Of a stretch of 64,000 nucleotides of DNA, positions 1 to 64,000 are shown piece by piece; position 1 is the stretch's first letter; the number at the start of each line of letters is the position of its first letter. The stretch spans positions 1-64,000 of the forward strand of contig JAOAJX010000005.1 in assembly GCA_026413945.1 (NCBI GenBank). Direction: 5' to 3'. Position numbers and translations under genes: made by a program. Under the pieces are notes generated by a model. It saw only the letters and a list, made by a program, of their open reading frames with translations, made no database searches and was not told where the DNA came from. This DNA is from Candidatus Iainarchaeum sp. (GTDB lineage: Archaea > Iainarchaeota > Iainarchaeia > Iainarchaeales > DTGL01).

Positions 1-2
1 CT

Positions 3-881
3 CCAACACCTACTCCAACACCGAGCCCCGGTGGCGGTGGCGGAGGTGGAGGCGGTACTTATTATACACAAGTTTGCGGAGATAAAATCTGTGATGCTTA
101 CAAAGAGAACTATTGTAACTGCCCTTCTGACTGTGGCAAGCCATTCTGTGCAACTTGTACTGAGCTTGTTTGTGAGAATGGTAGCCCGAAATGCAAGGCA
201 ATTACACCTTGTGTAGGAAATCGCATCTGTGAAGAAGGTGAAAATTACGAAAATGCCCCAAGCGACTGTGTGCAGCCATTTGTCCCAGTAGAAAGACCAT
301 CTTTCTGTGGTGATGGCACATGTAACCCATGGGAAAACTGCTCAACGTGTGCTGCTGATTGTGCTTGTGAATTCGGAAAGACCTGCATAGATGGCGTTTG
401 CGTAAGAGCTCCTTACTGTGGCGACTTTATCTGCCAGCAGGACGAATCTTATGAGACTTGTCCACAAGATTGCCCTGCGCCGGCAGCAACACAGCCACCT
501 ACACCAACTTTCCCACAAAGAACACCAACACCAACAGTAGCAGGACCAACAGGATTCTTCGGCCTCGGAGCTTTAGGAGACGCATTTGGTTTGCTCTTAC
601 TTTTACTAGTACTGCTATTAATAATACTTAGCCAAACCATATTCCTCGAAACAGAGACCACAACAACAACACTTACTTTGAAAGCAAAAAATTTGCTTGG
701 AAAGCCCATGGATGAAGCAGAGATAAAAGTTCTCAAGGATGGCGAGCCGCATTCAACTAAAGTCACAGGCGAAGACGGTAAAGCAACATTCCTGTTAGGC
801 GAAGGTGAATACAAAATTAAAGCAAAGAAAGGGCGCATAAAGAGAAACTTTATCCCAAAAACAGTAAGAATCGGTGAATAA
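3..881 (+). CDS. Cys-rich membrane-anchored surface protein, 5'-partial
   Basis: The frame is open from nt 3 (PTPTPSPGGGGGGGG...) into the 270..881 ORF. It has four C(G/V)x(D/N)xxC...E...P.DC-type repeats, a Pro/Thr linker, one TM helix and a C-terminal beta-sandwich-like domain. Confidence 0.8.
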   Translation, partial: PTPTPTPSPGGGGGGGGGTYYTQVCGDKICDAYKENYCNCPSDCGKPFCATCTELVCENGSPKCKAITPCVGNRICEEGENYENAPSDCVQPFVPVERPSFCGDGTCNPWENCSTCAADCACEFGKTCIDGVCVRAPYCGDFICQQDESYETCPQDCPAPAATQPPTPTFPQRTPTPTVAGPTGFFGLGALGDAFGLLLLLLVLLLIILSQTIFLETETTTTTLTLKAKNLLGKPMDEAEIKVLKDGEPHSTKVTGEDGKATFLLGEGEYKIKAKKGRIKRNFIPKTVRIGE

Positions 882-895
882 TAAAAGCGCCCCTG

Positions 896-920
896 CCTTT
901 TTCTTTTTTTTCCATTTTTT
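896..920 (+). terminator. Probable oligo(T) archaeal terminator
   Basis: Consecutive T runs (CCTTTTTCTTTTTTTTCCATTTTTT) just after the stop at 881. Confidence 0.5.
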
Positions 921-986
921 CACCGGCAATTACCTCTAAAAAATATTAAAGCCACTCTTTAGTCAAAATTATTTTGGGTGGTTTAA

Positions 987-1241
987 TTGAACAAACCTGT
1001 AAAAAAGCTTACTGTTGGTAGCATACAAGTTGCATCATGGCTAAATGAAGGTAAAAGCGGGAACTTCTATACCTTCACAATCTCCAGGCGTTTTAAGGAT
1101 GAAAAAGACTCCTGGCAAAGTTCAAATTCGTTGCGTCTAAGCGACCTTCCTAAAGCAATATTTGCACTTCAAGAAGCCTACAGGCAATTTGCTCTAAAGG
1201 AGTTCTCACAATTAGAAAATGATTTGGACATTAAAAAATAA
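987..1241 (+). CDS. Small putative nucleic-acid-binding protein (PC4/SSB-like signature)
   Basis: TTG start after a GGTGG SD. Pattern VG.I....W.N.....FYT.TI.RRFKD....W....SL...DLP followed by a helix. Confidence 0.6.
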   Translation: MNKPVKKLTVGSIQVASWLNEGKSGNFYTFTISRRFKDEKDSWQSSNSLRLSDLPKAIFALQEAYRQFALKEFSQLENDLDIKK

Positions 1242-1288
1242 ATAAGGCTGCGGTGAATTTTTAATTAAATTGATTTTTTCTTTCATTT

Positions 1289-3400
1289 ATGCAAAAATCA
1301 CTAAATAAAAATGAGGAAATAGAAAAAATTGTGCTCAAGGCAAACTCATTTGAAAGCTTCAATCCGCTGCAAGAAAAAGTACTTAAAGAGGATTGGGCAA
1401 ACTCTTGTTTAGTTGTAAGTGCACCAACTGCAAGCGGAAAGACTATTGTTGCCGAACTCTGTGCACTTAACTGCCTATTGAAAAAAAATATGAAGGTTGT
1501 TTACACAGCACCACTGAAAGCATTAGCTGCTGAGCATTACAAGGATTGGAAGAAAAAATATTCTGATTTAGGAATTAAAGTTGCTATAAGCACTGGCGAC
1601 TTTGATTCAAGCTCACATTATTTATCAAAATACGACTGGATAGTTACCACTAATGAAAAACTTGACTCATTGATAACACACCGTGCCGACTGGCTTTCGA
1701 GAGTTGGGCTTCTTATTGTTGATGAAATACATGAGATTGGTAGCACAAGGGGCGCTACCATAGAAGCAGCTATAATAAAGATGCTTCAGCTAAATGAAAA
1801 ACTTCAAATAATTTCACTTAGCGCTACGATACCTAACGCTGACAACATTGCTTCTTGGCTCAACGCAAAACTTATTTTAAGCGACTATAGACCTGTAAAG
1901 CTAATGGAAGGCGTACTTCTTGATGAAGAAATATTTTTTTCAAAAGAAACAATTAAATTGGATACTCAAGATATCGAAGGTCTTATCTTAGATACGCTTG
2001 CACAGAAAAAACAGATATTAATTTTCATGCTAACAAGAAAAAAGACAGAGCAAATGTGTGAAAAAATAGCAGATATTGTTGATAAAAAACTATTTCCAAG
2101 AGAAAAACTTTATTTAAAAAACATCGCCCACAAGATTGAGAATGTCTTGGAAAATCCAACAGAACAATGTAGAAATCTTGCAAAGTTAGTCTCAAGAGGC
2201 ATAGCTTTTCACCACGCCGGCTTAATGCCAAAGCAAAGAGAAATTATAGAAGATGCTTTCAGGGAAGGCAAAATCAAAGCAATTGTTGCCACAACCACGC
2301 TTGCTATGGGTATAAATCTGCCAGCTTTCAGGGTTTTTATACCTTCATTGTACAGATACACCGAGTTTGGTATGCAAAAAATACCCGTTTCAGAATATAA
2401 GCAACTCGCAGGCAGAGCCGGCAGACCCAAATATGACTCTTTAGGCCAGGCAATTACTCTTGCAAAGAGCGAAGATGAAAAAGAAGAAATAATAAACAAT
2501 TATATAAAAGGCAACCCAGAACCCATAGAATCAAATCTTGCCTATGAACCAGTTCTTAGGACACAGGTCCTTTCAATAATAGCAAGCAATATTGCAAACA
2601 AACCAAACTCCATTGAAAGTTTTTTCCAAAAAAGTTTCTATTTTTACCAATACGGTAACACACAAGCTCTTAATAAAAAAGTTAAATCAATATTACAAGA
2701 TCTTATAAGCTATGATTTTGTTTTTCAAGACAAAGAGAGGTTTATTGCAACACCCTTGGGTGAAAGGGTTGCTGAGCTATACTTAGACCCAGAAAGCGCT
2801 TATCGTATGATGCAGCACCTAACTTCAAACATGACGGAATTGAAAGCTTTGTATTGCATTGTTGAAGCAACAGAATTTGGCTCATACCCAAAAATAACCA
2901 ACTCAAAAAAAGAATCTCTTTTCCAAGAATTCCTTGCTAGAGAAAATGAGCTCAGGCTAGATGCAATGAAAACATATTTCACAGATGAGTTTGCACTAGA
3001 AAAGTTTAATGCTTCGCTGCTATTAAGCAACTGGATAAATGAGGTTAGTGAGCAACAGATAATGGATGAATTCAATGTTGAGCCTGGCGTACTGCACTCA
3101 AAGCTTATGATTTGTGATTGGCTATCTTATTCAGCAGCCGAATTGGCAAAGCTTATGGGCTTAAAAGAAAACGCTTTCTTTATGGAAAAAATAAGGAAAA
3201 GGCTCCAAAGCGGCATAAGAGAAGAACTCATTCCTTTAGTGCAATTGCGCGGAATAGGGCGCGTAAGAGCTAGGAAGCTTTACAGAAATGGCATACGTTC
3301 CATATCTGATCTTAAAAAAGCCCACGCTTCTGATATTGCAAAAATAATTGGTGAAAAAGTAGCGCTAAACATTAAATCGCAACTAGGTAAATTGGAATAA
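1289..3400 (+). CDS. hel308: Ski2-like SF2 DNA helicase Hel308/Hjm
   Basis: APTASGKT, DEIH, SAT, FHHAGL and QLAGRAGRP motifs; C-terminal HhH (LRGIGRVRARKLY). Confidence 0.93.
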   Translation: MQKSLNKNEEIEKIVLKANSFESFNPLQEKVLKEDWANSCLVVSAPTASGKTIVAELCALNCLLKKNMKVVYTAPLKALAAEHYKDWKKKYSDLGIKVAISTGDFDSSSHYLSKYDWIVTTNEKLDSLITHRADWLSRVGLLIVDEIHEIGSTRGATIEAAIIKMLQLNEKLQIISLSATIPNADNIASWLNAKLILSDYRPVKLMEGVLLDEEIFFSKETIKLDTQDIEGLILDTLAQKKQILIFMLTRKKTEQMCEKIADIVDKKLFPREKLYLKNIAHKIENVLENPTEQCRNLAKLVSRGIAFHHAGLMPKQREIIEDAFREGKIKAIVATTTLAMGINLPAFRVFIPSLYRYTEFGMQKIPVSEYKQLAGRAGRPKYDSLGQAITLAKSEDEKEEIINNYIKGNPEPIESNLAYEPVLRTQVLSIIASNIANKPNSIESFFQKSFYFYQYGNTQALNKKVKSILQDLISYDFVFQDKERFIATPLGERVAELYLDPESAYRMMQHLTSNMTELKALYCIVEATEFGSYPKITNSKKESLFQEFLARENELRLDAMKTYFTDEFALEKFNASLLLSNWINEVSEQQIMDEFNVEPGVLHSKLMICDWLSYSAAELAKLMGLKENAFFMEKIRKRLQSGIREELIPLVQLRGIGRVRARKLYRNGIRSISDLKKAHASDIAKIIGEKVALNIKSQLGKLE

Positions 3401-3567
3401 CAGAAGCATTGATAATACAAAACAAACCAAACTTACGGATTTTTAAGATAAAAGAAAAGTTTATTAACCACTAAAAACATTAGAATTACAATTAGAGAAT
3501 TAAATTAAACAATTAAACACATAAATAATTAATTTGAGTTGAGCTTGTGTAGAAAGAAGGTGCTTTT

Positions 3568-6500
3568 ATGTCCATAAAAGAAAAAATAAAATCATTCTAT
3601 TACATTTTTGAGGATCGTTACTATGATGTGCTCGACCGTATAAACAAAGTCATTCCGGTTTACAAGGTAATAGATCCAATAGATAGGCATTTTCCATCCT
3701 TCATACTTTTCATCCTTCTCTTGGTTTTCCTTTTAACTTGGTTTTTCATCCTTCCAGCTTTACGCCCACCTCAAGAATACGACTTTATTACACACATAGA
3801 GGTATTGGATAATGAAACAAAAAGCCCTATAAGTGGCGCTGATGTAATTATTAAGTTGGCAAGCATTGAAGGGGCAGATCAGCTTAATAAAGCTACGGAT
3901 TCTAAGGGCATTGCAACATTCAGCTTTAAAACAAAGCGTAAACTTGAATCAGTTGAGGCAAAGATTTCAATTTCAAAGAAAGACAGCAACTACGATGAAA
4001 TAAAAAACAAAGATGTTGTTCTTGTTAATTCAGAAAAAAAGGTTTTCTCATTAAGAAAGCCAGGTCTTGTTTTCAAGGGTGCTATTGAGATCCACATTTT
4101 GAAAGACGCGGTCGGCAGCGAAGCAATAAGAGATCGCCAGATAATAATAACATTTTCTTGCCAACGTGGCAGCCCCCCAGCAAATATAAACAGACATGGC
4201 AGTGAGCAGCCATTTAAGGTAGAAAGACCACTTGGCTGCGAAGGCCTAAGTGCAACGGCATCAGCACAGGGCTTTAACCCAGCAACTCTTTCTCTGGAAA
4301 ATAAAGAAATAGCCATATTTAAGCTTACACCCATACAACAAATTGAAGAAAAAGGCATACTTGAAGTTACAGTTAATGAGCACAACGATTCTCTAGCAAA
4401 GGACGTAGTTGTCAGGGTTTACGATGCTACAACAAGCAGCCTGGTTACACAAAAGACAACTACGGAAACAGGCACAGCTCTTTTTGAGGCACTTAAAGCA
4501 GGTTACTATGATGTTAGCGCAATAGCTTCAGACAACAGGACCACATCTAAACAGAATGTCCGCGTAATAGCCAATGAAAAAACACAGGTTGGCTTAAAGC
4601 TGACTAAGCCTGAGCCGAGAATTAACTATAAATTGTTTTTTAAGGTGATTGACTCAAACTCAAGAGCAATCATTCCGGATGCAGAAATAATAATTTATAT
4701 GGATCAATTTTACGTAGCATCAGTACAATCTGATGGAAACGGTTTAGTTTCATATACTGTAAGTGAAGCTGACAGGAACAAATCTTTCAAGATAATAGTC
4801 AGGCATCCAAATTACTCGGTTTTGACAATATCAGTCCCAGTGCTTGAGATCAGCGCATCAACACCAACAGAAATAGAGCTTATGGCACTTGCAGAATATG
4901 AGACAACTTACTTGCCTGTAGCAATAATTAAGGCAAACAAATACTATGGCAGTGTGCCACTCACCGTTGAGTTTGACGCATCACAAAGCTTTGATCCAGA
5001 TGGCACAATAAAGAGCTACGAATGGGACTTTGGAGATGGAAATAAAGAAACTGGTGTTGCAAGAGTGCACACATATGCTTCCAAAGGAATATATTTTGTA
5101 AAGCTTCGCGTAAAAGATGAGAGCAACCTTTTGGGTGAAACAAGTACAATTATACAAGTTGGTCTTGAAAGCTATGCGCCAGTTCCAATAATACTCGCTG
5201 ACAAATATTATGGTGAGTTACCATTAACAATATCTTTTGATGGTTCTTCAAGCTTTGACCCTGATGGCACAATAGGAAAGTATACTTGGAAATTCTGTGA
5301 TGGCAATACTTCAAATGAAAAAAAGCCAATACACACATATTACAAACCTGGTAATTATGTAGTATCTCTAACCGTAGAAGACAATCAGGGAAAGACCTCT
5401 ATAGCATACCAGCTGATCCAAGTCAGAAAAAAGCCAGATATTTCTGAGCTTTATGCACCAATCGCTATTTTTTCAGCAGACAAATATTTTGGTGTGCCAC
5501 CTTTGACAGTGTCATTTGACGCATCACAAAGCTTTGATCCAGACGGAACAATAAAGAGCTACGCATGGGACTTTGGAGATGGCACCACAGCAACAGGGAA
5601 GATTGCAGCGCACATATTTACAAACAAAGGCATCTATCTTGTAAAGCTGCGCGTAACAGATCAAAATGATATTTCTGGAGAATCTAGCATAGTAATTCAA
5701 GTTGGGCTTGATAGTTATAGACCTATTTCTATAATAAGAGCAGACAGATATGCGGGCAAAGCACCATTAACCGTTCATTTCGATGGCTCTTACAGCTTTG
5801 ATCCAGATGGCACAATAGTTAGTTATCTCTGGGAATTTGATGATGGTAACACAGCCAAAGGCCCAACTACAACACGCACCTTTGAAAAAGAAGGCATCTA
5901 CAAAGTTTCACTAACTGTAATAGACAATAACAATAAATCAGACGAGACTGAAATTTATATACAAGTAGGAAAAATCCCAGTGATTACAATTGGAAAGGTT
6001 TTGGTTAGGGTTATAGACCTGCAAGGTAAGCCTGTAAGCGGTGCAGCTGTTTACCTATACAGAGAGGACTTGCCTTTTACTCTAAACACACCAGGATATG
6101 CTATCTACACCGATGCAAATGGCCAGTATCTCTATGACTGTGTAGAGCCAAGTATAAAAGCCTATTATGCAAAAGCACTAAAGGACAATCTCTTCGGAGA
6201 ATCAAACCGTGAGCTTGTCTCAGCAGGAATGCTCGTCACTTTAACAATAGTGATGTCAGAAGATTATGGTGAGATTGAAGCAATTGTTGTAGATCAGAAC
6301 GAAAATAAGATTTCGGGTGCTGATGTAATAATATATAATGAAATAGGCACCATTGAAGCAAGATGCAAAACAGGTCTAACAGGAACTTGCAACTCAGGGC
6401 CAATAAAAGCAGGTAAAATGGTTTATTTGGCTGCTTCAAAGGAGAATTACATAAGCTCTTATAGTGAGCAGTTTCAGGTTATAGCAAAGAACTTGCACTC

Positions 6501-8625
6501 TATTAAGCTTGTTTTGTACCCTAAAGGACCCGACTCAGGCATTGAAATGAGTTTTGTTGATATATGCAACGACTGGCAGTGCAAAGAAACAGTTTCAGTG
6601 ATTGCATCTGACACAAATTCAGAGAGATATTACTACGCAAAATTCTACCTTAAACTGTTTGCAAACGAGAGCACGAACATTTATTCCTACCTTAGAGCTG
6701 GACTTGAAAGCCAGGAATCAATAGCAGTTGAGAATTACAAGATAAGAATAATGGAAGTTAGAGCTCCAGGCTCAAAAATTTTCTATGCCACTTGCTATAA
6801 TCCATCAAACAAGTATGAAATAAAAACAAACTGCATAGCAGGCATAAACTCCGGCTCAAAAATGGTTTTATTGCAATGGAATAAGCTTTCTGGTCAAAAT
6901 GGTGTGATTGTACCAATAATGTTAAAGTTTGGTGTAGAAAAAGGCCTTGGCACAAACGAAAAGCTTGAACTAAGGTATGCTGCTAAAGCAATACAGTTTA
7001 GTACTGAACGCAAAACAGATGAAAAATTACTCACTTTGATCATAGGAGATCACATTTGCACAGAAAAGAAAATAAACTGGCACTTCAAGCTATATTCTGG
7101 TAACAACCTAGTTAAAGATGGGCTCACTGAAAAGTTTGCAACAGACCTTAACCTAAGCAAAGAATATATGCTCCATTACTCTATAAAAAATTGCACTGAG
7201 ATTGATTACACTGGATCAAAACTCGAGGTGTGGGATGAGAATGTAGCAAATGCAATTTCTTTCCCAGATTTCACAACACCCAAACCACACACTTTATACG
7301 CAAGCATCCCTTCTTTGAAGCCAGGTCAAACCTTAGAAGACAAAGTAAAAATAAAAGCAGCAAATATCGCTGAATTTACAAGAGTTTTGTTTAAGCTTTC
7401 AAAAGGTGCTGATATTCCAGTTAATGGCACCACAAAAGTTCTTTTTAGAATAATTTCTACAAAAGAAATGAGATTTGAAGGTTTGCCTCAAAGTTTGCCC
7501 CCCAACATTATTATAAACATCACAGGTTATCTAAAAGATTCAGGCACGGGTGGTGGAGTTGCAAATGCAACAGTGGAGGTTTCACTCAATGATGTTGTGC
7601 TTGGTACTATTACCACTGAAGCCAATGGGCGCTTTACATATGTGCAGCCGTCAGGAACCGCACTGCCAAAACCAAACGATGTTGTGAAGCTAAAAGGGAC
7701 CCATACTGATTATGCGCCAGCATTTGCCTCTATACCTGTTAGACAAGGTGGTGCTGTAGGAATATCATGCATAACAATAAAGCCTTCTGAGCCAATAAAG
7801 CTAAATAAAGGCGATTCAAGCAAGGTTATAGTAATTACTAAAAAATGCCCTGAAGGTGTAGCAGTTAAACTTGAATCATCACTTTCTTTGTCACAGAAAG
7901 AGTTTACTATGGGTACAGACGAAACAAAAGAAGTTCCTTTTACGGCAAGTGGTACAACAGTATCTCAAGGAATTTATCCAATATATGCAAGTGCGAGATT
8001 TATCAGCGCTTCAACATATAAAAATATTGGCATAGTGGACGTCATAGTAAATGATCCGAACTCCTGCTTTGTTATGGAGAATTACATTTATGATATGAAA
8101 AGCGGCAGAGCCACGGGCATAATAAAGAATAAATGCTTATACCCAAATAATGATCCAGACATGCCTCTAATAACAATAGCTAACAATGCAGTTGAGCTTA
8201 AATATGCTGATAAACCAGTGAGCATCACATTTAAGTGGCGTATCAAGTCAGAAGCCTTGGAAAATGGAGCAAAAAGCATAAACATTACCTCTTATGAAGC
8301 AACATCTACAATTAATCTTACAACTACTTATATTGCCGATTTGGCAGAATTCAATGCTGAGGATTACATAAAAGGCAATGCTTCAAAAGGCGTAAAAGGT
8401 TTAAAACAAGCGCCAGGGTATAGCGGCGGCAAACTATGCAATGTTAAGTTTGTGCCAGAAAGCGACGATAGCCGCGTGCTTGTTTGGATTGAAGGCACAA
8501 AAGTAATGGGTAGATTTATTGGCGAGCGTGAGGAACGCGGTGAATACAGCTTTACCTTAATAAACAAGGGTGTGAAGAACACAATGTATACTTTCATCGG
8601 TATTGATGATTATATAACAAGGTGA
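3568..8625 (+). CDS. Giant N-terminally anchored surface protein with carboxypeptidase-regulatory-like domains and four PKD domains (1685 aa)
   Basis: TM near aa 45-63; four FD(A/G)S.SFDPDGTI..Y.W.F.DG...H.Y/F...G.Y.V.L.V repeats; several GA.V...TD..G beta-sandwich motifs. Confidence 0.85.
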   Translation: MSIKEKIKSFYYIFEDRYYDVLDRINKVIPVYKVIDPIDRHFPSFILFILLLVFLLTWFFILPALRPPQEYDFITHIEVLDNETKSPISGADVIIKLASIEGADQLNKATDSKGIATFSFKTKRKLESVEAKISISKKDSNYDEIKNKDVVLVNSEKKVFSLRKPGLVFKGAIEIHILKDAVGSEAIRDRQIIITFSCQRGSPPANINRHGSEQPFKVERPLGCEGLSATASAQGFNPATLSLENKEIAIFKLTPIQQIEEKGILEVTVNEHNDSLAKDVVVRVYDATTSSLVTQKTTTETGTALFEALKAGYYDVSAIASDNRTTSKQNVRVIANEKTQVGLKLTKPEPRINYKLFFKVIDSNSRAIIPDAEIIIYMDQFYVASVQSDGNGLVSYTVSEADRNKSFKIIVRHPNYSVLTISVPVLEISASTPTEIELMALAEYETTYLPVAIIKANKYYGSVPLTVEFDASQSFDPDGTIKSYEWDFGDGNKETGVARVHTYASKGIYFVKLRVKDESNLLGETSTIIQVGLESYAPVPIILADKYYGELPLTISFDGSSSFDPDGTIGKYTWKFCDGNTSNEKKPIHTYYKPGNYVVSLTVEDNQGKTSIAYQLIQVRKKPDISELYAPIAIFSADKYFGVPPLTVSFDASQSFDPDGTIKSYAWDFGDGTTATGKIAAHIFTNKGIYLVKLRVTDQNDISGESSIVIQVGLDSYRPISIIRADRYAGKAPLTVHFDGSYSFDPDGTIVSYLWEFDDGNTAKGPTTTRTFEKEGIYKVSLTVIDNNNKSDETEIYIQVGKIPVITIGKVLVRVIDLQGKPVSGAAVYLYREDLPFTLNTPGYAIYTDANGQYLYDCVEPSIKAYYAKALKDNLFGESNRELVSAGMLVTLTIVMSEDYGEIEAIVVDQNENKISGADVIIYNEIGTIEARCKTGLTGTCNSGPIKAGKMVYLAASKENYISSYSEQFQVIAKNLHSIKLVLYPKGPDSGIEMSFVDICNDWQCKETVSVIASDTNSERYYYAKFYLKLFANESTNIYSYLRAGLESQESIAVENYKIRIMEVRAPGSKIFYATCYNPSNKYEIKTNCIAGINSGSKMVLLQWNKLSGQNGVIVPIMLKFGVEKGLGTNEKLELRYAAKAIQFSTERKTDEKLLTLIIGDHICTEKKINWHFKLYSGNNLVKDGLTEKFATDLNLSKEYMLHYSIKNCTEIDYTGSKLEVWDENVANAISFPDFTTPKPHTLYASIPSLKPGQTLEDKVKIKAANIAEFTRVLFKLSKGADIPVNGTTKVLFRIISTKEMRFEGLPQSLPPNIIINITGYLKDSGTGGGVANATVEVSLNDVVLGTITTEANGRFTYVQPSGTALPKPNDVVKLKGTHTDYAPAFASIPVRQGGAVGISCITIKPSEPIKLNKGDSSKVIVITKKCPEGVAVKLESSLSLSQKEFTMGTDETKEVPFTASGTTVSQGIYPIYASARFISASTYKNIGIVDVIVNDPNSCFVMENYIYDMKSGRATGIIKNKCLYPNNDPDMPLITIANNAVELKYADKPVSITFKWRIKSEALENGAKSINITSYEATSTINLTTTYIADLAEFNAEDYIKGNASKGVKGLKQAPGYSGGKLCNVKFVPESDDSRVLVWIEGTKVMGRFIGEREERGEYSFTLINKGVKNTMYTFIGIDDYITR
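4972..5582 (+). repeat. Intragenic direct repeat between PKD1 and PKD3 (4972-5039 and 5515-5582)
   Basis: 68-nt copies TTTGACGCATCACAAAGCTTTGATCCAGA...GGGACTTTGGAGATGG, with 3 mismatches counted by eye and a 543-nt offset. Confidence 0.8.
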
Positions 8626-8629
8626 GATA

Positions 8630-11600
8630 ATGAAGATAAAAAAGATGTTTTTGTTAGCATTTGCAACCTTAATTTTTGCTGAATCTTTTGCCGGAACACT
8701 TAATGTAACTGTAAACCCAAACCCATTTGAGCAAGGTAGCCTTACAACTTTTACAATATACCTCCCACAAAATGAAACCGTCAGAACCCTTACGATTGAC
8801 TTTTATTCTGGTACTCAGTTCTTATTCCAGGTTTCTCCAAGAATAACTAGTCCAACAACTCTTTACGGCTGGAACGGTTGTAACCCTAATAATAACCAGT
8901 GCCTCCCGCCTGGTACTTATTCTTATGTTGTGAAAGCAGGCTGTGGTTGTGGTGGAAGAAGCACCTACGAGGCCACTGGCAACGTAACAATTGTTGCTGC
9001 TGGTGGTGGTACACAACCACCAAGCGGCTGTTATGCCACAGAAAGTGAGTGCAAAAACAATAACGCACACAAATGCAATTGTGGGCAAGCAGTTAACTGC
9101 CAATATGACTCTGTAAACAAATGCTATCTCTTTAGTAACTGTGATAATTCAAAGTGTGCTTCTGGTGGCGGTGGTGGTACACAGCCACCAACAGCAAAGG
9201 TTTCAGTAACTTCTTTTTTGCAAATGATTGGTCAGTGCGGAGCAATAAACTATGCCGCAATTGCTGAGTGTCCAACAGAGGGTCCTACTGCATACCCTGA
9301 AGAAGGAAAGTTGGGTTATTGGTGCAAAGTAAGGAATGCTGGTTCGCCAGGACAAGAAGGTGCGATAAGATATTGGGCGGTTTTGAGTAATGATCCTAAT
9401 AATCAATATGATGACCTTTCATATGAGATTTACATTTTCTACGCAAAAAGAGTATGTCAAAATCCGCCACAGGCTGAATATGTTGGTTGTGATCAATGCA
9501 TATTGTTACTTGAAAATATGAATGTTGTTCACGAAGCACCAAAATCAGTTGTTGATGGCGCTATTGCAACATTAAAGAGACACCAAAGTTGTGGCGGTGG
9601 CGGTGGTGGAGCACCAGGCCCAGGGCCTGGTCCAGGCCCAAGCACACCAGCACCGCCTTCATCGCCCTCACCTCAACAATCCCCTGCTCCAGTACCATCA
9701 CAAGAGCCACCAGCGAGCGGCGGTGGCATAACAGCAGATGCTAGGCCAAACCCCTTCCAACAAGGTAGCACAACAACATTTACTATTACTGCTCAATCAG
9801 GCCAAGCGATTTCACAAATATACATTGAAATTTATGACCTTACCGGAAGCAAAGTCTATGATAGCGGGTGGGTTAATGGAAATAAGTTAGTTTGGAACGG
9901 TATTGGTAATTATGGCAGATGGAATAACGTTGCGTTGAGGACACAGGCATACATTTTTGTTGCCTCAGCAAAGGTTGGCTCTGAAACAAAGGGCCCAGCA
10001 AGAGGTTATGTTTATATAGTTCCGGCTAGTGGTGGTCCAGCAAAATCGCCTTCACCAGGCACTAGCCAAGGCCCAGGCGGCCCAGCACAATCACCTGGGC
10101 AAAGCCCAGGGCAGCCAGCAACGCAAGTACCACCAGGTAATGAATGCCAAACAAATGCTGACTGTGTTTGCAATGACGCCTGCTATAATGGGCGTTGCAT
10201 ACACCCAGAGCTTACAATAAATGGAAGCGCAAACACTCTTTTGGCATATACTGGCAAACCTTTAGAAACAACGATTGTTTGGACAATAACTAATGCTGGA
10301 GATGATGCCGCAGTGCTAAAAGATGTGAAGCCCAGCGGCTGCGAAAACGTAACATGTGAACTTCAAATTCAGGCAGGCACAACTATAAAAATAGCCGGCA
10401 ATACCAATCAGGAGCTTAGGAAGAAAGATTCAAAAATAAATCTTGAAGGTAAAGATACAAAAGTTATTGAAAAAGGATTGAAGTTAGAATTACAGAGCAA
10501 CTTTAAATTTGATTATGGCGAAGTTGAAGTTGGCCTGGACTGGAAAGCAGTCAAACTGAAGAACATTTACACAAGCCCAATAGTTGTTGCTAAGCCAATT
10601 GAATCTTGCTCTAGCAATGGCAAAACACAATGTGACAAGGTTGTTGTGAGGATTAAAAACGTGCAGACAAATTCTTTTGAAATCAGACTGCAAAAATGGG
10701 GTGAAGGTTGGAACCAACCTCTCACAAGGAACTATAAAGTTCAGTACCTTGTTTTAGAAGAAGGTACAAATGACTTAAATGGACTTCAAATAGAAGCGGG
10801 TAAGTTTAAAGCCACACAAAGCGTAGTCTTCAACATATATAAAAGCAAATTCTCTACTACACCAATATTAATTACAAGCATAGCTACCTTTAATGGATCT
10901 CATCCTGCAGTTACCAGAAATCGGAACCCAATCCCATGTGTTGGAGTCTTTGCATTATTCTGCAAAATCGCTAATTTCGCAACAAACATACAGGAAGAGA
11001 AAACATTACTTAGGTATATTCATAGTGAAGAAGAAATTCATTATGTAGCCATTAGCACAGGTAAGGCGATAATTGGCGATACTCAATGGGAAATTAGGCG
11101 TATTCAAGGTGTTAACGATGAAGGTACTACAATATTCTATGAGAGCGACTTCCCAGAAACACCAATAGTAATAGCCGATTTTCAGACTGTTAATGATGAC
11201 GATCCGATAATGCTTAGATATTATAAGAAAGAAAGAGATTCAATACACTTCTTTGCTGCTGAAGAAGATTCATCTTTAATTGACATTTGTTGGTGGTGTC
11301 ATAGACCAGAAGATGTTGGCTATATTGCAATAGCCAAAACCGGATCAACAGGCCTTAAAGCAGTCATTGAAACAGACAAAGATGGCTGTACTTGCCCCCC
11401 ATGCACAATAAACTTTGACGGGTCAAAAAGCACAGGAAACATTGTCAGCTATGAGTGGGACTTCGGTGACAATAATGCCAAAGCAACAGGCCAGAAAGTA
11501 TCATATACTTACACTAAAAATGGAACTTATACAGTAAAGCTTACAGTGAAAGATTCTAACGGGAATAGTGCAAGCGCAACAAAGACAATAACTGTAAGCG

Positions 11601-13279
11601 ATTGTACGCAGCCGATAAAAGGAACCGTTATAGAGCCAGGAAGAAGTATAAAAATAATACAGAAAGTGAAAGGCCTTAACCCAGGAAAGTATGAGTTTGA
11701 CCTGCAGGCATCATACACAGACCTCTTCAATGCTAGTGCCAAACAAACAAATGAATGGAAAAAAATAATTGTTGAAGTCGCAAAGCTCGGAAGTGAGAAG
11801 TTCTCTGTAAAGCTTGTTGGTGAAGAGCAGGATTTCTGCATAGGCCCCAATGGATTGTTTGGCATTACCGGAAAAGCAGCGGTTCCTAAGGTAAAGCTAT
11901 CTTGGCAATTTGAAGGTGATGCTGCAATAAAAATTGATGATTGTGATGATAAGGGCACTGATAGTTTTATCTATTGTGATCCAACCCAATTCTCAATAGC
12001 GCTTGCCCAAAAACTTAAAAAAATATATGAATTAGCATCAAACAAAAGATATGCTGAAACAAAATCTTATACTTCCTTCAAAGCGCACTTAATAGGTGAC
12101 AATTATTCTGAGAATTTCCAAAAAGACTTTGTTAAGGCATATACCGAAGGATTCCTCAAAGCGCCGACTTGGTTTATATCGGGTGCAACACCTTGGAGCA
12201 AATATTTTTCTGATCCAAACGCCCTGAGTTTCGAGCCGAGGCAAATTGATAGTGGCCTTTACATCGTAACATTAGATATAAACTTCAACACTGAGGACTG
12301 GGTATTTTTTAGAGAAGGTAAGCCAGATGCTAAAATTAAAGTCAAATTCGAAAAAGTACGTGATGCTGCAGCAGATGTTGAGGAAATACCATTCTACTAC
12401 TTACCTTTCAATGGTCTTGTAGGAAAAGACGGGCGCACAGATTATGGCATTGGCTACACTAACCAAAACAACCCAATCGTAATAAGTGTTGTTGGAAATG
12501 CTGATAAAATTGAAACAAGCACCCCAAGAGGAAGAATGCATATTAGTACAGCCATATATAGCGAACTTAAAGATATTTTGAATGCACAAAATAATCTTTT
12601 CAAAGTCGATTTGGCTGGGAAGAAGATTGAGCTCTACATCAGCCAACCGATGCCAATTCTAATGGGTATAAGAAGCAAAAATGGTCGTGGAGAATGTTTC
12701 TATAAAATATACAGCTTACAATCTGCAATTGGCTCTGGATTTGATGGCATAAGCTACTGGACAGGCATAGCAACGTCGCCAGACCTCAATTGTCGCGACT
12801 TTTCTGGCTTAGAACTGCCTCTAAAGAAGAAAGACACACAGGCAGCCCTTATAGACAGCAGCTGTGCAGCAAAAAAGAACAATCTGCCAGCGTTTGGCTT
12901 TTACTGGAATGGTGTTCCAAACAACCAAAGTTTGTTCTTGAGCACTGTATTCTATACACCACATGGTAAAAAAATGAGCATATCCAATGCATGTAGTTCA
13001 GATGTTTGTTTATTGGCCTCTAAATCAGGATTATCAAGAGACATAGGTGAAAGTTTAAGCTTAGATAGTTCACTTAAGGCAGAAAAAATAAGTGAAATAA
13101 TCCCTCTTATTGAGCAAGAGTATGTTTGCATTGTGCCAGAATTAGAAGGTGTTCACCCATCACAGAATAGCTATGTCTTCTTCTGGAACGAGCAAAAGCT
13201 CCTAAAAGATTTAGAGATAGCTAAGACAAGGGTTGCGAGCGAATGGGGATTTAACTGGCAGAATTATAAATGCGATTGA
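8630..13279 (+). CDS. Giant secreted mosaic surface protein (FlgD-Ig-like x2, Cys-rich, Pro/Gly linkers, lectin-like repeats, PKD)
   Basis: Signal peptide MKIKKMFLLAFATLIFAESFA; two PNPF.QGS.TTFTI domains; PKD motif FDGSKS.GNIVSYEWDFGD. Confidence 0.8.
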   Translation: MKIKKMFLLAFATLIFAESFAGTLNVTVNPNPFEQGSLTTFTIYLPQNETVRTLTIDFYSGTQFLFQVSPRITSPTTLYGWNGCNPNNNQCLPPGTYSYVVKAGCGCGGRSTYEATGNVTIVAAGGGTQPPSGCYATESECKNNNAHKCNCGQAVNCQYDSVNKCYLFSNCDNSKCASGGGGGTQPPTAKVSVTSFLQMIGQCGAINYAAIAECPTEGPTAYPEEGKLGYWCKVRNAGSPGQEGAIRYWAVLSNDPNNQYDDLSYEIYIFYAKRVCQNPPQAEYVGCDQCILLLENMNVVHEAPKSVVDGAIATLKRHQSCGGGGGGAPGPGPGPGPSTPAPPSSPSPQQSPAPVPSQEPPASGGGITADARPNPFQQGSTTTFTITAQSGQAISQIYIEIYDLTGSKVYDSGWVNGNKLVWNGIGNYGRWNNVALRTQAYIFVASAKVGSETKGPARGYVYIVPASGGPAKSPSPGTSQGPGGPAQSPGQSPGQPATQVPPGNECQTNADCVCNDACYNGRCIHPELTINGSANTLLAYTGKPLETTIVWTITNAGDDAAVLKDVKPSGCENVTCELQIQAGTTIKIAGNTNQELRKKDSKINLEGKDTKVIEKGLKLELQSNFKFDYGEVEVGLDWKAVKLKNIYTSPIVVAKPIESCSSNGKTQCDKVVVRIKNVQTNSFEIRLQKWGEGWNQPLTRNYKVQYLVLEEGTNDLNGLQIEAGKFKATQSVVFNIYKSKFSTTPILITSIATFNGSHPAVTRNRNPIPCVGVFALFCKIANFATNIQEEKTLLRYIHSEEEIHYVAISTGKAIIGDTQWEIRRIQGVNDEGTTIFYESDFPETPIVIADFQTVNDDDPIMLRYYKKERDSIHFFAAEEDSSLIDICWWCHRPEDVGYIAIAKTGSTGLKAVIETDKDGCTCPPCTINFDGSKSTGNIVSYEWDFGDNNAKATGQKVSYTYTKNGTYTVKLTVKDSNGNSASATKTITVSDCTQPIKGTVIEPGRSIKIIQKVKGLNPGKYEFDLQASYTDLFNASAKQTNEWKKIIVEVAKLGSEKFSVKLVGEEQDFCIGPNGLFGITGKAAVPKVKLSWQFEGDAAIKIDDCDDKGTDSFIYCDPTQFSIALAQKLKKIYELASNKRYAETKSYTSFKAHLIGDNYSENFQKDFVKAYTEGFLKAPTWFISGATPWSKYFSDPNALSFEPRQIDSGLYIVTLDINFNTEDWVFFREGKPDAKIKVKFEKVRDAAADVEEIPFYYLPFNGLVGKDGRTDYGIGYTNQNNPIVISVVGNADKIETSTPRGRMHISTAIYSELKDILNAQNNLFKVDLAGKKIELYISQPMPILMGIRSKNGRGECFYKIYSLQSAIGSGFDGISYWTGIATSPDLNCRDFSGLELPLKKKDTQAALIDSSCAAKKNNLPAFGFYWNGVPNNQSLFLSTVFYTPHGKKMSISNACSSDVCLLASKSGLSRDIGESLSLDSSLKAEKISEIIPLIEQEYVCIVPELEGVHPSQNSYVFFWNEQKLLKDLEIAKTRVASEWGFNWQNYKCD

Positions 13280-13297
13280 ATTAATTAGTTAAACCAA

Positions 13298-14491
13298 TTA
13301 ACTGCTAAAGCGCTTTTCGAGAGCTGTTTTTACCTTTTCTACATCTAATCCAAGGCGTATAATTCTGCTTTGCCCTTTAAAGCCCTTTCCAGAATTTGTT
13401 GTTAATATTATTCCATATGTCTCCAATTCCCCAATATATTCCTGAAACCACCTTATGCTAACTGGTGCAATATTAAAGCGAGCTGCAATCTTCTTATATT
13501 CATCATATATTTCGCCAGAACACAGTGCATGCTCATCATCAAACCTCTTTATACCTCTCTTTTCGAATGTCAACCTTGAAATAGCATATATAACAAGCTG
13601 CTGTTGCTCAGGTAATGTTGAAATCATATCAATAGCGATTTCCTCTTCAACCTCACGCTTTGCTTTTCTTACTTCTACATCTGTTACTTTGTTCAGTAAC
13701 TCTTTTTCAGCTAATTCCCCAGCACGAAGCAGTAGCATAACAGCAGCTCTAGCATCACCAGACTCTTGGGCTGCAATTGCCGCTGCATATTTTATTGCTG
13801 ATTCGTCAACAACACCTTTTTTAAAAGCCATCTTTACTCTCTCACGAAGTATTTCAGCAAGTTCTTCAGCATTGTAGGGTGGAAATACAATCTCTTTCTC
13901 ACATAAAGAGCTTTTTGTTCTTGCATCAAGGCGCTCCTTGAATGTTAATTGATTGCTTATCCCAATGATAGATATAGCCCCTTTTTTAAGTTCTTCGTTT
14001 GCCCTTGTCAGTGCATATATAAGTTCATCAAGATCTTTTACTTTATCAATTTCATCCATCGCAACAATAAGCTTTGCCTGATTTTTCTCACAATAAGCCA
14101 AAAGGTTTTCATAGACAAAAGTACCACTATAGCCAATTATATCCCTCTCAGGCAAAAGCTTTTGCACTACATTACTCAAGACTTTGTATTTGCTATTATA
14201 TTGCCTACAGTTCGCATAAATAGTCCTTATTCTTAAACTGTTTTTTTTTGCAAACTCATCTAGTTGGTTTATAACATACTTTGTGCAGCTTGTCTTTCCA
14301 GTGCCAGGTTTGCCATAAATGAAAAGATTAGTTGGTCTGTCCCCCTTTGTACAAGCACTTAGAACCGAAACCATGTCTTCAATCTGCTTTTCCCTAAAAG
14401 GGAGCTTCTCTGGAAGATATGATGGCAACATTATGCCTCTATTCTCAAAAATTTTGCTTTCAAAGTCGCATTTATCAAATATATTACCCAT
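13298..14491 (-). CDS. cdc6: Orc1/Cdc6 replication initiator
   Basis: LPFREKQI, Walker A YGKPGTGKT, Walker B MDEID, FPPYNAEEL, GDAR and a winged-helix C-terminus. Start placed at MGNIF. Confidence 0.93.
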   Translation of the reverse strand: MGNIFDKCDFESKIFENRGIMLPSYLPEKLPFREKQIEDMVSVLSACTKGDRPTNLFIYGKPGTGKTSCTKYVINQLDEFAKKNSLRIRTIYANCRQYNSKYKVLSNVVQKLLPERDIIGYSGTFVYENLLAYCEKNQAKLIVAMDEIDKVKDLDELIYALTRANEELKKGAISIIGISNQLTFKERLDARTKSSLCEKEIVFPPYNAEELAEILRERVKMAFKKGVVDESAIKYAAAIAAQESGDARAAVMLLLRAGELAEKELLNKVTDVEVRKAKREVEEEIAIDMISTLPEQQQLVIYAISRLTFEKRGIKRFDDEHALCSGEIYDEYKKIAARFNIAPVSIRWFQEYIGELETYGIILTTNSGKGFKGQSRIIRLGLDVEKVKTALEKRFSS

Positions 14492-14661
14492 AACCCCCAT
14501 AAATATTAAAATTAACAAAAATATAAAATGACAAATGGTTTGGAATCCAACATTATGACCTTTATAAACTTTGAACTTTCTAACTTAAAGTGATGTTTAT
14601 AAATTTAATTATATGCCTTAATATATAGTTTAGTGTAAGGCAAAAAGGTGAGGTGATATTT

Positions 14662-15018
14662 TTGGCATTGCTAAACAAGGTTTTTAAAAAGGAAGAATTT
14701 GACATTGAAGAATTTCTAAATAGCCTTGATGTTGAAGAAGAGACAATGTATGAAGATGTCGATGCTTTTGTAAAGCCAATGGTTCTTTCTGAGGAGGCTG
14801 ATGTTGACAAGGTTATTAAGGAAGTGAGGTCTGGTAACATAATTCTTCTCAATGTTGAGGCGCTCACAAAGAGAAATGTCCTAAAAGTAAAGGAATATGT
14901 GAATAAGTTAAAGTCGTTTGTTGGTGAGATAGACGGTGACATAGCAAGGATTTCACATGACCGGATAATAATTACTCCCTCCAAGGTAAAAATAATAAAG
15001 AAGAAAATAAAGGAGTAA
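14662..15018 (+). CDS. sepF: SepF/DUF552 family cell-division protein
   Basis: GNIILLNV...GDIARI...IIITP.KVKI signature; GAGGTGA SD before the TTG start. Confidence 0.8.
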   Translation: MALLNKVFKKEEFDIEEFLNSLDVEEETMYEDVDAFVKPMVLSEEADVDKVIKEVRSGNIILLNVEALTKRNVLKVKEYVNKLKSFVGEIDGDIARISHDRIIITPSKVKIIKKKIKE

Positions 15019-15108
15019 ACCAGCTACAATTATCTTAATAATGGAAAGCAGCTTCAATAATCTTAAACCTAGGTTAATGGTGCTGTTTTCCCTTTATATT
15101 TTTTTCAT

Positions 15109-18100
15109 TTATTGCAAAAAATCAGCCAGCATTCTTTGTGATTTTGTTTGTGTTTTGAAAAGAGATCCTATCTCATCTTCAATTTGCAACACTCTTTGTT
15201 CCAAGTATTCTCCCAAACTATAATCTTTAATTATTTTTTTGGTAACTTCTAAGTATTTTTCAACGCTACCTTGAGCTATTGTTAATGTAAGACCTTCCTT
15301 GCCACATTTTAAACATTTTCCACTGAGTGGTATTCTCCTATATTTTGAATTGCAATTAGTACACCGAAACTGTTGCCTGCAGAATGACCTCGTGTTCCCT
15401 ATAATATCAGGCAAGAGATGAGTTTCTATTACCCTTGCAAGAGAGTCTTTTAGATTAACTGCCTTTATTTTTCTCTGGAGCTGAGCTTGCCTGAAAACTT
15501 TTTCCTCCATAGTTTTGAGCATTACATACGTTGAGTACTCTGGTCCTAAACAAATATCAGAAGATTCATGTGTATACAGAAAGCCACTATACTGTTTTTC
15601 AGTGTTAAGACGGTCTTCAACACATTCAAACTTAACTGCTTCAGGCATGGCAAAATTTAGGCTTTTCTCATATAATTCTAAAGGATATTTATCCACAATA
15701 TCCATGCAATAAACTTCAGTATCTATTTCATCTGGCTTCAGAATAGTAGTGAAAACCAAGGGTGCATCCATTCTCCCTCCGCGAGAACTCGAAAGATATT
15801 CTTGTGAAAAATTTAGTAGTACATCCATAAGCAACAGCAGCGAATCCTGATCACCATCCGCATTTCTCCTTTTCGTCTGGTGAAAATATGGGTGTGCCAA
15901 ACATCCTCTAGTTTTTGTAAAACCTATTATTCTTCCAACTATTGCTGCTGATGTGTGTGGTGCAAGTGCAAGTACATAATGGCCTACCAAATCTTCCTTA
16001 GTTTTTACATTATAAAACGGCTTCATTCCATAGAATCTATTAAGTTCGTCGTCAACAAAGTTCGCGACTTTCACTAAAAAGTCACCAGCCTTATTATGTA
16101 TAATTATGTCTTGCGGCATTATTTCCAAGATTTGCTCTTCACTTATAATATTACATCCAAATAAATCATTTTTATAGCCCAATTCTTTGAGCTTTTTTAT
16201 ACTTGTATTTATCTCTTTTGGTTTGAAGTGGGTGATTGGAATATTTATGAGATCATATCGTATTGTCCCATCTCTGAATGTGTGCAAATTGTATTTTGCC
16301 CTCAATAAGCCTTTTTCCAATGGTTCAAATACTTTATCAGTACTTATTAATCCATGAACCCCTTTAAATGGGTTTGGAATCTTTAGATCTAATTCATTAG
16401 CGGCTTCTTTTAGTAACAAATCTAATCTTTCCTTTCTAACAGCATATGGCTTTGTGTAATTTCCACACTTATCACAAACTTTATCTTGTACTTTTATTTT
16501 ACATGACGGGCAAAAATTTACTGAAATCGTCCGACATTTACACTTGTTGCAGAAGTATTTTGGCATAATCTGATTACATTTTGGGCATTGCATGGTTATT
16601 ATTTCAATATCAATTCCAATTCTTTTCTCCGATTCCATCGCGGCTTTATTTATGCTCCTAGTGTTACCCCCATATTCACCAATAGGAAACAAAGTGTGTG
16701 GGCTGCCTTTCATAAGCCTTTCGCCAGAAGCTTCAGGCCTGCCCATCCTCGCGCCTAGAAAAGTTCCACACTTGTCCCTTATCCTAATACCACACAAGCG
16801 ACTAATAAACTTGTTAACGTCTTCGCCAACATTCATTGCTGCTTTATCTATTTCAACTTTTCCAAATAAAGAAATAAGAACTTCTGAATCAGGTTCACTT
16901 ATAACTATTTTTGACTCCTGACATTTGTGTGGTAAACCAATCTTTTCAAGGATTTCTTTTATACTCCTTTCGTATTCAATCATAAGCTCTTTTTCGTTAT
17001 TGCTATAATTTCTCCTAACTGCTCTTACCAGTGCCTTAATTTCTTCAGTATTTAAAGCCCCATAATAGTATGTGAAGCGTGGATGTAACGGTATGTTATA
17101 TCTTTTAGATAGCTCAATTGCATCATTGAAAGAAACTTTTTTCGGATCATTCAATGCTTTTAAAGCTATCTTATGTTCTTCACTGGCCAAATTGTTTGCT
17201 TTGATTGCTTCTTCAAGCTCTAGCGCCCACCAATCTTCATTATAGCCAGCTGGCAATAAAGGATGTGCACTGTATTTGAAATCGCCATACGCTATAAGTA
17301 TATCTCCCAAAAAGAGAATCTTATCCAACTTATCTTTAATTGCTTTTGCCTGCTCAAATGAATCAACTTTTACAACTGATTCATCATTTAATTTTACAAT
17401 TGGACCTTCGATGCTATCACAAGAAGTTATAACTGCCGATTTGCCGGGCCTTTCAATTTTTATCTGCGTGCCTATCGCAAGAAAATCGTCTAGCAATACC
17501 ATCGTTGCTGGATGAACTGCTTTGCACATGATGCCGCTTGCTCTGCTTCTACCGTACCTTAGCCTGAAACCACCAATCTCTCCGGGATAACTGAAAATCG
17601 GTCTTCCGACAGCAACACCTTCCAGGTACTTGTAACTAGGTTCAATTTCCAAAATAGATTGTTCGCTTTTCTCATGCTTTATTATTCCTTCGAGCCAATT
17701 CCAATCAAGGTTTAACATCGATGCAAACTTTAGTGCTTTTCTTGCTTTTAATGCGACACCCTCACTTATGACTAGGCAAGCACCACCTCTAACTCTGTTA
17801 TGAGGTATCCTTGGAAGGTCTCTATGAACAGATACCTCTCGCTCTTCTGTTGGTTCACCATTTATGCAAACAGGACAACCGTTTATTATTTTCCGTATCT
17901 CATCGTCGCTCATTTTATATTGTCTACTAACTATTTCATCATAGATCTGTATCTCTTCAACATATCTCTCGACTTCGTCTTTTGTTGGTTTGTATCTGTC
18001 GAGGCCTAAAAGCTTCCTTGCATAATCACCAAGTATAAGCGGTAAAACTTGTGCAGTTCCTCCGGCAGCTCTTATTGGACCAGCATAGTATATATCTATG

Positions 18101-18528
18101 TAATTTGTGCCATCAGGATTCTTTGATATTTTTATTTTAGTTATACCATCTATTGGCGCAACAACCACTCCTTCAGTCTGAAGCACCAAAGCTGTTTTTA
18201 TTGCTTGCTCAATCCTATTTTCCTCATTTGGAATATTACAGATTTTATTTAGAACAATCTCCTCAAAAATCTTAAATATCGCTTTAATGCGCTTGTTTTC
18301 CCCGGAAAGCCCATCTACTATTTGACGATATCTTTTGGCAACACCTTTTGGACCAGTTATAGTTTCAGCCCTCTCAGCAAGATCGCTAACCGACCTGGTT
18401 TCAACGTCTTCACAAAAATCAAAACCTTTTTTTCTTGCTTCTTTTGCTATAGAAAAAGCATTTCTAACGTCTACCTCTATTTTCTTATAGTATTCTTTAA
18501 TATTTGCGTCTGCAATAACTTCCATCAA
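15109..18528 (-). CDS. polC: DNA polymerase D large subunit DP2
   Basis: YAGPIRAAGGTAQ, GFRLRYGRSR, RRNADGDQD, RGGRMDAPLV and Zn-finger Cys clusters; no intein apparent. Confidence 0.96.
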   Translation of the reverse strand: MMEVIADANIKEYYKKIEVDVRNAFSIAKEARKKGFDFCEDVETRSVSDLAERAETITGPKGVAKRYRQIVDGLSGENKRIKAIFKIFEEIVLNKICNIPNEENRIEQAIKTALVLQTEGVVVAPIDGITKIKISKNPDGTNYIDIYYAGPIRAAGGTAQVLPLILGDYARKLLGLDRYKPTKDEVERYVEEIQIYDEIVSRQYKMSDDEIRKIINGCPVCINGEPTEEREVSVHRDLPRIPHNRVRGGACLVISEGVALKARKALKFASMLNLDWNWLEGIIKHEKSEQSILEIEPSYKYLEGVAVGRPIFSYPGEIGGFRLRYGRSRASGIMCKAVHPATMVLLDDFLAIGTQIKIERPGKSAVITSCDSIEGPIVKLNDESVVKVDSFEQAKAIKDKLDKILFLGDILIAYGDFKYSAHPLLPAGYNEDWWALELEEAIKANNLASEEHKIALKALNDPKKVSFNDAIELSKRYNIPLHPRFTYYYGALNTEEIKALVRAVRRNYSNNEKELMIEYERSIKEILEKIGLPHKCQESKIVISEPDSEVLISLFGKVEIDKAAMNVGEDVNKFISRLCGIRIRDKCGTFLGARMGRPEASGERLMKGSPHTLFPIGEYGGNTRSINKAAMESEKRIGIDIEIITMQCPKCNQIMPKYFCNKCKCRTISVNFCPSCKIKVQDKVCDKCGNYTKPYAVRKERLDLLLKEAANELDLKIPNPFKGVHGLISTDKVFEPLEKGLLRAKYNLHTFRDGTIRYDLINIPITHFKPKEINTSIKKLKELGYKNDLFGCNIISEEQILEIMPQDIIIHNKAGDFLVKVANFVDDELNRFYGMKPFYNVKTKEDLVGHYVLALAPHTSAAIVGRIIGFTKTRGCLAHPYFHQTKRRNADGDQDSLLLLMDVLLNFSQEYLSSSRGGRMDAPLVFTTILKPDEIDTEVYCMDIVDKYPLELYEKSLNFAMPEAVKFECVEDRLNTEKQYSGFLYTHESSDICLGPEYSTYVMLKTMEEKVFRQAQLQRKIKAVNLKDSLARVIETHLLPDIIGNTRSFCRQQFRCTNCNSKYRRIPLSGKCLKCGKEGLTLTIAQGSVEKYLEVTKKIIKDYSLGEYLEQRVLQIEDEIGSLFKTQTKSQRMLADFLQ

Positions 18529-20024
18529 GACACCATCATCCTCGCATATATCTTTCTATCCTTAAGGTTCATCGCAATTGCCACACCTGGAGTAGGCATA
18601 TGGCCAAGCTTTATCTGATATTCTGTTCTGTCCTGCCAAGTGCTATTGTTAACTATAGTGGTGCCCCTGTATGTTAGGTAACCAGTATGGTGTAAATCGC
18701 CCATAAAAACTAAATCTGGGCTCTCCTTCATAAAAACATTCTCATTTATTTCAGGAGCATACGGATGGCTTAAGCCATAAGTTAGCATTACACACCTGCG
18801 CTTTAGCAACTCCACAACACCCTGCTGGGGGTGTTCATAGCTAAGACCACTTATGCTCGCGATTAAATCATGCAGACAAGATCCATGGTATAGAAAGACT
18901 TTTAGATCCTCTATCTCCACCCAACTAGGTGAGCCTAACAAGTGTATGTTCTCTGCGGCATAAAGCTTTGGCACAAACTTCTCAGGTATTGGTTGCTGCG
19001 GATCAGCCCACCGTACCGCATCATGCTGCCCCGGAATTATAAAAATCTCAATGTTGTCAGGAATTTGTAGCATGTAATCCGAAAACAAATTGTACTGCTC
19101 TTTTATACTTTTTATGTTCAACTCACTATGTTGCTTTGGATAGACCCCAATACCATCGATGTTGTCACCAGTCACAAACAAATATTTTATCTTTTTTACA
19201 AACTTTTTTTCTTCATCACTCCCAGCATCACCATTTATCCAGCTTATAAACTTCTGAAATGCGCCTTCAAGAAAAAGCTTGCTTCCCACATGCAAATCTG
19301 ATATGCTCGCAACACAGACATCTTTTTTCGTTAATTTTATTTCCCTTTGTGGTATATCTGGCCATATTACTTCCTTCGCGAGTATCATATCTTTTGCTAT
19401 TTTGATTCCTCTAACACATATAACATCATCAAGCATTATCCTATGTCTTTCAAGCTCAACGCCGTGCTCATTCTTTGAAAGCACTACTATGCATCTGCTT
19501 TCCAAATCCTCAAGCTCTATGGCAGTATTTCCTGTTTTAGTTTCCCATTTTCTATATACCATCCCTATTATTTCCAACTCTTCCTTTTCTTTCACATATC
19601 CAATGTTCTTTATAGGTTTTGCGCGAATGCTATTTCTCTGTTCTAAAATTGATTTTAATGAATTAAACTTAAACCTAAATAACTCAAGGAAATCATTTGT
19701 GCCACCATTTCCTTGGCCTTTATTTAAATTATTCTTTGCGTTTATTATCTTGAAGTTTTTTGGACTCTGTTCAACAATGTGCTTTTGGCTGGGGACTTCA
19801 GCCCCTCCTAGTTCCTCTGCAAGAAAAATTTTTGTTTTTGTTACTTTTTTTTCAATATCTTTCTTTGCTACAATAAAACAGCCTTCTGAAGCAAGCTCTT
19901 CAACAATATCTTTCCAATCAACTCTTACAAGCAGAACTTCTAGAGCATCTTTGCTGAGGAAAACCTTTTTATGTCTTGCAAAATCAATAATTTCGTCAAT
20001 TTTGTTATTGATTTCTTCCGCCAT
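18525..20024 (-). CDS. polB: DNA polymerase D small subunit DP1 (calcineurin-like exonuclease)
   Basis: OB-fold region, SDLHVGS, GDNIDGIGVYP, PGQHD and YHG; overlaps the DP2 start. Confidence 0.92.
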   Translation of the reverse strand: MAEEINNKIDEIIDFARHKKVFLSKDALEVLLVRVDWKDIVEELASEGCFIVAKKDIEKKVTKTKIFLAEELGGAEVPSQKHIVEQSPKNFKIINAKNNLNKGQGNGGTNDFLELFRFKFNSLKSILEQRNSIRAKPIKNIGYVKEKEELEIIGMVYRKWETKTGNTAIELEDLESRCIVVLSKNEHGVELERHRIMLDDVICVRGIKIAKDMILAKEVIWPDIPQREIKLTKKDVCVASISDLHVGSKLFLEGAFQKFISWINGDAGSDEEKKFVKKIKYLFVTGDNIDGIGVYPKQHSELNIKSIKEQYNLFSDYMLQIPDNIEIFIIPGQHDAVRWADPQQPIPEKFVPKLYAAENIHLLGSPSWVEIEDLKVFLYHGSCLHDLIASISGLSYEHPQQGVVELLKRRCVMLTYGLSHPYAPEINENVFMKESPDLVFMGDLHHTGYLTYRGTTIVNNSTWQDRTEYQIKLGHMPTPGVAIAMNLKDRKIYARMMVS

Positions 20025-20028
20025 GGGA

Positions 20029-20307
20029 TCATTCTAGTTCTTTTATTTTCTCTTTAACACTTTCAAGCTTGCTTATAGCGTTCCATATGGCAGTTCTTGT
20101 ATGCAAAGGCATATTTATATCATTGCTTATATCATCTAGCAAGTAAATGGCCATTGAAAAATCCACAGTCTTTGGTTTTTTGCATTCAACTTTTTTAAGA
20201 GCATTTTCAACAGCAGCCCTTATATTCCTCGGCACACCTCGGTCATCAGTTATTTCCTTCATTGTTTTAATTGCATCATCTAACTCATTCTTAACATATT
20301 TTTTCAT
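20029..20307 (-). CDS. UPF0147 family protein
   Basis: D..VPRNIR...LDDISNDINMP.HTRT.IW signature; GAGGTG SD before MKKY. Confidence 0.85.
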   Translation of the reverse strand: MKKYVKNELDDAIKTMKEITDDRGVPRNIRAAVENALKKVECKKPKTVDFSMAIYLLDDISNDINMPLHTRTAIWNAISKLESVKEKIKELE

Positions 20308-20461
20308 AAAGACACCTCGAAAAAAGCAGTCCTTCCAAAAAATAATATGGAAAAGGTTTAAAGATATTATTTCTTTCCAAAATAAAAACATATTTTTTGC
20401 TTTTAGGCGTTTTTGCATAAGTTTATAACTATTTTTCTGCTAAATTACTAAAATCAGTAAT

Positions 20462-21553
20462 ATGTCCTTTGCTTTAGCCGTGGTGATTAATACGCTAAAA
20501 GTCAATTTTAGTAAAGTTTATGGCAAAAATTACAAGCTTTATATGATATTGCCAGCGATCCTTTTTTTCGTATTACCCATAATTGCTTTTATATACCCGG
20601 GCATTGAGCGAGGCGTAGATCTTAGCGGCGGAACACTGATTATAGTAAGATCCGAAAGGCAAATGGCTTATGAACGCTTGGAAAGCGCTCTTTCAAAGTA
20701 TGAGCTCGCAGAATTGAGCATAGTACCATTTTCTGGTGGGGTACAAATACACTTTGGGGCAAGTAAGAAAATAGAAGCAGCATCTAGATACATAAAGGAT
20801 GCGGAGAGCACACTTTCATCAAGCCCACAGCAAAGCTATGCATCATGTCAGAAAGCATTTTCAGAACTAAGTGCACTTTTTAAAGCAGAAGCACCAAAAG
20901 ATCCGAAAGAGTGCATTGAAGAAGCGCGAAAAACTGTTATTTTGAGCAGAGATTCTTTGAAGGATTCCATAAACAAAGACATTAAAGTAACACTAAATCT
21001 TAATGAGGTGGAGGTTGAAAAGATACAATATACTGAAATTTCACCAGCATTGGGTGCTCTATTTTGGGATTCAGCAATAAAAGCTATAATAATTGCTACA
21101 GTGCTGCTAATTGTTCTTATGTTCATTTTTTTCAGGGACTTTTTCCCGGTTATTGCAATACTACAAGCAGGCCTTTTTGATGTCTTATTTGCCCTTGCTG
21201 CTCTGGCTCTATTAAGGGTGCCTTTTTCTCTTGTAACACTTTCAGCACTCCTAATGCTTGTTGGCTACTCAATCGACACTGATATAATGCTAACTGCAAG
21301 GGTTTTGAAGGGCAGTGGAAAGCCAAAGGATAATGCTGCATCTGCTCTTAAAACCGGCCTTACTATGACAGGCATTACATTAATAACAGCAGCCATAATG
21401 CTTGTTTTCTCTTCAATTTACGCAATTGATATAATTTTTGGAATCTCCGTAGTGCTTTTCTTTGGTCTTCTCGGAGACCTTATTTCTACGTGGCTCATGA
21501 ATGCACCAGCAATCATTTGGTATGTTGAGAAAAAAGTGACCAAGCAAAGGTGA
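20462..21553 (+). CDS. secF: Protein translocase subunit SecF
   Basis: GVDLSGGT and GYSIDTDI motifs, six TMs. True start uncertain. Confidence 0.9.
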   Translation: MSFALAVVINTLKVNFSKVYGKNYKLYMILPAILFFVLPIIAFIYPGIERGVDLSGGTLIIVRSERQMAYERLESALSKYELAELSIVPFSGGVQIHFGASKKIEAASRYIKDAESTLSSSPQQSYASCQKAFSELSALFKAEAPKDPKECIEEARKTVILSRDSLKDSINKDIKVTLNLNEVEVEKIQYTEISPALGALFWDSAIKAIIIATVLLIVLMFIFFRDFFPVIAILQAGLFDVLFALAALALLRVPFSLVTLSALLMLVGYSIDTDIMLTARVLKGSGKPKDNAASALKTGLTMTGITLITAAIMLVFSSIYAIDIIFGISVVLFFGLLGDLISTWLMNAPAIIWYVEKKVTKQR

Positions 21554-21557
21554 TATT

Positions 21558-23192
21558 ATGGCAAATAACGCTTTGGAATTGCTCAAGAGTTATAGGATCT
21601 GGATCTTATTGCTCGGAATTTTAGCAGGCGCAATATGCTTAATGATTGCAGGTATAAACTTTGGCATTGACTTCGAAGGCGGAACAATGTTCCAAGTTCA
21701 GCTTAGCGAAAAGATTGATGCAACAAAAATGGAAGAGGTTTCAAATGTTATAGAAAAAAGACTGAATTGGAGTGGTCTTCAGGATGTTAGGGTGTATTCA
21801 ACATCAACAGAAGAAAACAATTTTCTCTTCATTGTTGTAAGAAATGTAAATCCTAAAGAGATTGAAAACCTTGGCTCACTGATAACTCAACAAGGAAGAT
21901 TTGAGGCAAAGCTTGGCAAAGATGTCCTCTTCACAGGAAAAGACCTATTAATGATAGATTCTGGTGTTAATACAAGCACTATAATGAAAGTATCTGAAAA
22001 TTCCTACAGATGGACGCTGCCTTTTGTGCTGGATGTTTCAGCAGCACGCCGATTTAGGGACCTAACATTTCACAAATGTGAGCCGATTATGCAAACGGGC
22101 GGTGAAATGGATTATGACTGTGAATATACCTATTTCTTTATTGATAGGCCTCACGATAGAGTAATTGTGCTCACATCACAAACTTATGAAAATGACAAAA
22201 TATATTTTTCTTCAGGCACTACTGAAGTGCCATCAGGAACAAAAATAGAAGATATAATCAATGTCATAGATACCAACGTTATCATTATAGACACGAATTC
22301 GCCGGAATCTATAAAAAAAGCAATTGATGATATAAATATTGCTCTAAAAGAGAAAAAAGGCATAATCGCTGATCCAACACTGGGCGATGCTTTAATAAGC
22401 AAACTTATTGACCTTAATACAAATGTGAAATTAGTGTATGGTTTAGAAAAAGAGCCATGGCTTTATAAGGCATCAGGTATGCGCTCTGTTGTGCGTTTAA
22501 CCCCCTCAGTAACGGGCAATAAGCCTTACATTGAGCGCAAGGAAGATATGCAGCCACTAACCGATTTGGTTATAACCGGCCATACAAATACCTACGCAGA
22601 GGCAAACAGAAGAAAAGAGGAGCTTAAAATAATACTTACTTCAGGATCTTTGCCAGTTTCCGTAGAAAGCATAAGCACATATTCAGTTTCACCCACTCAA
22701 GGAAAGGACTTTTTAACAAAGGTTGCTATTCTTGCAGCGATAGTCATCATTGTTGTATCATCATTAATTTTCCTTAGGTATAGAAAGCCGTTGCTTTCAA
22801 TTGCAATAATTTTTACTGCCCTCGTAGAAGCATTCCTTACGACAAGTTTTACTTCGTTTTTGGGTCAGAGCTTAGATATAGCAACCTTGGCAGGAATAAT
22901 TGCAGCAGTTGGCACAGGCGTAAATGACCAAATAATAATAACAGATGAACTGCTGCGCGGAAAGGAGGGTGAAGGAAAAGAAGAAGTCTCTTTGATAAGG
23001 CGTACAAAAAGGGCATTATTCATAGTTATTGCAGCAGCATCAACAACAGCAGCAACTATGCTGCCAGTTATATTTATGGGCAATATTCTCGTAAAAATAG
23101 TTGGCTTTGCATTTGCAATCCTCATTGGCGTCTTGGTTGGTGTTCTCATAACAAGACCAGCATACAGCGAAGTTGTCAAAAATCTCATATAA
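21558..23192 (+). CDS. secD: Protein translocase subunit SecD
   Basis: GIDFEGGT, L.SGSLPV, GTGVNDQIII and ITRPAY motifs. Confidence 0.9.
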   Translation: MANNALELLKSYRIWILLLGILAGAICLMIAGINFGIDFEGGTMFQVQLSEKIDATKMEEVSNVIEKRLNWSGLQDVRVYSTSTEENNFLFIVVRNVNPKEIENLGSLITQQGRFEAKLGKDVLFTGKDLLMIDSGVNTSTIMKVSENSYRWTLPFVLDVSAARRFRDLTFHKCEPIMQTGGEMDYDCEYTYFFIDRPHDRVIVLTSQTYENDKIYFSSGTTEVPSGTKIEDIINVIDTNVIIIDTNSPESIKKAIDDINIALKEKKGIIADPTLGDALISKLIDLNTNVKLVYGLEKEPWLYKASGMRSVVRLTPSVTGNKPYIERKEDMQPLTDLVITGHTNTYAEANRRKEELKIILTSGSLPVSVESISTYSVSPTQGKDFLTKVAILAAIVIIVVSSLIFLRYRKPLLSIAIIFTALVEAFLTTSFTSFLGQSLDIATLAGIIAAVGTGVNDQIIITDELLRGKEGEGKEEVSLIRRTKRALFIVIAAASTTAATMLPVIFMGNILVKIVGFAFAILIGVLVGVLITRPAYSEVVKNLI

Positions 23193-23211
23193 ATCATTAA
23201 AGCTGTCCAGA

Positions 23212-23832
23212 ATGCCAGACAAAAACTCTGAACAATTTTTGCGACTTGGTGCAGAAGCAAAGATTTTTGAGACTGATTGGCACGGGATTAGCGCAATAAA
23301 GAAGGTGCGAATTAGAAAAGAATATAGACATAAAAAACTTGATGATCATCTTGCACTAACTAGAGCGAGAAAAGAAATAGCTTTGCTCAATAAGGTGAAA
23401 ATGTTTGGAGTTATGGCACCTTTTGTTTTGGATTATATTCAAGATAAAAGAGAACTTTTTATTGAGAAAATTTCTGGTAAAAAAGCAAAGGATTGTTTGC
23501 AAAACAACAAAAAACTTTGCAATAATATAGCAAAATCAATTGCTCTGATGCACAACAATTGTATAATACATGGTGACCTTACAGCCGACAATATTCTTGT
23601 TAAGGAAGAAAAGCCTTTTTTCATAGATTTTGGCCTTGGTTTCTATTCCAGCAAAATAGAAGACAAAGCTACAGACCTTGTTAATTTCAAAAAAAGCCTT
23701 CTTTCGTTCAGACCAGAATTAACCAAAGAGTGGCAATTTATCGAAAAAGCATATGCAAGAAGCGCAAAAGACGGCTGCTTAATAATTAAAAAAATGCGAG
23801 ATATATCTTCAAGGGCTAGATATGTAACTTGA
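23212..23832 (+). CDS. bud32: KEOPS kinase Bud32 (standalone)
   Basis: GAEA, K.R..K.YRH..LD, HGDLT..N, IDFGL, EDKATDL and terminal RARY. Confidence 0.88.
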   Translation: MPDKNSEQFLRLGAEAKIFETDWHGISAIKKVRIRKEYRHKKLDDHLALTRARKEIALLNKVKMFGVMAPFVLDYIQDKRELFIEKISGKKAKDCLQNNKKLCNNIAKSIALMHNNCIIHGDLTADNILVKEEKPFFIDFGLGFYSSKIEDKATDLVNFKKSLLSFRPELTKEWQFIEKAYARSAKDGCLIIKKMRDISSRARYVT

Positions 23833-23891
23833 GGTTATCAGTTATCAAAAACTGATATATTTAAATTATTTTTCAAGAAGAAGTAATACTA

Positions 23892-23947
23892 TACTCGTTT
23901 TGGGTTGTTCTGACCCATTCCGATAGGGCGGGTCTGGAGTTGGTTCG
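23892..23947 (+). promoter_or_regulatory. Candidate structured rps15 5' leader
   Basis: GC-rich island downstream of a TATTTAAA box (23858-23865), with alternative hairpins sharing GACCC. Confidence 0.4.
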
Positions 23948-24361
23948 ATGGCAGAATCAAAAGAAAAAAAATATGGTTGGGTTGAATATAAGCCCGAAGA
24001 AATAGAAGATATAATATATAAGCTATATCATGAAGGCAAAAAGAAAAGTGATATTGGTGCAATTATGAGAGATCAGTATGGCATCCCAAATGTTAAAGAA
24101 ATTACTGGTAAAACTGTATCAGAAATACTAATTGAAAGAGGGGTAAAAGAAGAAGTTCCTGAGGATCTTATGAGTTTGATAAAAAAAAGCGTGAAACTTC
24201 TCGAGCATATGGAAAAACACAAAAAAGACTTTAAGGCAAAGCGTGGCTATGAAGTCACAACTTCAAAAATAAGGCGCTTAGTTGGCTATTATAAAGAAAA
24301 AGGTACCCTACCAGAAAATTGGGAATACACCCCTGAAAAAGCAAAGCTATTGGTGAAATGA
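23948..24361 (+). CDS. rps15: 30S ribosomal protein uS15
   Basis: IGAIMRDQYGIP, PEDL, KD..AKRG and SKIRRLVGYYK motifs. Confidence 0.95.
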   Translation: MAESKEKKYGWVEYKPEEIEDIIYKLYHEGKKKSDIGAIMRDQYGIPNVKEITGKTVSEILIERGVKEEVPEDLMSLIKKSVKLLEHMEKHKKDFKAKRGYEVTTSKIRRLVGYYKEKGTLPENWEYTPEKAKLLVK

Positions 24362-24501
24362 TGCTGAATTATAAATGCAAATTAGAGCTTGACGGTTCAA
24401 TAGAAATCATGTCCGGTACTGCAAGTTTAGACGAAATTTTAAAAATGATTGATTCAAAAATATCTAAAGCTAAAAAGGAGTGCGATTGTCGTGGCAAGTA
24501 A
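24361..24501 (+). CDS. 46-aa hypothetical ORF in the Pcc1 syntenic slot
   Basis: Hand translation MLNYKCKLELDGSIEIMSGTASLDEILKMIDSKISKAKKECDCRGK; GGTGA SD; overlaps both neighbours. Confidence 0.4.
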   Translation: MLNYKCKLELDGSIEIMSGTASLDEILKMIDSKISKAKKECDCRGK

Positions 24502-25081
24502 GAAACAGAGAAGCTCTTCAGACAAATGGAAGAAAAAAAAATGGTATAAAATTAAAGCACCTAAAGAATTTAAGGAAATCATCATTGGTGAGACCCCTGC
24601 TGAAAAAGAGCAACAACTAATTGGCAGAACCGTTGAGCTTCCTATTAGTGAAATAGCTGCACAAAAAAAGCAAGCACCTATGTTGATTAAACTTAGAATT
24701 GATGCTGTAAATGCGGGTAATGCCGAAACTAAACTTATAGGCTGCCGTTTTGACAGCGGTTATCTCAGGCGCATTGTAAGAAGAAGGAAGAGCAAAGTAG
24801 ATACAATACTTTATGTCGAAACTGCCGATAATAAAAAAATGAAACTAACAACAACAGCAATATGTGCCTCAAAAACAAACAAAAAAAAGGAAACAGAAAT
24901 AAGGAAGCTTGTTGCTAAAGAAATGGCTGAGGAAGCAAAAAAGGAAACATTCGAGAATTTTATGCTTAATGTTGTATCCGGAGCCCTCGCACAGAAAATT
25001 TTTAACAGCGTAAAAACAATAGCTCAATTACAAAGAGTTGAGGTTATAAAAGCCCATTTAATAGAAGGGAAAAATAAATGA
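24491..25081 (+). CDS. rps3ae: 30S ribosomal protein eS1 (S3Ae)
   Basis: DKWK.KKWY.I.AP, IGETPA, GRTVE and YLR..VRR..SKVD; GTG start. Confidence 0.93.
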   Translation: MASKKQRSSSDKWKKKKWYKIKAPKEFKEIIIGETPAEKEQQLIGRTVELPISEIAAQKKQAPMLIKLRIDAVNAGNAETKLIGCRFDSGYLRRIVRRRKSKVDTILYVETADNKKMKLTTTAICASKTNKKKETEIRKLVAKEMAEEAKKETFENFMLNVVSGALAQKIFNSVKTIAQLQRVEVIKAHLIEGKNK

Positions 25082-25791
25082 GCTCCGATTTTGATGCGTT
25101 AATTGTCCTTTTAACAATCATATTTTTTTCTTTTTTCTCATTTTACAAGAAGCTATTGAGTAGGGATGGCATATTTTTTGCTAATATATTCGGCATTGCT
25201 GTTTATTTTTTGGGTGGATTAAAAGCATTTACAACAATTTTATTATTCTTCTCTATTGCTGAAATTGCAACGATGTTTGGCAGAAGTAATTTTAAGCCAC
25301 ATGGAAAGAGAGATGTTGGAAACATAATAGGTAATGGTATGCCAGCCTTAGTTGCGTTATTGCTCGGTTCTACAATGGGTTTTTATGGTGGTATAAGCGC
25401 CGCTTTATCTGATACAATGTCTTCAGAGATTGGCTTGATATCAAAAAAAAAGCCAAGATTAATAACAAACCTTAATAAAGAAGTTCCACGCGGCACTGAT
25501 GGTGGCATAACATTGCTAGGCCTTTTTGCTGGTATCATTGGGGCTTTTCTAATAGGTTTTACTTTCTTTTTATTTAATTTGAACGAATACACTATTTGGA
25601 TTTCTTCTTTGGGCTTTTTTATAATATTTTTAAGCGGTTTCACTGGTTGTATTATCGACTCTCTTCTTGGAGCTGTTTTTGAGACTAAAGGTTTGCTGAA
25701 TAATACATGGGTTAATTTTTTGAGCTCTTCTAGTAGTGCATTTTTAGCCAATTTTTTATGGTATTCTCTTTTTTGGTTGTCAAACTTTTAG
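25078..25791 (+). CDS. DUF92/TMEM19 family integral membrane protein
   Basis: R...N..GNG, DT.SSEIG, PRLIT...VP.GTDGGIT.LG, DSLLGA and N..VNF motifs. Confidence 0.88.
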   Translation: MSSDFDALIVLLTIIFFSFFSFYKKLLSRDGIFFANIFGIAVYFLGGLKAFTTILLFFSIAEIATMFGRSNFKPHGKRDVGNIIGNGMPALVALLLGSTMGFYGGISAALSDTMSSEIGLISKKKPRLITNLNKEVPRGTDGGITLLGLFAGIIGAFLIGFTFFLFNLNEYTIWISSLGFFIIFLSGFTGCIIDSLLGAVFETKGLLNNTWVNFLSSSSSAFLANFLWYSLFWLSNF

Positions 25792-25830
25792 TAGAAGTTA
25801 ATATAAGATTTTTGTCTTAAATCTTAGCTT

Positions 25831-26331
25831 ATGCTTTATTTACTGATATCTATTGCAGCATACTTAGTTCCAATATATGTTGCAAATGCATGTGCTCTAA
25901 TCTTTGGTGGTGGCACGCCACTTGACCTTAACAAAAAACTTTATGGCAAACCAATATTTGGCAAAGGCAAAACCATAAGGGGCACTTTAGCAGGCATTGT
26001 ATTTGGATTAATCGTTGTTTTTCTTCTGGATTCTCTTATGCCAAAATGGTTTGTTGCAGACTATTTAATTTTTGGAGTTTTTCTTGTATTTGGAGCCGTT
26101 TTTGGCGATATAGCTGCATCTTTTCTCAAGAGGCGCATTGGTTTGGAGAGCGGCGCACCAGTTCTTTTTTTAGATCAGCTCGACTTTGTTTTTGGCAGCC
26201 TTATTTTGACTTTGCCTATTAGAATGCCTAATTTTGCAGAAGTAATCTTAATCTTCTCATGCACTTTCTTAACACATAAGGCGACAAATTATATAGCGTA
26301 TAAACTAAAGATTAAGAAGGTTGCGTGGTAA
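25831..26331 (+). CDS. carS: CDP-archaeol synthase (DUF46)
   Basis: PxY.AN, P.D, FG.GKT.RG, GD...SF.KRR.G...G, LDQLDF and terminal K.V.W. Confidence 0.9.
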   Translation: MLYLLISIAAYLVPIYVANACALIFGGGTPLDLNKKLYGKPIFGKGKTIRGTLAGIVFGLIVVFLLDSLMPKWFVADYLIFGVFLVFGAVFGDIAASFLKRRIGLESGAPVLFLDQLDFVFGSLILTLPIRMPNFAEVILIFSCTFLTHKATNYIAYKLKIKKVAW

Positions 26332-26332
26332 G

Positions 26333-26851
26333 ATGCGCAACAAGAAGAGGAAACTTAACTTTGGTGACGATGATAGAAAAAGAGAGCTATATTTCCTTTT
26401 AAAATTCTTTCTAATATATGGCGCCCTTCAAACAATAATATATTTTGCTGATGTTGCCTTTGTAACCAACTGGATAGCCTCCTTTGAGGCTTCACTATTC
26501 AGTCTTCAGAGCCAAGGAAATACAATAAGATCAGGAACAGTTGTTTTTGTAATAAATAACTCCTGCACCGGACTTGTTTCTATATCTGTGCTTGCAGCAA
26601 TTGTTTTTTCCTTCAGGAGGCCATCTTTAAAGGAAAAAATCATGGTTTTTTTGCCTTGTTCAGCCATACTTTTTTTAGTAAATCTAGCTAGAGTATACGC
26701 TGTAATTTATGCTGGCGTTCATATAAACCACAACTTAGTTGAACCTTTGCATATAAGTAGCTGGTTCTTAATGTCTGGTGCAATAGTTATTTTATGGTAT
26801 TTTGGCACAAAAAAGTTTGCAAAAATAAAATACTTTAAAGAACTTCTTTGA
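26333..26851 (+). CDS. Exosortase/archaeosortase family protein (compact)
   Basis: Multi-TM protein with the triad Cys (INNSCTG), Arg (VNLARV) and His (EPLH). Confidence 0.8.
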   Translation: MRNKKRKLNFGDDDRKRELYFLLKFFLIYGALQTIIYFADVAFVTNWIASFEASLFSLQSQGNTIRSGTVVFVINNSCTGLVSISVLAAIVFSFRRPSLKEKIMVFLPCSAILFLVNLARVYAVIYAGVHINHNLVEPLHISSWFLMSGAIVILWYFGTKKFAKIKYFKELL

Positions 26852-26901
26852 ATATACAAAAATGGGCAAAGTATTTTATTTCTTTAAAACCTCTTTTAAT
26901 T

Positions 26902-27519
26902 ATGCATAATAAAGAAAAAATTAGGACAGAGGTTCCATTGCTTAATCTAGAACTCTCCAAATTATTCGGTAACAAAAAGCTATTCATACTAATTGTGACA
27001 CAACTTTTCCTTTTAGCAGGTACTGCACTCATGGTTTACAAAATATTAGAACCATCCTTTGAACACATGTCTTTAAAGGTTTCAAATGACTCTCGTAGCT
27101 ATATTGCCTTAGCCCTTTTTGTGTGCTCTTTGTTTGTAATAAACAAAGCACTAAAAAAGAAAAAAAGCAGACTCTACATGTTGCAACTAGAGGCTGGCGA
27201 AACTCTTAAAAGAAACTTTAAGCAAAAAGTAAAAGCCCAAAAAGAAAATCCATTTGGCATAGCTCTGCTTTTGCTTGAGTTTATACTAGTTATTGTGCTC
27301 GCCGGTGCTATAGATGCCTATCTCATAATAAAAGATACGCATACAGAAATGCTTTCATATCAAGAAGAATTTTTTTTATTTGTGGCAAAGGTGCTTATAT
27401 TCTTAGCAATACTTTTTTTTGTGGTTTGGCTGCACAGATATGCTAGCAGTTTCGACTCAATAAAGTTTAGAGGCAGAAGCGCAATCAAAATACTCCGAGA
27501 TAGGAAAGCTTGTCCATAA
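26902..27519 (+). CDS. Hypothetical 4-TM membrane protein
   Basis: ORF 26848..27519 with four hydrophobic segments; ATG at 26902 preferred. Confidence 0.6.
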   Translation: MHNKEKIRTEVPLLNLELSKLFGNKKLFILIVTQLFLLAGTALMVYKILEPSFEHMSLKVSNDSRSYIALALFVCSLFVINKALKKKKSRLYMLQLEAGETLKRNFKQKVKAQKENPFGIALLLLEFILVIVLAGAIDAYLIIKDTHTEMLSYQEEFFLFVAKVLIFLAILFFVVWLHRYASSFDSIKFRGRSAIKILRDRKACP

Positions 27520-27534
27520 AATGTTGGCATTAGG

Positions 27535-28548
27535 TTAAGCCCAAAGTATTTTTTCTTCCTCCAATCTCATTCTTTGTTTTATTTGACTACTTCCAATTTC
27601 AGTTTTTTTGCCATACAAATACTCTAATATCCCAAGCCAAGCAATCATCACGCCATTGTCTACACAAAACTTATTTTGCGGAACCAAAAATTTTGTATTA
27701 CGAGAAATGCACATCTTAAACATAATGTTGCGAAGTGCTTTGCTTGCGGCCACCCCACCCACAAGCAAAACCTCAGTTTTTTCAGTATAGGCAAGCGCCC
27801 TTTCAGTGGCTTCCGTAAGCATTGCAAACGCGTTGTGAAGTGTACTAAAAACAAGATTTTCTTTATTGGTTTTTCCTACCAATCTCTTGGCCGCGGTTTC
27901 AAGGCCAGCGAAAGCCAGATCCGTCCCTTTCACAGTATAGGGAAGAAAAAGGTATTTTTTGCCTCTAAAGTAAATTTCATCCAAAGTAGGGCCTGCAGGA
28001 AAGCCGTAGCCGAGTGCTCTGCCGAAAGAATCGAGCATATTTCCAAGACCAATATCTAAAGTTTCACCGAATACCCTGTAAGCGCCATCTTTAAAAGAGA
28101 TTATCTGAGTATTCCCACCACTCACGTAAACTATTAAAGGATCCTTAGCTTTAGTTTCAAGCTTTCCTATCTCGATGTGTGCTAAGCAATGATTAACAGG
28201 AATAAGTGGCTTCCCATTTTTTAAAGCAATAGCTCTTGCACAAGTAGCCCCCACTTTCAAGCATGGGCCAAGTCCTGGACCACGAGCAAATGAAACAATA
28301 TCACAATCACTTATTTTAATTTTTGCCTCATCAAGTGCTTCTTTAATTATTTTTGGAGCATTGTCCAAGTGCTTTTTTGCTGCTTCTTGTGGCCTTATTC
28401 CACCATCAGATAAGAATGAAATCCTCTTATCAGCTATAACCTTGCCCTTTGAATCTACAATGCCAACTCCAAATGTATGGGCTGTGCTCTCAATCCCTAA
28501 GCAAATCTTTTTCTCCAAAAGCACCATTCTCGGCTTCATTATTTCCAT
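27535..28548 (-). CDS. kae1: KEOPS t6A synthase Kae1/TsaD
   Basis: GIESTAHT, GPGLGPCL, HCLAH, VSGGNT, GETLDIG, GGVAA and DNG.MIA motifs. Confidence 0.95.
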   Translation of the reverse strand: MEIMKPRMVLLEKKICLGIESTAHTFGVGIVDSKGKVIADKRISFLSDGGIRPQEAAKKHLDNAPKIIKEALDEAKIKISDCDIVSFARGPGLGPCLKVGATCARAIALKNGKPLIPVNHCLAHIEIGKLETKAKDPLIVYVSGGNTQIISFKDGAYRVFGETLDIGLGNMLDSFGRALGYGFPAGPTLDEIYFRGKKYLFLPYTVKGTDLAFAGLETAAKRLVGKTNKENLVFSTLHNAFAMLTEATERALAYTEKTEVLLVGGVAASKALRNIMFKMCISRNTKFLVPQNKFCVDNGVMIAWLGILEYLYGKKTEIGSSQIKQRMRLEEEKILWA

Positions 28549-28715
28549 TTAGTATAGCCGCAATAACCACAGGTTAAACGGTCTTTATGCTCAGCCAAGA
28601 AAACTCCTGGGCCACATTTTGAGCAGTAAAATCTGTTTCTGCTTACTCCAGCGCCACCACATTCATAAAACTTTGATTTTAAGTGCTTTTTGCTATTTTT
28701 TTTGTTTTTATTCAT
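28539..28715 (-). CDS. rps27ae: 30S ribosomal protein eS31 (S27ae)
   Basis: Hand translation ...CSKCGPGVFLAEHKDRLTCGYCGYT (58 aa); not in the ORF track. Confidence 0.92.
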   Translation of the reverse strand: MNKNKKNSKKHLKSKFYECGGAGVSRNRFYCSKCGPGVFLAEHKDRLTCGYCGYTKWK

Positions 28716-28719
28716 CTAA

Positions 28720-29040
28720 TCACTTCGCATTTTTTTCATCAACAACTTTTTTTCCTTTCTGATCAGTCTTTTCAGTTCCTCTAGAGAGTATATGCTTCGG
28801 CTCAAACCTTTTCAGCAAGTCGCTGTTTTTATATAAGTGTGCTTCTCCAAAGCATCGTCTCTCGCCGAATCGCCTCTTAATATATCTTATTACAATATTT
28901 GATTCATTAGTATTTTTTAATTGTGCAATTCTTTTTTTTACCTCATCTCTCTTAAAAACCAAAGCACCTTTGATTTCAAATATTATTTCCTCTCGACCAA
29001 CTACTGGATTACTTATATCTTCTTTTATTTCTATTTCCAT
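28720..29040 (-). CDS. rps24e: 30S ribosomal protein eS24
   Basis: NP..GREEI.F...FG.....G.A..Y...EPKH; synteny. Confidence 0.88.
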   Translation of the reverse strand: MEIEIKEDISNPVVGREEIIFEIKGALVFKRDEVKKRIAQLKNTNESNIVIRYIKRRFGERRCFGEAHLYKNSDLLKRFEPKHILSRGTEKTDQKGKKVVDEKNAK

Positions 29041-29044
29041 AAAA

Positions 29045-29239
29045 TCACCTGCTTATCCTAAGGGCATATTTTCCTGGTGTGCTTATACCCATTTTTGAGG
29101 CAATCTCTGATTTCTCCGGATTTAGCAGAAGTACATATCCGCGCCAAAAAGTTGTTAGCGCTTTTGATCCACAATTTGGACACTCACTTCCTTTCTCAAT
29201 AACTCTTCTGCAATTCCTACAAACTTTGTCACGCTCCAT
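29045..29239 (-). CDS. spt4: Transcription elongation factor Spt4 (RpoE'')
   Basis: CRNC...CPNCG, W.G and PEKSEIA..MGI..PGKYAL motifs. Confidence 0.93.
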   Translation of the reverse strand: MERDKVCRNCRRVIEKGSECPNCGSKALTTFWRGYVLLLNPEKSEIASKMGISTPGKYALRISR

Positions 29240-29901
29240 TACTTACCACCTTTCTCCTTCTGCTTCTTATCTTTGTCTTCAGAAACTTTAATCGGTTTCT
29301 TCTGTGGCTTATCTTTATCTTTTTTTTCCTTCGTTTTACCACTTCTCGCGTCTTTTATCTGCTGTTCAACCCATTGCTGTTTTCCTAAAAATGGCTGACG
29401 CATAGTTAATCCAATCTTCGAATCAGAAATGCTACCTTTGAGGCTTATACTTACAATTCTAGCTAAGACTTTGTCATTAATCCCTATTTTTAACTTACTC
29501 TCTTTTGAAACAAAAACCGAATTTTTTGAATCATAGTTTAGATACTCATCAATTATTTGGCTCACATGCACAAGGCCTTCTATTGGCCCTATCCTTACAA
29601 ATAAACCAAAGTCAGCCGTTTCGTTTACCACTCCTTCAACAATTTCGTGCATTACAGGTCTAAAAGCCAAAAACTCAAGCTCAGTATCATAATAAACTGC
29701 TCCATCACCATGCACTATTTTACCTTCACCACTTTTTTTAGCGTTGATTACTGCCACTATAACACCTATATCTTCGTCTATAATTCCTTCGTATTGTTCT
29801 TGTGCTAGTTCAAGTAAAGCCTTTTTCATTTTTACGCCAAGCTTTACTGGCGGAACCCTAAGTTTATCCTTTACACGAACAACTTCAAACACATACATCA
29901 C
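29239..29901 (-). CDS. rpo7: RNA polymerase subunit Rpo7 (E')
   Basis: G.IVHGDG, FGLFVRIGP.EGLVH.SQ and KIGLTMRQPFLG; Lys-rich tail. Confidence 0.95.
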   Translation of the reverse strand: MMYVFEVVRVKDKLRVPPVKLGVKMKKALLELAQEQYEGIIDEDIGVIVAVINAKKSGEGKIVHGDGAVYYDTELEFLAFRPVMHEIVEGVVNETADFGLFVRIGPIEGLVHVSQIIDEYLNYDSKNSVFVSKESKLKIGINDKVLARIVSISLKGSISDSKIGLTMRQPFLGKQQWVEQQIKDARSGKTKEKKDKDKPQKKPIKVSEDKDKKQKEKGGK

Positions 29902-30289
29902 TTCCGAAAATTTTTTTATTTCTCAGATAAATAACCTTCCCACCATAACTTTTAATTAATTTCTTAAGTCTCTGATCATGGGTTGCAACAAGAAAGCCTT
30001 TTTTTGATAGACGTGCTAGATCTTTATCCGCATTTTTAGAAAGCATAACTACTTTGATATTTTTATGCTCTAAAATTTTAACAGCTATTTTTGCCCTTTT
30101 CGCAACAGATGTTTCTGCACCTTTTGATTTGGCAATTTTTCTAATTTCGTTTATAACACTTTGTGGAACAAAAATTTCACATAAACCAAAGCTTTTAGTA
30201 AGTTCATCGAATAAGTCAACCTTTTTTTCGATAGAATAAAGTATTATATTAGTATCTAAGGCAATTCTACTGTGCGATCCCATACGCAA
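29885..30289 (-). CDS. PIN-domain (Fcf1/Utp24-like) protein
   Basis: LDTN, VP.SV..E, AD and VAT.D..L motifs; conserved position between aIF2g and rpo7. Confidence 0.85.
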   Translation of the reverse strand: MRMGSHSRIALDTNIILYSIEKKVDLFDELTKSFGLCEIFVPQSVINEIRKIAKSKGAETSVAKRAKIAVKILEHKNIKVVMLSKNADKDLARLSKKGFLVATHDQRLKKLIKSYGGKVIYLRNKKIFGSDVCV

Positions 30290-31481
30290 CTAACCTCCAT
30301 CTCATCTCGTGCTGTTTGCTTATTGCAATCGTTTGCCCTTTCCAAAAAGAGGCCTCTTTTTTAAGCTGCGCACTTATCTTATTGCCCTGAACTTTCTTAA
30401 CAATCGCAAGCGAAGTCATGGTTCCAATAGTCAATACTAAAGACTCCCCAATTTTTATGCTCTGTATCGCTTTTGAAGTGGTTCTATCCATATAATGTAC
30501 TTCCAGCTCAATTTCTTTAGCAGGCTCTGGTAACGTTCCAACAGCGCCGATAAGCTGCCCTTTCATCTGGTCGTTCTGGGTTGTACTTGGATCTAAAGTT
30601 GTTTCTATTGCTATTAGGCCGCCAGGCTTTGCAAAATCGAGCTTTCCAGAGGCTGTGCTTATATTGCAAACAGTTGTGATAACCTTTTTACCATCAAAAC
30701 CAGGGCTTATTTCTATGGCATCACCAACCTTCACTGATCCTTGCAATATAGTACCGCCCAATACACCACCAAACATTTTATCAATCTCTGTTCCGGGGAT
30801 GTTTACATCAAAAGATCGACCACAATACATCTTCAGTGGCTTATTTTCATCTAATAGTGGGCTTTTTATATGTGTTTCCAAAGCTTCAATAAGTGCACTT
30901 ATATTCACTTTCAAATGTGCTGCCGTTGGTATTACTGGAGCACTGACAGAATATGACTTCAAAAATTTTTGTATCTGTGCATAATTCTTGAGAGCTTCAT
31001 CCTTCGTCACAAGATCTATCTTATTCTGTACCACTACGATCTGATCTATTTTACTCATCTTTATAGCATTGAGATGCTCTATAGTTTGTGCTTGTGGGCA
31101 GTCTTCATTAGCAGCAACAACAAGTATGGCCCCATGCATTAGCGCTGCGCCACTAAGCATTGTAGTCATCAAAGTTTCGTGGCCAGGTGCATCGACAAAG
31201 GAAACTTTCCTTTGGAATACTCCATGAGCTTTGCATTTTGGGCAGTTTTCTTCAACAGAAAAATATGTTCCACAATTTGGGCATTTATAAAAATTAGCAT
31301 CAGCATAACCTATTCTTATTGATATGCCTCTTTTTAACTCCTCGCTATGAGTATCCACCCATTTACCAGTGAGTGCTTCTACTAGGCTTGTTTTACCAGC
31401 ATCCACATGGCCTATAAGACCTATATTAACACTTGATTGCACATCTCTGTCTGGTTTTTTTTCTTTTTTAGTTTTTTTCAA
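30267..31481 (-). CDS. eif2g: Translation initiation factor aIF2 gamma
   Basis: GHVDAGKT, EELKRGISIRIGY, Zn knuckle, DAPGHE and QNKID motifs. Confidence 0.95.
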   Translation of the reverse strand: MKKTKKEKKPDRDVQSSVNIGLIGHVDAGKTSLVEALTGKWVDTHSEELKRGISIRIGYADANFYKCPNCGTYFSVEENCPKCKAHGVFQRKVSFVDAPGHETLMTTMLSGAALMHGAILVVAANEDCPQAQTIEHLNAIKMSKIDQIVVVQNKIDLVTKDEALKNYAQIQKFLKSYSVSAPVIPTAAHLKVNISALIEALETHIKSPLLDENKPLKMYCGRSFDVNIPGTEIDKMFGGVLGGTILQGSVKVGDAIEISPGFDGKKVITTVCNISTASGKLDFAKPGGLIAIETTLDPSTTQNDQMKGQLIGAVGTLPEPAKEIELEVHYMDRTTSKAIQSIKIGESLVLTIGTMTSLAIVKKVQGNKISAQLKKEASFWKGQTIAISKQHEMRWRLVAYGIAQ

Positions 31482-31517
31482 TCTACCGCCTCTTTAAATC
31501 TTCTATTTGGTCATTAC

Positions 31518-31907
31518 CTATGTCCCTTTGCTTTCCGCCTTTTCTTCTTTTCCAAGCACCTTTTCTATTGGTTCTTCACCATATTTTGTTATTTTAAGGT
31601 TCAACTGGTTTATGTCTTCAGCAATCACATTGCCTCTAACCCTTTTCCTTTTCATAATTCCTTTTTCTTTAGGTCTATACCCAACCCCCGCTTTGAGAAG
31701 AACCATCGGCCTAGTAACTCCTTCAACAGTTGGTTTCATTGGAAAGCCACATTTATCGCTACCACCAGTTATTTTTGCTTTGTAACCCTTTAGGTTTAAA
31801 ACATCAAGTTCTACTTCCGAGCCTATTTTTTTGCCTAAAAAAACCGGCTTTGGAAAATTTATGTTGTATGCTTTCCTTGTTTTTGGATCACTAATTACAA
31901 TATTCAT
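31518..31907 (-). CDS. rps6e: 30S ribosomal protein eS6
   Basis: ISDP, ITGGSDK.GFPM and RVRGN...I.QLN motifs. Confidence 0.93.
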   Translation of the reverse strand: MNIVISDPKTRKAYNINFPKPVFLGKKIGSEVELDVLNLKGYKAKITGGSDKCGFPMKPTVEGVTRPMVLLKAGVGYRPKEKGIMKRKRVRGNVIAEDINQLNLKITKYGEEPIEKVLGKEEKAESKGT

Positions 31908-31918
31908 ATATCACCACC

Positions 31919-33667
31919 TTAACAGTTCAACAACTTCTTGCTGATTTCATTTATTTCAGCTAAAACACCATGTTCCTCTGCATTTAAATCAAATTCCTTT
32001 AACATAAAAAGATCTCTTTTGCTGATAACACTATAAAGCACACTGTCCTCTTTTATATTCCTGCCAACGACACCGCCTTCAACGGCAATTGCAACTTCTT
32101 GATTCGCAAGTGCCTCATCAATATCTTTTTTGTCACATTGAATTGATGTAATTTTTCCCACTATTTTACCATTTTCGTTCATTAACTCAATGTTTCTCTT
32201 TATTCTACCAGCCAATACTTTTACACCAAATATTGCCGGATCTTTTTTCCTGAAAACATATCTGCTTAGAACTTGAACTTTTGCTGGCCAGACTATCTTT
32301 TTATTCTGTTCCATTTTGATTTCTGCTTCTTTCTCAATCCTCCATTTTAGGTATTCCTCTATTAGCGTATATATTACATCCCCTTTAAATATTTTAATAT
32401 TTAGTTTATCAGCTTCTTCTTGGGCATAACAATCAACATCTACTGAAAAGCCAAGTATAACTGCTTCAAGTGGCATGCTTTCTTTTACAGACGCCGCTTC
32501 CACAACATCTTTTTTCGTTATTGTGCCAATGTCTGCACTGCCAACCATTATTCTTCTTGAATTAAGCATCGAAACAAGTGCTTCAAGTGATCCTAGTGCA
32601 TTTGCCTTCACGATAACGCCTTTTTTGTTTTTAACAATAACAGACTCAATCTCACCTTCTATAATTTTATCAGCATTTTTTGCTGAGGCAAGTAAAAGCG
32701 GAGAACCAGCTAACGCATCGTCAAGGTTAGGCGCAGCTATCTTTATCCCACATGCTGCACTTACTTTTTTAACAGAAGTAAAAGCTGCTCTCTTGTCAGA
32801 TATCTCATTTAATGGTTTTGGTTTAAGGAGAGCTCTTACCTTGGTCTTTATAATGCCATTACGCCCGCCGACAACAATTACATCATTTACGGCTAAGGTG
32901 CCAGCTAATAATATAACATCAATTGTTTTACCAAGGCCAAAATCCTCTTTTGTCTCCAATACTACACCAAAAGCTTCTTCTTGGCTTATCTCGAGTTTTT
33001 TGCTCATAAATTTTTGACTGAGTCCAGCAATGAGTACCAAAAGTTCAGGAATACCTTCACCAGTTTTACCTGAACATGGTACCAAAGCAACCTGTTTCCT
33101 AAAATCTGAGCAATTATCAAATCTTTCACTTGTGAAGCCAAGCTCAAACATTTTTCCAACGACAGAATATAACTTTTCATCAAGTTCAACTATAGCTTCC
33201 TTTGATTGTTTTTTCATATTATCTATGAAACTGCCTTTTTTTGAAATCCAATTAGTAAGGGTATCAATTTTCGTTAAAGCTATGATAAAAGGAGTTCTAT
33301 ACTTCTTAAGTATTTCAATAGATTCAATAGTTTGGTGTTGTATTCCTTGATTTATGTCAACAACCAAAAGCGCCAAATCAGCATTGCTTCCACCCCTTCT
33401 TCTAAGGTTAACAAAAGCTTCATGACCCGGAGTATCTATAAAGAGAACACCAGGTATACTAAGCTTAAAGCCAAACCTTTCAAGAAGATCTGCACTTTCC
33501 TTTTCTATTATATGCTTTGGTATTTCAGTAGCCCCAATATGCTGAGTTATTTTTCCAGGTTCACGCTCTGCAACAATAGTTCCACGTATTGTATCAAGTA
33601 AAGTTGTTTTCCCATGATCAACATGTCCGAGTACTACAACTATTGGTTGCCTTAGCATTTGTACCAC
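31919..33667 (-). CDS. infB: Translation initiation factor aIF5B
   Basis: LRQPIV.VLGHVDHGKT, ITQHIGA, DTPGHEAF and GSLEAL motifs. Confidence 0.96.
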   Translation of the reverse strand: MVQMLRQPIVVVLGHVDHGKTTLLDTIRGTIVAEREPGKITQHIGATEIPKHIIEKESADLLERFGFKLSIPGVLFIDTPGHEAFVNLRRRGGSNADLALLVVDINQGIQHQTIESIEILKKYRTPFIIALTKIDTLTNWISKKGSFIDNMKKQSKEAIVELDEKLYSVVGKMFELGFTSERFDNCSDFRKQVALVPCSGKTGEGIPELLVLIAGLSQKFMSKKLEISQEEAFGVVLETKEDFGLGKTIDVILLAGTLAVNDVIVVGGRNGIIKTKVRALLKPKPLNEISDKRAAFTSVKKVSAACGIKIAAPNLDDALAGSPLLLASAKNADKIIEGEIESVIVKNKKGVIVKANALGSLEALVSMLNSRRIMVGSADIGTITKKDVVEAASVKESMPLEAVILGFSVDVDCYAQEEADKLNIKIFKGDVIYTLIEEYLKWRIEKEAEIKMEQNKKIVWPAKVQVLSRYVFRKKDPAIFGVKVLAGRIKRNIELMNENGKIVGKITSIQCDKKDIDEALANQEVAIAVEGGVVGRNIKEDSVLYSVISKRDLFMLKEFDLNAEEHGVLAEINEISKKLLNC

Positions 33668-34114
33668 TCACCTTAAGCCCGTAGAACCAAAACCTTTTTC
33701 ACCTCTTTCTGTATTTTTGAGTGCATTAGTTTCTCTCAGCTTAAGCATTTCAAATTTGTTAAAAACGATTTGTGCGATTTTTTGTCCTCTTTCAATCTTA
33801 ACTTTCTTTTCACCTAGATTTATTAAAATTACTTTTATTTCACCCCTATAATTAGGATCAATAGTACCAGGAGTATTAAGCACAGTTATGCCATAATTCA
33901 TTGCTAAGCCACTTTTAGGCCTTATCTGTGCCTCAATTCCTTTTGGAAGCGCCATTCTTATACCAGTTCCAACAATTTTTATTTTGCCTGGTTCAATCTC
34001 TGTGCATTCATTTGAAAACAGATCATATCCAGCATCTCCAACTAATGCCTTTTCTGGCAATTTTGCTTTTTGATCAATCTTAACAATTAATGCCTCTTTT
34101 TTCATTTGCATCAC
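33668..34114 (-). CDS. dut: Trimeric dUTPase
   Basis: All five motifs: AGYDL, PKSGLA, GTIDPNYRGE, KIAQ and RGEKGFGSTG. Confidence 0.93.
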   Translation of the reverse strand: MMQMKKEALIVKIDQKAKLPEKALVGDAGYDLFSNECTEIEPGKIKIVGTGIRMALPKGIEAQIRPKSGLAMNYGITVLNTPGTIDPNYRGEIKVILINLGEKKVKIERGQKIAQIVFNKFEMLKLRETNALKNTERGEKGFGSTGLR

Positions 34115-34157
34115 TTAATAAAAAGTGCTGAAGGCACCTTTAGCGATTATGAGTAAA

Positions 34158-34655
34158 TCATACCTTGTTCTTACTGCTTATATTCGAAAGCTCGTCTCTT
34201 GAGTATATCACTGAGTTTAGGCCGTCATAGCTAAAAATTTCTTCTTTTTCAAAAAAGAGCTCTATTTCCTTTTTAGCCACAATGCTATCAGAAGATGCAT
34301 GAATTACGTTATTTTGCTGACTCATCGAATATTTGCCCCTTATCGTGCCGGGATCAGCATCACGACCGTTTGTTGAACCAACTAATTTGCGGACAACATT
34401 TACTGCATCAAGCCCTTCTACAATTGCAAGTACTACCGGCCCAGAGCTCATAAATGAAACCAAGCTATTGAAAAACGGTTTTCCCTTATGCTCTGCGTAA
34501 TGTTTTTCCAAAATTTGCCTTTCAATGATCTTCATCTTCATCGCAGAAATCTTGAGACCTTTTTTCTCGAAGGTTGAAATTATCTCACCAATAAGTCCCC
34601 TGGTGATTGCGTCTGGCTTTATTATAACAAGTGTCTGCTCATATGTTAAGGCCAT
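34158..34655 (-). CDS. ndk: Nucleoside diphosphate kinase
   Basis: IKPD, HYAEH.GKPFF, PGTIRG and NVIHASS motifs. Confidence 0.95.
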   Translation of the reverse strand: MALTYEQTLVIIKPDAITRGLIGEIISTFEKKGLKISAMKMKIIERQILEKHYAEHKGKPFFNSLVSFMSSGPVVLAIVEGLDAVNVVRKLVGSTNGRDADPGTIRGKYSMSQQNNVIHASSDSIVAKKEIELFFEKEEIFSYDGLNSVIYSRDELSNISSKNKV

Positions 34656-34663
34656 TTTCACAC

Positions 34664-34828
34664 CTATTTTTGCTTGTTGACCCATTTTAGCTTAGAAGGG
34701 TTTCTGCTAAGCATAATCATATTCTTCTCACATTTTTTTGAACAAAAACAAAGTATTCGGCCAGCTTTTGTGACCATAATCTTACCTGTACCTTCCACTA
34801 TCTTATCTTTACAAAACGAACATTGCAA
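34664..34828 (-). CDS. rpl24e: 50S ribosomal protein eL24
   Basis: Hand translation MQCSFC...GTGK...FCSKKCEKN...RNP.KLKW (54 aa); TTG start after GGTGA. Confidence 0.92.
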   Translation of the reverse strand: MQCSFCKDKIVEGTGKIMVTKAGRILCFCSKKCEKNMIMLSRNPSKLKWVNKQK

Positions 34829-34837
34829 AAAAATCAC

Positions 34838-35044
34838 CTAGAACTCCTTTATTTCAGTGGCCTCAATTTCAGTGTCGAGAAGTGTAACTATATCTCCAAT
34901 CCTTGTATTTCCGCGTATATTTCTCCTCTTTATTCGACCTTTTTCCGGACCTTCTAATATTTGCACAAGAGCTTGCACTATCTCCCCTTGTACGCCTGTC
35001 CGTTTTATTATTTCAACAACTTTTGCTGGAGTACCTTCTGGCAT
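34838..35044 (-). CDS. rps28e: 30S ribosomal protein eS28
   Basis: A.VVEII.RTG..GE..Q...GRI..RN..G...GD...L.TE.EA pattern. Confidence 0.92.
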   Translation of the reverse strand: MPEGTPAKVVEIIKRTGVQGEIVQALVQILEGPEKGRIKRRNIRGNTRIGDIVTLLDTEIEATEIKEF

Positions 35045-35418
35045 TACTTCACCTTACTTTCTTTTTTTGCCCTAACTTCTTGTATCTTTTTTATGATTTC
35101 AGCAAGCTCCTTTGCTGCGCTACCTGGTTCAGCAATGGCAACGCTACTTGCTGCTACATTTAGCCCTGCCTTTTCACCAAGTTCTTTTTTTGTCTTAACA
35201 AAACTATAAGTTATGCCTTTCTCATCACAAATCAAAGGTATATGCATAACTATTTCTTTCGGCTCAACATCTTGGGCTATCAAAACTAGTTTTGCTTCAC
35301 CCCTCTCAATAGATTTAGTAACTTCGTTTACACCTATCCTAAGTTTGCCACTTTCAGATATTCTCTGAAGCAGCCTGAGCTGTTCAGCGGCAAGTTCTTC
35401 TGATACATTAAACTCCAT
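35044..35418 (-). CDS. rpl7ae: 50S ribosomal protein eL8 (L7Ae)
   Basis: G.NEVTK.IERG.AKLV.IA.DV.P.EIV.H.P..C.EK motif. Confidence 0.96.
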   Translation of the reverse strand: MEFNVSEELAAEQLRLLQRISESGKLRIGVNEVTKSIERGEAKLVLIAQDVEPKEIVMHIPLICDEKGITYSFVKTKKELGEKAGLNVAASSVAIAEPGSAAKELAEIIKKIQEVRAKKESKVK

Positions 35419-35420
35419 AA

Positions 35421-35461
35421 TCTAAGACCTCCTACCTTTCGGTTTTTCATCGGAAATTAGA
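35421..35461 (-). promoter_or_regulatory. Kink-turn in the rpl7ae 5' UTR overlapping the SD
   Basis: mRNA reads UCUAAUUU-CC-GAU-GA-AAAACC-GAAA-GGUAG-GA-GG-UCUUAGA; TATA-like TTTTAAAA at 35490-35497. Confidence 0.7.
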
Positions 35462-35516
35462 AGCCTTTATCTATTTATTCTAGAGGAAGTTTTAAAATTG
35501 TTTGTTGCAAGCAAAG

Positions 35517-37175
35517 TTATCTGTGTATAAATATCCCCATGATTCCGTTTTCGCTTATAGCATCCACTTTCACAAAACCGAGATTGTCAATGTAATATGT
35601 CTCGCCTTCTTTAAAATTTATGCTTTTATCAGCAAATTTCTTAATCGTAGTGCCGTCAGGCATCTTTATGTATAAATCAATAGTGGAAAGCACCCAAGGC
35701 ACTATGGGTTCTATTTTTTCGTGCCCAGCATATTCCGCAAACGCTTGCATTTCTGTGATTTTTTTCAGCTTTACATTATATGCATTTCTAAGTCTGAAAA
35801 TGCCCTTAGTAGATTCAATTGCGCTTTTATCAACCAAGAAAGGCTGCAGGTCAGCGTTTAAGTTTATAGTTATATTTTCACCTAACTTGACTGTTTTTTC
35901 TGGTGGAAATTCCACTATGAGTTTAAATGGTTTTTCTATTGTGTTGATTCGTGGGCTTTTTTCACTTATTAATTCCCTATTTATAGCGGTAAGCATATCC
36001 CACTCAACAGTTGTATCATTAGGCTTAGTACCTATTTCCATTATTATCCGCCTTATCGTTTCTGGGACAAACCCGCGCTTTCTTAAAGCAACTATAGTAC
36101 CTAGTCTTGGATCATCCCAACCGCTATACAAACCCTCCTCTATTGCAGCTTTTGTTTTAGATGTTGAAAGAATTACACCTTCTAGCATTACACGACCAGT
36201 ATATATTGTGTGTGGGTACTCCCAGCCAAAATAATTATATAGAAAAACTTGCTTTGTCTCGTTTTGTTTGTGTTCTTGCCCCCTGATAATTAGAGTCACC
36301 TCCATTAGATGGTCATCTATTGCTGAAGCAAAGTTGTAGCTTGGCCATACATGCTGATCATCTTTGACTTTTGGGTGATTTGGTTTATCAACAACTTTTG
36401 CAATCCACCAGTCCCTAACACTTGGATCTAGGTGGCTTAAAATAGTTTTTATCCTTATTACAGCTTCACCTTCTTTATACTGATTTTTGACCATTTTATC
36501 AAATCTTTTCATGTGCTCCTTTGATGGTTTTTCTCTGCACGGGCATGGAAGTTGCTTTTTTACTCTGGCACGCCAATACTCAGGATTACATGTACAAACA
36601 TATGCTCTCCCGCTTTCTATGAGCTCAACCATGTATTTTTTGTATATTTCTAGCCTATCGCTGGCAAAATAGACTTCGTCAATTTTACATCCCAACCACT
36701 CAAGATCACGCCTGAAAATTTCTTCAGCATTTGGCATCGGCTTTTTAACTTTTGGATCAGTATCGTCAAACCTTAATATAAATTTTCCATCATATTTTCT
36801 TGCATAGTCATGACTCAAAATAGCCGCCCTCGCATTGCCTATATGCATAGGCCCATTCGGATTTGGCGCAAACCTTGTTATAACTTTCTGCTTTTTAGCC
36901 CATGGTAGATCCTCCAACCCCAAAACCTTCTGCTTTGGCTTTAGCTCGTAACCCTCAATATTTTCGATTTTTTGATACTCATTTTTTATTTCATCAAAGG
37001 CCATGGCATTTACTTTAGAAACAGCTTCCTTAGCAATTTCTGACAAGGTTTTTATGTCAGAATCTGGAAATAGCGCCTTAAGCTTACCAACAACAGCAAC
37101 CTCATTCGCTTTTCCTTCGTGTAAAAATGCATTCTTTATCGAATATTTGTATGCAGCATTTTCTATGCTTTGCAT
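35517..37175 (-). CDS. gltX: Glutamate--tRNA ligase (archaeal type)
   Basis: RFAPNPNGPMHIGN, LRFDDTDP, WP.YNFA.AIDDH, LSTSK and GWDDPRL motifs. Confidence 0.95.
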   Translation of the reverse strand: MQSIENAAYKYSIKNAFLHEGKANEVAVVGKLKALFPDSDIKTLSEIAKEAVSKVNAMAFDEIKNEYQKIENIEGYELKPKQKVLGLEDLPWAKKQKVITRFAPNPNGPMHIGNARAAILSHDYARKYDGKFILRFDDTDPKVKKPMPNAEEIFRRDLEWLGCKIDEVYFASDRLEIYKKYMVELIESGRAYVCTCNPEYWRARVKKQLPCPCREKPSKEHMKRFDKMVKNQYKEGEAVIRIKTILSHLDPSVRDWWIAKVVDKPNHPKVKDDQHVWPSYNFASAIDDHLMEVTLIIRGQEHKQNETKQVFLYNYFGWEYPHTIYTGRVMLEGVILSTSKTKAAIEEGLYSGWDDPRLGTIVALRKRGFVPETIRRIIMEIGTKPNDTTVEWDMLTAINRELISEKSPRINTIEKPFKLIVEFPPEKTVKLGENITINLNADLQPFLVDKSAIESTKGIFRLRNAYNVKLKKITEMQAFAEYAGHEKIEPIVPWVLSTIDLYIKMPDGTTIKKFADKSINFKEGETYYIDNLGFVKVDAISENGIMGIFIHR

Positions 37176-37239
37176 ATATGCTATTTATATAGGAATATTT
37201 TTAAATATGAACAAAAGTTGAACAAAATTAGAATTCAAA

Positions 37240-37983
37240 TCAGTTCTTTGTATCTGCCCAGCTCCTTTCAAAGTGCTGCCTAAGTGGCTCTATCAAAGGA
37301 GCATTATTCCAAACCGCGAAACAGTATTCTTCACCTTCTTTTTTTAAATCACCAAGTGCAATAATCAATTTTTTATTGTCTACTATATATGCTTCAAGAC
37401 CATGCTGTGCTGATTTGATATCGACACCATATTTAAGTATATCTTCAAGCTCACCTGCTTTTGGGTGTAATATCTTTACCTGCACATTCTTTTCCTTAAG
37501 TCCTTTTATTGCTTTTTTGATTGGTACATGCTTTGCCAGAATCTCGGCAAAGCCAAGAAGTGAGCTTTCTGCACTTTGCAATTCAAGAGCAATCATTTTT
37601 ATGAAATCATTTTTGTCCTTGACTCTCAGGATTCTCGTACCCGATTCTTCTGCAACTTTGGATGATTTTAGTGCTTCCTTCGCCTTCTCCGCACTTTCTA
37701 TTAGCGCCGAGAATCGCTTTTTTTTCTCCTCAACAAGAATATTCAGTACCTCTTCAGGCTCTTTTGCAACATATCTTTTTGGCCTACCCTGGAGTTTTAT
37801 CACTAAATTTTTTGAAGCTAAATCATCGAGAACATCATAAATCCTTGTTTTTGGTACTTCAGCCAATCTTGAAAGTTCCGGGGCTTTTACTTCTTTCATA
37901 CGTGTAAGAGCGCTCAGCGTCTTTGATTCATATTCTGTGAGTCCTAAATCTTGAAAGAGCGTAATAAGATTTTCCTTTTTCAT
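37240..37983 (-). CDS. TrmB family transcriptional regulator
   Basis: LGLTEYE...ELS...VP.TRIYDVL..L..K.LV....GRP..Y wHTH followed by a C-terminal effector domain. Confidence 0.88.
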   Translation of the reverse strand: MKKENLITLFQDLGLTEYESKTLSALTRMKEVKAPELSRLAEVPKTRIYDVLDDLASKNLVIKLQGRPKRYVAKEPEEVLNILVEEKKKRFSALIESAEKAKEALKSSKVAEESGTRILRVKDKNDFIKMIALELQSAESSLLGFAEILAKHVPIKKAIKGLKEKNVQVKILHPKAGELEDILKYGVDIKSAQHGLEAYIVDNKKLIIALGDLKKEGEEYCFAVWNNAPLIEPLRQHFERSWADTKN

Positions 37984-38111
37984 ATAACCACCTTTTGAAC
38001 TTGGTGAAACGACAATTTATTTATTTTTTTTCTATATTATTACATCTTCATAATTTATAATTGTTACATATAAACAAAAATCAGATATTACGACTTTTTT
38101 TGCCAGAACAC

Positions 38112-38909
38112 TTATAAAAAAACTATTCCAGCATAGCCTACAACATTTGCGTAATCTTTGCTAAAACTCGCAGAAGTGGAATATTCAATAAGTTGGGCCT
38201 TTTTTCTTCCGATCATTTTGCAGTACTGGAGCAAAACCGTTATTGGCGAGACGCCACATATGCTGAAGTTTCTCCCAGTTGCCAGTTCATAAAACTCGCG
38301 TGGGCTTATCTTCTTTATAATATCAATTGCTAACAAATCTTTTTCTTTTGCACTCCTCTCAGTTACAAAATGTGAGAAGTCACTAGAAGCAACAACATTA
38401 AAATCATTTTCTTTAGCATTTTCCGCAATTATTTTGCCAAATTCAACAAGTTTTTCAAATTCAGTGGTTGCTATTGTCACTGGCACAACTTTTATTGGCC
38501 TAAACCTGTGCTGTAACAATGGTAATATTACTTCGATTGAGTGCTCCGCTATATGCGCAGATTCATCAAAATCTGCAAATCCTTTTTGCTGTAATCTCTT
38601 GGAGAGCCCTTTATCAACCTTCACTTTACCGAGCGGGGTAATCCATGAGTCGCTTTCACTCAAAGCTATATCACAACCCATGCCAGTATGATTTGGACTT
38701 AAAATAATGAATCTTTCCTTTTTTTCCAACAAAGCAATTGTTTTTGCGGCAACTCTGCCGCTGTAATTGTAACCAGCATGCGGTACAATCGCCTCAGACG
38801 CTTTTTCGAAGAACTCAATTCTATTAAAAAGATTAGCAATATTTTCTTGTAATTTTGTTCTGCCTGAAGGATAAAACAATCCACAAACAGCAGGAATCCT
38901 ATCGCCCAT
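38112..38909 (-). CDS. MEMO1 family protein
   Basis: PAV.G.FYP, PHAGY.YSG, PNHTG, EHSIEV, SSDFSH and VGYA motifs. Confidence 0.92.
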   Translation of the reverse strand: MGDRIPAVCGLFYPSGRTKLQENIANLFNRIEFFEKASEAIVPHAGYNYSGRVAAKTIALLEKKERFIILSPNHTGMGCDIALSESDSWITPLGKVKVDKGLSKRLQQKGFADFDESAHIAEHSIEVILPLLQHRFRPIKVVPVTIATTEFEKLVEFGKIIAENAKENDFNVVASSDFSHFVTERSAKEKDLLAIDIIKKISPREFYELATGRNFSICGVSPITVLLQYCKMIGRKKAQLIEYSTSASFSKDYANVVGYAGIVFL

Positions 38910-38947
38910 ATTTAAAATTAGTCCAAATTTAGTTAAAATTTTTTCTG

Positions 38948-39580
38948 TTATTTATTTTGCATCAGGTTTTCAGATTCCTTGCCTTTTTGTTTGGACTCAA
39001 AGTCCTCAACCTTCAGGTTGAATGGCTTTTCTTTCTTTTGGCCTTTAGCTTTTAATATTTCTCTTGCCAACAGCCAGTAAACGAGAGCCAAACTTTTCTT
39101 TCCCTTGTTATTACAAGGTATAATCAAATCAACAAATTCAGTGCCATTATCCGTACTGCACATGGCCACAATTATGCTATGTTGCCTCGCTGCTTCCTCC
39201 AGTGCTTGACGGTCGTTAGTAGTATCTGTTATTATTACAAGATCTGGCTCAAAAAAACCTTTCATCTGAGGGTTTGTCATTGTCCCCGGAATATAGCGCC
39301 CATATATTGCTCTAGCCCCAGTGACTTCTGCAAATTTTTTTATCGGTTCTCTGCCATACTCTTTTTGCGAAACAACAGCAATTTTTTCTGTGTTGAAAGT
39401 GGCTATAAATCTGCTTGCTATGCGTATCCTTTCATCTATTGTTCCGATATCTAAAACCTTCAATCTGTCCGACCTTTTCTTAAATATGAAGCGGCGCATT
39501 CCCTCGCTTTTGTATTTGGCACCAATATGTATGCCTGCTTGCAAATAATCCTTTGCTGCAATCAAAGTTTTAGTTACCAA
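38948..39580 (-). CDS. rps2: 30S ribosomal protein uS2
   Basis: YL.AG.HIG, GRYIPGT.TN and IP.NNKG.KSL motifs. Confidence 0.95.
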   Translation of the reverse strand: MVTKTLIAAKDYLQAGIHIGAKYKSEGMRRFIFKKRSDRLKVLDIGTIDERIRIASRFIATFNTEKIAVVSQKEYGREPIKKFAEVTGARAIYGRYIPGTMTNPQMKGFFEPDLVIITDTTNDRQALEEAARQHSIIVAMCSTDNGTEFVDLIIPCNNKGKKSLALVYWLLAREILKAKGQKKEKPFNLKVEDFESKQKGKESENLMQNK

Positions 39581-39598
39581 GTTATCACCATATTATAA

Positions 39599-39793
39599 TT
39601 ATATAGAAAACTTCATTAGATCATCTATTACTTCAACATGTGTTAGAAGCATCCGCCTGCAACAGTATCTTTTCACACCCATTTCATCTAGTACTTCTTT
39701 GGGATTCTTACCTTTTCTAACTTCTTCCTCGAATTTCTTATGCAAATCCCCAACAACACTTCCGCAACTAAAACACCTTACAGGTATTATCAT
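39599..39793 (-). CDS. rpo10: RNA polymerase subunit Rpo10 (N)
   Basis: MIIPVRCFSCG...RYCCRRM; the ORF-track N-terminal extension overlaps rps9 and is spurious. Confidence 0.95.
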   Translation of the reverse strand: MIIPVRCFSCGSVVGDLHKKFEEEVRKGKNPKEVLDEMGVKRYCCRRMLLTHVEVIDDLMKFSI

Positions 39794-39797
39794 TATA

Positions 39798-40211
39798 TCA
39801 CCTTTTTGTTTTCTGCCTTTTCTTTCTTGCACCTTTTCCAAGAGGTTTTTTGCTTTCTTTTCTTCGTGGGTCATCAACAAGCAAGAGCCTATCATATTGC
39901 CTGAACTTTTTCTCAAGGTTTTTGTCCTTGCTAACTTTAACAAGTGCCTTTGCAATTGCACTTCTTGCACAGACAGCTTGGGCCATTGCCCCACCACCAG
40001 ACGCTTTAACCACGATATCAAATTTTTTTGCAATTTCTCCTGCCAAAATAAGTGGTTCCTCAATAAAAACTTTCACATATTTTGGCTCTATTGTGCTCAG
40101 ATCCCTCTTGTTTATTGAGACCTTTCCAGAGCCTTCCTTTATGATAGCCCTGGCAACTGCAGATTTTTTCTTAGACACAAAAATTAATCTTTTTTTACCT
40201 TTTTTTACCAT
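39798..40211 (-). CDS. rps9: 30S ribosomal protein uS9
   Basis: A.ARA...G.G...IN, GGG...QA and YDR.LLV.D.RR.E.KK..G.GAR motifs. Confidence 0.95.
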   Translation of the reverse strand: MVKKGKKRLIFVSKKKSAVARAIIKEGSGKVSINKRDLSTIEPKYVKVFIEEPLILAGEIAKKFDIVVKASGGGAMAQAVCARSAIAKALVKVSKDKNLEKKFRQYDRLLLVDDPRRKESKKPLGKGARKKRQKTKR

Positions 40212-40213
40212 AT

Positions 40214-40636
40214 TTACCACTTTGCGCCAAGTTTTTTACAAAGCTCTTCTAATGATATAGCAGCCTCTTTCCCATTGTATTTCGCAATCCTTATATTTTC
40301 TGCTTTATTCGCATCTAAACCTTTCGGAATACCGATGAAAACCCTTACTCTTTTTTCTGCCTTTTTGCCACGGTTCGTTTTATTTGGAAGCATACCAGTG
40401 ATTGCTTTTTTAAGTATTTTATCTGGTCTTTTAGGGAATTTTGGACCTCTCTCTGGATTGCCTTTTCTGGTCAAATTTATCCTTCTTCGCCACCTTTGCA
40501 CAACTACTTCTTCTTGGCCAATAACAACTGCTTTTTCGGCATTAATAATATCAATTCTTTCCCCCATTAATGCTCTTTGCGCAACTATGCTTGACAGTCT
40601 CCCCACCACATGTTCTTTAGCATCTATTATTGCCAT
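40214..40636 (-). CDS. rpl13: 50S ribosomal protein uL13
   Basis: IDA....GRL.S.VA, INAEK and GP..PKRPD...GMLP motifs. Confidence 0.95.
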   Translation of the reverse strand: MAIIDAKEHVVGRLSSIVAQRALMGERIDIINAEKAVVIGQEEVVVQRWRRRINLTRKGNPERGPKFPKRPDKILKKAITGMLPNKTNRGKKAEKRVRVFIGIPKGLDANKAENIRIAKYNGKEAAISLEELCKKLGAKW

Positions 40637-40644
40637 ATAGCCAC

Positions 40645-41001
40645 CTATTTTACAATAATTAATTTACTTCCTTCTATTTTTTTATCAATGATCTCAGCTA
40701 AATATTGAACGTTGCCACCTTTTTCTAGAATCTTTTGCTCTGCACTTTTACTAACATCAAGCGCAATAACCTTTATTGGTAAAGCAATGTCACCATTGCC
40801 TAGGACCTTGCCAGGAACAACAAATATTTTATCATTATTTTTCTTGCCTAATCTATCAAGATCATAAAGATTTACAACAGCCATTGTTCTAGTTGGTTTT
40901 TCAATACATTCAGCTATTCTTCTCCATATCATTTGTTTATCGGATATTGCTTTTTTTTTGAGTTCGTTGATTAATTCTATTGTTTTTGATTTCTTATTCA
41001 T
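40645..41001 (-). CDS. rpl18e: 50S ribosomal protein eL18
   Basis: IW..IA, VNL, VVPGKVLG.G and S.SA..KI...GG motifs. Confidence 0.93.
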   Translation of the reverse strand: MNKKSKTIELINELKKKAISDKQMIWRRIAECIEKPTRTMAVVNLYDLDRLGKKNNDKIFVVPGKVLGNGDIALPIKVIALDVSKSAEQKILEKGGNVQYLAEIIDKKIEGSKLIIVK

Positions 41002-41037
41002 AAGACCATCTCTTGCAAGTATTTTTCAGATCAGCAT

Positions 41038-41138
41038 TGCAGGAGGGCGGATTCGAACCGCCGAAGGCACTAAGCCACAGGATTTCTAAACCAAGGGGCT
41101 CTTAAGTCCTGCCCCTTTGGCCGCTCGGGCACTCCTGC
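41038..41138 (-). tRNA. tRNA-Leu(TAA) with a 17-nt intron at 37/38 (41084-41100); CCA not encoded
   Basis: Acceptor stem GCAGGAG/CTCCTGC plus A73, anticodon stem CAGGA/TCCTG, loop CT-TAA-G|intron|A, long variable arm and GGTTCGAATCC T arm. Confidence 0.92.
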
Positions 41139-41139
41139 A

Positions 41140-41889
41140 TCATTTCAATTTCTTAAGCTCATCTTCAAATTTTTCGCACCTCTCTCTAATTGCCTCTATT
41201 GCTTTTTCAAGAACCAATGCCGGTTTCAAAGAACCATAAGTCTCGACTTTTAGTATGAAACTATTATTTGTAAGGTTAAGCTTCAGTTTCCCATTGCTAG
41301 CTTCTTCACAGCAAAAGCAAAGATCACAGCTTTCAGGCCTTTCGATTAACACTTTACCAGCTCTGTATTCGAGTATTTTTTTTGGACATGAATTCAAAAC
41401 GTTTTTGGCGGTTTTTTCATCCACTTCTCCATCAAGTTTAGGTAATTCGTAGTATGCTATTAGTGCTGGCTGCCATTTTGCATGTTCTCTTCCTGTATCA
41501 ACAACAGCCTCCATTTCGAAGAAGATTTGTTGACCATCCTTAAGCTTTACTATTGGGACATCTTTGGCCGTAATTTCCACATTTGGGTCAGAACACTTTA
41601 TATCTGCACTAGTAACTACTTTTGGACCTCGTTCTTTCAACACGAGTTTTACCTTGTCGCCTTTTTTATATATCTTAGGATCGGTTTTTATAGGCAAAAG
41701 TGCCAATCGCATTCCAATATACTCATCAAAAAGAACAGAAGAGTTTTTATGAATCGCTATGTTTTCAACCGCTAACACCGGAACATCGCTCATAGCACAT
41801 CTACGAATTGCGTTCATTACTTTTGTATTCGTGCCAATTATTTTTAGTACGCAAATTTTTTCATTTTCTTCAATCTTCCTTATGTTCAT
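41140..41889 (-). CDS. rpo3: RNA polymerase subunit Rpo3 (D)
   Basis: NAIRR...VP.LA, N.S.LFDE...RLAL.P, PIVKL..GQ and EHAKWQP motifs; Fe-S-type Cys (CP...CDLC.CC). Confidence 0.94.
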   Translation of the reverse strand: MNIRKIEENEKICVLKIIGTNTKVMNAIRRCAMSDVPVLAVENIAIHKNSSVLFDEYIGMRLALLPIKTDPKIYKKGDKVKLVLKERGPKVVTSADIKCSDPNVEITAKDVPIVKLKDGQQIFFEMEAVVDTGREHAKWQPALIAYYELPKLDGEVDEKTAKNVLNSCPKKILEYRAGKVLIERPESCDLCFCCEEASNGKLKLNLTNNSFILKVETYGSLKPALVLEKAIEAIRERCEKFEDELKKLK

Positions 41890-41898
41890 ATAAAAACC

Positions 41899-42297
41899 TC
41901 ATTTCTTCTTCCTAAACTTTTTCTTCTTTCTACAGCCGTCATGCGGGATAGGGGTAACATTTTCTATATGCTTTATTTGCAAACCATTTCTCGTAAGGCT
42001 TCTTATTGCTGCTTCACTTCCTTTGCCAGGAGCAGTACTTTTGTTACCACCCGGGCCACGTACTCTTACTGTTACTGAATATATGCCCATTTCCCGAGCT
42101 TTTTGCGCTATAATCTCAGCAACTTTCATAGCAGTATATGGCGTACCTTGCTTATGATCTGCTTTTTCTACCATGCCTCCAGTGCATTTTGCTATTGTTT
42201 CCGCACAAGTTATGTCTGTTAGAAGCATCAATATGTTATTAGGAGAAGAATATATGTGCACTACTCCCTCCTTTGTTTTTTCACTCATCTGAGCCAC
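41899..42297 (-). CDS. rps11: 30S ribosomal protein uS11
   Basis: HIYSS.NN, GGM..KAD, PY.AM and [10 protein letters not shown] motifs. Confidence 0.93.
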
Positions 42298-42823
42298 CTC
42301 TAGATTTGGTCTTTACCTGTTGTATAGCCATTATTTTTTCCCCTATCTTCGGGTCGGCGAATTTTACAGTATCCTCTTCTCTCTTAAGTACTAAATAACC
42401 TGGAGCGGATACAATGCGACCACCTACACTTATATGGCCATGAGTTATCAATTGTCTCGATTGTCTCATAGTTCTAGCAAGGCCTTTTTTCACAACTATT
42501 GTTTGGAGTCTTCTTTCGAGCAATCCCTCAACCTTTATTCCCAAAACATCATCTATTGTTGCATCTTTCTTCAAAAGCCCTACCTTTTCCAAGCTTTCTA
42601 TTAAGGCTCTTTGCTGTTCAACTCTTTTTTCCAGGGGTACTGCAAGCAGTTTTCTAGCTACAATCCGCTTTCTCTTAAGGTATGCTTGCAAAATTAAGAG
42701 TTCTCTTCTATTCTTTAAACCATATTTTTTGCATAGCTCTTTTCTCTGTGTTATTTCATCTTTTTCCCAGGGTTTCCTTGGATTTTCATACTTATTTTTA
42801 GGCCTTTTAGGATCTCCCATCAA
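42281..42823 (-). CDS. rps4: 30S ribosomal protein uS4
   Basis: MGDPK, YGLKN.RE, LERRLQT and RQLITHGHI motifs. Confidence 0.95.
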
Positions 42824-42829
42824 AACACC

Positions 42830-43426
42830 TTATTTTTCTTTAGACTCTCCTTTTTTTGGCGCTGAAGCTGCTTTTACTTCTTTCTTTATTACTCCAACAA
42901 TCGAGCCTTTGCCTCTGTGTGTGCTCTTGGTCCTTTGGCCTCTGACAGTTAAGCCCCAAGCCAACCTGAGGCCCCTATAACTTTTTATGATGTTCAGCCT
43001 TTTTAGATCTTCTCTTACCGCAAAGTCCAAATCACCCATTATTTTTTGCTCTGAGCTTGCATTATAAAAATTCTTTCTTCTGTTCAAGCACCATTCAGGT
43101 AAGTTAATTTTTTCAGGATTCGTAACTATTGACTCTAGCTTAGAGAGTTGTTCATCACTTAATTTTCCAATTTTTTCATCAAATTTTATGCCTTCAATTC
43201 TTTCAAACTCTTTTGCGAAAATCATGGCCAGATTACGCCCAATTCCCTTTATTTTAGTAAGGGCTTGATATATTGGTTTGTTTCCATCAAGATCTACTGA
43301 ACAAAACCTCACAATGTACCTTAATGAACTTTCTTTTGCTTTGCTTTGTGTACTAGTTTCATTAAGATTTGGCTTTTCCATTTTTTTCTCTGCTTCTTTC
43401 TCTTTTTTGCTGCTCATTTCACTCAA
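42830..43426 (-). CDS. rps13: 30S ribosomal protein uS13
   Basis: IVR...DLDG, LT.IKGIG and SYRGLR...GL.VRGQRTKS motifs. Confidence 0.95.
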   Translation of the reverse strand: MSEMSSKKEKEAEKKMEKPNLNETSTQSKAKESSLRYIVRFCSVDLDGNKPIYQALTKIKGIGRNLAMIFAKEFERIEGIKFDEKIGKLSDEQLSKLESIVTNPEKINLPEWCLNRRKNFYNASSEQKIMGDLDFAVREDLKRLNIIKSYRGLRLAWGLTVRGQRTKSTHRGKGSIVGVIKKEVKAASAPKKGESKEK

Positions 43427-43640
43427 CCTTTTGCATAATTTTTACTATTTCTTCCACAGATTTGTTTTTAATATCAATCTTTTCTTTTGTGGGAAATAAA
43501 TGCCTTATGCTGCATTTTTCCTTCTTTCCACTTTTGTAAATTATCTCGGCTCTATTTTCTTGAGTGTTAATGACAATTGCTTTTTCTCCAGCTTTCCGAC
43601 CGTTGCTTTTATAGCAAATTCTTCCAACCTCAAGTACCAT
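43419..43640 (-). CDS. rpl14e: 50S ribosomal protein eL14
   Basis: EVGR.C.K..GR.AG and HL.PT..KI.I motifs. Confidence 0.88.
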   Translation of the reverse strand: MVLEVGRICYKSNGRKAGEKAIVINTQENRAEIIYKSGKKEKCSIRHLFPTKEKIDIKNKSVEEIVKIMQKVE

Positions 43641-43644
43641 AGAA

Positions 43645-44166
43645 TCACCTTACAGCCTTAAGCCCTTTAAGATATTTTATTATTACTGCAGCACAATCTT
43701 CCTGTGATATTTTATCAATGTTTATTGCAAGATCAAAATTTTTAGCATCATATATGTTTATTCCCAAAAGGGACAGCATGTTAGTCTTCAATTCATTTTC
43801 CTCTTCATTGAGCATTTCTCTTGCAGCCCCGATAGGTATTTTATCTCTTACTGTGATTTTTTCAGCCCGTGCTTTCTGAGATGAATATAAAAAAATCCTA
43901 ACCGCATTATCCATAACCCAACAAGCTATTGGCCAATCAATTATAACGTGAGCATTTTTTGATTCTTCTTCTATTACCTCCTTAAGCTTTTCCGCAAACT
44001 TCTCCTCTAAAAACATACCTTTTGAATAACATTTTTCTTCGCATTTTTTTATAGTTCTGTCCACAAGCTTTTCTTTGGTTAAATATTTCATACCAAGCTG
44101 TAGCGCCAATAGCTTACTTATTTTTTCAACTCCACTACCTGGCAATGAATTTAATGTTATGATCAT
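43645..44166 (-). CDS. Cytidylate kinase-like protein with a degenerate P-loop
   Basis: Cmk fold features (RA..I..R, GINI.D...FDL.IN) and cmk synteny; the P-loop reads SLPGSGVE. Confidence 0.7.
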   Translation of the reverse strand: MIITLNSLPGSGVEKISKLLALQLGMKYLTKEKLVDRTIKKCEEKCYSKGMFLEEKFAEKLKEVIEEESKNAHVIIDWPIACWVMDNAVRIFLYSSQKARAEKITVRDKIPIGAAREMLNEEENELKTNMLSLLGINIYDAKNFDLAINIDKISQEDCAAVIIKYLKGLKAVR

Positions 44167-44189
44167 CCTAATACCAATATACTTTATCG

Positions 44190-44513
44190 TTAAAATGATT
44201 TTAAAGCCTGCTCTATATACTTTATCTCTCTTATATCACAGTTTTTTAGCCCCTTTACACCTTCTCTAACCTTTATTGCTTCTTCTATTACCACACGGCG
44301 GCATTTGTTGCATAAAATGCCTGCCAATAAAGCCGAAGGCCTTTTTTCACTCTTACTTATGTTTTTTGCTTGCTTTGTTCCAGCAAGCTTTGATTTGCAC
44401 AAAGCGCATGAAGCCTTTCCTTTTTTTGATTTCTTTTCAAAATAAATATTAACGCGCCCAGAAGGCGTCCTGCGATAAATTTTTTTCCTTGAGCTTTTTG
44501 CTTTTTTACCCAT
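44190..44513 (-). CDS. rpl34e: 50S ribosomal protein eL34
   Basis: RTPSG, CALC...L.G and K.EKRP....G.LC..C motifs. Confidence 0.92.
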   Translation of the reverse strand: MGKKAKSSRKKIYRRTPSGRVNIYFEKKSKKGKASCALCKSKLAGTKQAKNISKSEKRPSALLAGILCNKCRRVVIEEAIKVREGVKGLKNCDIREIKYIEQALKSF

Positions 44514-44525
44514 GTTTGCACCCCA

Positions 44526-44945
44526 TCAATCTTCAAATCTTTTTAGCAGTAGTTGTAGCAAAAGAGATGCCATCATTGAAACTATTACATAATACCAAAC
44601 CCAGGAATTGACTACTGGGAAAGAATGTCCGCTATATCGGTTGCTAAGAATAGGCCACAAAAAAAGAAAAGACCCAATTGAAATAAACATTATTGGCAAA
44701 GATGCTTTCATCATACTAAGATTCATCTCCACGATTTCAATATTTAACTGGTTCAGGCGTTCTTGTGATGCCCTATCAGTTTTTTTCATAAGCTCTCTGG
44801 CTTCTTTGCCTTTTTCTTTCAGCTTCTTTAAAGCATCTTTCCCAACAGTCTTTCTCCTTATAAAGTGGCCTAATATACCGAAAGCAATTGCTATTGTTAC
44901 CGCAATCATGAATAATTCTATCTCTGGCGAAAGCTCAAAATACAT
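44526..44945 (-). CDS. DUF106/EMC3-like (Oxa1 superfamily) membrane protein
   Basis: TM-coiled coil-TM architecture and W.WYY..S motif; position downstream of secY. Confidence 0.78.
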   Translation of the reverse strand: MYFELSPEIELFMIAVTIAIAFGILGHFIRRKTVGKDALKKLKEKGKEARELMKKTDRASQERLNQLNIEIVEMNLSMMKASLPIMFISIGSFLFLWPILSNRYSGHSFPVVNSWVWYYVIVSMMASLLLQLLLKRFED

Positions 44946-45019
44946 TTAAACACCTTTTGGGAAATAGCGTAATCTTATATTAAAAAATTGTCTGCTAAAG
45001 TATAAAAACACTACATCAC

Positions 45020-46435
45020 CTATTTCAGAAGCCTCTTAAACAAAGGATGCATTTCTTGCACCTTAAGCCTTGTGAGCTGCTCATATAGGTTTTGTATTAT
45101 GCCAACTGTGAGCAATATGCCTGTGCCTGATGTGAGCGCACCTAAGCTCATATCACCTATACCTGAAAGAAGCGCTATGAACAAAGAACCAAGAACAACA
45201 ATGGTTGGTATGTACCTTTCAAGTATTTTAACTGTGACCCTACTATCACGCCTGAAGCCAGGAATATACATGCCAGAACTTTCAAGCTGCTCAGCAATAT
45301 CTTCTGGGCTTTGGCCACCAATAGTTATCCAAAGTTTGCCAAAAATCACACAAGTTGCGCTAAATATTATCAAGAATATAATTGCTTGAACAATCTTCAA
45401 ATTGTACGGCTCCGCGAATATAACCCAAAAACCATTACCACTTACTTGAATAGCTAGGTTTAGGAGTAGGTTTCTTATGCCTTCATCCTTACCATCTTTG
45501 AACTTTGCCCAAATACCAGCATCTCCCTTGGGAAGCATTTCTTCTTTCAAAGGTTGTCCCGTAGCCCACGTGAGTGCTCTTCCAATATCTCCAACAACAG
45601 GAGTATCTTTAAACATTACCGTTAGCAGTGATATATTTGCAAAAAGCGCAGAAGCAAATATCACTGGAAGAACAGAAACATAAAGTAACCTAACAGGGAA
45701 CCTGCCACCCAAACCACCACGTCCTATAGTTATTGGTATGTTTATGTATATTGACTGTGCATATATAACAATCAGGAACAAAATTATCATTGCAATAACG
45801 CGTATGATATCAACTATGTTTGGCGATAAAAACAATTTCCAAAAAATACCTGCTCCTCGTACTTCAGAAACTTGCGGCATAAAAAGCTCTGAAATTATGT
45901 GGCTGCTTACACCACCCGCTATAAACAAGCTTATCCCAGAACCAAAGCCGTATTTTCCTATAAGATCGTCAAGATAGAATATAATTATTGAACCTAATAT
46001 TATCTGCAGACTAAGAAGGAACACGTCGCCCTGAATTAACCCACTCATTGGGTAAATAAAACCCTCAAAAACACAGAAAATTATTACAGCTAACTTTTGT
46101 ATGTTTTGGAACTGTGCTCGACCTTTTGGATCACTCAAGTCAATGTCCAGTAATTTCGCACCAACTACAAGTTGTAATAACAATGATGCAAAAACAATTG
46201 GTCCTATGCCAGCTGTTGCTAGCGTTCCAATAGTGCTTCCCATTATAATCCAAACATCAATTTGTAGGCTAGATTGGTATTTGAGTCCCAACAATTTTAT
46301 ATGGCCTAGTGCAAAGAATATTAAAAGTGCTAAAGCACTCCATATCAGGCGCTTTTTAACAGGCACTTCGCCAAGAGGTCTTTTAACCTCTGGAATGTAT
46401 GATGAAATTCTTGATAAAGTATCAACTAACGACAT
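45020..46435 (-). CDS. secY: Protein translocase subunit SecY
   Basis: PEV..P, GTL...GIGPIV, GSGISLFI, Y.S..PVI, IPGFRRD and GTGILL.V motifs. Confidence 0.96.
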   Translation of the reverse strand: MSLVDTLSRISSYIPEVKRPLGEVPVKKRLIWSALALLIFFALGHIKLLGLKYQSSLQIDVWIIMGSTIGTLATAGIGPIVFASLLLQLVVGAKLLDIDLSDPKGRAQFQNIQKLAVIIFCVFEGFIYPMSGLIQGDVFLLSLQIILGSIIIFYLDDLIGKYGFGSGISLFIAGGVSSHIISELFMPQVSEVRGAGIFWKLFLSPNIVDIIRVIAMIILFLIVIYAQSIYINIPITIGRGGLGGRFPVRLLYVSVLPVIFASALFANISLLTVMFKDTPVVGDIGRALTWATGQPLKEEMLPKGDAGIWAKFKDGKDEGIRNLLLNLAIQVSGNGFWVIFAEPYNLKIVQAIIFLIIFSATCVIFGKLWITIGGQSPEDIAEQLESSGMYIPGFRRDSRVTVKILERYIPTIVVLGSLFIALLSGIGDMSLGALTSGTGILLTVGIIQNLYEQLTRLKVQEMHPLFKRLLK

Positions 46436-46443
46436 TATTTCAC

Positions 46444-46884
46444 CTATTTTTTATTTTCATCAGCTCCCTGAATTTCAGATACAAAAACACCGCCTGCAGC
46501 CAATATTTTCTCCTTTGCCTTTTTTGATGGAACCGCATTCAGTACCATTAGTTTTGTCTTTACGATGCCATTTGACAATATTCTTTCAAAACCTAATTTT
46601 TTACCATCAACAACTACAAAACCATCCTTCGAATCTATTTTTCCACTAGATTTAAGCTTCTCCAATAACTTCTCCAACTTTCTTATACTGATAGCAGCTT
46701 TTTTTGCCCTTGGCTTTAATCTTTTTTTCGGTTCCTCATTTCTGAAAAGCATAAACTTATGCTTTTTGGCTCCAGCTCTGCCGCAACCACCTCTTGAGCC
46801 GCCGCCACGCTTGTTTTTAGTGTCACCTTTGCCATGAGTCCTATGACCTCTTAACTTTTCCTTCTTCTTTCTTTTCCTTACCAT
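46444..46884 (-). CDS. rpl15: 50S ribosomal protein uL15
   Basis: RG.RTHG.G....RG.GSRGG.G.AG and A.EKI..AGG motifs. Confidence 0.94.
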   Translation of the reverse strand: MVRKRKKKEKLRGHRTHGKGDTKNKRGGGSRGGCGRAGAKKHKFMLFRNEEPKKRLKPRAKKAAISIRKLEKLLEKLKSSGKIDSKDGFVVVDGKKLGFERILSNGIVKTKLMVLNAVPSKKAKEKILAAGGVFVSEIQGADENKK

Positions 46885-46892
46885 AAAAGCAC

Positions 46893-47354
46893 CTACAGCA
46901 TTCTCTCTATAAGCTCATTTATGTCTTCTCCACGATAGCCAAGGGCGCCACCAATGCTAAAGCTTTTCTTTATCCCTTTTCTGCCATATCCCTTACTTGG
47001 TGGTCTCATCCTTATTGGTATCTCAATTCCAATTTTTTTTATTTGAATATCACCATCAATGATTTTCTTTGCTAGTTCTTCAAAAGATCTTGCTTTATAC
47101 TTATCTAGTGTTTCTTTGCTAATTTTACCACCTCGCTTAAGAGTTGCCTTTTTTTCAATTATTTTTGCGAGGACTTCTGCGCTTATCTCACCCCAAGTTA
47201 TGTAGTTTTCAGCTTTCTTAAGCATCTTTACATTGCTGCTTTTCTCATCAAGAAGTACAAGATTGTTAGGTGCTATTAAGTTTAGCATCTTAAGCGTTCT
47301 TTTTGCCTCTTCCCTAACATGCACAGTCCCGCGTATTCTAATTGCTGCAATCAT
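46893..47354 (-). CDS. rpl30: 50S ribosomal protein uL30
   Basis: IRIRG, YITWGE and GGALGYRGE.IN.L..RM motifs. Confidence 0.95.
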   Translation of the reverse strand: MIAAIRIRGTVHVREEAKRTLKMLNLIAPNNLVLLDEKSSNVKMLKKAENYITWGEISAEVLAKIIEKKATLKRGGKISKETLDKYKARSFEELAKKIIDGDIQIKKIGIEIPIRMRPPSKGYGRKGIKKSFSIGGALGYRGEDINELIERML

Positions 47355-48028
47355 TTTGTCACCTTTTCGCGTCTTTCAGATAATGACTCTCTTTCTTTAA
47401 TTTTTGTGGTCTTTCTTAAAGCATCGATACAAGCACCAACAAAATTTAATTTTATGGGGGTATTGCCTTTTGTTTTACTCCAAACGTCTTTTATGCCAGC
47501 AAGCTCTAATACCGGCTTTACGTTTTTTCCAACTACCAAGCCAACCCCTTTTGGTGCCGGCATCAAAGTAATTCTAACCGAGGCACATTTACCAGTAACT
47601 TCGTATTTTATACTGTGTGGTTCACCGCAAGCACATTCCCAACTACCACAATATCTCTTTACAAGTATAAGGTTCATTTTCGCATTATATGTTGCCTTTT
47701 TCACAGCGGGCCATTTTTCTTTGTCCTTTGCTGTGCCAAATCCAACAATGCCATTTCTGTTACCAACTACAACTCCAACCCTAAAAGAGAATTTCCTTCC
47801 AGCACGTACCACGCGAGCTGTTTTTTGCACATCGACAACTGCGCTCTCCATGTTTGGTTCAAGATAGTCAACAATTTCTGCCTCCATTATGCGCTTGTTT
47901 GAAAGCAATATTTCCTCGAGTGATTTTATCTTACCATTAAGCACTTCTTTACCAAGATTGGTTTTTGGAATCCAATTCTCCAGTGTTTTTGTTTCAATTT
48001 CGCTAATCTCTTCTATGTTTTTTTCCAT
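47351..48028 (-). CDS. rps5: 30S ribosomal protein uS5
   Basis: W.PKT.LG, VGN.NG.VG.G, CGSWEC.C and PAPKG.GLV motifs. Confidence 0.95.
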   Translation of the reverse strand: MEKNIEEISEIETKTLENWIPKTNLGKEVLNGKIKSLEEILLSNKRIMEAEIVDYLEPNMESAVVDVQKTARVVRAGRKFSFRVGVVVGNRNGIVGFGTAKDKEKWPAVKKATYNAKMNLILVKRYCGSWECACGEPHSIKYEVTGKCASVRITLMPAPKGVGLVVGKNVKPVLELAGIKDVWSKTKGNTPIKLNFVGACIDALRKTTKIKERESLSERREKVTK

Positions 48029-48040
48029 CCAAAACCACCA

Positions 48041-48622
48041 CTATTTTTTTTGGAATTCTTTGTCGATAGATTCTTTTACTTTTTTAAAGAGCTCATTTAA
48101 CTTTGTTGGTTCTATATTTTTTCTAAAATATTCAGAAAATATTTTCTTACGCTCCTCTGGGCTTTTGCTAGAAGCAAAACTTTCTATGTGTTTTCCAGAG
48201 ATTGTACCCTCATCAGGTATGACTTCTTTTCTATGAGATACTGAAAGGCCACCATCCAAAGCACCTTTTAATGCAGCAAAACAGCTGCTTTTTCTTATTG
48301 GAGTGATTAAACCAATATCAAATACTGCTTCGTTTATGCCTTTGCTAAGACATTCTTTTGCTGCAATATATCCACAGAGATACGCAGTAGGCATATTTGC
48401 TTTGCCAAGCCACCCATATTTAGCTAGTCTTTTTGAATTTACATGCACTACAGTTCGGTCTCCTTCTGGATAATATTTTATTAACTGCACAATACAACTT
48501 TTGTTAGTTCTTCTAAATACAAGCCTATTTTTACCAGATTTTAGCAAAGCCAATCTCTTTATGTAATTTGTCTTCTTATTTCTCCTTCTTGCAAAAGGGA
48601 CTTTTCTCGTGCTTGTCATCAC
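48041..48622 (-). CDS. rpl18: 50S ribosomal protein uL18
   Basis: RRR..KTNY.KRL.LL.S...RLV.R and AYL.G motifs. Confidence 0.94.
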   Translation of the reverse strand: MMTSTRKVPFARRRNKKTNYIKRLALLKSGKNRLVFRRTNKSCIVQLIKYYPEGDRTVVHVNSKRLAKYGWLGKANMPTAYLCGYIAAKECLSKGINEAVFDIGLITPIRKSSCFAALKGALDGGLSVSHRKEVIPDEGTISGKHIESFASSKSPEERKKIFSEYFRKNIEPTKLNELFKKVKESIDKEFQKK

Positions 48623-49062
48623 TTACCCTCCCTAATGTAACGCTCCAAATGACTCTTGCTCTTAAAATACCCTCCTTTTATCATATTGTAAATTTTCCTA
48701 TAACCAATTTCTTTTAATTGATTTGGCATTTCTTTTCTGAGTTTTCTTAGCAGGCTTCTTTGCGCCCTTACATTTGCAATCCAACGCCGCTTCCCTTCTA
48801 TTCTTGCGCTTTTTTTACCTTTTCTCTTTCCTTTACCTTTCCTCCTTCCTTTCTCTTTTTGCATCTTTAGCTCCTTTGCACGACCCCTGCTCTGCCATTT
48901 TTTCTTTGTTTTCTTTAAAGTCCCTTTTCTTATTAGCTCTCGTATATCTTCTTTTGTTATCGCCTCTTTTACAGAGTTCAATTCCTGTGGGTTTACCCAA
49001 ATCTTACTTTTACCAACCTTCAAGAGCCTTGATGCAATTTCTTTAGCTTTTTCAGTCCTCAT
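48619..49062 (-). CDS. rpl19e: 50S ribosomal protein eL19
   Basis: LKVG..KIW, AIT.EDIR, SRGR and W...VRAQR motifs. Confidence 0.95.
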   Translation of the reverse strand: MRTEKAKEIASRLLKVGKSKIWVNPQELNSVKEAITKEDIRELIRKGTLKKTKKKWQSRGRAKELKMQKEKGRRKGKGKRKGKKSARIEGKRRWIANVRAQRSLLRKLRKEMPNQLKEIGYRKIYNMIKGGYFKSKSHLERYIREGK

Positions 49063-49068
49063 AAATTA

Positions 49069-49461
49069 TCACGCATTAACAACTCTCAGTTTTTTTTCCA
49101 TAGCCTTCTTTAGTAGCATCTCCCTTTTCTTCAACCCAATATTGCTAGAGATCCTAATAATACAATTTTTTTCTTTAATTTGCTCAAGATCCTTAATACT
49201 TCTCACAAGAACCTCTTTAAAGCCACTCGGATGAAGTCCCCTTATAATTTTTGGTGTTCTATAACCAGATTTAGGCTTCTTACCATCAGCTTTTTCAAAG
49301 TTAAAGTCAGCCCCTCTTGGGTAGCGCCATTTATTCCATTTTTCTTTACTTTTTCTTCTCACAGATCTTTTTCCGAAATGACCCCTAAATGTTGGCTTTT
49401 TCTTATTTTTTATAATTTTTTTTGTCTTTGAAATATTTTTATCTGTTATTTTCTTGGGCAT
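49069..49461 (-). CDS. rpl32e: 50S ribosomal protein eL32
   Basis: KP.F, WR.PRG and GY..P...RGLHPSG..EVLV motifs. Confidence 0.94.
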   Translation of the reverse strand: MPKKITDKNISKTKKIIKNKKKPTFRGHFGKRSVRRKSKEKWNKWRYPRGADFNFEKADGKKPKSGYRTPKIIRGLHPSGFKEVLVRSIKDLEQIKEKNCIIRISSNIGLKKREMLLKKAMEKKLRVVNA

Positions 49462-49468
49462 AAGGTTC

Positions 49469-50008
49469 TCACTCCGAATTCAATAGTTTTGTTTTCTGGA
49501 CAAGATATATGCTATCTTGAAATATCCTAAGGTCTTTTTTTGTAATTTTTGTTGCCTTTTCTATGTTAGCGGCAGTTTGTCCAACATGCTCTTTGTTAGT
49601 GCCTTTTATTACTATTTCTTTTCCTTTAAGCTCGACAGTCGTGTTCTCACCGACAATATTTGCTTTTCTTGGCTTTTTTTCTCCAAGAAAGTTGTTTATT
49701 ACTATCTCCCTTCCAGAGATCTGTACATTTGTTGGAAAGTGCACATGCACAATTTTCATCCTTGCTTCATAGCCGTATTTAAGACCCAAAATAATGTTTT
49801 CTATACATTTCTCAGTTGTGTTAACTATTGCAGTTGTCTTTCTTTTCTGGTTTTTGCCCTTTATAAGAATTTCGTTTCCCTCTTTGCTTATTTCAATGAC
49901 TCTAGCTCTGAAGCTTTTGCTCTCCTTTTTATCGTTATACGCTATGCTTACTACGTTGTTTGATACTTCTGCTTCGAATCCATTTGGAACTAAAACTCTT
50001 CTTTCCAT
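49469..50008 (-). CDS. rpl6: 50S ribosomal protein uL6
   Basis: HFP, I.NFLGEK.PR, VGQTAANIE and D.R.FQD.IY motifs. Confidence 0.95.
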   Translation of the reverse strand: MERRVLVPNGFEAEVSNNVVSIAYNDKKESKSFRARVIEISKEGNEILIKGKNQKRKTTAIVNTTEKCIENIILGLKYGYEARMKIVHVHFPTNVQISGREIVINNFLGEKKPRKANIVGENTTVELKGKEIVIKGTNKEHVGQTAANIEKATKITKKDLRIFQDSIYLVQKTKLLNSE

Positions 50009-50017
50009 TTTTTCACC

Positions 50018-50407
50018 TTAATAAACATAAGCCAATAGTCTTCCGCCAAGACCTTTTTCCTTTGCTTCATGATGAGTCATTATGCCTTTTGAAGTGCTTA
50101 CTATCAATATTCCAATCTCTCTGCTTGGTAAATATCTCTTTTCAAACTTCTCAAACTCGTGCTTTTTTGTTTTATATCTCGGCTTTATTGCTTTACACTC
50201 GTTTATCGTGTGCGCAAGTTTGATCACAAAGTAACCTCCTTTTTTGTCATCAACGTACCTATAGTCTAAAATATAGTTGTTTTTCTTCATTATTTCCAGT
50301 ATTTTGCCAAGCAGATTTGATGTTGGCCTACATATACATTCTTCCTTTGCCGCCCTTTCACTGTTCTTTATGTTTATTAATGCGTTTGCTACAGTATCAA
50401 GCTGCAT
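50018..50407 (-). CDS. rps8: 30S ribosomal protein uS8
   Basis: ANAL..I.N.E, IKPR, EKRYLP and STS.G.MTH.EA...GGRLLAY motifs. Confidence 0.95.
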   Translation of the reverse strand: MQLDTVANALINIKNSERAAKEECICRPTSNLLGKILEIMKKNNYILDYRYVDDKKGGYFVIKLAHTINECKAIKPRYKTKKHEFEKFEKRYLPSREIGILIVSTSKGIMTHHEAKEKGLGGRLLAYVY

Positions 50408-50416
50408 GTTTTTCAC

Positions 50417-50566
50417 CTAATCATATTTTCTAAAGCCTATTTTTTCAGCATTGTGCTTAAAGCAACGCCAGCACATCACTAGGCCGTAGCGATTCATTAC
50501 GCCGGCATATGTACCACAGACTGAGCACTTTTTTCTCCATTTTCTTCTCACTGTTTTTTTGCTCAT
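50417..50566 (-). CDS. rps14: 30S ribosomal protein uS14
   Basis: Hand translation MSKKTVRRKWRKKCSVCG...YGLVMCWRCF...AEKIGFRKYD (49 aa). Confidence 0.92.
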   Translation of the reverse strand: MSKKTVRRKWRKKCSVCGTYAGVMNRYGLVMCWRCFKHNAEKIGFRKYD

Positions 50567-51069
50567 TCGCTCACCCTTATCCCAAGTTTTTTTGTGACAT
50601 ATTCAATGGCTTCTTCCTTTGTAATTCTGTGCTTTTTACCAACCTTATTTTTGCAATATCTCCTGAATTTGACCCTATAGCCACGCCTTTTCAATGCAAC
50701 AATCACATCAAAACCAAAAACACCAAGTTGTGGATTGTATTTTGTACCTGGCAATTCAATGTGTTCTTTTATTCCAAAAGCAAAATTGCCGTTTTCATCA
50801 AATTGGCTTTTCCTTATCTTAAAACCCTTGGCAGAAAGTGCTCTCTTAAGAAACGAAATTGCCTTGTCTTTTCTCAGCGTTGTCTTAACTCCGATCTCAA
50901 GGCCAGGCCTAATGCCCCACTTTGGTTGCCTAACTTTGGCCTTTGTTCTAACTGCTTTTGCTCCAGTTATCTCTTCGAGCACTTTATGCGCTTTTTGTAG
51001 CTTTTCGCCTGATTCGCCTACGCCTATGTTAATAACAACTTTGTCAACCATTATTTCGCGCATATCCAT
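50563..51069 (-). CDS. rpl5: 50S ribosomal protein uL5
   Basis: KVVINIGVGESG..L, IG.K.TLR and FD..GNF.FGI.EHI motifs. Confidence 0.95.
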   Translation of the reverse strand: MDMREIMVDKVVINIGVGESGEKLQKAHKVLEEITGAKAVRTKAKVRQPKWGIRPGLEIGVKTTLRKDKAISFLKRALSAKGFKIRKSQFDENGNFAFGIKEHIELPGTKYNPQLGVFGFDVIVALKRRGYRVKFRRYCKNKVGKKHRITKEEAIEYVTKKLGIRVSE

Positions 51070-51079
51070 AAAATCACTC

Positions 51080-51784
51080 TTATTCTATTACAACAACATT
51101 TTTTGCAGTTGTTTCGAACTCATTTTGGCCTTGTTTTATAATTACCACTCTGCTACTTTTAGCAGTACCTGGCTTGATGCTAGTTATAATTGCTTGCTTA
51201 CTAACATGCGGGCCAGCGATTATGTAAACTTTTGCCCCAACTTCCATCTTTTTTAGTTCTTTTATCTCATCTTCTGGTATTTTTATAAGCAAAGTATCAT
51301 TCGGCTTTGCTTCTATAGCTAGTTTACCTTCCACAAGATAGTTGTTTCCGCTATCTGTTGTTAACTTAATTATGCCTTTTTTTTCAACAGTTTTTCTGAC
51401 AATTTTTGAAGGCCTTATGCACTCTACATTTTTCTTTTCTACTTTCTCAGGATAAAGCCGCCCTTTTGTATCAAAGAGTATCTTATATTCGTTGTTGAGC
51501 CCCTCAATTGAAACAAAATCAAAAAGTCCAACCGGAAAACGCAAGGATTTTCTTATTTTTCCATTTATTCTAACCTTTCCTTCGTTTAATATCTTTTTAG
51601 CTTCTGCTGCACTCGAAGCTACTTTTAAGCAATCTCTCAATATATAACCAATAGGTACTGAGCGCTCTTTGCTATGGGGGCCAACTTCTGGGCTTAGAGT
51701 AAATTTTTTCTCTTTCTTAAACAAATGCATTGTCTTAGGCGCTTTGTGCCTCTTTACTCTTTTGTCACCACCTTTTTTAGCCAT
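51080..51784 (-). CDS. rps4e: 30S ribosomal protein eS4
   Basis: KR..AP, GPH...S.P...LRD and FPVGLFD motifs. Confidence 0.93.
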   Translation of the reverse strand: MAKKGGDKRVKRHKAPKTMHLFKKEKKFTLSPEVGPHSKERSVPIGYILRDCLKVASSAAEAKKILNEGKVRINGKIRKSLRFPVGLFDFVSIEGLNNEYKILFDTKGRLYPEKVEKKNVECIRPSKIVRKTVEKKGIIKLTTDSGNNYLVEGKLAIEAKPNDTLLIKIPEDEIKELKKMEVGAKVYIIAGPHVSKQAIITSIKPGTAKSSRVVIIKQGQNEFETTAKNVVVIE

Positions 51785-51788
51785 GTGC

Positions 51789-52136
51789 TCACCTCTTCTT
51801 TAACCTCTTTTCATCAGCTCTTTCAAGTGATGTTATTATGAGGTTTGAGGCATGTATTGGAACTTGAACTTCGGACCCATTAGCTTTCTTCCTAACAATC
51901 TTTTCGATGTATACGAAACCTTTTCTCAAGTCAACCTTAGAGACTTTCCCACTTTTGCTCTTGAACGAACCTCTTACTATCTTCACAGTGTCCCCCTTCC
52001 TAACAGGTAGGCTTCTTCTTTTGAATTCATCTCTAAGCTCTTTGCTAAGATGCGCTGAAACAATTTTTTTCCTTTGATGTAATGGCATTTCCTTAATTTT
52101 CTTCCTTTGCTTTTCCGGCTTTTTTGATTTAACCAT
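51789..52136 (-). CDS. rpl24: 50S ribosomal protein uL24
   Basis: LSKELR...RSLPVRKGD.V...RG and PIHASN motifs. Confidence 0.95.
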   Translation of the reverse strand: MVKSKKPEKQRKKIKEMPLHQRKKIVSAHLSKELRDEFKRRSLPVRKGDTVKIVRGSFKSKSGKVSKVDLRKGFVYIEKIVRKKANGSEVQVPIHASNLIITSLERADEKRLKKR

Positions 52137-52144
52137 ATGGACAC

Positions 52145-52543
52145 CTATACTATTTGCTGAGCAATACCTGCAAGCTTAGGCCACCTTTCTGCTGCTTCTT
52201 TTGCTATGGGTCCTTTTATCTCAGTCGCTTTAGGCATTCCCTTTTCATCTATGAGCGCGACAGCATTATCCTCAAACTTTATCCTAGTACCATCAGCACG
52301 CCTATATTCCTTTTTGATTCTTACAATCACTGCTCTTTCCACCTTTTTCCTTATATCCGGTTTTCCCTTCTTCACGACAACTATCACAAGATCAGCAATT
52401 CCAGCCTTTGGGTTCATCCTTTTCTTTGTTTTGTGACCTATAACTGATATTATTTCAACCTCTTTTGCCCCAGAGTTGTCTGCACAAACACATCTGCTTT
52501 TTTGTGTGAGACTTCTTACCTGCACTGCACTTATTGCCTTCAT
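52145..52543 (-). CDS. rpl14: 50S ribosomal protein uL14
   Basis: CADNSGAK, V.KGKP..RK, FEDNA and GPIAKEAAERWP motifs. Confidence 0.96.
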   Translation of the reverse strand: MKAISAVQVRSLTQKSRCVCADNSGAKEVEIISVIGHKTKKRMNPKAGIADLVIVVVKKGKPDIRKKVERAVIVRIKKEYRRADGTRIKFEDNAVALIDEKGMPKATEIKGPIAKEAAERWPKLAGIAQQIV

Positions 52544-52851
52544 TTTTTATCACTCAAAATTTTCAATACAACAAATGATTTGTGTTTGCTTAACTTTCTC
52601 GTTTCGCCTATAAGAACATGGTCACCAACTTTAGCGTTTATGCAATCGGGGTTGTGAGCATGAATTCTGGATCTTGCTTTTGCATATCTTTCATATTTTT
52701 TTATATATTTTATAAGAGGCCTTTCAACAGTAACTGTTTTCTTAGTCTTAGCGCTTACAACTTTACCTTCGAGATAGTCCCCGCGTACATTAATTTTTCC
52801 GTGATATGGGCACTTTTTGTCGGTGCATACATTTTCAGCCATTTTATTCAC
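52540..52851 (-). CDS. rps17: 30S ribosomal protein uS17
   Basis: C.D.KCPYHG, KYERY and GETR.LSK.K.F motifs. Confidence 0.95.
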   Translation of the reverse strand: MNKMAENVCTDKKCPYHGKINVRGDYLEGKVVSAKTKKTVTVERPLIKYIKKYERYAKARSRIHAHNPDCINAKVGDHVLIGETRKLSKHKSFVVLKILSDKK

Positions 52852-53113
52852 CCCAACATCTCTTTATCCTGTCCTCTGGTCTGAACAACATCTTCCTGCA
52901 ATCCAAAATAATTTTTTCACCACAATCTTCAACCTCAATCACAATTTCTGCCTTTGGCAGAACCTTTTTTTCACCCTTGTTTTCGATAATTAAAGTATTT
53001 TTAGTTTCATCTATTATTACACCCGTTAAGCCAACACGCCCTTTGTCAGTACTTTCCAAAACTTTTGCCTTAAGCCCGATAATTTCTTTTACCAATGCCT
53101 TATTCTTAGCCAT
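52844..53113 (-). CDS. rnp1: RNase P protein Rpp29/Pop4
   Basis: E.IGL...V, G..G.IIDETKNTL.I and RPEDR motifs. Confidence 0.92.
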   Translation of the reverse strand: MAKNKALVKEIIGLKAKVLESTDKGRVGLTGVIIDETKNTLIIENKGEKKVLPKAEIVIEVEDCGEKIILDCRKMLFRPEDRIKRCWGE

Positions 53114-53116
53114 ATT

Positions 53117-53419
53117 TTAACCTTCAAGCAAAGCTTCGTTATAGCCAATTTTTTTCAAAAGCTCTTTGGCTCTATCTTTTTGATTACCCTGTAGCTCAAT
53201 TACACCATTCTTCACAGTGCCTCCACAAGCAAGTTTTTTTCTCATCTCTTTTGCAATCCCTTCAATATCGACACTTTTGTCGAACCCTGTTATCAGCGTT
53301 ACCATTTTTCCAAAATGCCTCTTTGTAACCTGTATTCTAACTTTCTGTTGCTCCTTTGCGATTTCCCCGCATACACATAACTCCCTCGGTTGCCCACACT
53401 TTGGGCAGATATCAGGCAT
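53117..53419 (-). CDS. Translation initiation factor aIF1 (SUI1)
   Basis: C..CG.P.ELC.C and LACGGT.K.G.IELQG motifs. Confidence 0.93.
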   Translation of the reverse strand: MPDICPKCGQPRELCVCGEIAKEQQKVRIQVTKRHFGKMVTLITGFDKSVDIEGIAKEMRKKLACGGTVKNGVIELQGNQKDRAKELLKKIGYNEALLEG

Positions 53420-53421
53420 AC

Positions 53422-53667
53422 CTATTTTTCCACCTCCTTTTTATTGGCATTCTCCTCCAAACTTTTTCCTGCAATCGCAATCTTCCTTTCGTTAATAACT
53501 GTGAGTATTCTTGCAATATCTCTTCTCAGATTTTTTATTTTGGACGGTTTTTCAGATCTTGTTTTGGAAGCCACAGTTGCCTTTTCTTTTGAAAGCTCGC
53601 GCTTCAATGATGTCAGTTTTTCTAAAAGTTCATCATCGCTTAGTGCTCTTATTTCAGATGCTTTCAT
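53422..53667 (-). CDS. rpl29: 50S ribosomal protein uL29
   Basis: MKASEIR.LS and IK.LRRDIARILT motifs. Confidence 0.92.
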   Translation of the reverse strand: MKASEIRALSDDELLEKLTSLKRELSKEKATVASKTRSEKPSKIKNLRRDIARILTVINERKIAIAGKSLEENANKKEVEK

Positions 53668-54463
53668 TCGGTACACCCTTATTGTTGCTTTTAGCCTCAA
53701 CTAATTCTGTTGCCTCTTCTTTCACTTCCTCGGCAACACCTTCTTTGTTTTGTGTTTCTATCTTTGGTTTTTCGCTTACTTCTGTATTTTCGCTTTCTGT
53801 CTTAGTTTCAACACCTTCTTTATTTTCAATAACTTTTTCATTATCTTTTACATCGACTTTTCCTTTTACAATATCACTTATCTTTCTTTTATCTGGGAAT
53901 ACAATACCGGGCCTTATAATCCTAACTTTAATTCCTATTGCTCCTATCTTTGGTACTGCAACACCTTTTGCATAATCAACGAGATAAGCCTGTTCTCCAG
54001 CTTTTTTCATATAGCCTTTTGCAATCCTTTCATGTTTGGCTCTATTGCCTTTGCCAGCTAATACTCCTTGGAGTACAACTTCTATACCTTGAGCACCATT
54101 GGAGATTGCATCCTCAACAACTCTATAAACAACACTTCTCCAAGAATATCCTTTCTCAATGAGTGTTTTTATTCTATCAACACATGCCTTTGCATTTAGC
54201 TCTGGGTTATTAATTCCTTGTACTTCTATTTGCGGATTTTCATATCCAAACTTTTCTTCAAGTTCTTTTGTTAGATTTTTTATTGCCTTTCCCTTTTTTC
54301 CTATTGCTATGCCTGGTCTAGTTACAATTATGATTACCCTTGTAGCAATTGGGGTCTTTACGACATCTACTCCTATAAAGCCAGCAGATCTAAGCTCCGG
54401 CTCTAAGTATTTTTCTAACATCATTTTCTTGAGCCCTTGTTGTATAAAGTGCTTTTCTATCAT
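53654..54463 (-). CDS. rps3: 30S ribosomal protein uS3
   Basis: RPG..IG.KG, PEL.A and GA.G.E motifs; acidic C-terminal tail. Confidence 0.94.
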   Translation of the reverse strand: MIEKHFIQQGLKKMMLEKYLEPELRSAGFIGVDVVKTPIATRVIIIVTRPGIAIGKKGKAIKNLTKELEEKFGYENPQIEVQGINNPELNAKACVDRIKTLIEKGYSWRSVVYRVVEDAISNGAQGIEVVLQGVLAGKGNRAKHERIAKGYMKKAGEQAYLVDYAKGVAVPKIGAIGIKVRIIRPGIVFPDKRKISDIVKGKVDVKDNEKVIENKEGVETKTESENTEVSEKPKIETQNKEGVAEEVKEEATELVEAKSNNKGVPNESI

Positions 54464-54975
54464 GATTTAACCTCTTGAAGTACAATCTCAATATGAGTGC
54501 TTTTTTTCCTACGTCTCTTGCCTGCTATCCTGCCTTTGGGCTGCATTGAAAAGCGCCTATATCCCTGACAAGCAAATAGATGCTTTATTATAAGCTTTTC
54601 AGGGTCAAGGCCTTTGTTTTCAGCATTTGCTTTTGCATAAGAAATTAATTCGAGGAAAACCATGCAAGCTTTTATTGGGTAGCGCCCAGCTTTTTGACCT
54701 TTTAATGCGTTTCCTTTTCTATGTGGCACTTTCTTGTGGTACTTCTTTAAAGGCAAGTATCGCTTCATTTCGACTATTTCTCGCAATATTTTCTCAGCTT
54801 TTGCGACAGGAAGGCCTTTTAGCTGATTGCACATCTCTGTTGCATATTTCAGGCTTATAGGCCTATTCTTAAGCATGGCTTTTGCCGTGCTTGCTTCATT
54901 ATAATCCTTTATCTGATAGCCCTTTTTTACCAAACTATCACTTCCTTGCAATTGCTGTACTTGACCTTGTTGCAC
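54460..54975 (-). CDS. rpl22: 50S ribosomal protein uL22
   Basis: IS.K, GRYP.KA, ANAE.KGL and HIEIVL motifs. Confidence 0.94.
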   Translation of the reverse strand: MQQGQVQQLQGSDSLVKKGYQIKDYNEASTAKAMLKNRPISLKYATEMCNQLKGLPVAKAEKILREIVEMKRYLPLKKYHKKVPHRKGNALKGQKAGRYPIKACMVFLELISYAKANAENKGLDPEKLIIKHLFACQGYRRFSMQPKGRIAGKRRRKKSTHIEIVLQEVKS

Positions 54976-55342
54976 CTATGCCAGCTTTTCCGTGCTTTAG
55001 CCTTTTTCTTGTAAGTGCAAATTCTCCAAGATAATGCCCCAACATTTCAGGTACAATCTCTACTACTGTGAACTCCTTCCCGTTGTAAACACCAAACTTA
55101 AGTCCAAGCATTTGTGGCACTATTATGGTGTCCCGTCTATGCGTTCTTATTGGCTTTACATCTTTCACATTTTTTTCAATTAGCTTCCTAGCTTCCAATA
55201 TTCTCTTCTCAAGACCTTTATCTATTCCATGACGCAATAAACTTCTCCTTGCCCTTGAGTTACACAGTGCTGCAAACTCTTGATATGTCATATTTTTCAT
55301 TTCTTCAATTGTTTTTCCCCTATATGTAAAGGTCTTTTCCAA
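54938..55342 (-). CDS. rps19: 30S ribosomal protein uS19
   Basis: FTYRG, RTH.RD, YNGKEF, EMLGHYLGEF and GIGATRSS motifs; TTG start after GGTGA. Confidence 0.95.
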   Translation of the reverse strand: MEKTFTYRGKTIEEMKNMTYQEFAALCNSRARRSLLRHGIDKGLEKRILEARKLIEKNVKDVKPIRTHRRDTIIVPQMLGLKFGVYNGKEFTVVEIVPEMLGHYLGEFALTRKRLKHGKAGIGATRSSTAIARK

Positions 55343-55355
55343 AGTATTCACCTTT

Positions 55356-56075
55356 TTACTTCTTGCGTCTTCCAGTCCTTTTAGCGGCAATCTGCCCGAC
55401 TTTTCTTCCTGGTGGTGCACCACGCTTCACACTTTTGCTTTTTCCAACATGGTGTTGTGAACCACCGAATGGATGATCAATTGGATTCATTGCAACACCC
55501 CTTACTCTAAAAGATTTCTTGCCTTTTGCCCTGTAATGATGGTATGCTTTACCAGCCTTCACAAAAGGCTTCTCAACCCTTTCTCCACAACTTAAGCAAC
55601 CGATCGTAGCGTAGCAGACCACAGGAATCTCTCTGGATTTACCAGAAGGCATCTTTATCACAGCTTTATCTCCTCTTTTTTCAACCAAAAGTGCATAACC
55701 TCCAGAAGACCTCACAAGCTTACCCCCATCACCTGGCTCAATTTCAATGTTGAATACTGGACAACCTTCAGGTATGTTTTTAAGTGGGAGGATGTTACCC
55801 AAAGAAATTTCAGCATTTTCACCTATTTCTATGTTTTCTCCTTCGAACACTCCTTCTGGTGCAAGCATATAAAAATCCTTTCCATTCTCAAGTCTAACTT
55901 TTGCTACAACCACATCCCTAGCAGGCTCTTTGAGTAGCTCAATTATTTGCCCTTTAATGTTTTCATTATGGATATTTGCATACTTAACATCTATACGCCC
56001 AAGCTTCCTTGCTTTATAAGGCGGCCCACCTTTTCCAAGCCTTTGAGCTCTAATTCTTTTACCCATAATAATCAC
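55356..56075 (-). CDS. rpl2: 50S ribosomal protein uL2
   Basis: MGKRI..QR.G, PGDGGKLVRSSG and VRGVAMN..DHPFGG motifs. Confidence 0.96.
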   Translation of the reverse strand: MIIMGKRIRAQRLGKGGPPYKARKLGRIDVKYANIHNENIKGQIIELLKEPARDVVVAKVRLENGKDFYMLAPEGVFEGENIEIGENAEISLGNILPLKNIPEGCPVFNIEIEPGDGGKLVRSSGGYALLVEKRGDKAVIKMPSGKSREIPVVCYATIGCLSCGERVEKPFVKAGKAYHHYRAKGKKSFRVRGVAMNPIDHPFGGSQHHVGKSKSVKRGAPPGRKVGQIAAKRTGRRKK

Positions 56076-56533
56076 AGCAACCCAAGCTTCATTGCTATAT
56101 CACTTGCTTTATAATTTTTACTAATCTTTATTATCGCTTTCTTTTGGCCTCTCATATCATTTATTATGTTTACTTTGTCTACCTTTACCTTGAATTCTTC
56201 TTCAAAAAGCTTTTTTACTTTGGCTTTGCTAACTTCTTTCTTTGTTATGAAAGTTATTTTGTTTTCTTTCTCAACCATATCAACTGCTTTTTCAGAAACA
56301 AGAGGCCTTACCATAAAATCCAGGAAGTTTGACGGCTTTTCTTCTGAGTTTTTTCTCTTATCTGCAATATCACTCACTTTTACTTCTTCATGCACCATTT
56401 TATCTGCAAAATCTTCCTTTTTAGTAACTACTGACTTCAACTTTTCGGATGCTTCTTTTTTACCTTTCTTACGACTTTTTCCCATAACTTCTTTTGTTAT
56501 GGCTTTGTCAGCATCTTTTTTCATTTCAACCAC
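56072..56533 (-). CDS. rpl23: 50S ribosomal protein uL23 with a charged N-terminal extension
   Basis: P..SEKA...E.ENK..F, VKV.KVN and KKA motifs in the last ~85 aa. Confidence 0.9.
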   Translation of the reverse strand: MVEMKKDADKAITKEVMGKSRKKGKKEASEKLKSVVTKKEDFADKMVHEEVKVSDIADKRKNSEEKPSNFLDFMVRPLVSEKAVDMVEKENKITFITKKEVSKAKVKKLFEEEFKVKVDKVNIINDMRGQKKAIIKISKNYKASDIAMKLGLL

Positions 56534-57357
56534 TCTGAAACCTTCTTTATAGCATCCTCACTCCACATAGTTAACCTTCCTGGCTGGCCACCCGGTGCAA
56601 GAACTTCAGCATTAAGTTTCCTTACTGGCACAATATCTACACCAACTAGGTTCCTAGCTGCTTTATATACTGGGCACTCCTTCGAAGTCACAAGAAGTAA
56701 ACTTTTTTTCTTTTTTAATCTACGCCCCTTCATTTTTCCTTTGCCTGATCTTTTTTTTGTTTTTTCTTTAGCATATTCTATATCTTCCAAAAGGCCAATT
56801 TTTGAGAATAAATCAACAATCTCCTTGGTTTTTCTTAAACCTTCGATTGAGTTTTCCACTACTACAGGAAGAGCCAACCCTTTTTTAATCTTGTGTCTTT
56901 TGGAAACATGCTCTAACTCTTTCGTGTAAGCTATTGCGCTAATAAGTGCCTTTTTTTTCTCTTTCTTGTTTATCTTCTCAAATATTATTTTCTCGACCTT
57001 GGGTGGATGAGCAGCCCTACCACCGACTGCTTGTGGCACATTACCAACGCGGCTTGCAAGCAAAGAGCCCCTATTTTTCAGTCTGGGGAGGCGTGCATGT
57101 TCAACATTTATGCCTCTATTTTGTGCAGGAAGCGCTCTCCTACCTCTATATTCTGCTACTTTCATACCGGCTTCTGGCTTTACACCTTTTTTCTGTCTTC
57201 TAGCTGATTGTATTGAAAGCACAGCCCTCCTTATGATCTCCGGTTCCAAATCATGCATAAATGCAGCTGGCAGAGTAATTTCCTTTACAACTTTGCCATC
57301 AAGATCATATACCGGCACTGTCAATTTATCAGAATTCTGTTTATTGCTTTGCTGCAA
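56521..57357 (-). CDS. rpl4: 50S ribosomal protein uL4
   Basis: VP..VGGR.AHPPK, KINKKE, ARN..GVD and LAPG..PGRL motifs. Confidence 0.95.
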   Translation of the reverse strand: MQQSNKQNSDKLTVPVYDLDGKVVKEITLPAAFMHDLEPEIIRRAVLSIQSARRQKKGVKPEAGMKVAEYRGRRALPAQNRGINVEHARLPRLKNRGSLLASRVGNVPQAVGGRAAHPPKVEKIIFEKINKKEKKKALISAIAYTKELEHVSKRHKIKKGLALPVVVENSIEGLRKTKEIVDLFSKIGLLEDIEYAKEKTKKRSGKGKMKGRRLKKKKSLLLVTSKECPVYKAARNLVGVDIVPVRKLNAEVLAPGGQPGRLTMWSEDAIKKVSEWLK

Positions 57358-58363
57358 TATAATTCACCCCATAAACAAAGCGGTTTTCTGCTAATTGCCT
57401 TAATGCTTGGCGCATTGCAACGCATCTCTTCGATGGGCCAGGCACCGAGCCCTCAATAACAACATATTCATTTTTTATCTCTCCATAATTCTTCCAGCCT
57501 CTTTTTGGCATTAGTTTATCATCACTTATCTTAAGTATCCTTTTATTGTATTCTGTCCTAGTTTGATAGCCCAATTGTCCTGCTCTAGCAACTGTCCATT
57601 GAACAGTTCCAGGCGTTATCGGACCAAGAGAACCAACAGTTTTTCTTTTCTTTGATTTCGGTCTATGGGTTTTTACACCAAACCTCTTGACCACTCCTGA
57701 GAAACCTTTTCCTTTTGTTACTGCTTTTATGTCCACAAACTCATTTTCTGAAAATATTTCTCTGACGCTAATCTCTTTTCCAAGCTTTGAAATAGCATAA
57801 TTTAGCTGCTCATCTACAGGCCCACTTAATGAGATTTCCACAACTTCAGGCTTTTTCTTGCCGATTGAGGTGAGCCTTGGCTGCAAACATGCAAGCAATC
57901 TTATTTCACAAGCAACACCTTCTTTTAACAATTTTTCAATAATTTTTATGCCATTTCTTTCACCATCACTTATTGCTTCTTTTTCTCCTACGACTTTGTT
58001 TTTCTTTCTTAGTGTTATCACTCTTCTTGAAAGCTCCTTTGGCAAATTCTCATAGAAGATATCAGCCGCTGCTTTCAAGCCATCAAAGTTCTTTTGATAA
58101 GCCCTAACCCCAAAAACAAAAATAGGTGGTGTTTCAAGCACAGTGGCCGCTTTGGCAACATTCATATTGTAAGTTGGGCTACCTTTGTGGGGATCAGTAA
58201 AAATTACGTGGGTCATACCTACTTTGTAGCCATAGAAATTTAGTGGCTTAACTTCTTTTGTGCTCTTCTCTAAAAAGCTTTTAAATACTGGCGTCTCTCT
58301 TTTTGCGCGTTTGCGCGGATAGAAAGCCAAGCTACCGCTTCTGGGTTTATGCTTTTTTGTCAT
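57341..58363 (-). CDS. rpl3: 50S ribosomal protein uL3
   Basis: PR.GSL.FYPRKRA, GYK.GMTH, TKGKG..G.VKR.G and GSVPGP.KR motifs. Confidence 0.96.
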   Translation of the reverse strand: MTKKHKPRSGSLAFYPRKRAKRETPVFKSFLEKSTKEVKPLNFYGYKVGMTHVIFTDPHKGSPTYNMNVAKAATVLETPPIFVFGVRAYQKNFDGLKAAADIFYENLPKELSRRVITLRKKNKVVGEKEAISDGERNGIKIIEKLLKEGVACEIRLLACLQPRLTSIGKKKPEVVEISLSGPVDEQLNYAISKLGKEISVREIFSENEFVDIKAVTKGKGFSGVVKRFGVKTHRPKSKKRKTVGSLGPITPGTVQWTVARAGQLGYQTRTEYNKRILKISDDKLMPKRGWKNYGEIKNEYVVIEGSVPGPSKRCVAMRQALRQLAENRFVYGVNYIAAKQ

Positions 58364-58460
58364 CTATTGCACCATAATTAGGCATTAGCCTAAAAGAAGC
58401 AAGCTACAGCATTTATGCCCCAATGGTGCTTTTCTTGAGGCACAGTGTGCTTGCACGAAC
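58364..58460 (-). promoter_or_regulatory. Structured 5' leader of the rpl3 (S10-like) operon
   Basis: Several complementary segments, one covering the GGUG SD; TATA-like TTTTTAAA near 58486-58493. Confidence 0.5.
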
Positions 58461-58528
58461 AATAATAAAGAATTGCGAGAATTAATTTAAAAACCTTGTG
58501 CTTTAAAACCAAACGCATAGTAAAATTA

Positions 58529-59458
58529 CTATTCCCATTCAAACCTTTTCTTATGCCTCGGCTTTATCTTTCTGCCACTGATCAGCAGCAATAAAATTAT
58601 AACTAAAATTGCAATGAGAAGAAAAATAGAAATATCCTTCAAAGAAAAAAGGCCTATTATTTTAGCAAAAGTTCCTTCTTTTTTGGGTTCCACATAAACC
58701 TTTTCCCTGAATGAAAATTCTGCAATAGCAAAAACAATATCAAAACTATACTTCTCTTTTTTTCCATCCGAGTTGATCCAAATTCTAAAGCTTTTCTCTT
58801 CAAAAGGTGCTAATTCAACATGATGTGTGCTGCTTCTGTAACCCTCAGGAACATCCGCGAAAAGAGTTCCAATGACATTCTGCCCAGAAGCGTTTCTAAG
58901 TGTAGCATCAACGTAAACTTGGTTGTTTCGTTCCCCCAATTTATAATAAAGTTCGAGGTTTGGTAAAACAGGCATAGTTATAAAATCTGCTTTCAGAGGT
59001 TCCAAGCCCGCTTGTGTTGGTTCCTTCCGAGGCTCCATTCTTATTTGACTCAAATTTAATATTCTAATTTCTTTGGTTTGATTTCCACAAAGGCCCAAAT
59101 TTGCATTTAATAAAATTTTAGCATTATTTGAAGTAACTCTCACAAAAAGTTTCTTGTCAACCACTGTTTTGGCGGGAACAAAATAGAATGTAGTGTCAAT
59201 ATCAGCGCCTTCAGTCGTTAAAGTTATCCTCGCATCTTGGTGGCTGAAATTATTTATCTTAAGATTCAAAAAGCCGCAGCCGTTTATTTCCACCTTTTCC
59301 TTCGAATTAATATAAAAGCAACAACTATCAATAGCTGTCTGATAATTGCAGTTTGATGAAACTGCAGGCAAAACCATTCCAATAATAAAAACTAAAATCA
59401 TTAGTTTAATGCCTTTTACTTTAGCTACGCCTGAAGTCATATATAAGAAATTGTGCAA
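58529..59458 (-). CDS. Hypothetical exported protein with a C-terminal TM anchor
   Basis: Signal-like MILVFIIGMVLPAVSS (start may be 59401), beta-rich Ig-like segments and a GLFSL-TM-basic tail. Confidence 0.65.
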   Translation of the reverse strand: MHNFLYMTSGVAKVKGIKLMILVFIIGMVLPAVSSNCNYQTAIDSCCFYINSKEKVEINGCGFLNLKINNFSHQDARITLTTEGADIDTTFYFVPAKTVVDKKLFVRVTSNNAKILLNANLGLCGNQTKEIRILNLSQIRMEPRKEPTQAGLEPLKADFITMPVLPNLELYYKLGERNNQVYVDATLRNASGQNVIGTLFADVPEGYRSSTHHVELAPFEEKSFRIWINSDGKKEKYSFDIVFAIAEFSFREKVYVEPKKEGTFAKIIGLFSLKDISIFLLIAILVIILLLLISGRKIKPRHKKRFEWE

Positions 59459-59500
59459 ACCTTATTTAATTTTTCCTGTTTATCGTTAAAAAGTTATTTG

Positions 59501-60952
59501 TCAGCCCTTCACTGATATAAGTGGCCTTAGCTGAGCTACTTTTTTGCTTATTCCTGCATTATGCATAATATTAACTACCACGTCTATATCTTTGTAAGCT
59601 TGTGGTGCTTCTTCAGCTGCACCTTCCATGGAATGCGCTTTAAGTATAATGCCATTTTGCCTTAAATCAGCTATTATTTTTGTGCCTTTAAAACTCTTTA
59701 TTGCTGCAGTCCTACTCATCTTTCTACCTGCACCATGAACAGAGGAGCCAAAACATTCAAGCATGCCTTTCTCAGTGCCGGCTAAAATATAGCTTGCTGT
59801 ACCCATTGTGCCACCCACTAATATTGGCTGGCCAGCTCTTCTGTAATTTGGTGGTAGTTCTTCATGGCCAGGCCCAAAACCCCTTGTTGAGCCTTTTCTT
59901 TGCACAAGCAACTCCATTTCTGATCCGTCAACCTCATGCTTTTCAATCTTTGCAGTATTGTGTCCAACATCATAAAGAACAGTTATTTCTTTTTCACTCA
60001 CTCCAAGTTTTTTTGCGAGTATACATCTTGTCAAGTGCCCAAGAACTTGTCTATTTGCAAAAGCACAGTTAATGCCAGCATTTACAGCACCCAAATAACT
60101 CTTACCCTCTTCACTCTCTATTGGTGCATTTACAAGCTCTTTATCCAATATTTTTATTTTGTATTTTTCAGTGGCCCTTCTTAAAATGTTTATATAGTCC
60201 ATTCCTATCTGATGTCCTAGAGCTCTACTTCCGCTATGTATGCTTACAAGAACTTGATTTTGGAACAGTCCAAAGTCTTTAGCGAGTTCAATATCAAATA
60301 TTTTGCTAACGTACTGCACTTCTATGTAGTGGTTTCCTGAGCCAAGTGTTCCTATCTCCATATGTTGCCTTTGCTTTGCTCTAATTGATACTGCATCTGG
60401 CAATGCATTCTTTGCACAACCTTTCATTTCAATATAGTCCAAATCATCCATAAATCCATAACCTTTTTCTACAACATATTTTGCACCTTTTGCCAGTATC
60501 TCGTCTAGTTCATTGATAGAAAACTTTATAGTTCCTTTCGACCCAAGACCTGCTGGTATTCCTTCAAATATGGCTTCAGCTAGAACACCCTTTTTTTTCT
60601 CAATGTCTTCTAAGGAAAGTGAAGTCTTTAACGTTCTGACCCCACAATTTATATCAAAGCCAATTAGGCCAAAAGCTATTACACCATCATTTAGGTCCAT
60701 GGCTGCTACACTGCCTATGGGGGCGCCGTAACCTGGATGGCAGTCGGCAAGTGCAATAGCATTTTTCATAATACCAGGCAAACACGCAACATTCTTTAGC
60801 TGCCTTATTGTACTTTCTTGACTTTTTTCCTCTTCAATCAGATCTTTAACCATATCTTCTGACGCGTAAATCTTTGCATTTACACGCATATTGCCCTCTT
60901 TCTGGATTTCCCAGACATTTTCACCTATTTTTTTAATTGCCAAAGAAGCCAC
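59501..60952 (-). CDS. rtcB: RNA-splicing ligase RtcB
   Basis: D.H.GYG.PIG, G.DINCG, GTLGSGNH, HSGSR, HGAGR and EEAP.AYK motifs. Confidence 0.95.
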   Translation of the reverse strand: MASLAIKKIGENVWEIQKEGNMRVNAKIYASEDMVKDLIEEEKSQESTIRQLKNVACLPGIMKNAIALADCHPGYGAPIGSVAAMDLNDGVIAFGLIGFDINCGVRTLKTSLSLEDIEKKKGVLAEAIFEGIPAGLGSKGTIKFSINELDEILAKGAKYVVEKGYGFMDDLDYIEMKGCAKNALPDAVSIRAKQRQHMEIGTLGSGNHYIEVQYVSKIFDIELAKDFGLFQNQVLVSIHSGSRALGHQIGMDYINILRRATEKYKIKILDKELVNAPIESEEGKSYLGAVNAGINCAFANRQVLGHLTRCILAKKLGVSEKEITVLYDVGHNTAKIEKHEVDGSEMELLVQRKGSTRGFGPGHEELPPNYRRAGQPILVGGTMGTASYILAGTEKGMLECFGSSVHGAGRKMSRTAAIKSFKGTKIIADLRQNGIILKAHSMEGAAEEAPQAYKDIDVVVNIMHNAGISKKVAQLRPLISVKG

Positions 60953-60967
60953 CGCTTTATAGTTCTA

Positions 60968-62794
60968 TTAAGAGCTTAATTTTTTGCTTCTTCTAACTAA
61001 TGTTAAAACAATTAAAGAAACTATTAATACAAGGGCAAAATTTATTTCTGGGGCAGTACTGCTTTTTAAAATCTTGGCTTCCAAAACACTGAATGAGGCA
61101 CTCTTTGTGCATTCTGCGCCACCGCAATTCTTTAAGCTTGCAATTACCTCATATTCACCAATTTCTGTTAATGGTCCGTAGCTAGTATGTGTGCCACAAG
61201 TAATATTTTGTATAGTTGTGGCTTGATGCCCTTTCCTAACTATAATATCGACTGTTCGCGTTCCTGAGCAATCGACAAATATTGTGGTGTTTTCCCCTTG
61301 TGTGACATTTTCTACTCCGAGGGCTGTTATTCCCTTAAATGAATAGACATATATTGTTCTGCTAGATTCACTAGAAGCTCCGTACTCATCAGTTGCCCTT
61401 AGTTTTACTGTATAAGTACCAACGTCATTGTAAGTGTGTGCGGCATTTTTTCCATCTTTTTTTATTCCATTGCCGAAATCCCATTCATATGTGGCAAAAT
61501 GGCCATCTTTTTCAGGTTCTTCAACATATAATGAAATCCTTAAAGGCGCTTTACCTTCAACCGGCTCAACAATGAATTTAGCACTAGGGGGGGTATTTTT
61601 TACAGTAACGCTTTTCACCTGCATTGATGACATTGGGGTTGAGCCAAGCCCAGAATCTTTCACAGTTAGCTTTACATTGAAAGTTACTTCTTCTGGTATT
61701 GGCTTTTTTGTATAAGTGTGCTTCACCTTTTTTCCATTAGCTATACTGCCGTCGCCAAAATCCCATTCATATTTTGCAACATAGTCACCCAAGCCAATGT
61801 CAGGGTCGCTTGAACAGCTAGCATCAAAAATAAATTCAGTTACTCCAACAATACCTTCTTCAGGCATAATATCGAAACAGGCGTTTGGTGGCCAATTTTT
61901 CGAAACAACATTTAGCAATATTTCTGTGGAATCTGTTAATCCAGCAGCGTCAGACACTACCAGCTTAACTATATAAGAACCCTCTTTCATAAATGACTTT
62001 GTTACAGTAGTCCCTGCTGCTGAGCCAAAATCGCCGAAGTCCCATTTGCAGATAATATCTGTAGCTTCCGGATCATGGCTTTCGCTACAGTCAAAAATAA
62101 CACTTTGCCCAACAGAAATCTCGACATTTCTACCGCTTATGAAAGGAATTGTTTTTATAACTGCTTTTGGATTGCAATTGCCAATTCCTTGTATTTCTGA
62201 ACAACCATATGGACAATCATATATATCACACCTAGTGTTTATTATCCTCGAGTTACACTTGCCAACATTGCAGTAACCTTCGACTTTTGTTCCATATTTG
62301 ATTTTTTGAGTTTTAGTTTTTCCTTGTGCAACACATTTCCATTCTCCACATTCAGTTGTTTTGCTCAATCTGTTGCAATCTTCTTTTTCATTGAGCCACC
62401 CATTGCAGCTGTCGTAGACCCAGACATCTGATTTTTCAGTGCAGTTATTTTCATCACAGATAATTCTGTTATAGCACTTTGGCTCTTGTTTACATGCGCT
62501 AAAGACAAATGGGCTAACATTCAAAATCTTTGCATTACAATTACAAATTATTGGTTTATAACACGGAATACAATTGCTATTTGGTGTGCAGAGAGCATCG
62601 CACGAACCATCACTCAAACTTACACAGTAATTTGCAACTTCACATTCACAAAAATCTTTGCAGAATGCATTGCAAGCAGCTTCTGCCTTAGATTTTGCCA
62701 CAACCATGTCACCGAAACAAACTTGCATCTGAGCTGCTAAAGAGCCAATCGAAAATAGAATGAAAAATAAGAAGATTTTCTTTAAAGATTTCAT
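60968..62794 (-). CDS. Cys-rich PKD-domain surface protein with a PEIN-TM-basic C-terminal tail
   Basis: Signal peptide, ~190-aa Cys-rich N-region, three PKD repeats (WDFGD/N) and the tail APEIN-FALVLIVSLIVLTLV-RRSKK. Confidence 0.85.
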   Translation of the reverse strand: MKSLKKIFLFFILFSIGSLAAQMQVCFGDMVVAKSKAEAACNAFCKDFCECEVANYCVSLSDGSCDALCTPNSNCIPCYKPIICNCNAKILNVSPFVFSACKQEPKCYNRIICDENNCTEKSDVWVYDSCNGWLNEKEDCNRLSKTTECGEWKCVAQGKTKTQKIKYGTKVEGYCNVGKCNSRIINTRCDIYDCPYGCSEIQGIGNCNPKAVIKTIPFISGRNVEISVGQSVIFDCSESHDPEATDIICKWDFGDFGSAAGTTVTKSFMKEGSYIVKLVVSDAAGLTDSTEILLNVVSKNWPPNACFDIMPEEGIVGVTEFIFDASCSSDPDIGLGDYVAKYEWDFGDGSIANGKKVKHTYTKKPIPEEVTFNVKLTVKDSGLGSTPMSSMQVKSVTVKNTPPSAKFIVEPVEGKAPLRISLYVEEPEKDGHFATYEWDFGNGIKKDGKNAAHTYNDVGTYTVKLRATDEYGASSESSRTIYVYSFKGITALGVENVTQGENTTIFVDCSGTRTVDIIVRKGHQATTIQNITCGTHTSYGPLTEIGEYEVIASLKNCGGAECTKSASFSVLEAKILKSSTAPEINFALVLIVSLIVLTLVRRSKKLSS

Positions 62795-62827
62795 AGTGGC
62801 CCCTTTAGTGCTCTTTCACCTTGAGAT

Positions 62828-63364
62828 TTGCCAATAAAAACAATATATGTTGTTATTTTAATAATTATGCTAATAATATTTTTTGGTTTTATGCAGCTGC
62901 CTGTAAAATTGATTAAGCTTTCTTTGCTGGGGGCTTTTGCATTTCTATTAACTTTTTTTGCCATATTAACTTTTTTTGGCACATCACAAGGGCAAGAGCG
63001 GCAGACAAAGCAAATTGTTTCATCTGAGAAGGTTAAAATATTTGATGTTTCTGTTGTAATAGAAAATGGTGGTTTTTCACAAAATAAAATAGAGTTAGCA
63101 GAGAATAGCCTTTCAAGAATTGTTATTTTTAACAAAGATTTGAATAAAACACACCAACTTGTGCTTATATTACCTTACGCTGACGGCAGAAACTCACTTG
63201 TTGAAAGGCGTTCGGTAAAAGCAGGTAGCAAAGAAAAGTTTCTTATTTTAAATAAGCCAGGTAAAAGTGAAGAGCCACGAGATAATAATCCGCTCGATAT
63301 TTTTATAATTTCCTGCCTTAGCTGCGCTAGTAATACAACACTAACATTAACTTCAGCAAAATAA
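62828..63364 (+). CDS. Membrane protein with a cupredoxin-like domain
   Basis: Two N-terminal hydrophobic segments, then V.IENGGF....I.......I...N.D...H typical of cupredoxin folds; C-terminal CLSC. Confidence 0.5.
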   Translation: MPIKTIYVVILIIMLIIFFGFMQLPVKLIKLSLLGAFAFLLTFFAILTFFGTSQGQERQTKQIVSSEKVKIFDVSVVIENGGFSQNKIELAENSLSRIVIFNKDLNKTHQLVLILPYADGRNSLVERRSVKAGSKEKFLILNKPGKSEEPRDNNPLDIFIISCLSCASNTTLTLTSAK

Positions 63365-63401
63365 CAAATGGACTCTTTTTTAGCCTGTAAGCAGCAAATC
63401 A

Positions 63402-63998
63402 TCATTTGCCAAATTCTTTACTGTTGCCACAAGACCTAGCCAAAATCAGTACAATCATAGCTATTGCAACAATTGCAATAATATTTGTCTCCGAAGCTTC
63501 AACTTGGGCTTCTTCATAAACATTAAACGAAGTTGTTTTGCTGCATTCCATCCCTGAGCAATCAGCAGAATCCGCAATAACTGTTGCTTTATATACTCCA
63601 GCCTCAGTCAAGTAGTTGCCTGGTATTGTTGATACCGAACCATTTGTGCTGCATGGCACGCCACCAGGATAGTTTCTTGTTGCACCATTTGGTGCTTCAA
63701 TTATAAGTTGGTGATTTTGGCCTTCCAACCCTTCTGTACAGCGCACAGTTATGACTGTATCTGTTCTAACTTTTGTATTCCTCACCCTTACGTCCGTTAT
63801 CGCCTTCATCGTGTAGACTAGTATGTCAAGATTATAGATGGTTTCCCCACCAAACCCATCAGTGACTATTAACCTTGGATAATAATTCCTTGGGTCATTA
63901 TATATGTGTATATTCTCACAACCACTAGCTGAGGTGCCATCATCAAAGTTCCAATCACAATTCACATTATGTCCGTCGTCATCTTTTGCAATTGCTTT
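63402..63998 (-). CDS. PKD-domain surface protein, 5'-partial, with a SETN-TM tail
   Basis: Frame open to the window end (KAIAKDDDGHNVNCDWNFDDG); C-terminal domain paralogous to 60968..62794. Confidence 0.8.
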   Translation of the reverse strand, partial: KAIAKDDDGHNVNCDWNFDDGTSASGCENIHIYNDPRNYYPRLIVTDGFGGETIYNLDILVYTMKAITDVRVRNTKVRTDTVITVRCTEGLEGQNHQLIIEAPNGATRNYPGGVPCSTNGSVSTIPGNYLTEAGVYKATVIADSADCSGMECSKTTSFNVYEEAQVEASETNIIAIVAIAMIVLILARSCGNSKEFGK

Positions 63999-64000
63999 GA

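Follow-up and report, generated by a model that had tools for sequence, protein, structure and literature searches.

Archaeosortases are enzymes that clip surface proteins and are thought to link them to membrane lipid. To our knowledge, experimental work on archaeal lipid anchoring of this kind is confined to ArtA of Haloferax, and the building and anchoring of surface proteins in DPANN archaea are largely unknown. [quoted passage not shown] Here, we describe a locus of Candidatus Iainarchaeum sp. in which a 172-aa sortase-family gene, sort1, directly follows carS, the gene for CDP-archaeol synthase. This locus shares several features with the ArtA/PGF-CTERM/PssA/PssD system of H. volcanii and Methanosarcina, including membership of the TIGR04178 superfamily with Cys/Arg/His-type residues, a tripartite C-terminal signal (motif, membrane helix and basic tail) on candidate substrates, and a sortase gene beside a gene of polar-lipid biosynthesis. 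In other respects the two systems differ. The artA gene is 912 bp long (PMC7157517), whereas Sort1 is of minimal size, and the ArtA model TIGR04125 matches only 12 of 24 Sort1 orthologues at E≤1e-3. The ArtA motif is PGF, whereas the motif here is (A/V/T)PE(I/T)(N/H/P), preceded by Cx2C. Finally, ArtA is linked to PssA, while Sort1 is linked to a gene acting one step upstream of PssA, and neither a PssA-like gene nor Psd was found. We found no published description of a carS-linked minimal archaeosortase.

The window is the whole stretch of DNA that was analysed, 64,000 nucleotides from the source genome (G000); related genomes and loci compared with it are denoted Gnnn and Lnnn. It contains three co-oriented open reading frames for DUF92, CarS and Sort1 (Table 1). 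The last of these can start either at a TTG at 26321, giving 176 aa, or at an ATG at 26333, giving 172 aa, and Sort1 residues are numbered here from the ATG. DUF92 and carS are 39 nt apart, and a single nucleotide separates the carS stop codon (TAA, 26329–26331) from the sort1 ATG. A first-pass annotation, made from the sequence alone, had described three co-oriented membrane genes with 1-nt spacing between carS and the sortase gene, had named them DUF92, CarS and exo/archaeosortase, and had placed them in a DPANN-type cell. The coordinates bear out this layout, all three proteins pass the relevant Pfam, equivalog or signature cut-offs, and the DPANN affiliation of the host holds. Homologues of ORF4, the next gene downstream, occur only in L002, L003 and L051, the closest relatives among the loci compared; no family model and no usable entry of the protein atlas matches it. 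The TATA-like box ahead of carS might conceivably provide carS-sort1 with a promoter of its own. The genome is AT-rich, and similar A/T boxes lie 22–37 nt 5′ of carS in many related loci.

Table 1. Features of the carS-sort1 locus and tail-bearing genes in the window.
Feature	Coordinates	Strand	Evidence and remarks
Ribosomal protein S3Ae gene	24449..25081	+	PF01015 162.4 bits; 4-nt overlap of its stop with the start of DUF92
DUF92 (VTE6/TMEM19-family) integral membrane protein, 237 aa	25078..25791	+	PF01940 159.7 bits (cut-off 27.5), residues 13–219
TATA-like TTAATATAAG	25798..25807	+	~29 nt 5′ of carS ATG
CDP-archaeol synthase CarS, 166 aa	25831..26331	+	NF003114 equivalog 162.1 bits (cut-off 148); PF01864 142.7 bits (cut-off 22)
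Sort1, 172-aa minimal exosortase/archaeosortase-family protein	26333..26851	+	TIGR04178 42.2 bits (cut-off 23); PF09721 35.3 bits (cut-off 25.7); four hydrophobic helices
ORF4, 223-aa membrane protein, no known family	26848..27519	+	start overlaps Sort1 stop by 4 nt
Candidate Sort1 substrate, 608-aa secreted PKD-domain protein	60968..62794	-	PKD_4 149.9 bits; tail alignments; signal-peptide-like N-terminus
3′ part of second tail-bearing gene	63402..64000	-	extends to C17:65318 beyond the window; contains masked bases

Sort1 exceeds the cut-offs of both superfamily models, and TIGR04178 matches all 24 of its orthologues. Its scores against the sub-family models are much lower than required: 31.3 bits for ArtD (cut-off 125), 31.4 for ArtE (95), 30.8 for XrtX (170) and 20.7 for pacearchaeosortase (80), with the heimdallarchaeosortase model likewise under its cut-off. 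The ArtA, ArtB, ArtC and ArtF models give no match to Sort1 at E≤0.1. The short sortases ArtD (TIGR04175), ArtE (TIGR04124), pacearchaeosortase (NF033505) and exosortase X (NF046081) are similar in size to Sort1, with profiles of 150–168 positions, and are the sub-families that best match its orthologues at E≤1e-3 (24/24 for ArtD, 22/24 for pacearchaeosortase, 19/24 for XrtX and 18/24 for ArtE). Because Sort1 falls far under every curated sub-family cut-off, including these four, its sequence assigns it to the exosortase/archaeosortase superfamily but to no named sub-family.

Cys78, Arg120 and His140 are invariant in the 24 aligned orthologues and conserved in all 32 proteins of a wider set. 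They lie within residues 73–157, the stretch of Sort1 aligned to the TIGR04178 signature; residues of the superfamily are described as catalytic in a review (PMC6098224). The Cys-Arg-His triad that had been read in the third protein is supported, and a failure to align with the exosortase family at Cys and Arg, which would have counted against the original idea, was not seen. Sort1 has four hydrophobic segments, and the basic character of its N-terminus, inner loop and C-terminus fits an N-in topology. By the positive-inside rule, the three residues are predicted to lie at the outer face of the membrane, at the outer ends of helices. An AlphaFold2 model (mean pLDDT 92.8) places helices at residues 12–38, 81–93, 99–131 and 133–163. 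Searches of the PDB gave no sequence match at E≤1, and the modelled fold matched no solved structure (best Foldseek E 1.0, TM-scores <0.4).

Within the order, 32 of the 33 relatives that have both genes (with a strong Sort1 match) carry carS immediately 5′ of sort1 on the same strand; in the lone exception, G016, both genes are at contig ends. All 36 loci retrieved by their similarity to Sort1 show the same arrangement, and the genes are adjacent in 10 genomes from other orders of the class. Thus, conservation of the adjacency in relatives, on which the first-pass annotation had staked its proposal, is found for carS and the sortase gene. For 61 of the 72 locus records, not all of which are independent, the distance from carS stop to sort1 start falls in the range -11 to +19 nt. 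No insertion between the two genes was seen in the related loci, whereas both flanks vary. In a second DPANN group, labelled Micrarchaeia, a sortase gene adjoins carS amid unrelated flanks in 4 of 30 CarS loci, the other 26 being without a sortase, and CarS has no adjoining sortase in four g74 genomes, a genus that belongs to the class of the source genome. Across the order, the genes form a block, Bud32-S15-S3Ae-DUF92 / SppA / CarS-Sort1 / SecD-SecF. Much of the adjacency is contained in this block, which is inherited by descent, so conservation within the class overstates selection.

The two genes can also be lost separately. An intact but divergent Sort1 persists beside DUF92 in G014 and G019, where carS has been lost (CarS was not found in G014, a single contig judged 94% complete). 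A suspected co-loss of Sort1 with CarS in these two genomes was therefore rejected, and Sort1 evidently does not depend on a carS of its own. Conversely, CarS is kept in four genomes (G023, G024, G034, G037) in which the loss of Sort1 was verified by synteny. No CarS–sortase fusion was seen among longer proteins, which counts only weakly, or among the 150 top-scoring of 1267 matches to the profile (lengths 68–237 aa). Of the three genes first grouped together, carS and sort1 are the only conserved unit.

DUF92 has a different partner. In every compared locus that shows both genes, it lies directly 3′ of S3Ae, closing a Bud32-S15-S3Ae-DUF92 string in relatives. A divergent SppA gene, on the opposite strand, stands between DUF92 and carS in 26 of 37 related loci, and DUF92 adjoins carS directly in 11; in the window it probably does so only because the usual intervening SppA gene is missing. 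G021 and G033 keep carS-sort1, but no DUF92 gene was found in either; DUF92 lies 7–8.5 kb from the pair in G011 and G012 and ~400 kb away in G203. DUF92 therefore probably ends the S15-S3Ae unit and lies outside the conserved carS-sort1 pair. The cluster as originally drawn is supported in its carS–sortase part but not in its first member. For VTE6 of plants, a function as phytyl-phosphate kinase has been published (PMC10849223). The window protein is like VTE6 in its clear match to the Pfam DUF92 family, but it scores under the TIGR00297 cut-off (137.2 bits versus 205.85), and its conserved partner gene is that for S3Ae rather than carS.

What might Sort1 act on? Eight full-length proteins of the source genome have a common C-terminal domain of ~48 aa with an invariant Glu, captured by a tail profile, and a ninth tail is a fragment at a contig end. 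The domain begins with Cx2C, and (A/V/T)PE(I/T)(N/H/P) follows ahead of a membrane helix and a basic end. All eight full-length proteins have signal-peptide-like N-termini, and both of the two that were scanned contain PKD or Ig-like domains. The 608-aa PKD protein of the window ends in STAPEINF, a membrane helix and RRSKK; the neighbouring tail-bearing gene, which was not a seed of the profile, is matched at E 1.2e-8 with EASETNI followed by a helix. The motif is sharper in 17 tails fetched from relatives, reading PE(I/T)(N/H/P)P, then helix, K/R and stop; an eighteenth, from L129, runs off its contig. The tails resemble PEP-CTERM, PEF-CTERM and Loki-CTERM signals in having a Pro-Glu motif just before a C-terminal helix and basic cluster, and in occurring on secreted proteins, several per genome. 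They differ in the additional upstream Cx2C...[FY]xV part, and no catalogued CTERM model exceeds its cut-off, whether the full proteins or 10 tails by themselves are scanned; on the latter the best scores are 16.0 bits for Loki-CTERM (cut-off 19.9) and 12.8 for PEF-CTERM (cut-off 23). We suggest that the tail is an uncatalogued candidate sorting signal that may be matched to Sort1, rather than to the second sortase discussed below.

The tail profile matches 137 of the 201 genomes of the class. Among the four Sort1-loss genomes, it gives one partial match in G023 and none in G024, G034 or G037; G023 retains one protein ending in IPEIP, a helix and RFRKKK. In family f31, Sort1 is present in 17 of 18 genomes and the tail in 4, and in family f32 Sort1 is present in 6 of 7 and the tail in none. 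The two distributions do not match cleanly. Sort1 is the sole detected sortase in 21 genomes, 14 of which have tail matches, a count we do not use as evidence because genome incompleteness alone would give such numbers. Proximity of tail genes to sort1 (2.3–4.5 kb in G011, G012, G057, G155 and G175, from coordinates compared by eye) was likewise dropped, since it is about at chance level.

The lipid genes of the host bear on which lipid could be involved. HMG-CoA reductase, GGPP synthase, GGGPS and UbiA-type prenyltransferases are present in all five genomes tested, including the source genome. With its own isoprenoid and ether-lipid genes, the host does not require the salvaged isoprenoid that had been proposed as a possible lipid source. 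PS decarboxylase (Psd, PF02666) was found in none of the five. Each of these genomes has one PF01066 CDP-alcohol transferase gene; that of the source genome is nearest to archaetidylinositol-phosphate synthase (83.3 bits, cut-off 180) and scores 24.3 bits against arch_ser_synth (cut-off 240), so a PssA-like gene was not found. In light of this, the ethanolamine-lipid route of Haloferax may not apply, and the analogy to ArtA drawn at the outset is weakened. In G000, G004 and G013, no gene of the glycerol-1-phosphate dehydrogenase type was found, and the lipid pathway may thus be incomplete.

Our favoured interpretation, which we hold to be slightly better than an even bet, is that carS and sort1 make up an operon of two tightly coupled genes, that Sort1 is an active archaeosortase acting on the tail proteins, and that DUF92 belongs to the S15-S3Ae unit. 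The operon is probably extended by ORF4 in this genus. According to the model and sequence predictions, Cys78, Arg120 and His140 would be placed where the tail motif of at least eight secreted proteins meets the membrane. Sort1 would most likely cut off the C-terminal helix and basic tail and, by analogy with ArtA, could then join the freed C-terminus to a lipid of the membrane. Being transcribed together with carS would keep the level of sortase in step with the supply of polar lipid derived from CDP-archaeol. The active site of CarS faces the cytoplasm, so the link would be one of co-expression rather than direct channelling.

It is also possible, though rather unlikely, that the neighbourhood is an inherited envelope-biogenesis block with no specific biochemical link, in which Sort1 may cleave and release proteins without attaching lipid. 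Synteny of the whole block across the order, including the protein-export genes SppA, SecD and SecF, is in line with this, as are the genomes that keep Sort1 without CarS or CarS without Sort1 and the apparent absence of PssA and Psd. In the second group, moreover, a divergent SppA-carS pair occurs in ~19 of 30 loci, well above the count for carS and sortase. Such a block does not readily account for the narrow carS-sort1 spacing while both flanks rearrange, or for recurrence of the pair between unrelated flanks, and there is precedent for an archaeosortase tied to lipid head-group genes by synteny and genetics (PMC7157517). A functional link extending to all three genes, with DUF92 as a prenyl-phosphate kinase acting on salvaged isoprenoid, CarS activating the lipid and the sortase attaching it, strikes us as improbable. 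Although the genes are adjacent and co-oriented here and in some relatives, VTE6 offers a biochemical parallel (PMC10849223), and glycerol-1-phosphate dehydrogenase-type genes were not found, DUF92 overlaps S3Ae by 4 nt, is usually separated from carS by SppA and was either not found or lies at a distance in five genomes; salvage, too, is unneeded in a host with HMG-CoA reductase and GGPP synthase.

The clientele of Sort1 raises a further question, since the source genome and most relatives have a second TIGR04178 gene. This second sortase could be the enzyme that processes PE(I/T)(N/H)P tails, leaving Sort1 some other role tied to CarS or membrane lipid; the disagreement between tail and Sort1 in f31 and f32 and the tail-like protein of G023 would fit. 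The gene lies, however, inside a type IV pilus-like cluster, together with pilin-like genes and those for a T2SSE ATPase and a T2SSF platform protein, and this points to other substrates. In addition, three of the four Sort1-loss genomes lack tail matches despite having other sortases, and Sort1 retains the full set of catalytic residues of the protease family. We give this division of labour little credence. A further reading is that the carS-sort1 operon serves an anchoring route chemically unlike the one proposed for ArtA and archaetidylethanolamine. Given that PssA and Psd were not found, Sort1 would pass PE(I/T)(N/H)P-tailed proteins to another acceptor derived from CDP-archaeol (for example, an archaeol with an inositol or glycerol head group). 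The operon would retain CarS since its product is limiting for anchoring, and the whole would be an ancestral module for building the envelope in Iainarchaeota and in some lineages labelled Micrarchaeia. This scenario is speculative, and we consider it quite doubtful as a whole.

A minimal archaeosortase of 172 aa, encoded with carS and accompanied by a candidate signal on PKD/Ig-type proteins, offers a compact system in which enzyme, motif and residues can be tested. The pairing is a second and independent case in which genome organization ties archaeosortases to the synthesis of polar lipids, and the apparent absence of PssA and Psd raises the question of which acceptor lipid, if any, is used. 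With the tail signal, moreover, the surface proteome of Iainarchaeota could be predicted from sequence.

Within the order to which Candidatus Iainarchaeum sp. (genome G000) belongs, the gene for CDP-archaeol synthase (carS) is usually followed by that for an exosortase/archaeosortase-family protein (Sort1), and we read the locus as a predicted carS-archaeosortase operon. The three co-oriented genes of the first-pass annotation, namely DUF92, carS and sort1, are borne out, each scoring above the Pfam or family cut-offs named in the table; by TIGR00297, the DUF92 protein scores under the cut-off (137.2 versus 205.85). One nucleotide separates the carS stop codon from the sort1 ATG, from which the 172 residues of Sort1 are counted (an alternative open TTG start lies at 26321), and 39 nt separate DUF92 from carS. 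The start of DUF92 shares 4 nt with the stop end of the gene for ribosomal protein S3Ae. We searched 40 relatives from the same order and found a strong Sort1 match (E≤1.3e-17) in 33, CarS in 38 and DUF92 in 38. In 32 of the 33 with strong Sort1, carS lies directly 5′ of sort1 on the same strand, and the adjacency seen in the window is thus conserved; the exception, G016, is unreadable because the two genes lie at the ends of separate contigs, carS right at the edge. A scan with the Sort1 alignment, taking one genome per species, returned 36 loci with carS directly upstream in every case, a set that overlaps the order relatives because both were drawn from one genome collection. The carS stop and the sort1 start are −11 to +19 nt apart in 61 of 72 locus records (some duplicates), a spacing typical of translational coupling.

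Features of the locus and of related loci
Feature	Location	Strand	Details
Three very large ORFs (1685, 1549, 1139 aa)	window 3568-13279; 15109-18528	+; -	
SecF-SecD	window 20462-23192	+	upstream of Bud32
DUF92	window 25078-25791	+	237 aa; PF01940 159.7 bits (cut-off 27.5)
CDP-archaeol synthase (carS)	window 25831-26331	+	166 aa; NF003114 162.1 bits (cut-off 148); PF01864 142.7 bits
Sort1, exosortase/archaeosortase family	window 26333-26851	+	TIGR04178 42.2 bits (cut-off 23); PF09721 35.3 (cut-off 25.7)
ORF4, multi-pass membrane ORF	window 26848-27519	+	223 aa; start overlaps Sort1 stop by 4 nt
Kae1	window 27535-28548	-	converges on ORF4
Tail-bearing candidate substrates	window 60968-62794; 63402 onward		
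Second sortase, exosortase/archaeosortase family	G000 contig C18:37029-37679 (outside window)		216 aa; TIGR04178 35.1 bits
Divergent Sort1 without detectable CarS	L041 3024-3455 (G014); L042 2606-3034 (G019)		142-143 aa

The annotation had treated DUF92, carS and the sortase as one cluster; its carS-archaeosortase link stands, but its inclusion of DUF92 is not supported. In 37 mapped loci, the ancestral block consists of Bud32-S15-S3Ae-DUF92, SppA on the opposite strand, CarS-Sort1, and SecD-SecF on the opposite strand. SppA, a signal peptide peptidase (TIGR00706, 205.6 bits versus a cut-off of 155.45), is the neighbour of carS in 26 of these loci, and DUF92 in 11, the window among them. Searches of G021 and G033, each 83% complete and each with carS-sort1 in place, found no DUF92, and in G011 and G012 this gene lies 7–8.5 kb from carS. 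Because SppA usually intervenes and DUF92 can be absent or distant, the trio divides into carS-sort1 and a ribosomal-protein unit whose last gene is DUF92. The place of DUF92 beside carS is a matter of synteny, and it probably lies outside the carS-sort1 system. A TATA-like TTAATATAAG lies about 29 nt upstream of the carS ATG, and similar boxes precede carS in many relatives; these fit a separate promoter for carS, albeit weakly because the G000 genome is 35% G+C. Across the order, SecD-SecF sit downstream of Sort1, and the window carries a rearranged form of that block. Here ORF4 and Kae1 have become the downstream neighbours, as they have in G002, G004 and locus L051. ORF4 has no family assignment in Pfam or NCBIfam, and its homologues among related loci are confined to the closest relatives (L002, L003 and L051), in place of the downstream SecD-SecF. 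A search of the whole G000 assembly (948,649 bases, 21 contigs, 92% complete), by profile against ORFs and by tblastn, did not find SppA. The pairing of carS with a divergent SppA is itself conserved, in 26/37 related loci and about 19/30 CarS loci of a second group of DPANN genomes, titled Micrarchaeia; SppA could clear membrane peptides left by a sortase.

All 24 aligned orthologues of Sort1 (30–72% identity to the window protein) match TIGR04178, as does the window protein itself, so that its assignment as exosortase-like holds. The proposed Cys-Arg-His triad corresponds to C78, R120 and H140, invariant in the 24 along with G80, P97, K102, N117, W144 and W155; a wider 32-sequence alignment contains the same motifs, C-(T/S/N)-G, N-x-x-R and H-x-x-(S/T/G)-W. 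Putative catalytic triad residues of sortases are conserved in archaeosortases, according to a review (PMC6098224). Hydropathy predicts four membrane segments. Basic residues at both termini and in the inner loop (RRPSLKEK) agree with an N-in topology, which would set C78, R120 and H140 at the outer ends of helices. The AlphaFold2 model is confident (mean pLDDT 92.8, pTM 0.84), and no solved structure was found to resemble Sort1 by sequence or by fold. Among named sub-families, the nearest are ArtD (matched by 24/24 orthologues), pacearchaeosortase (22), XrtX (19) and ArtE (18); because the window protein falls far under every named cut-off, Sort1 constitutes an unnamed sub-family. Its members are few: against 1.84 billion representatives, its profile matches 67 at E≤1e-30, 187 at E≤1e-10 and 1267 at E≤1e-3, the best 150 of the 1267 being 68–237 aa long. 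Close relatives already bear the NCBI label "exosortase/archaeosortase family protein".

Candidate substrates were sought among all G000 ORFs by the presence of a C-terminal helix with basic residues after it. Seven proteins proved alike beyond these features, and a profile of their tails recovered an eighth, unseeded, at E 1.2e-8 (next match, 0.0094). The eight tails share about 48 residues, Cx2C ... [FY]-x-[VI] ... A-(S/P)-E-x-(N/H) plus helix plus K/R, with the Glu invariant. All eight proteins have signal-peptide-like N-termini, and both of those scanned contain PKD or Ig-like domains. Seventeen tails from relatives across families show a clearer motif, (A/V/T)-P-E-(I/T)-(N/H/P)-P, helix and R/K, then the stop codon; an eighteenth, at L129, runs off its contig end and is outside this count. 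No catalogued CTERM model matches the tails at cut-off. The three very large ORFs of the window are absent from the screened candidates. A lone tail match from G034, which lacks Sort1, looks false, its position not being C-terminal.

Is this tail the partner of Sort1? Across the class, a 25-row tail profile finds matches in 137 of 201 genomes and the Sort1 profile (E≤1e-12) in 175 of 201, counts that come from related, not independent, genomes and from a short tail profile that loses sensitivity with distance. Four genomes with verified Sort1 deletion favour pairing, yielding three blanks and one partial match (G023: IPEIP, helix, RFRKKK and 18 further residues); all four retain other sortase genes. 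Against it, family f31 has Sort1 in 17/18 genomes and the tail in 4/18, and family f32 has Sort1 in 6/7 and the tail in 0/7. We conclude that Sort1 likely pairs with the tail. Most genomes also carry a second sortase; that of G000 lies inside a type IV pilus-like cluster (C18:31235-45828; loci L014 and L044). The ATPase (T2SSE) and platform protein (T2SSF) of this cluster are accompanied by two small proteins resembling pilins and by a surface protein of 2692 aa.

The carS-sort1 pair extends beyond the order. Among 19 genomes from other orders of the class, it is adjacent in 10 (families f33, f35 and f36, and genus g77), split between contigs in four of genus g74, and unreadable or lacking one of the two genes in the remaining five. 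NCBI taxonomy places Iainarchaeum in kingdom Nanobdellati, which we take to correspond to DPANN; related public records bear the title Candidatus Iainarchaeum and related proteins the label Candidatus Diapherotrites, in agreement with the DPANN-type affiliation first suggested. Two of the 36 scanned loci, titled Candidatus Micrarchaeia, keep SppA and CarS-Sort1 amid otherwise unrelated flanks; in one such genome (G203), DUF92 lies about 400 kb away. CarS was found in 61/61 second-group genomes (counting G236, from which no locus was used), and at the best 30 of the 61 loci, Sort1 lies downstream in 4 and unrelated genes in 26. The two genes have also been lost separately, so the link is not obligatory: G023, G024, G034 and G037 keep carS and have deleted sort1, and G014 and G019 have an intact, divergent Sort1 beside DUF92 (Cys, Asn-x-x-Arg and His retained) and have lost carS. 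The single 94%-complete contig of G014 gave no CarS match. These two organisms may rely on polar lipid from outside.

How might CarS serve a sortase? In the ArtA model, PssA and PssD make archaetidylethanolamine, whose amino group attacks the acyl-enzyme, a proposal its own authors term speculative (PMC7157517). In G000 and four good relatives, we found one CDP-alcohol phosphatidyltransferase per genome and no PS decarboxylase. The G000 transferase most resembles archaetidylinositol-phosphate synthase, whose cut-off of 180 it does not reach (83.3 bits), and scores only 24.3 bits against archaetidylserine synthase; an archaetidylethanolamine acceptor is not evidently available in G000. GGGPS, UbiA-type prenyltransferases, HMG-CoA reductase and GGPP synthase occur in all five genomes, and the last two make the suggested lipid salvage unnecessary. 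Fe-ADH-type genes (PF13685, PF00465), which stand in here for glycerol-1-phosphate dehydrogenase, have candidates in G027 and G028 and were not found in G000, G004 and G013, which have GGGPS, UbiA-type genes and CarS. The active site of CarS is on the cytoplasmic side and the Sort1 residues are predicted to face outward; therefore, the carS-sort1 link more plausibly reflects co-expression and lipid supply than channelling.

Synteny of artA with pssA, and in some cases pssD, has already been published (PMC7157517). The available parts of that paper, PMC9385802 and PMC8305020 do not describe a carS-archaeosortase link, although Haft et al. 2012 or supplementary files may mention one, and a full-text search found no paper that names both archaeosortase and DUF46. 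The locus belongs to the known archaeosortase/CTERM kind but differs in its candidate sorting signal, and the tail is probably a new one. Its lipid-gene link extends the ArtA-PssA precedent: in both systems a sortase stands beside a lipid gene, and here that gene is carS.
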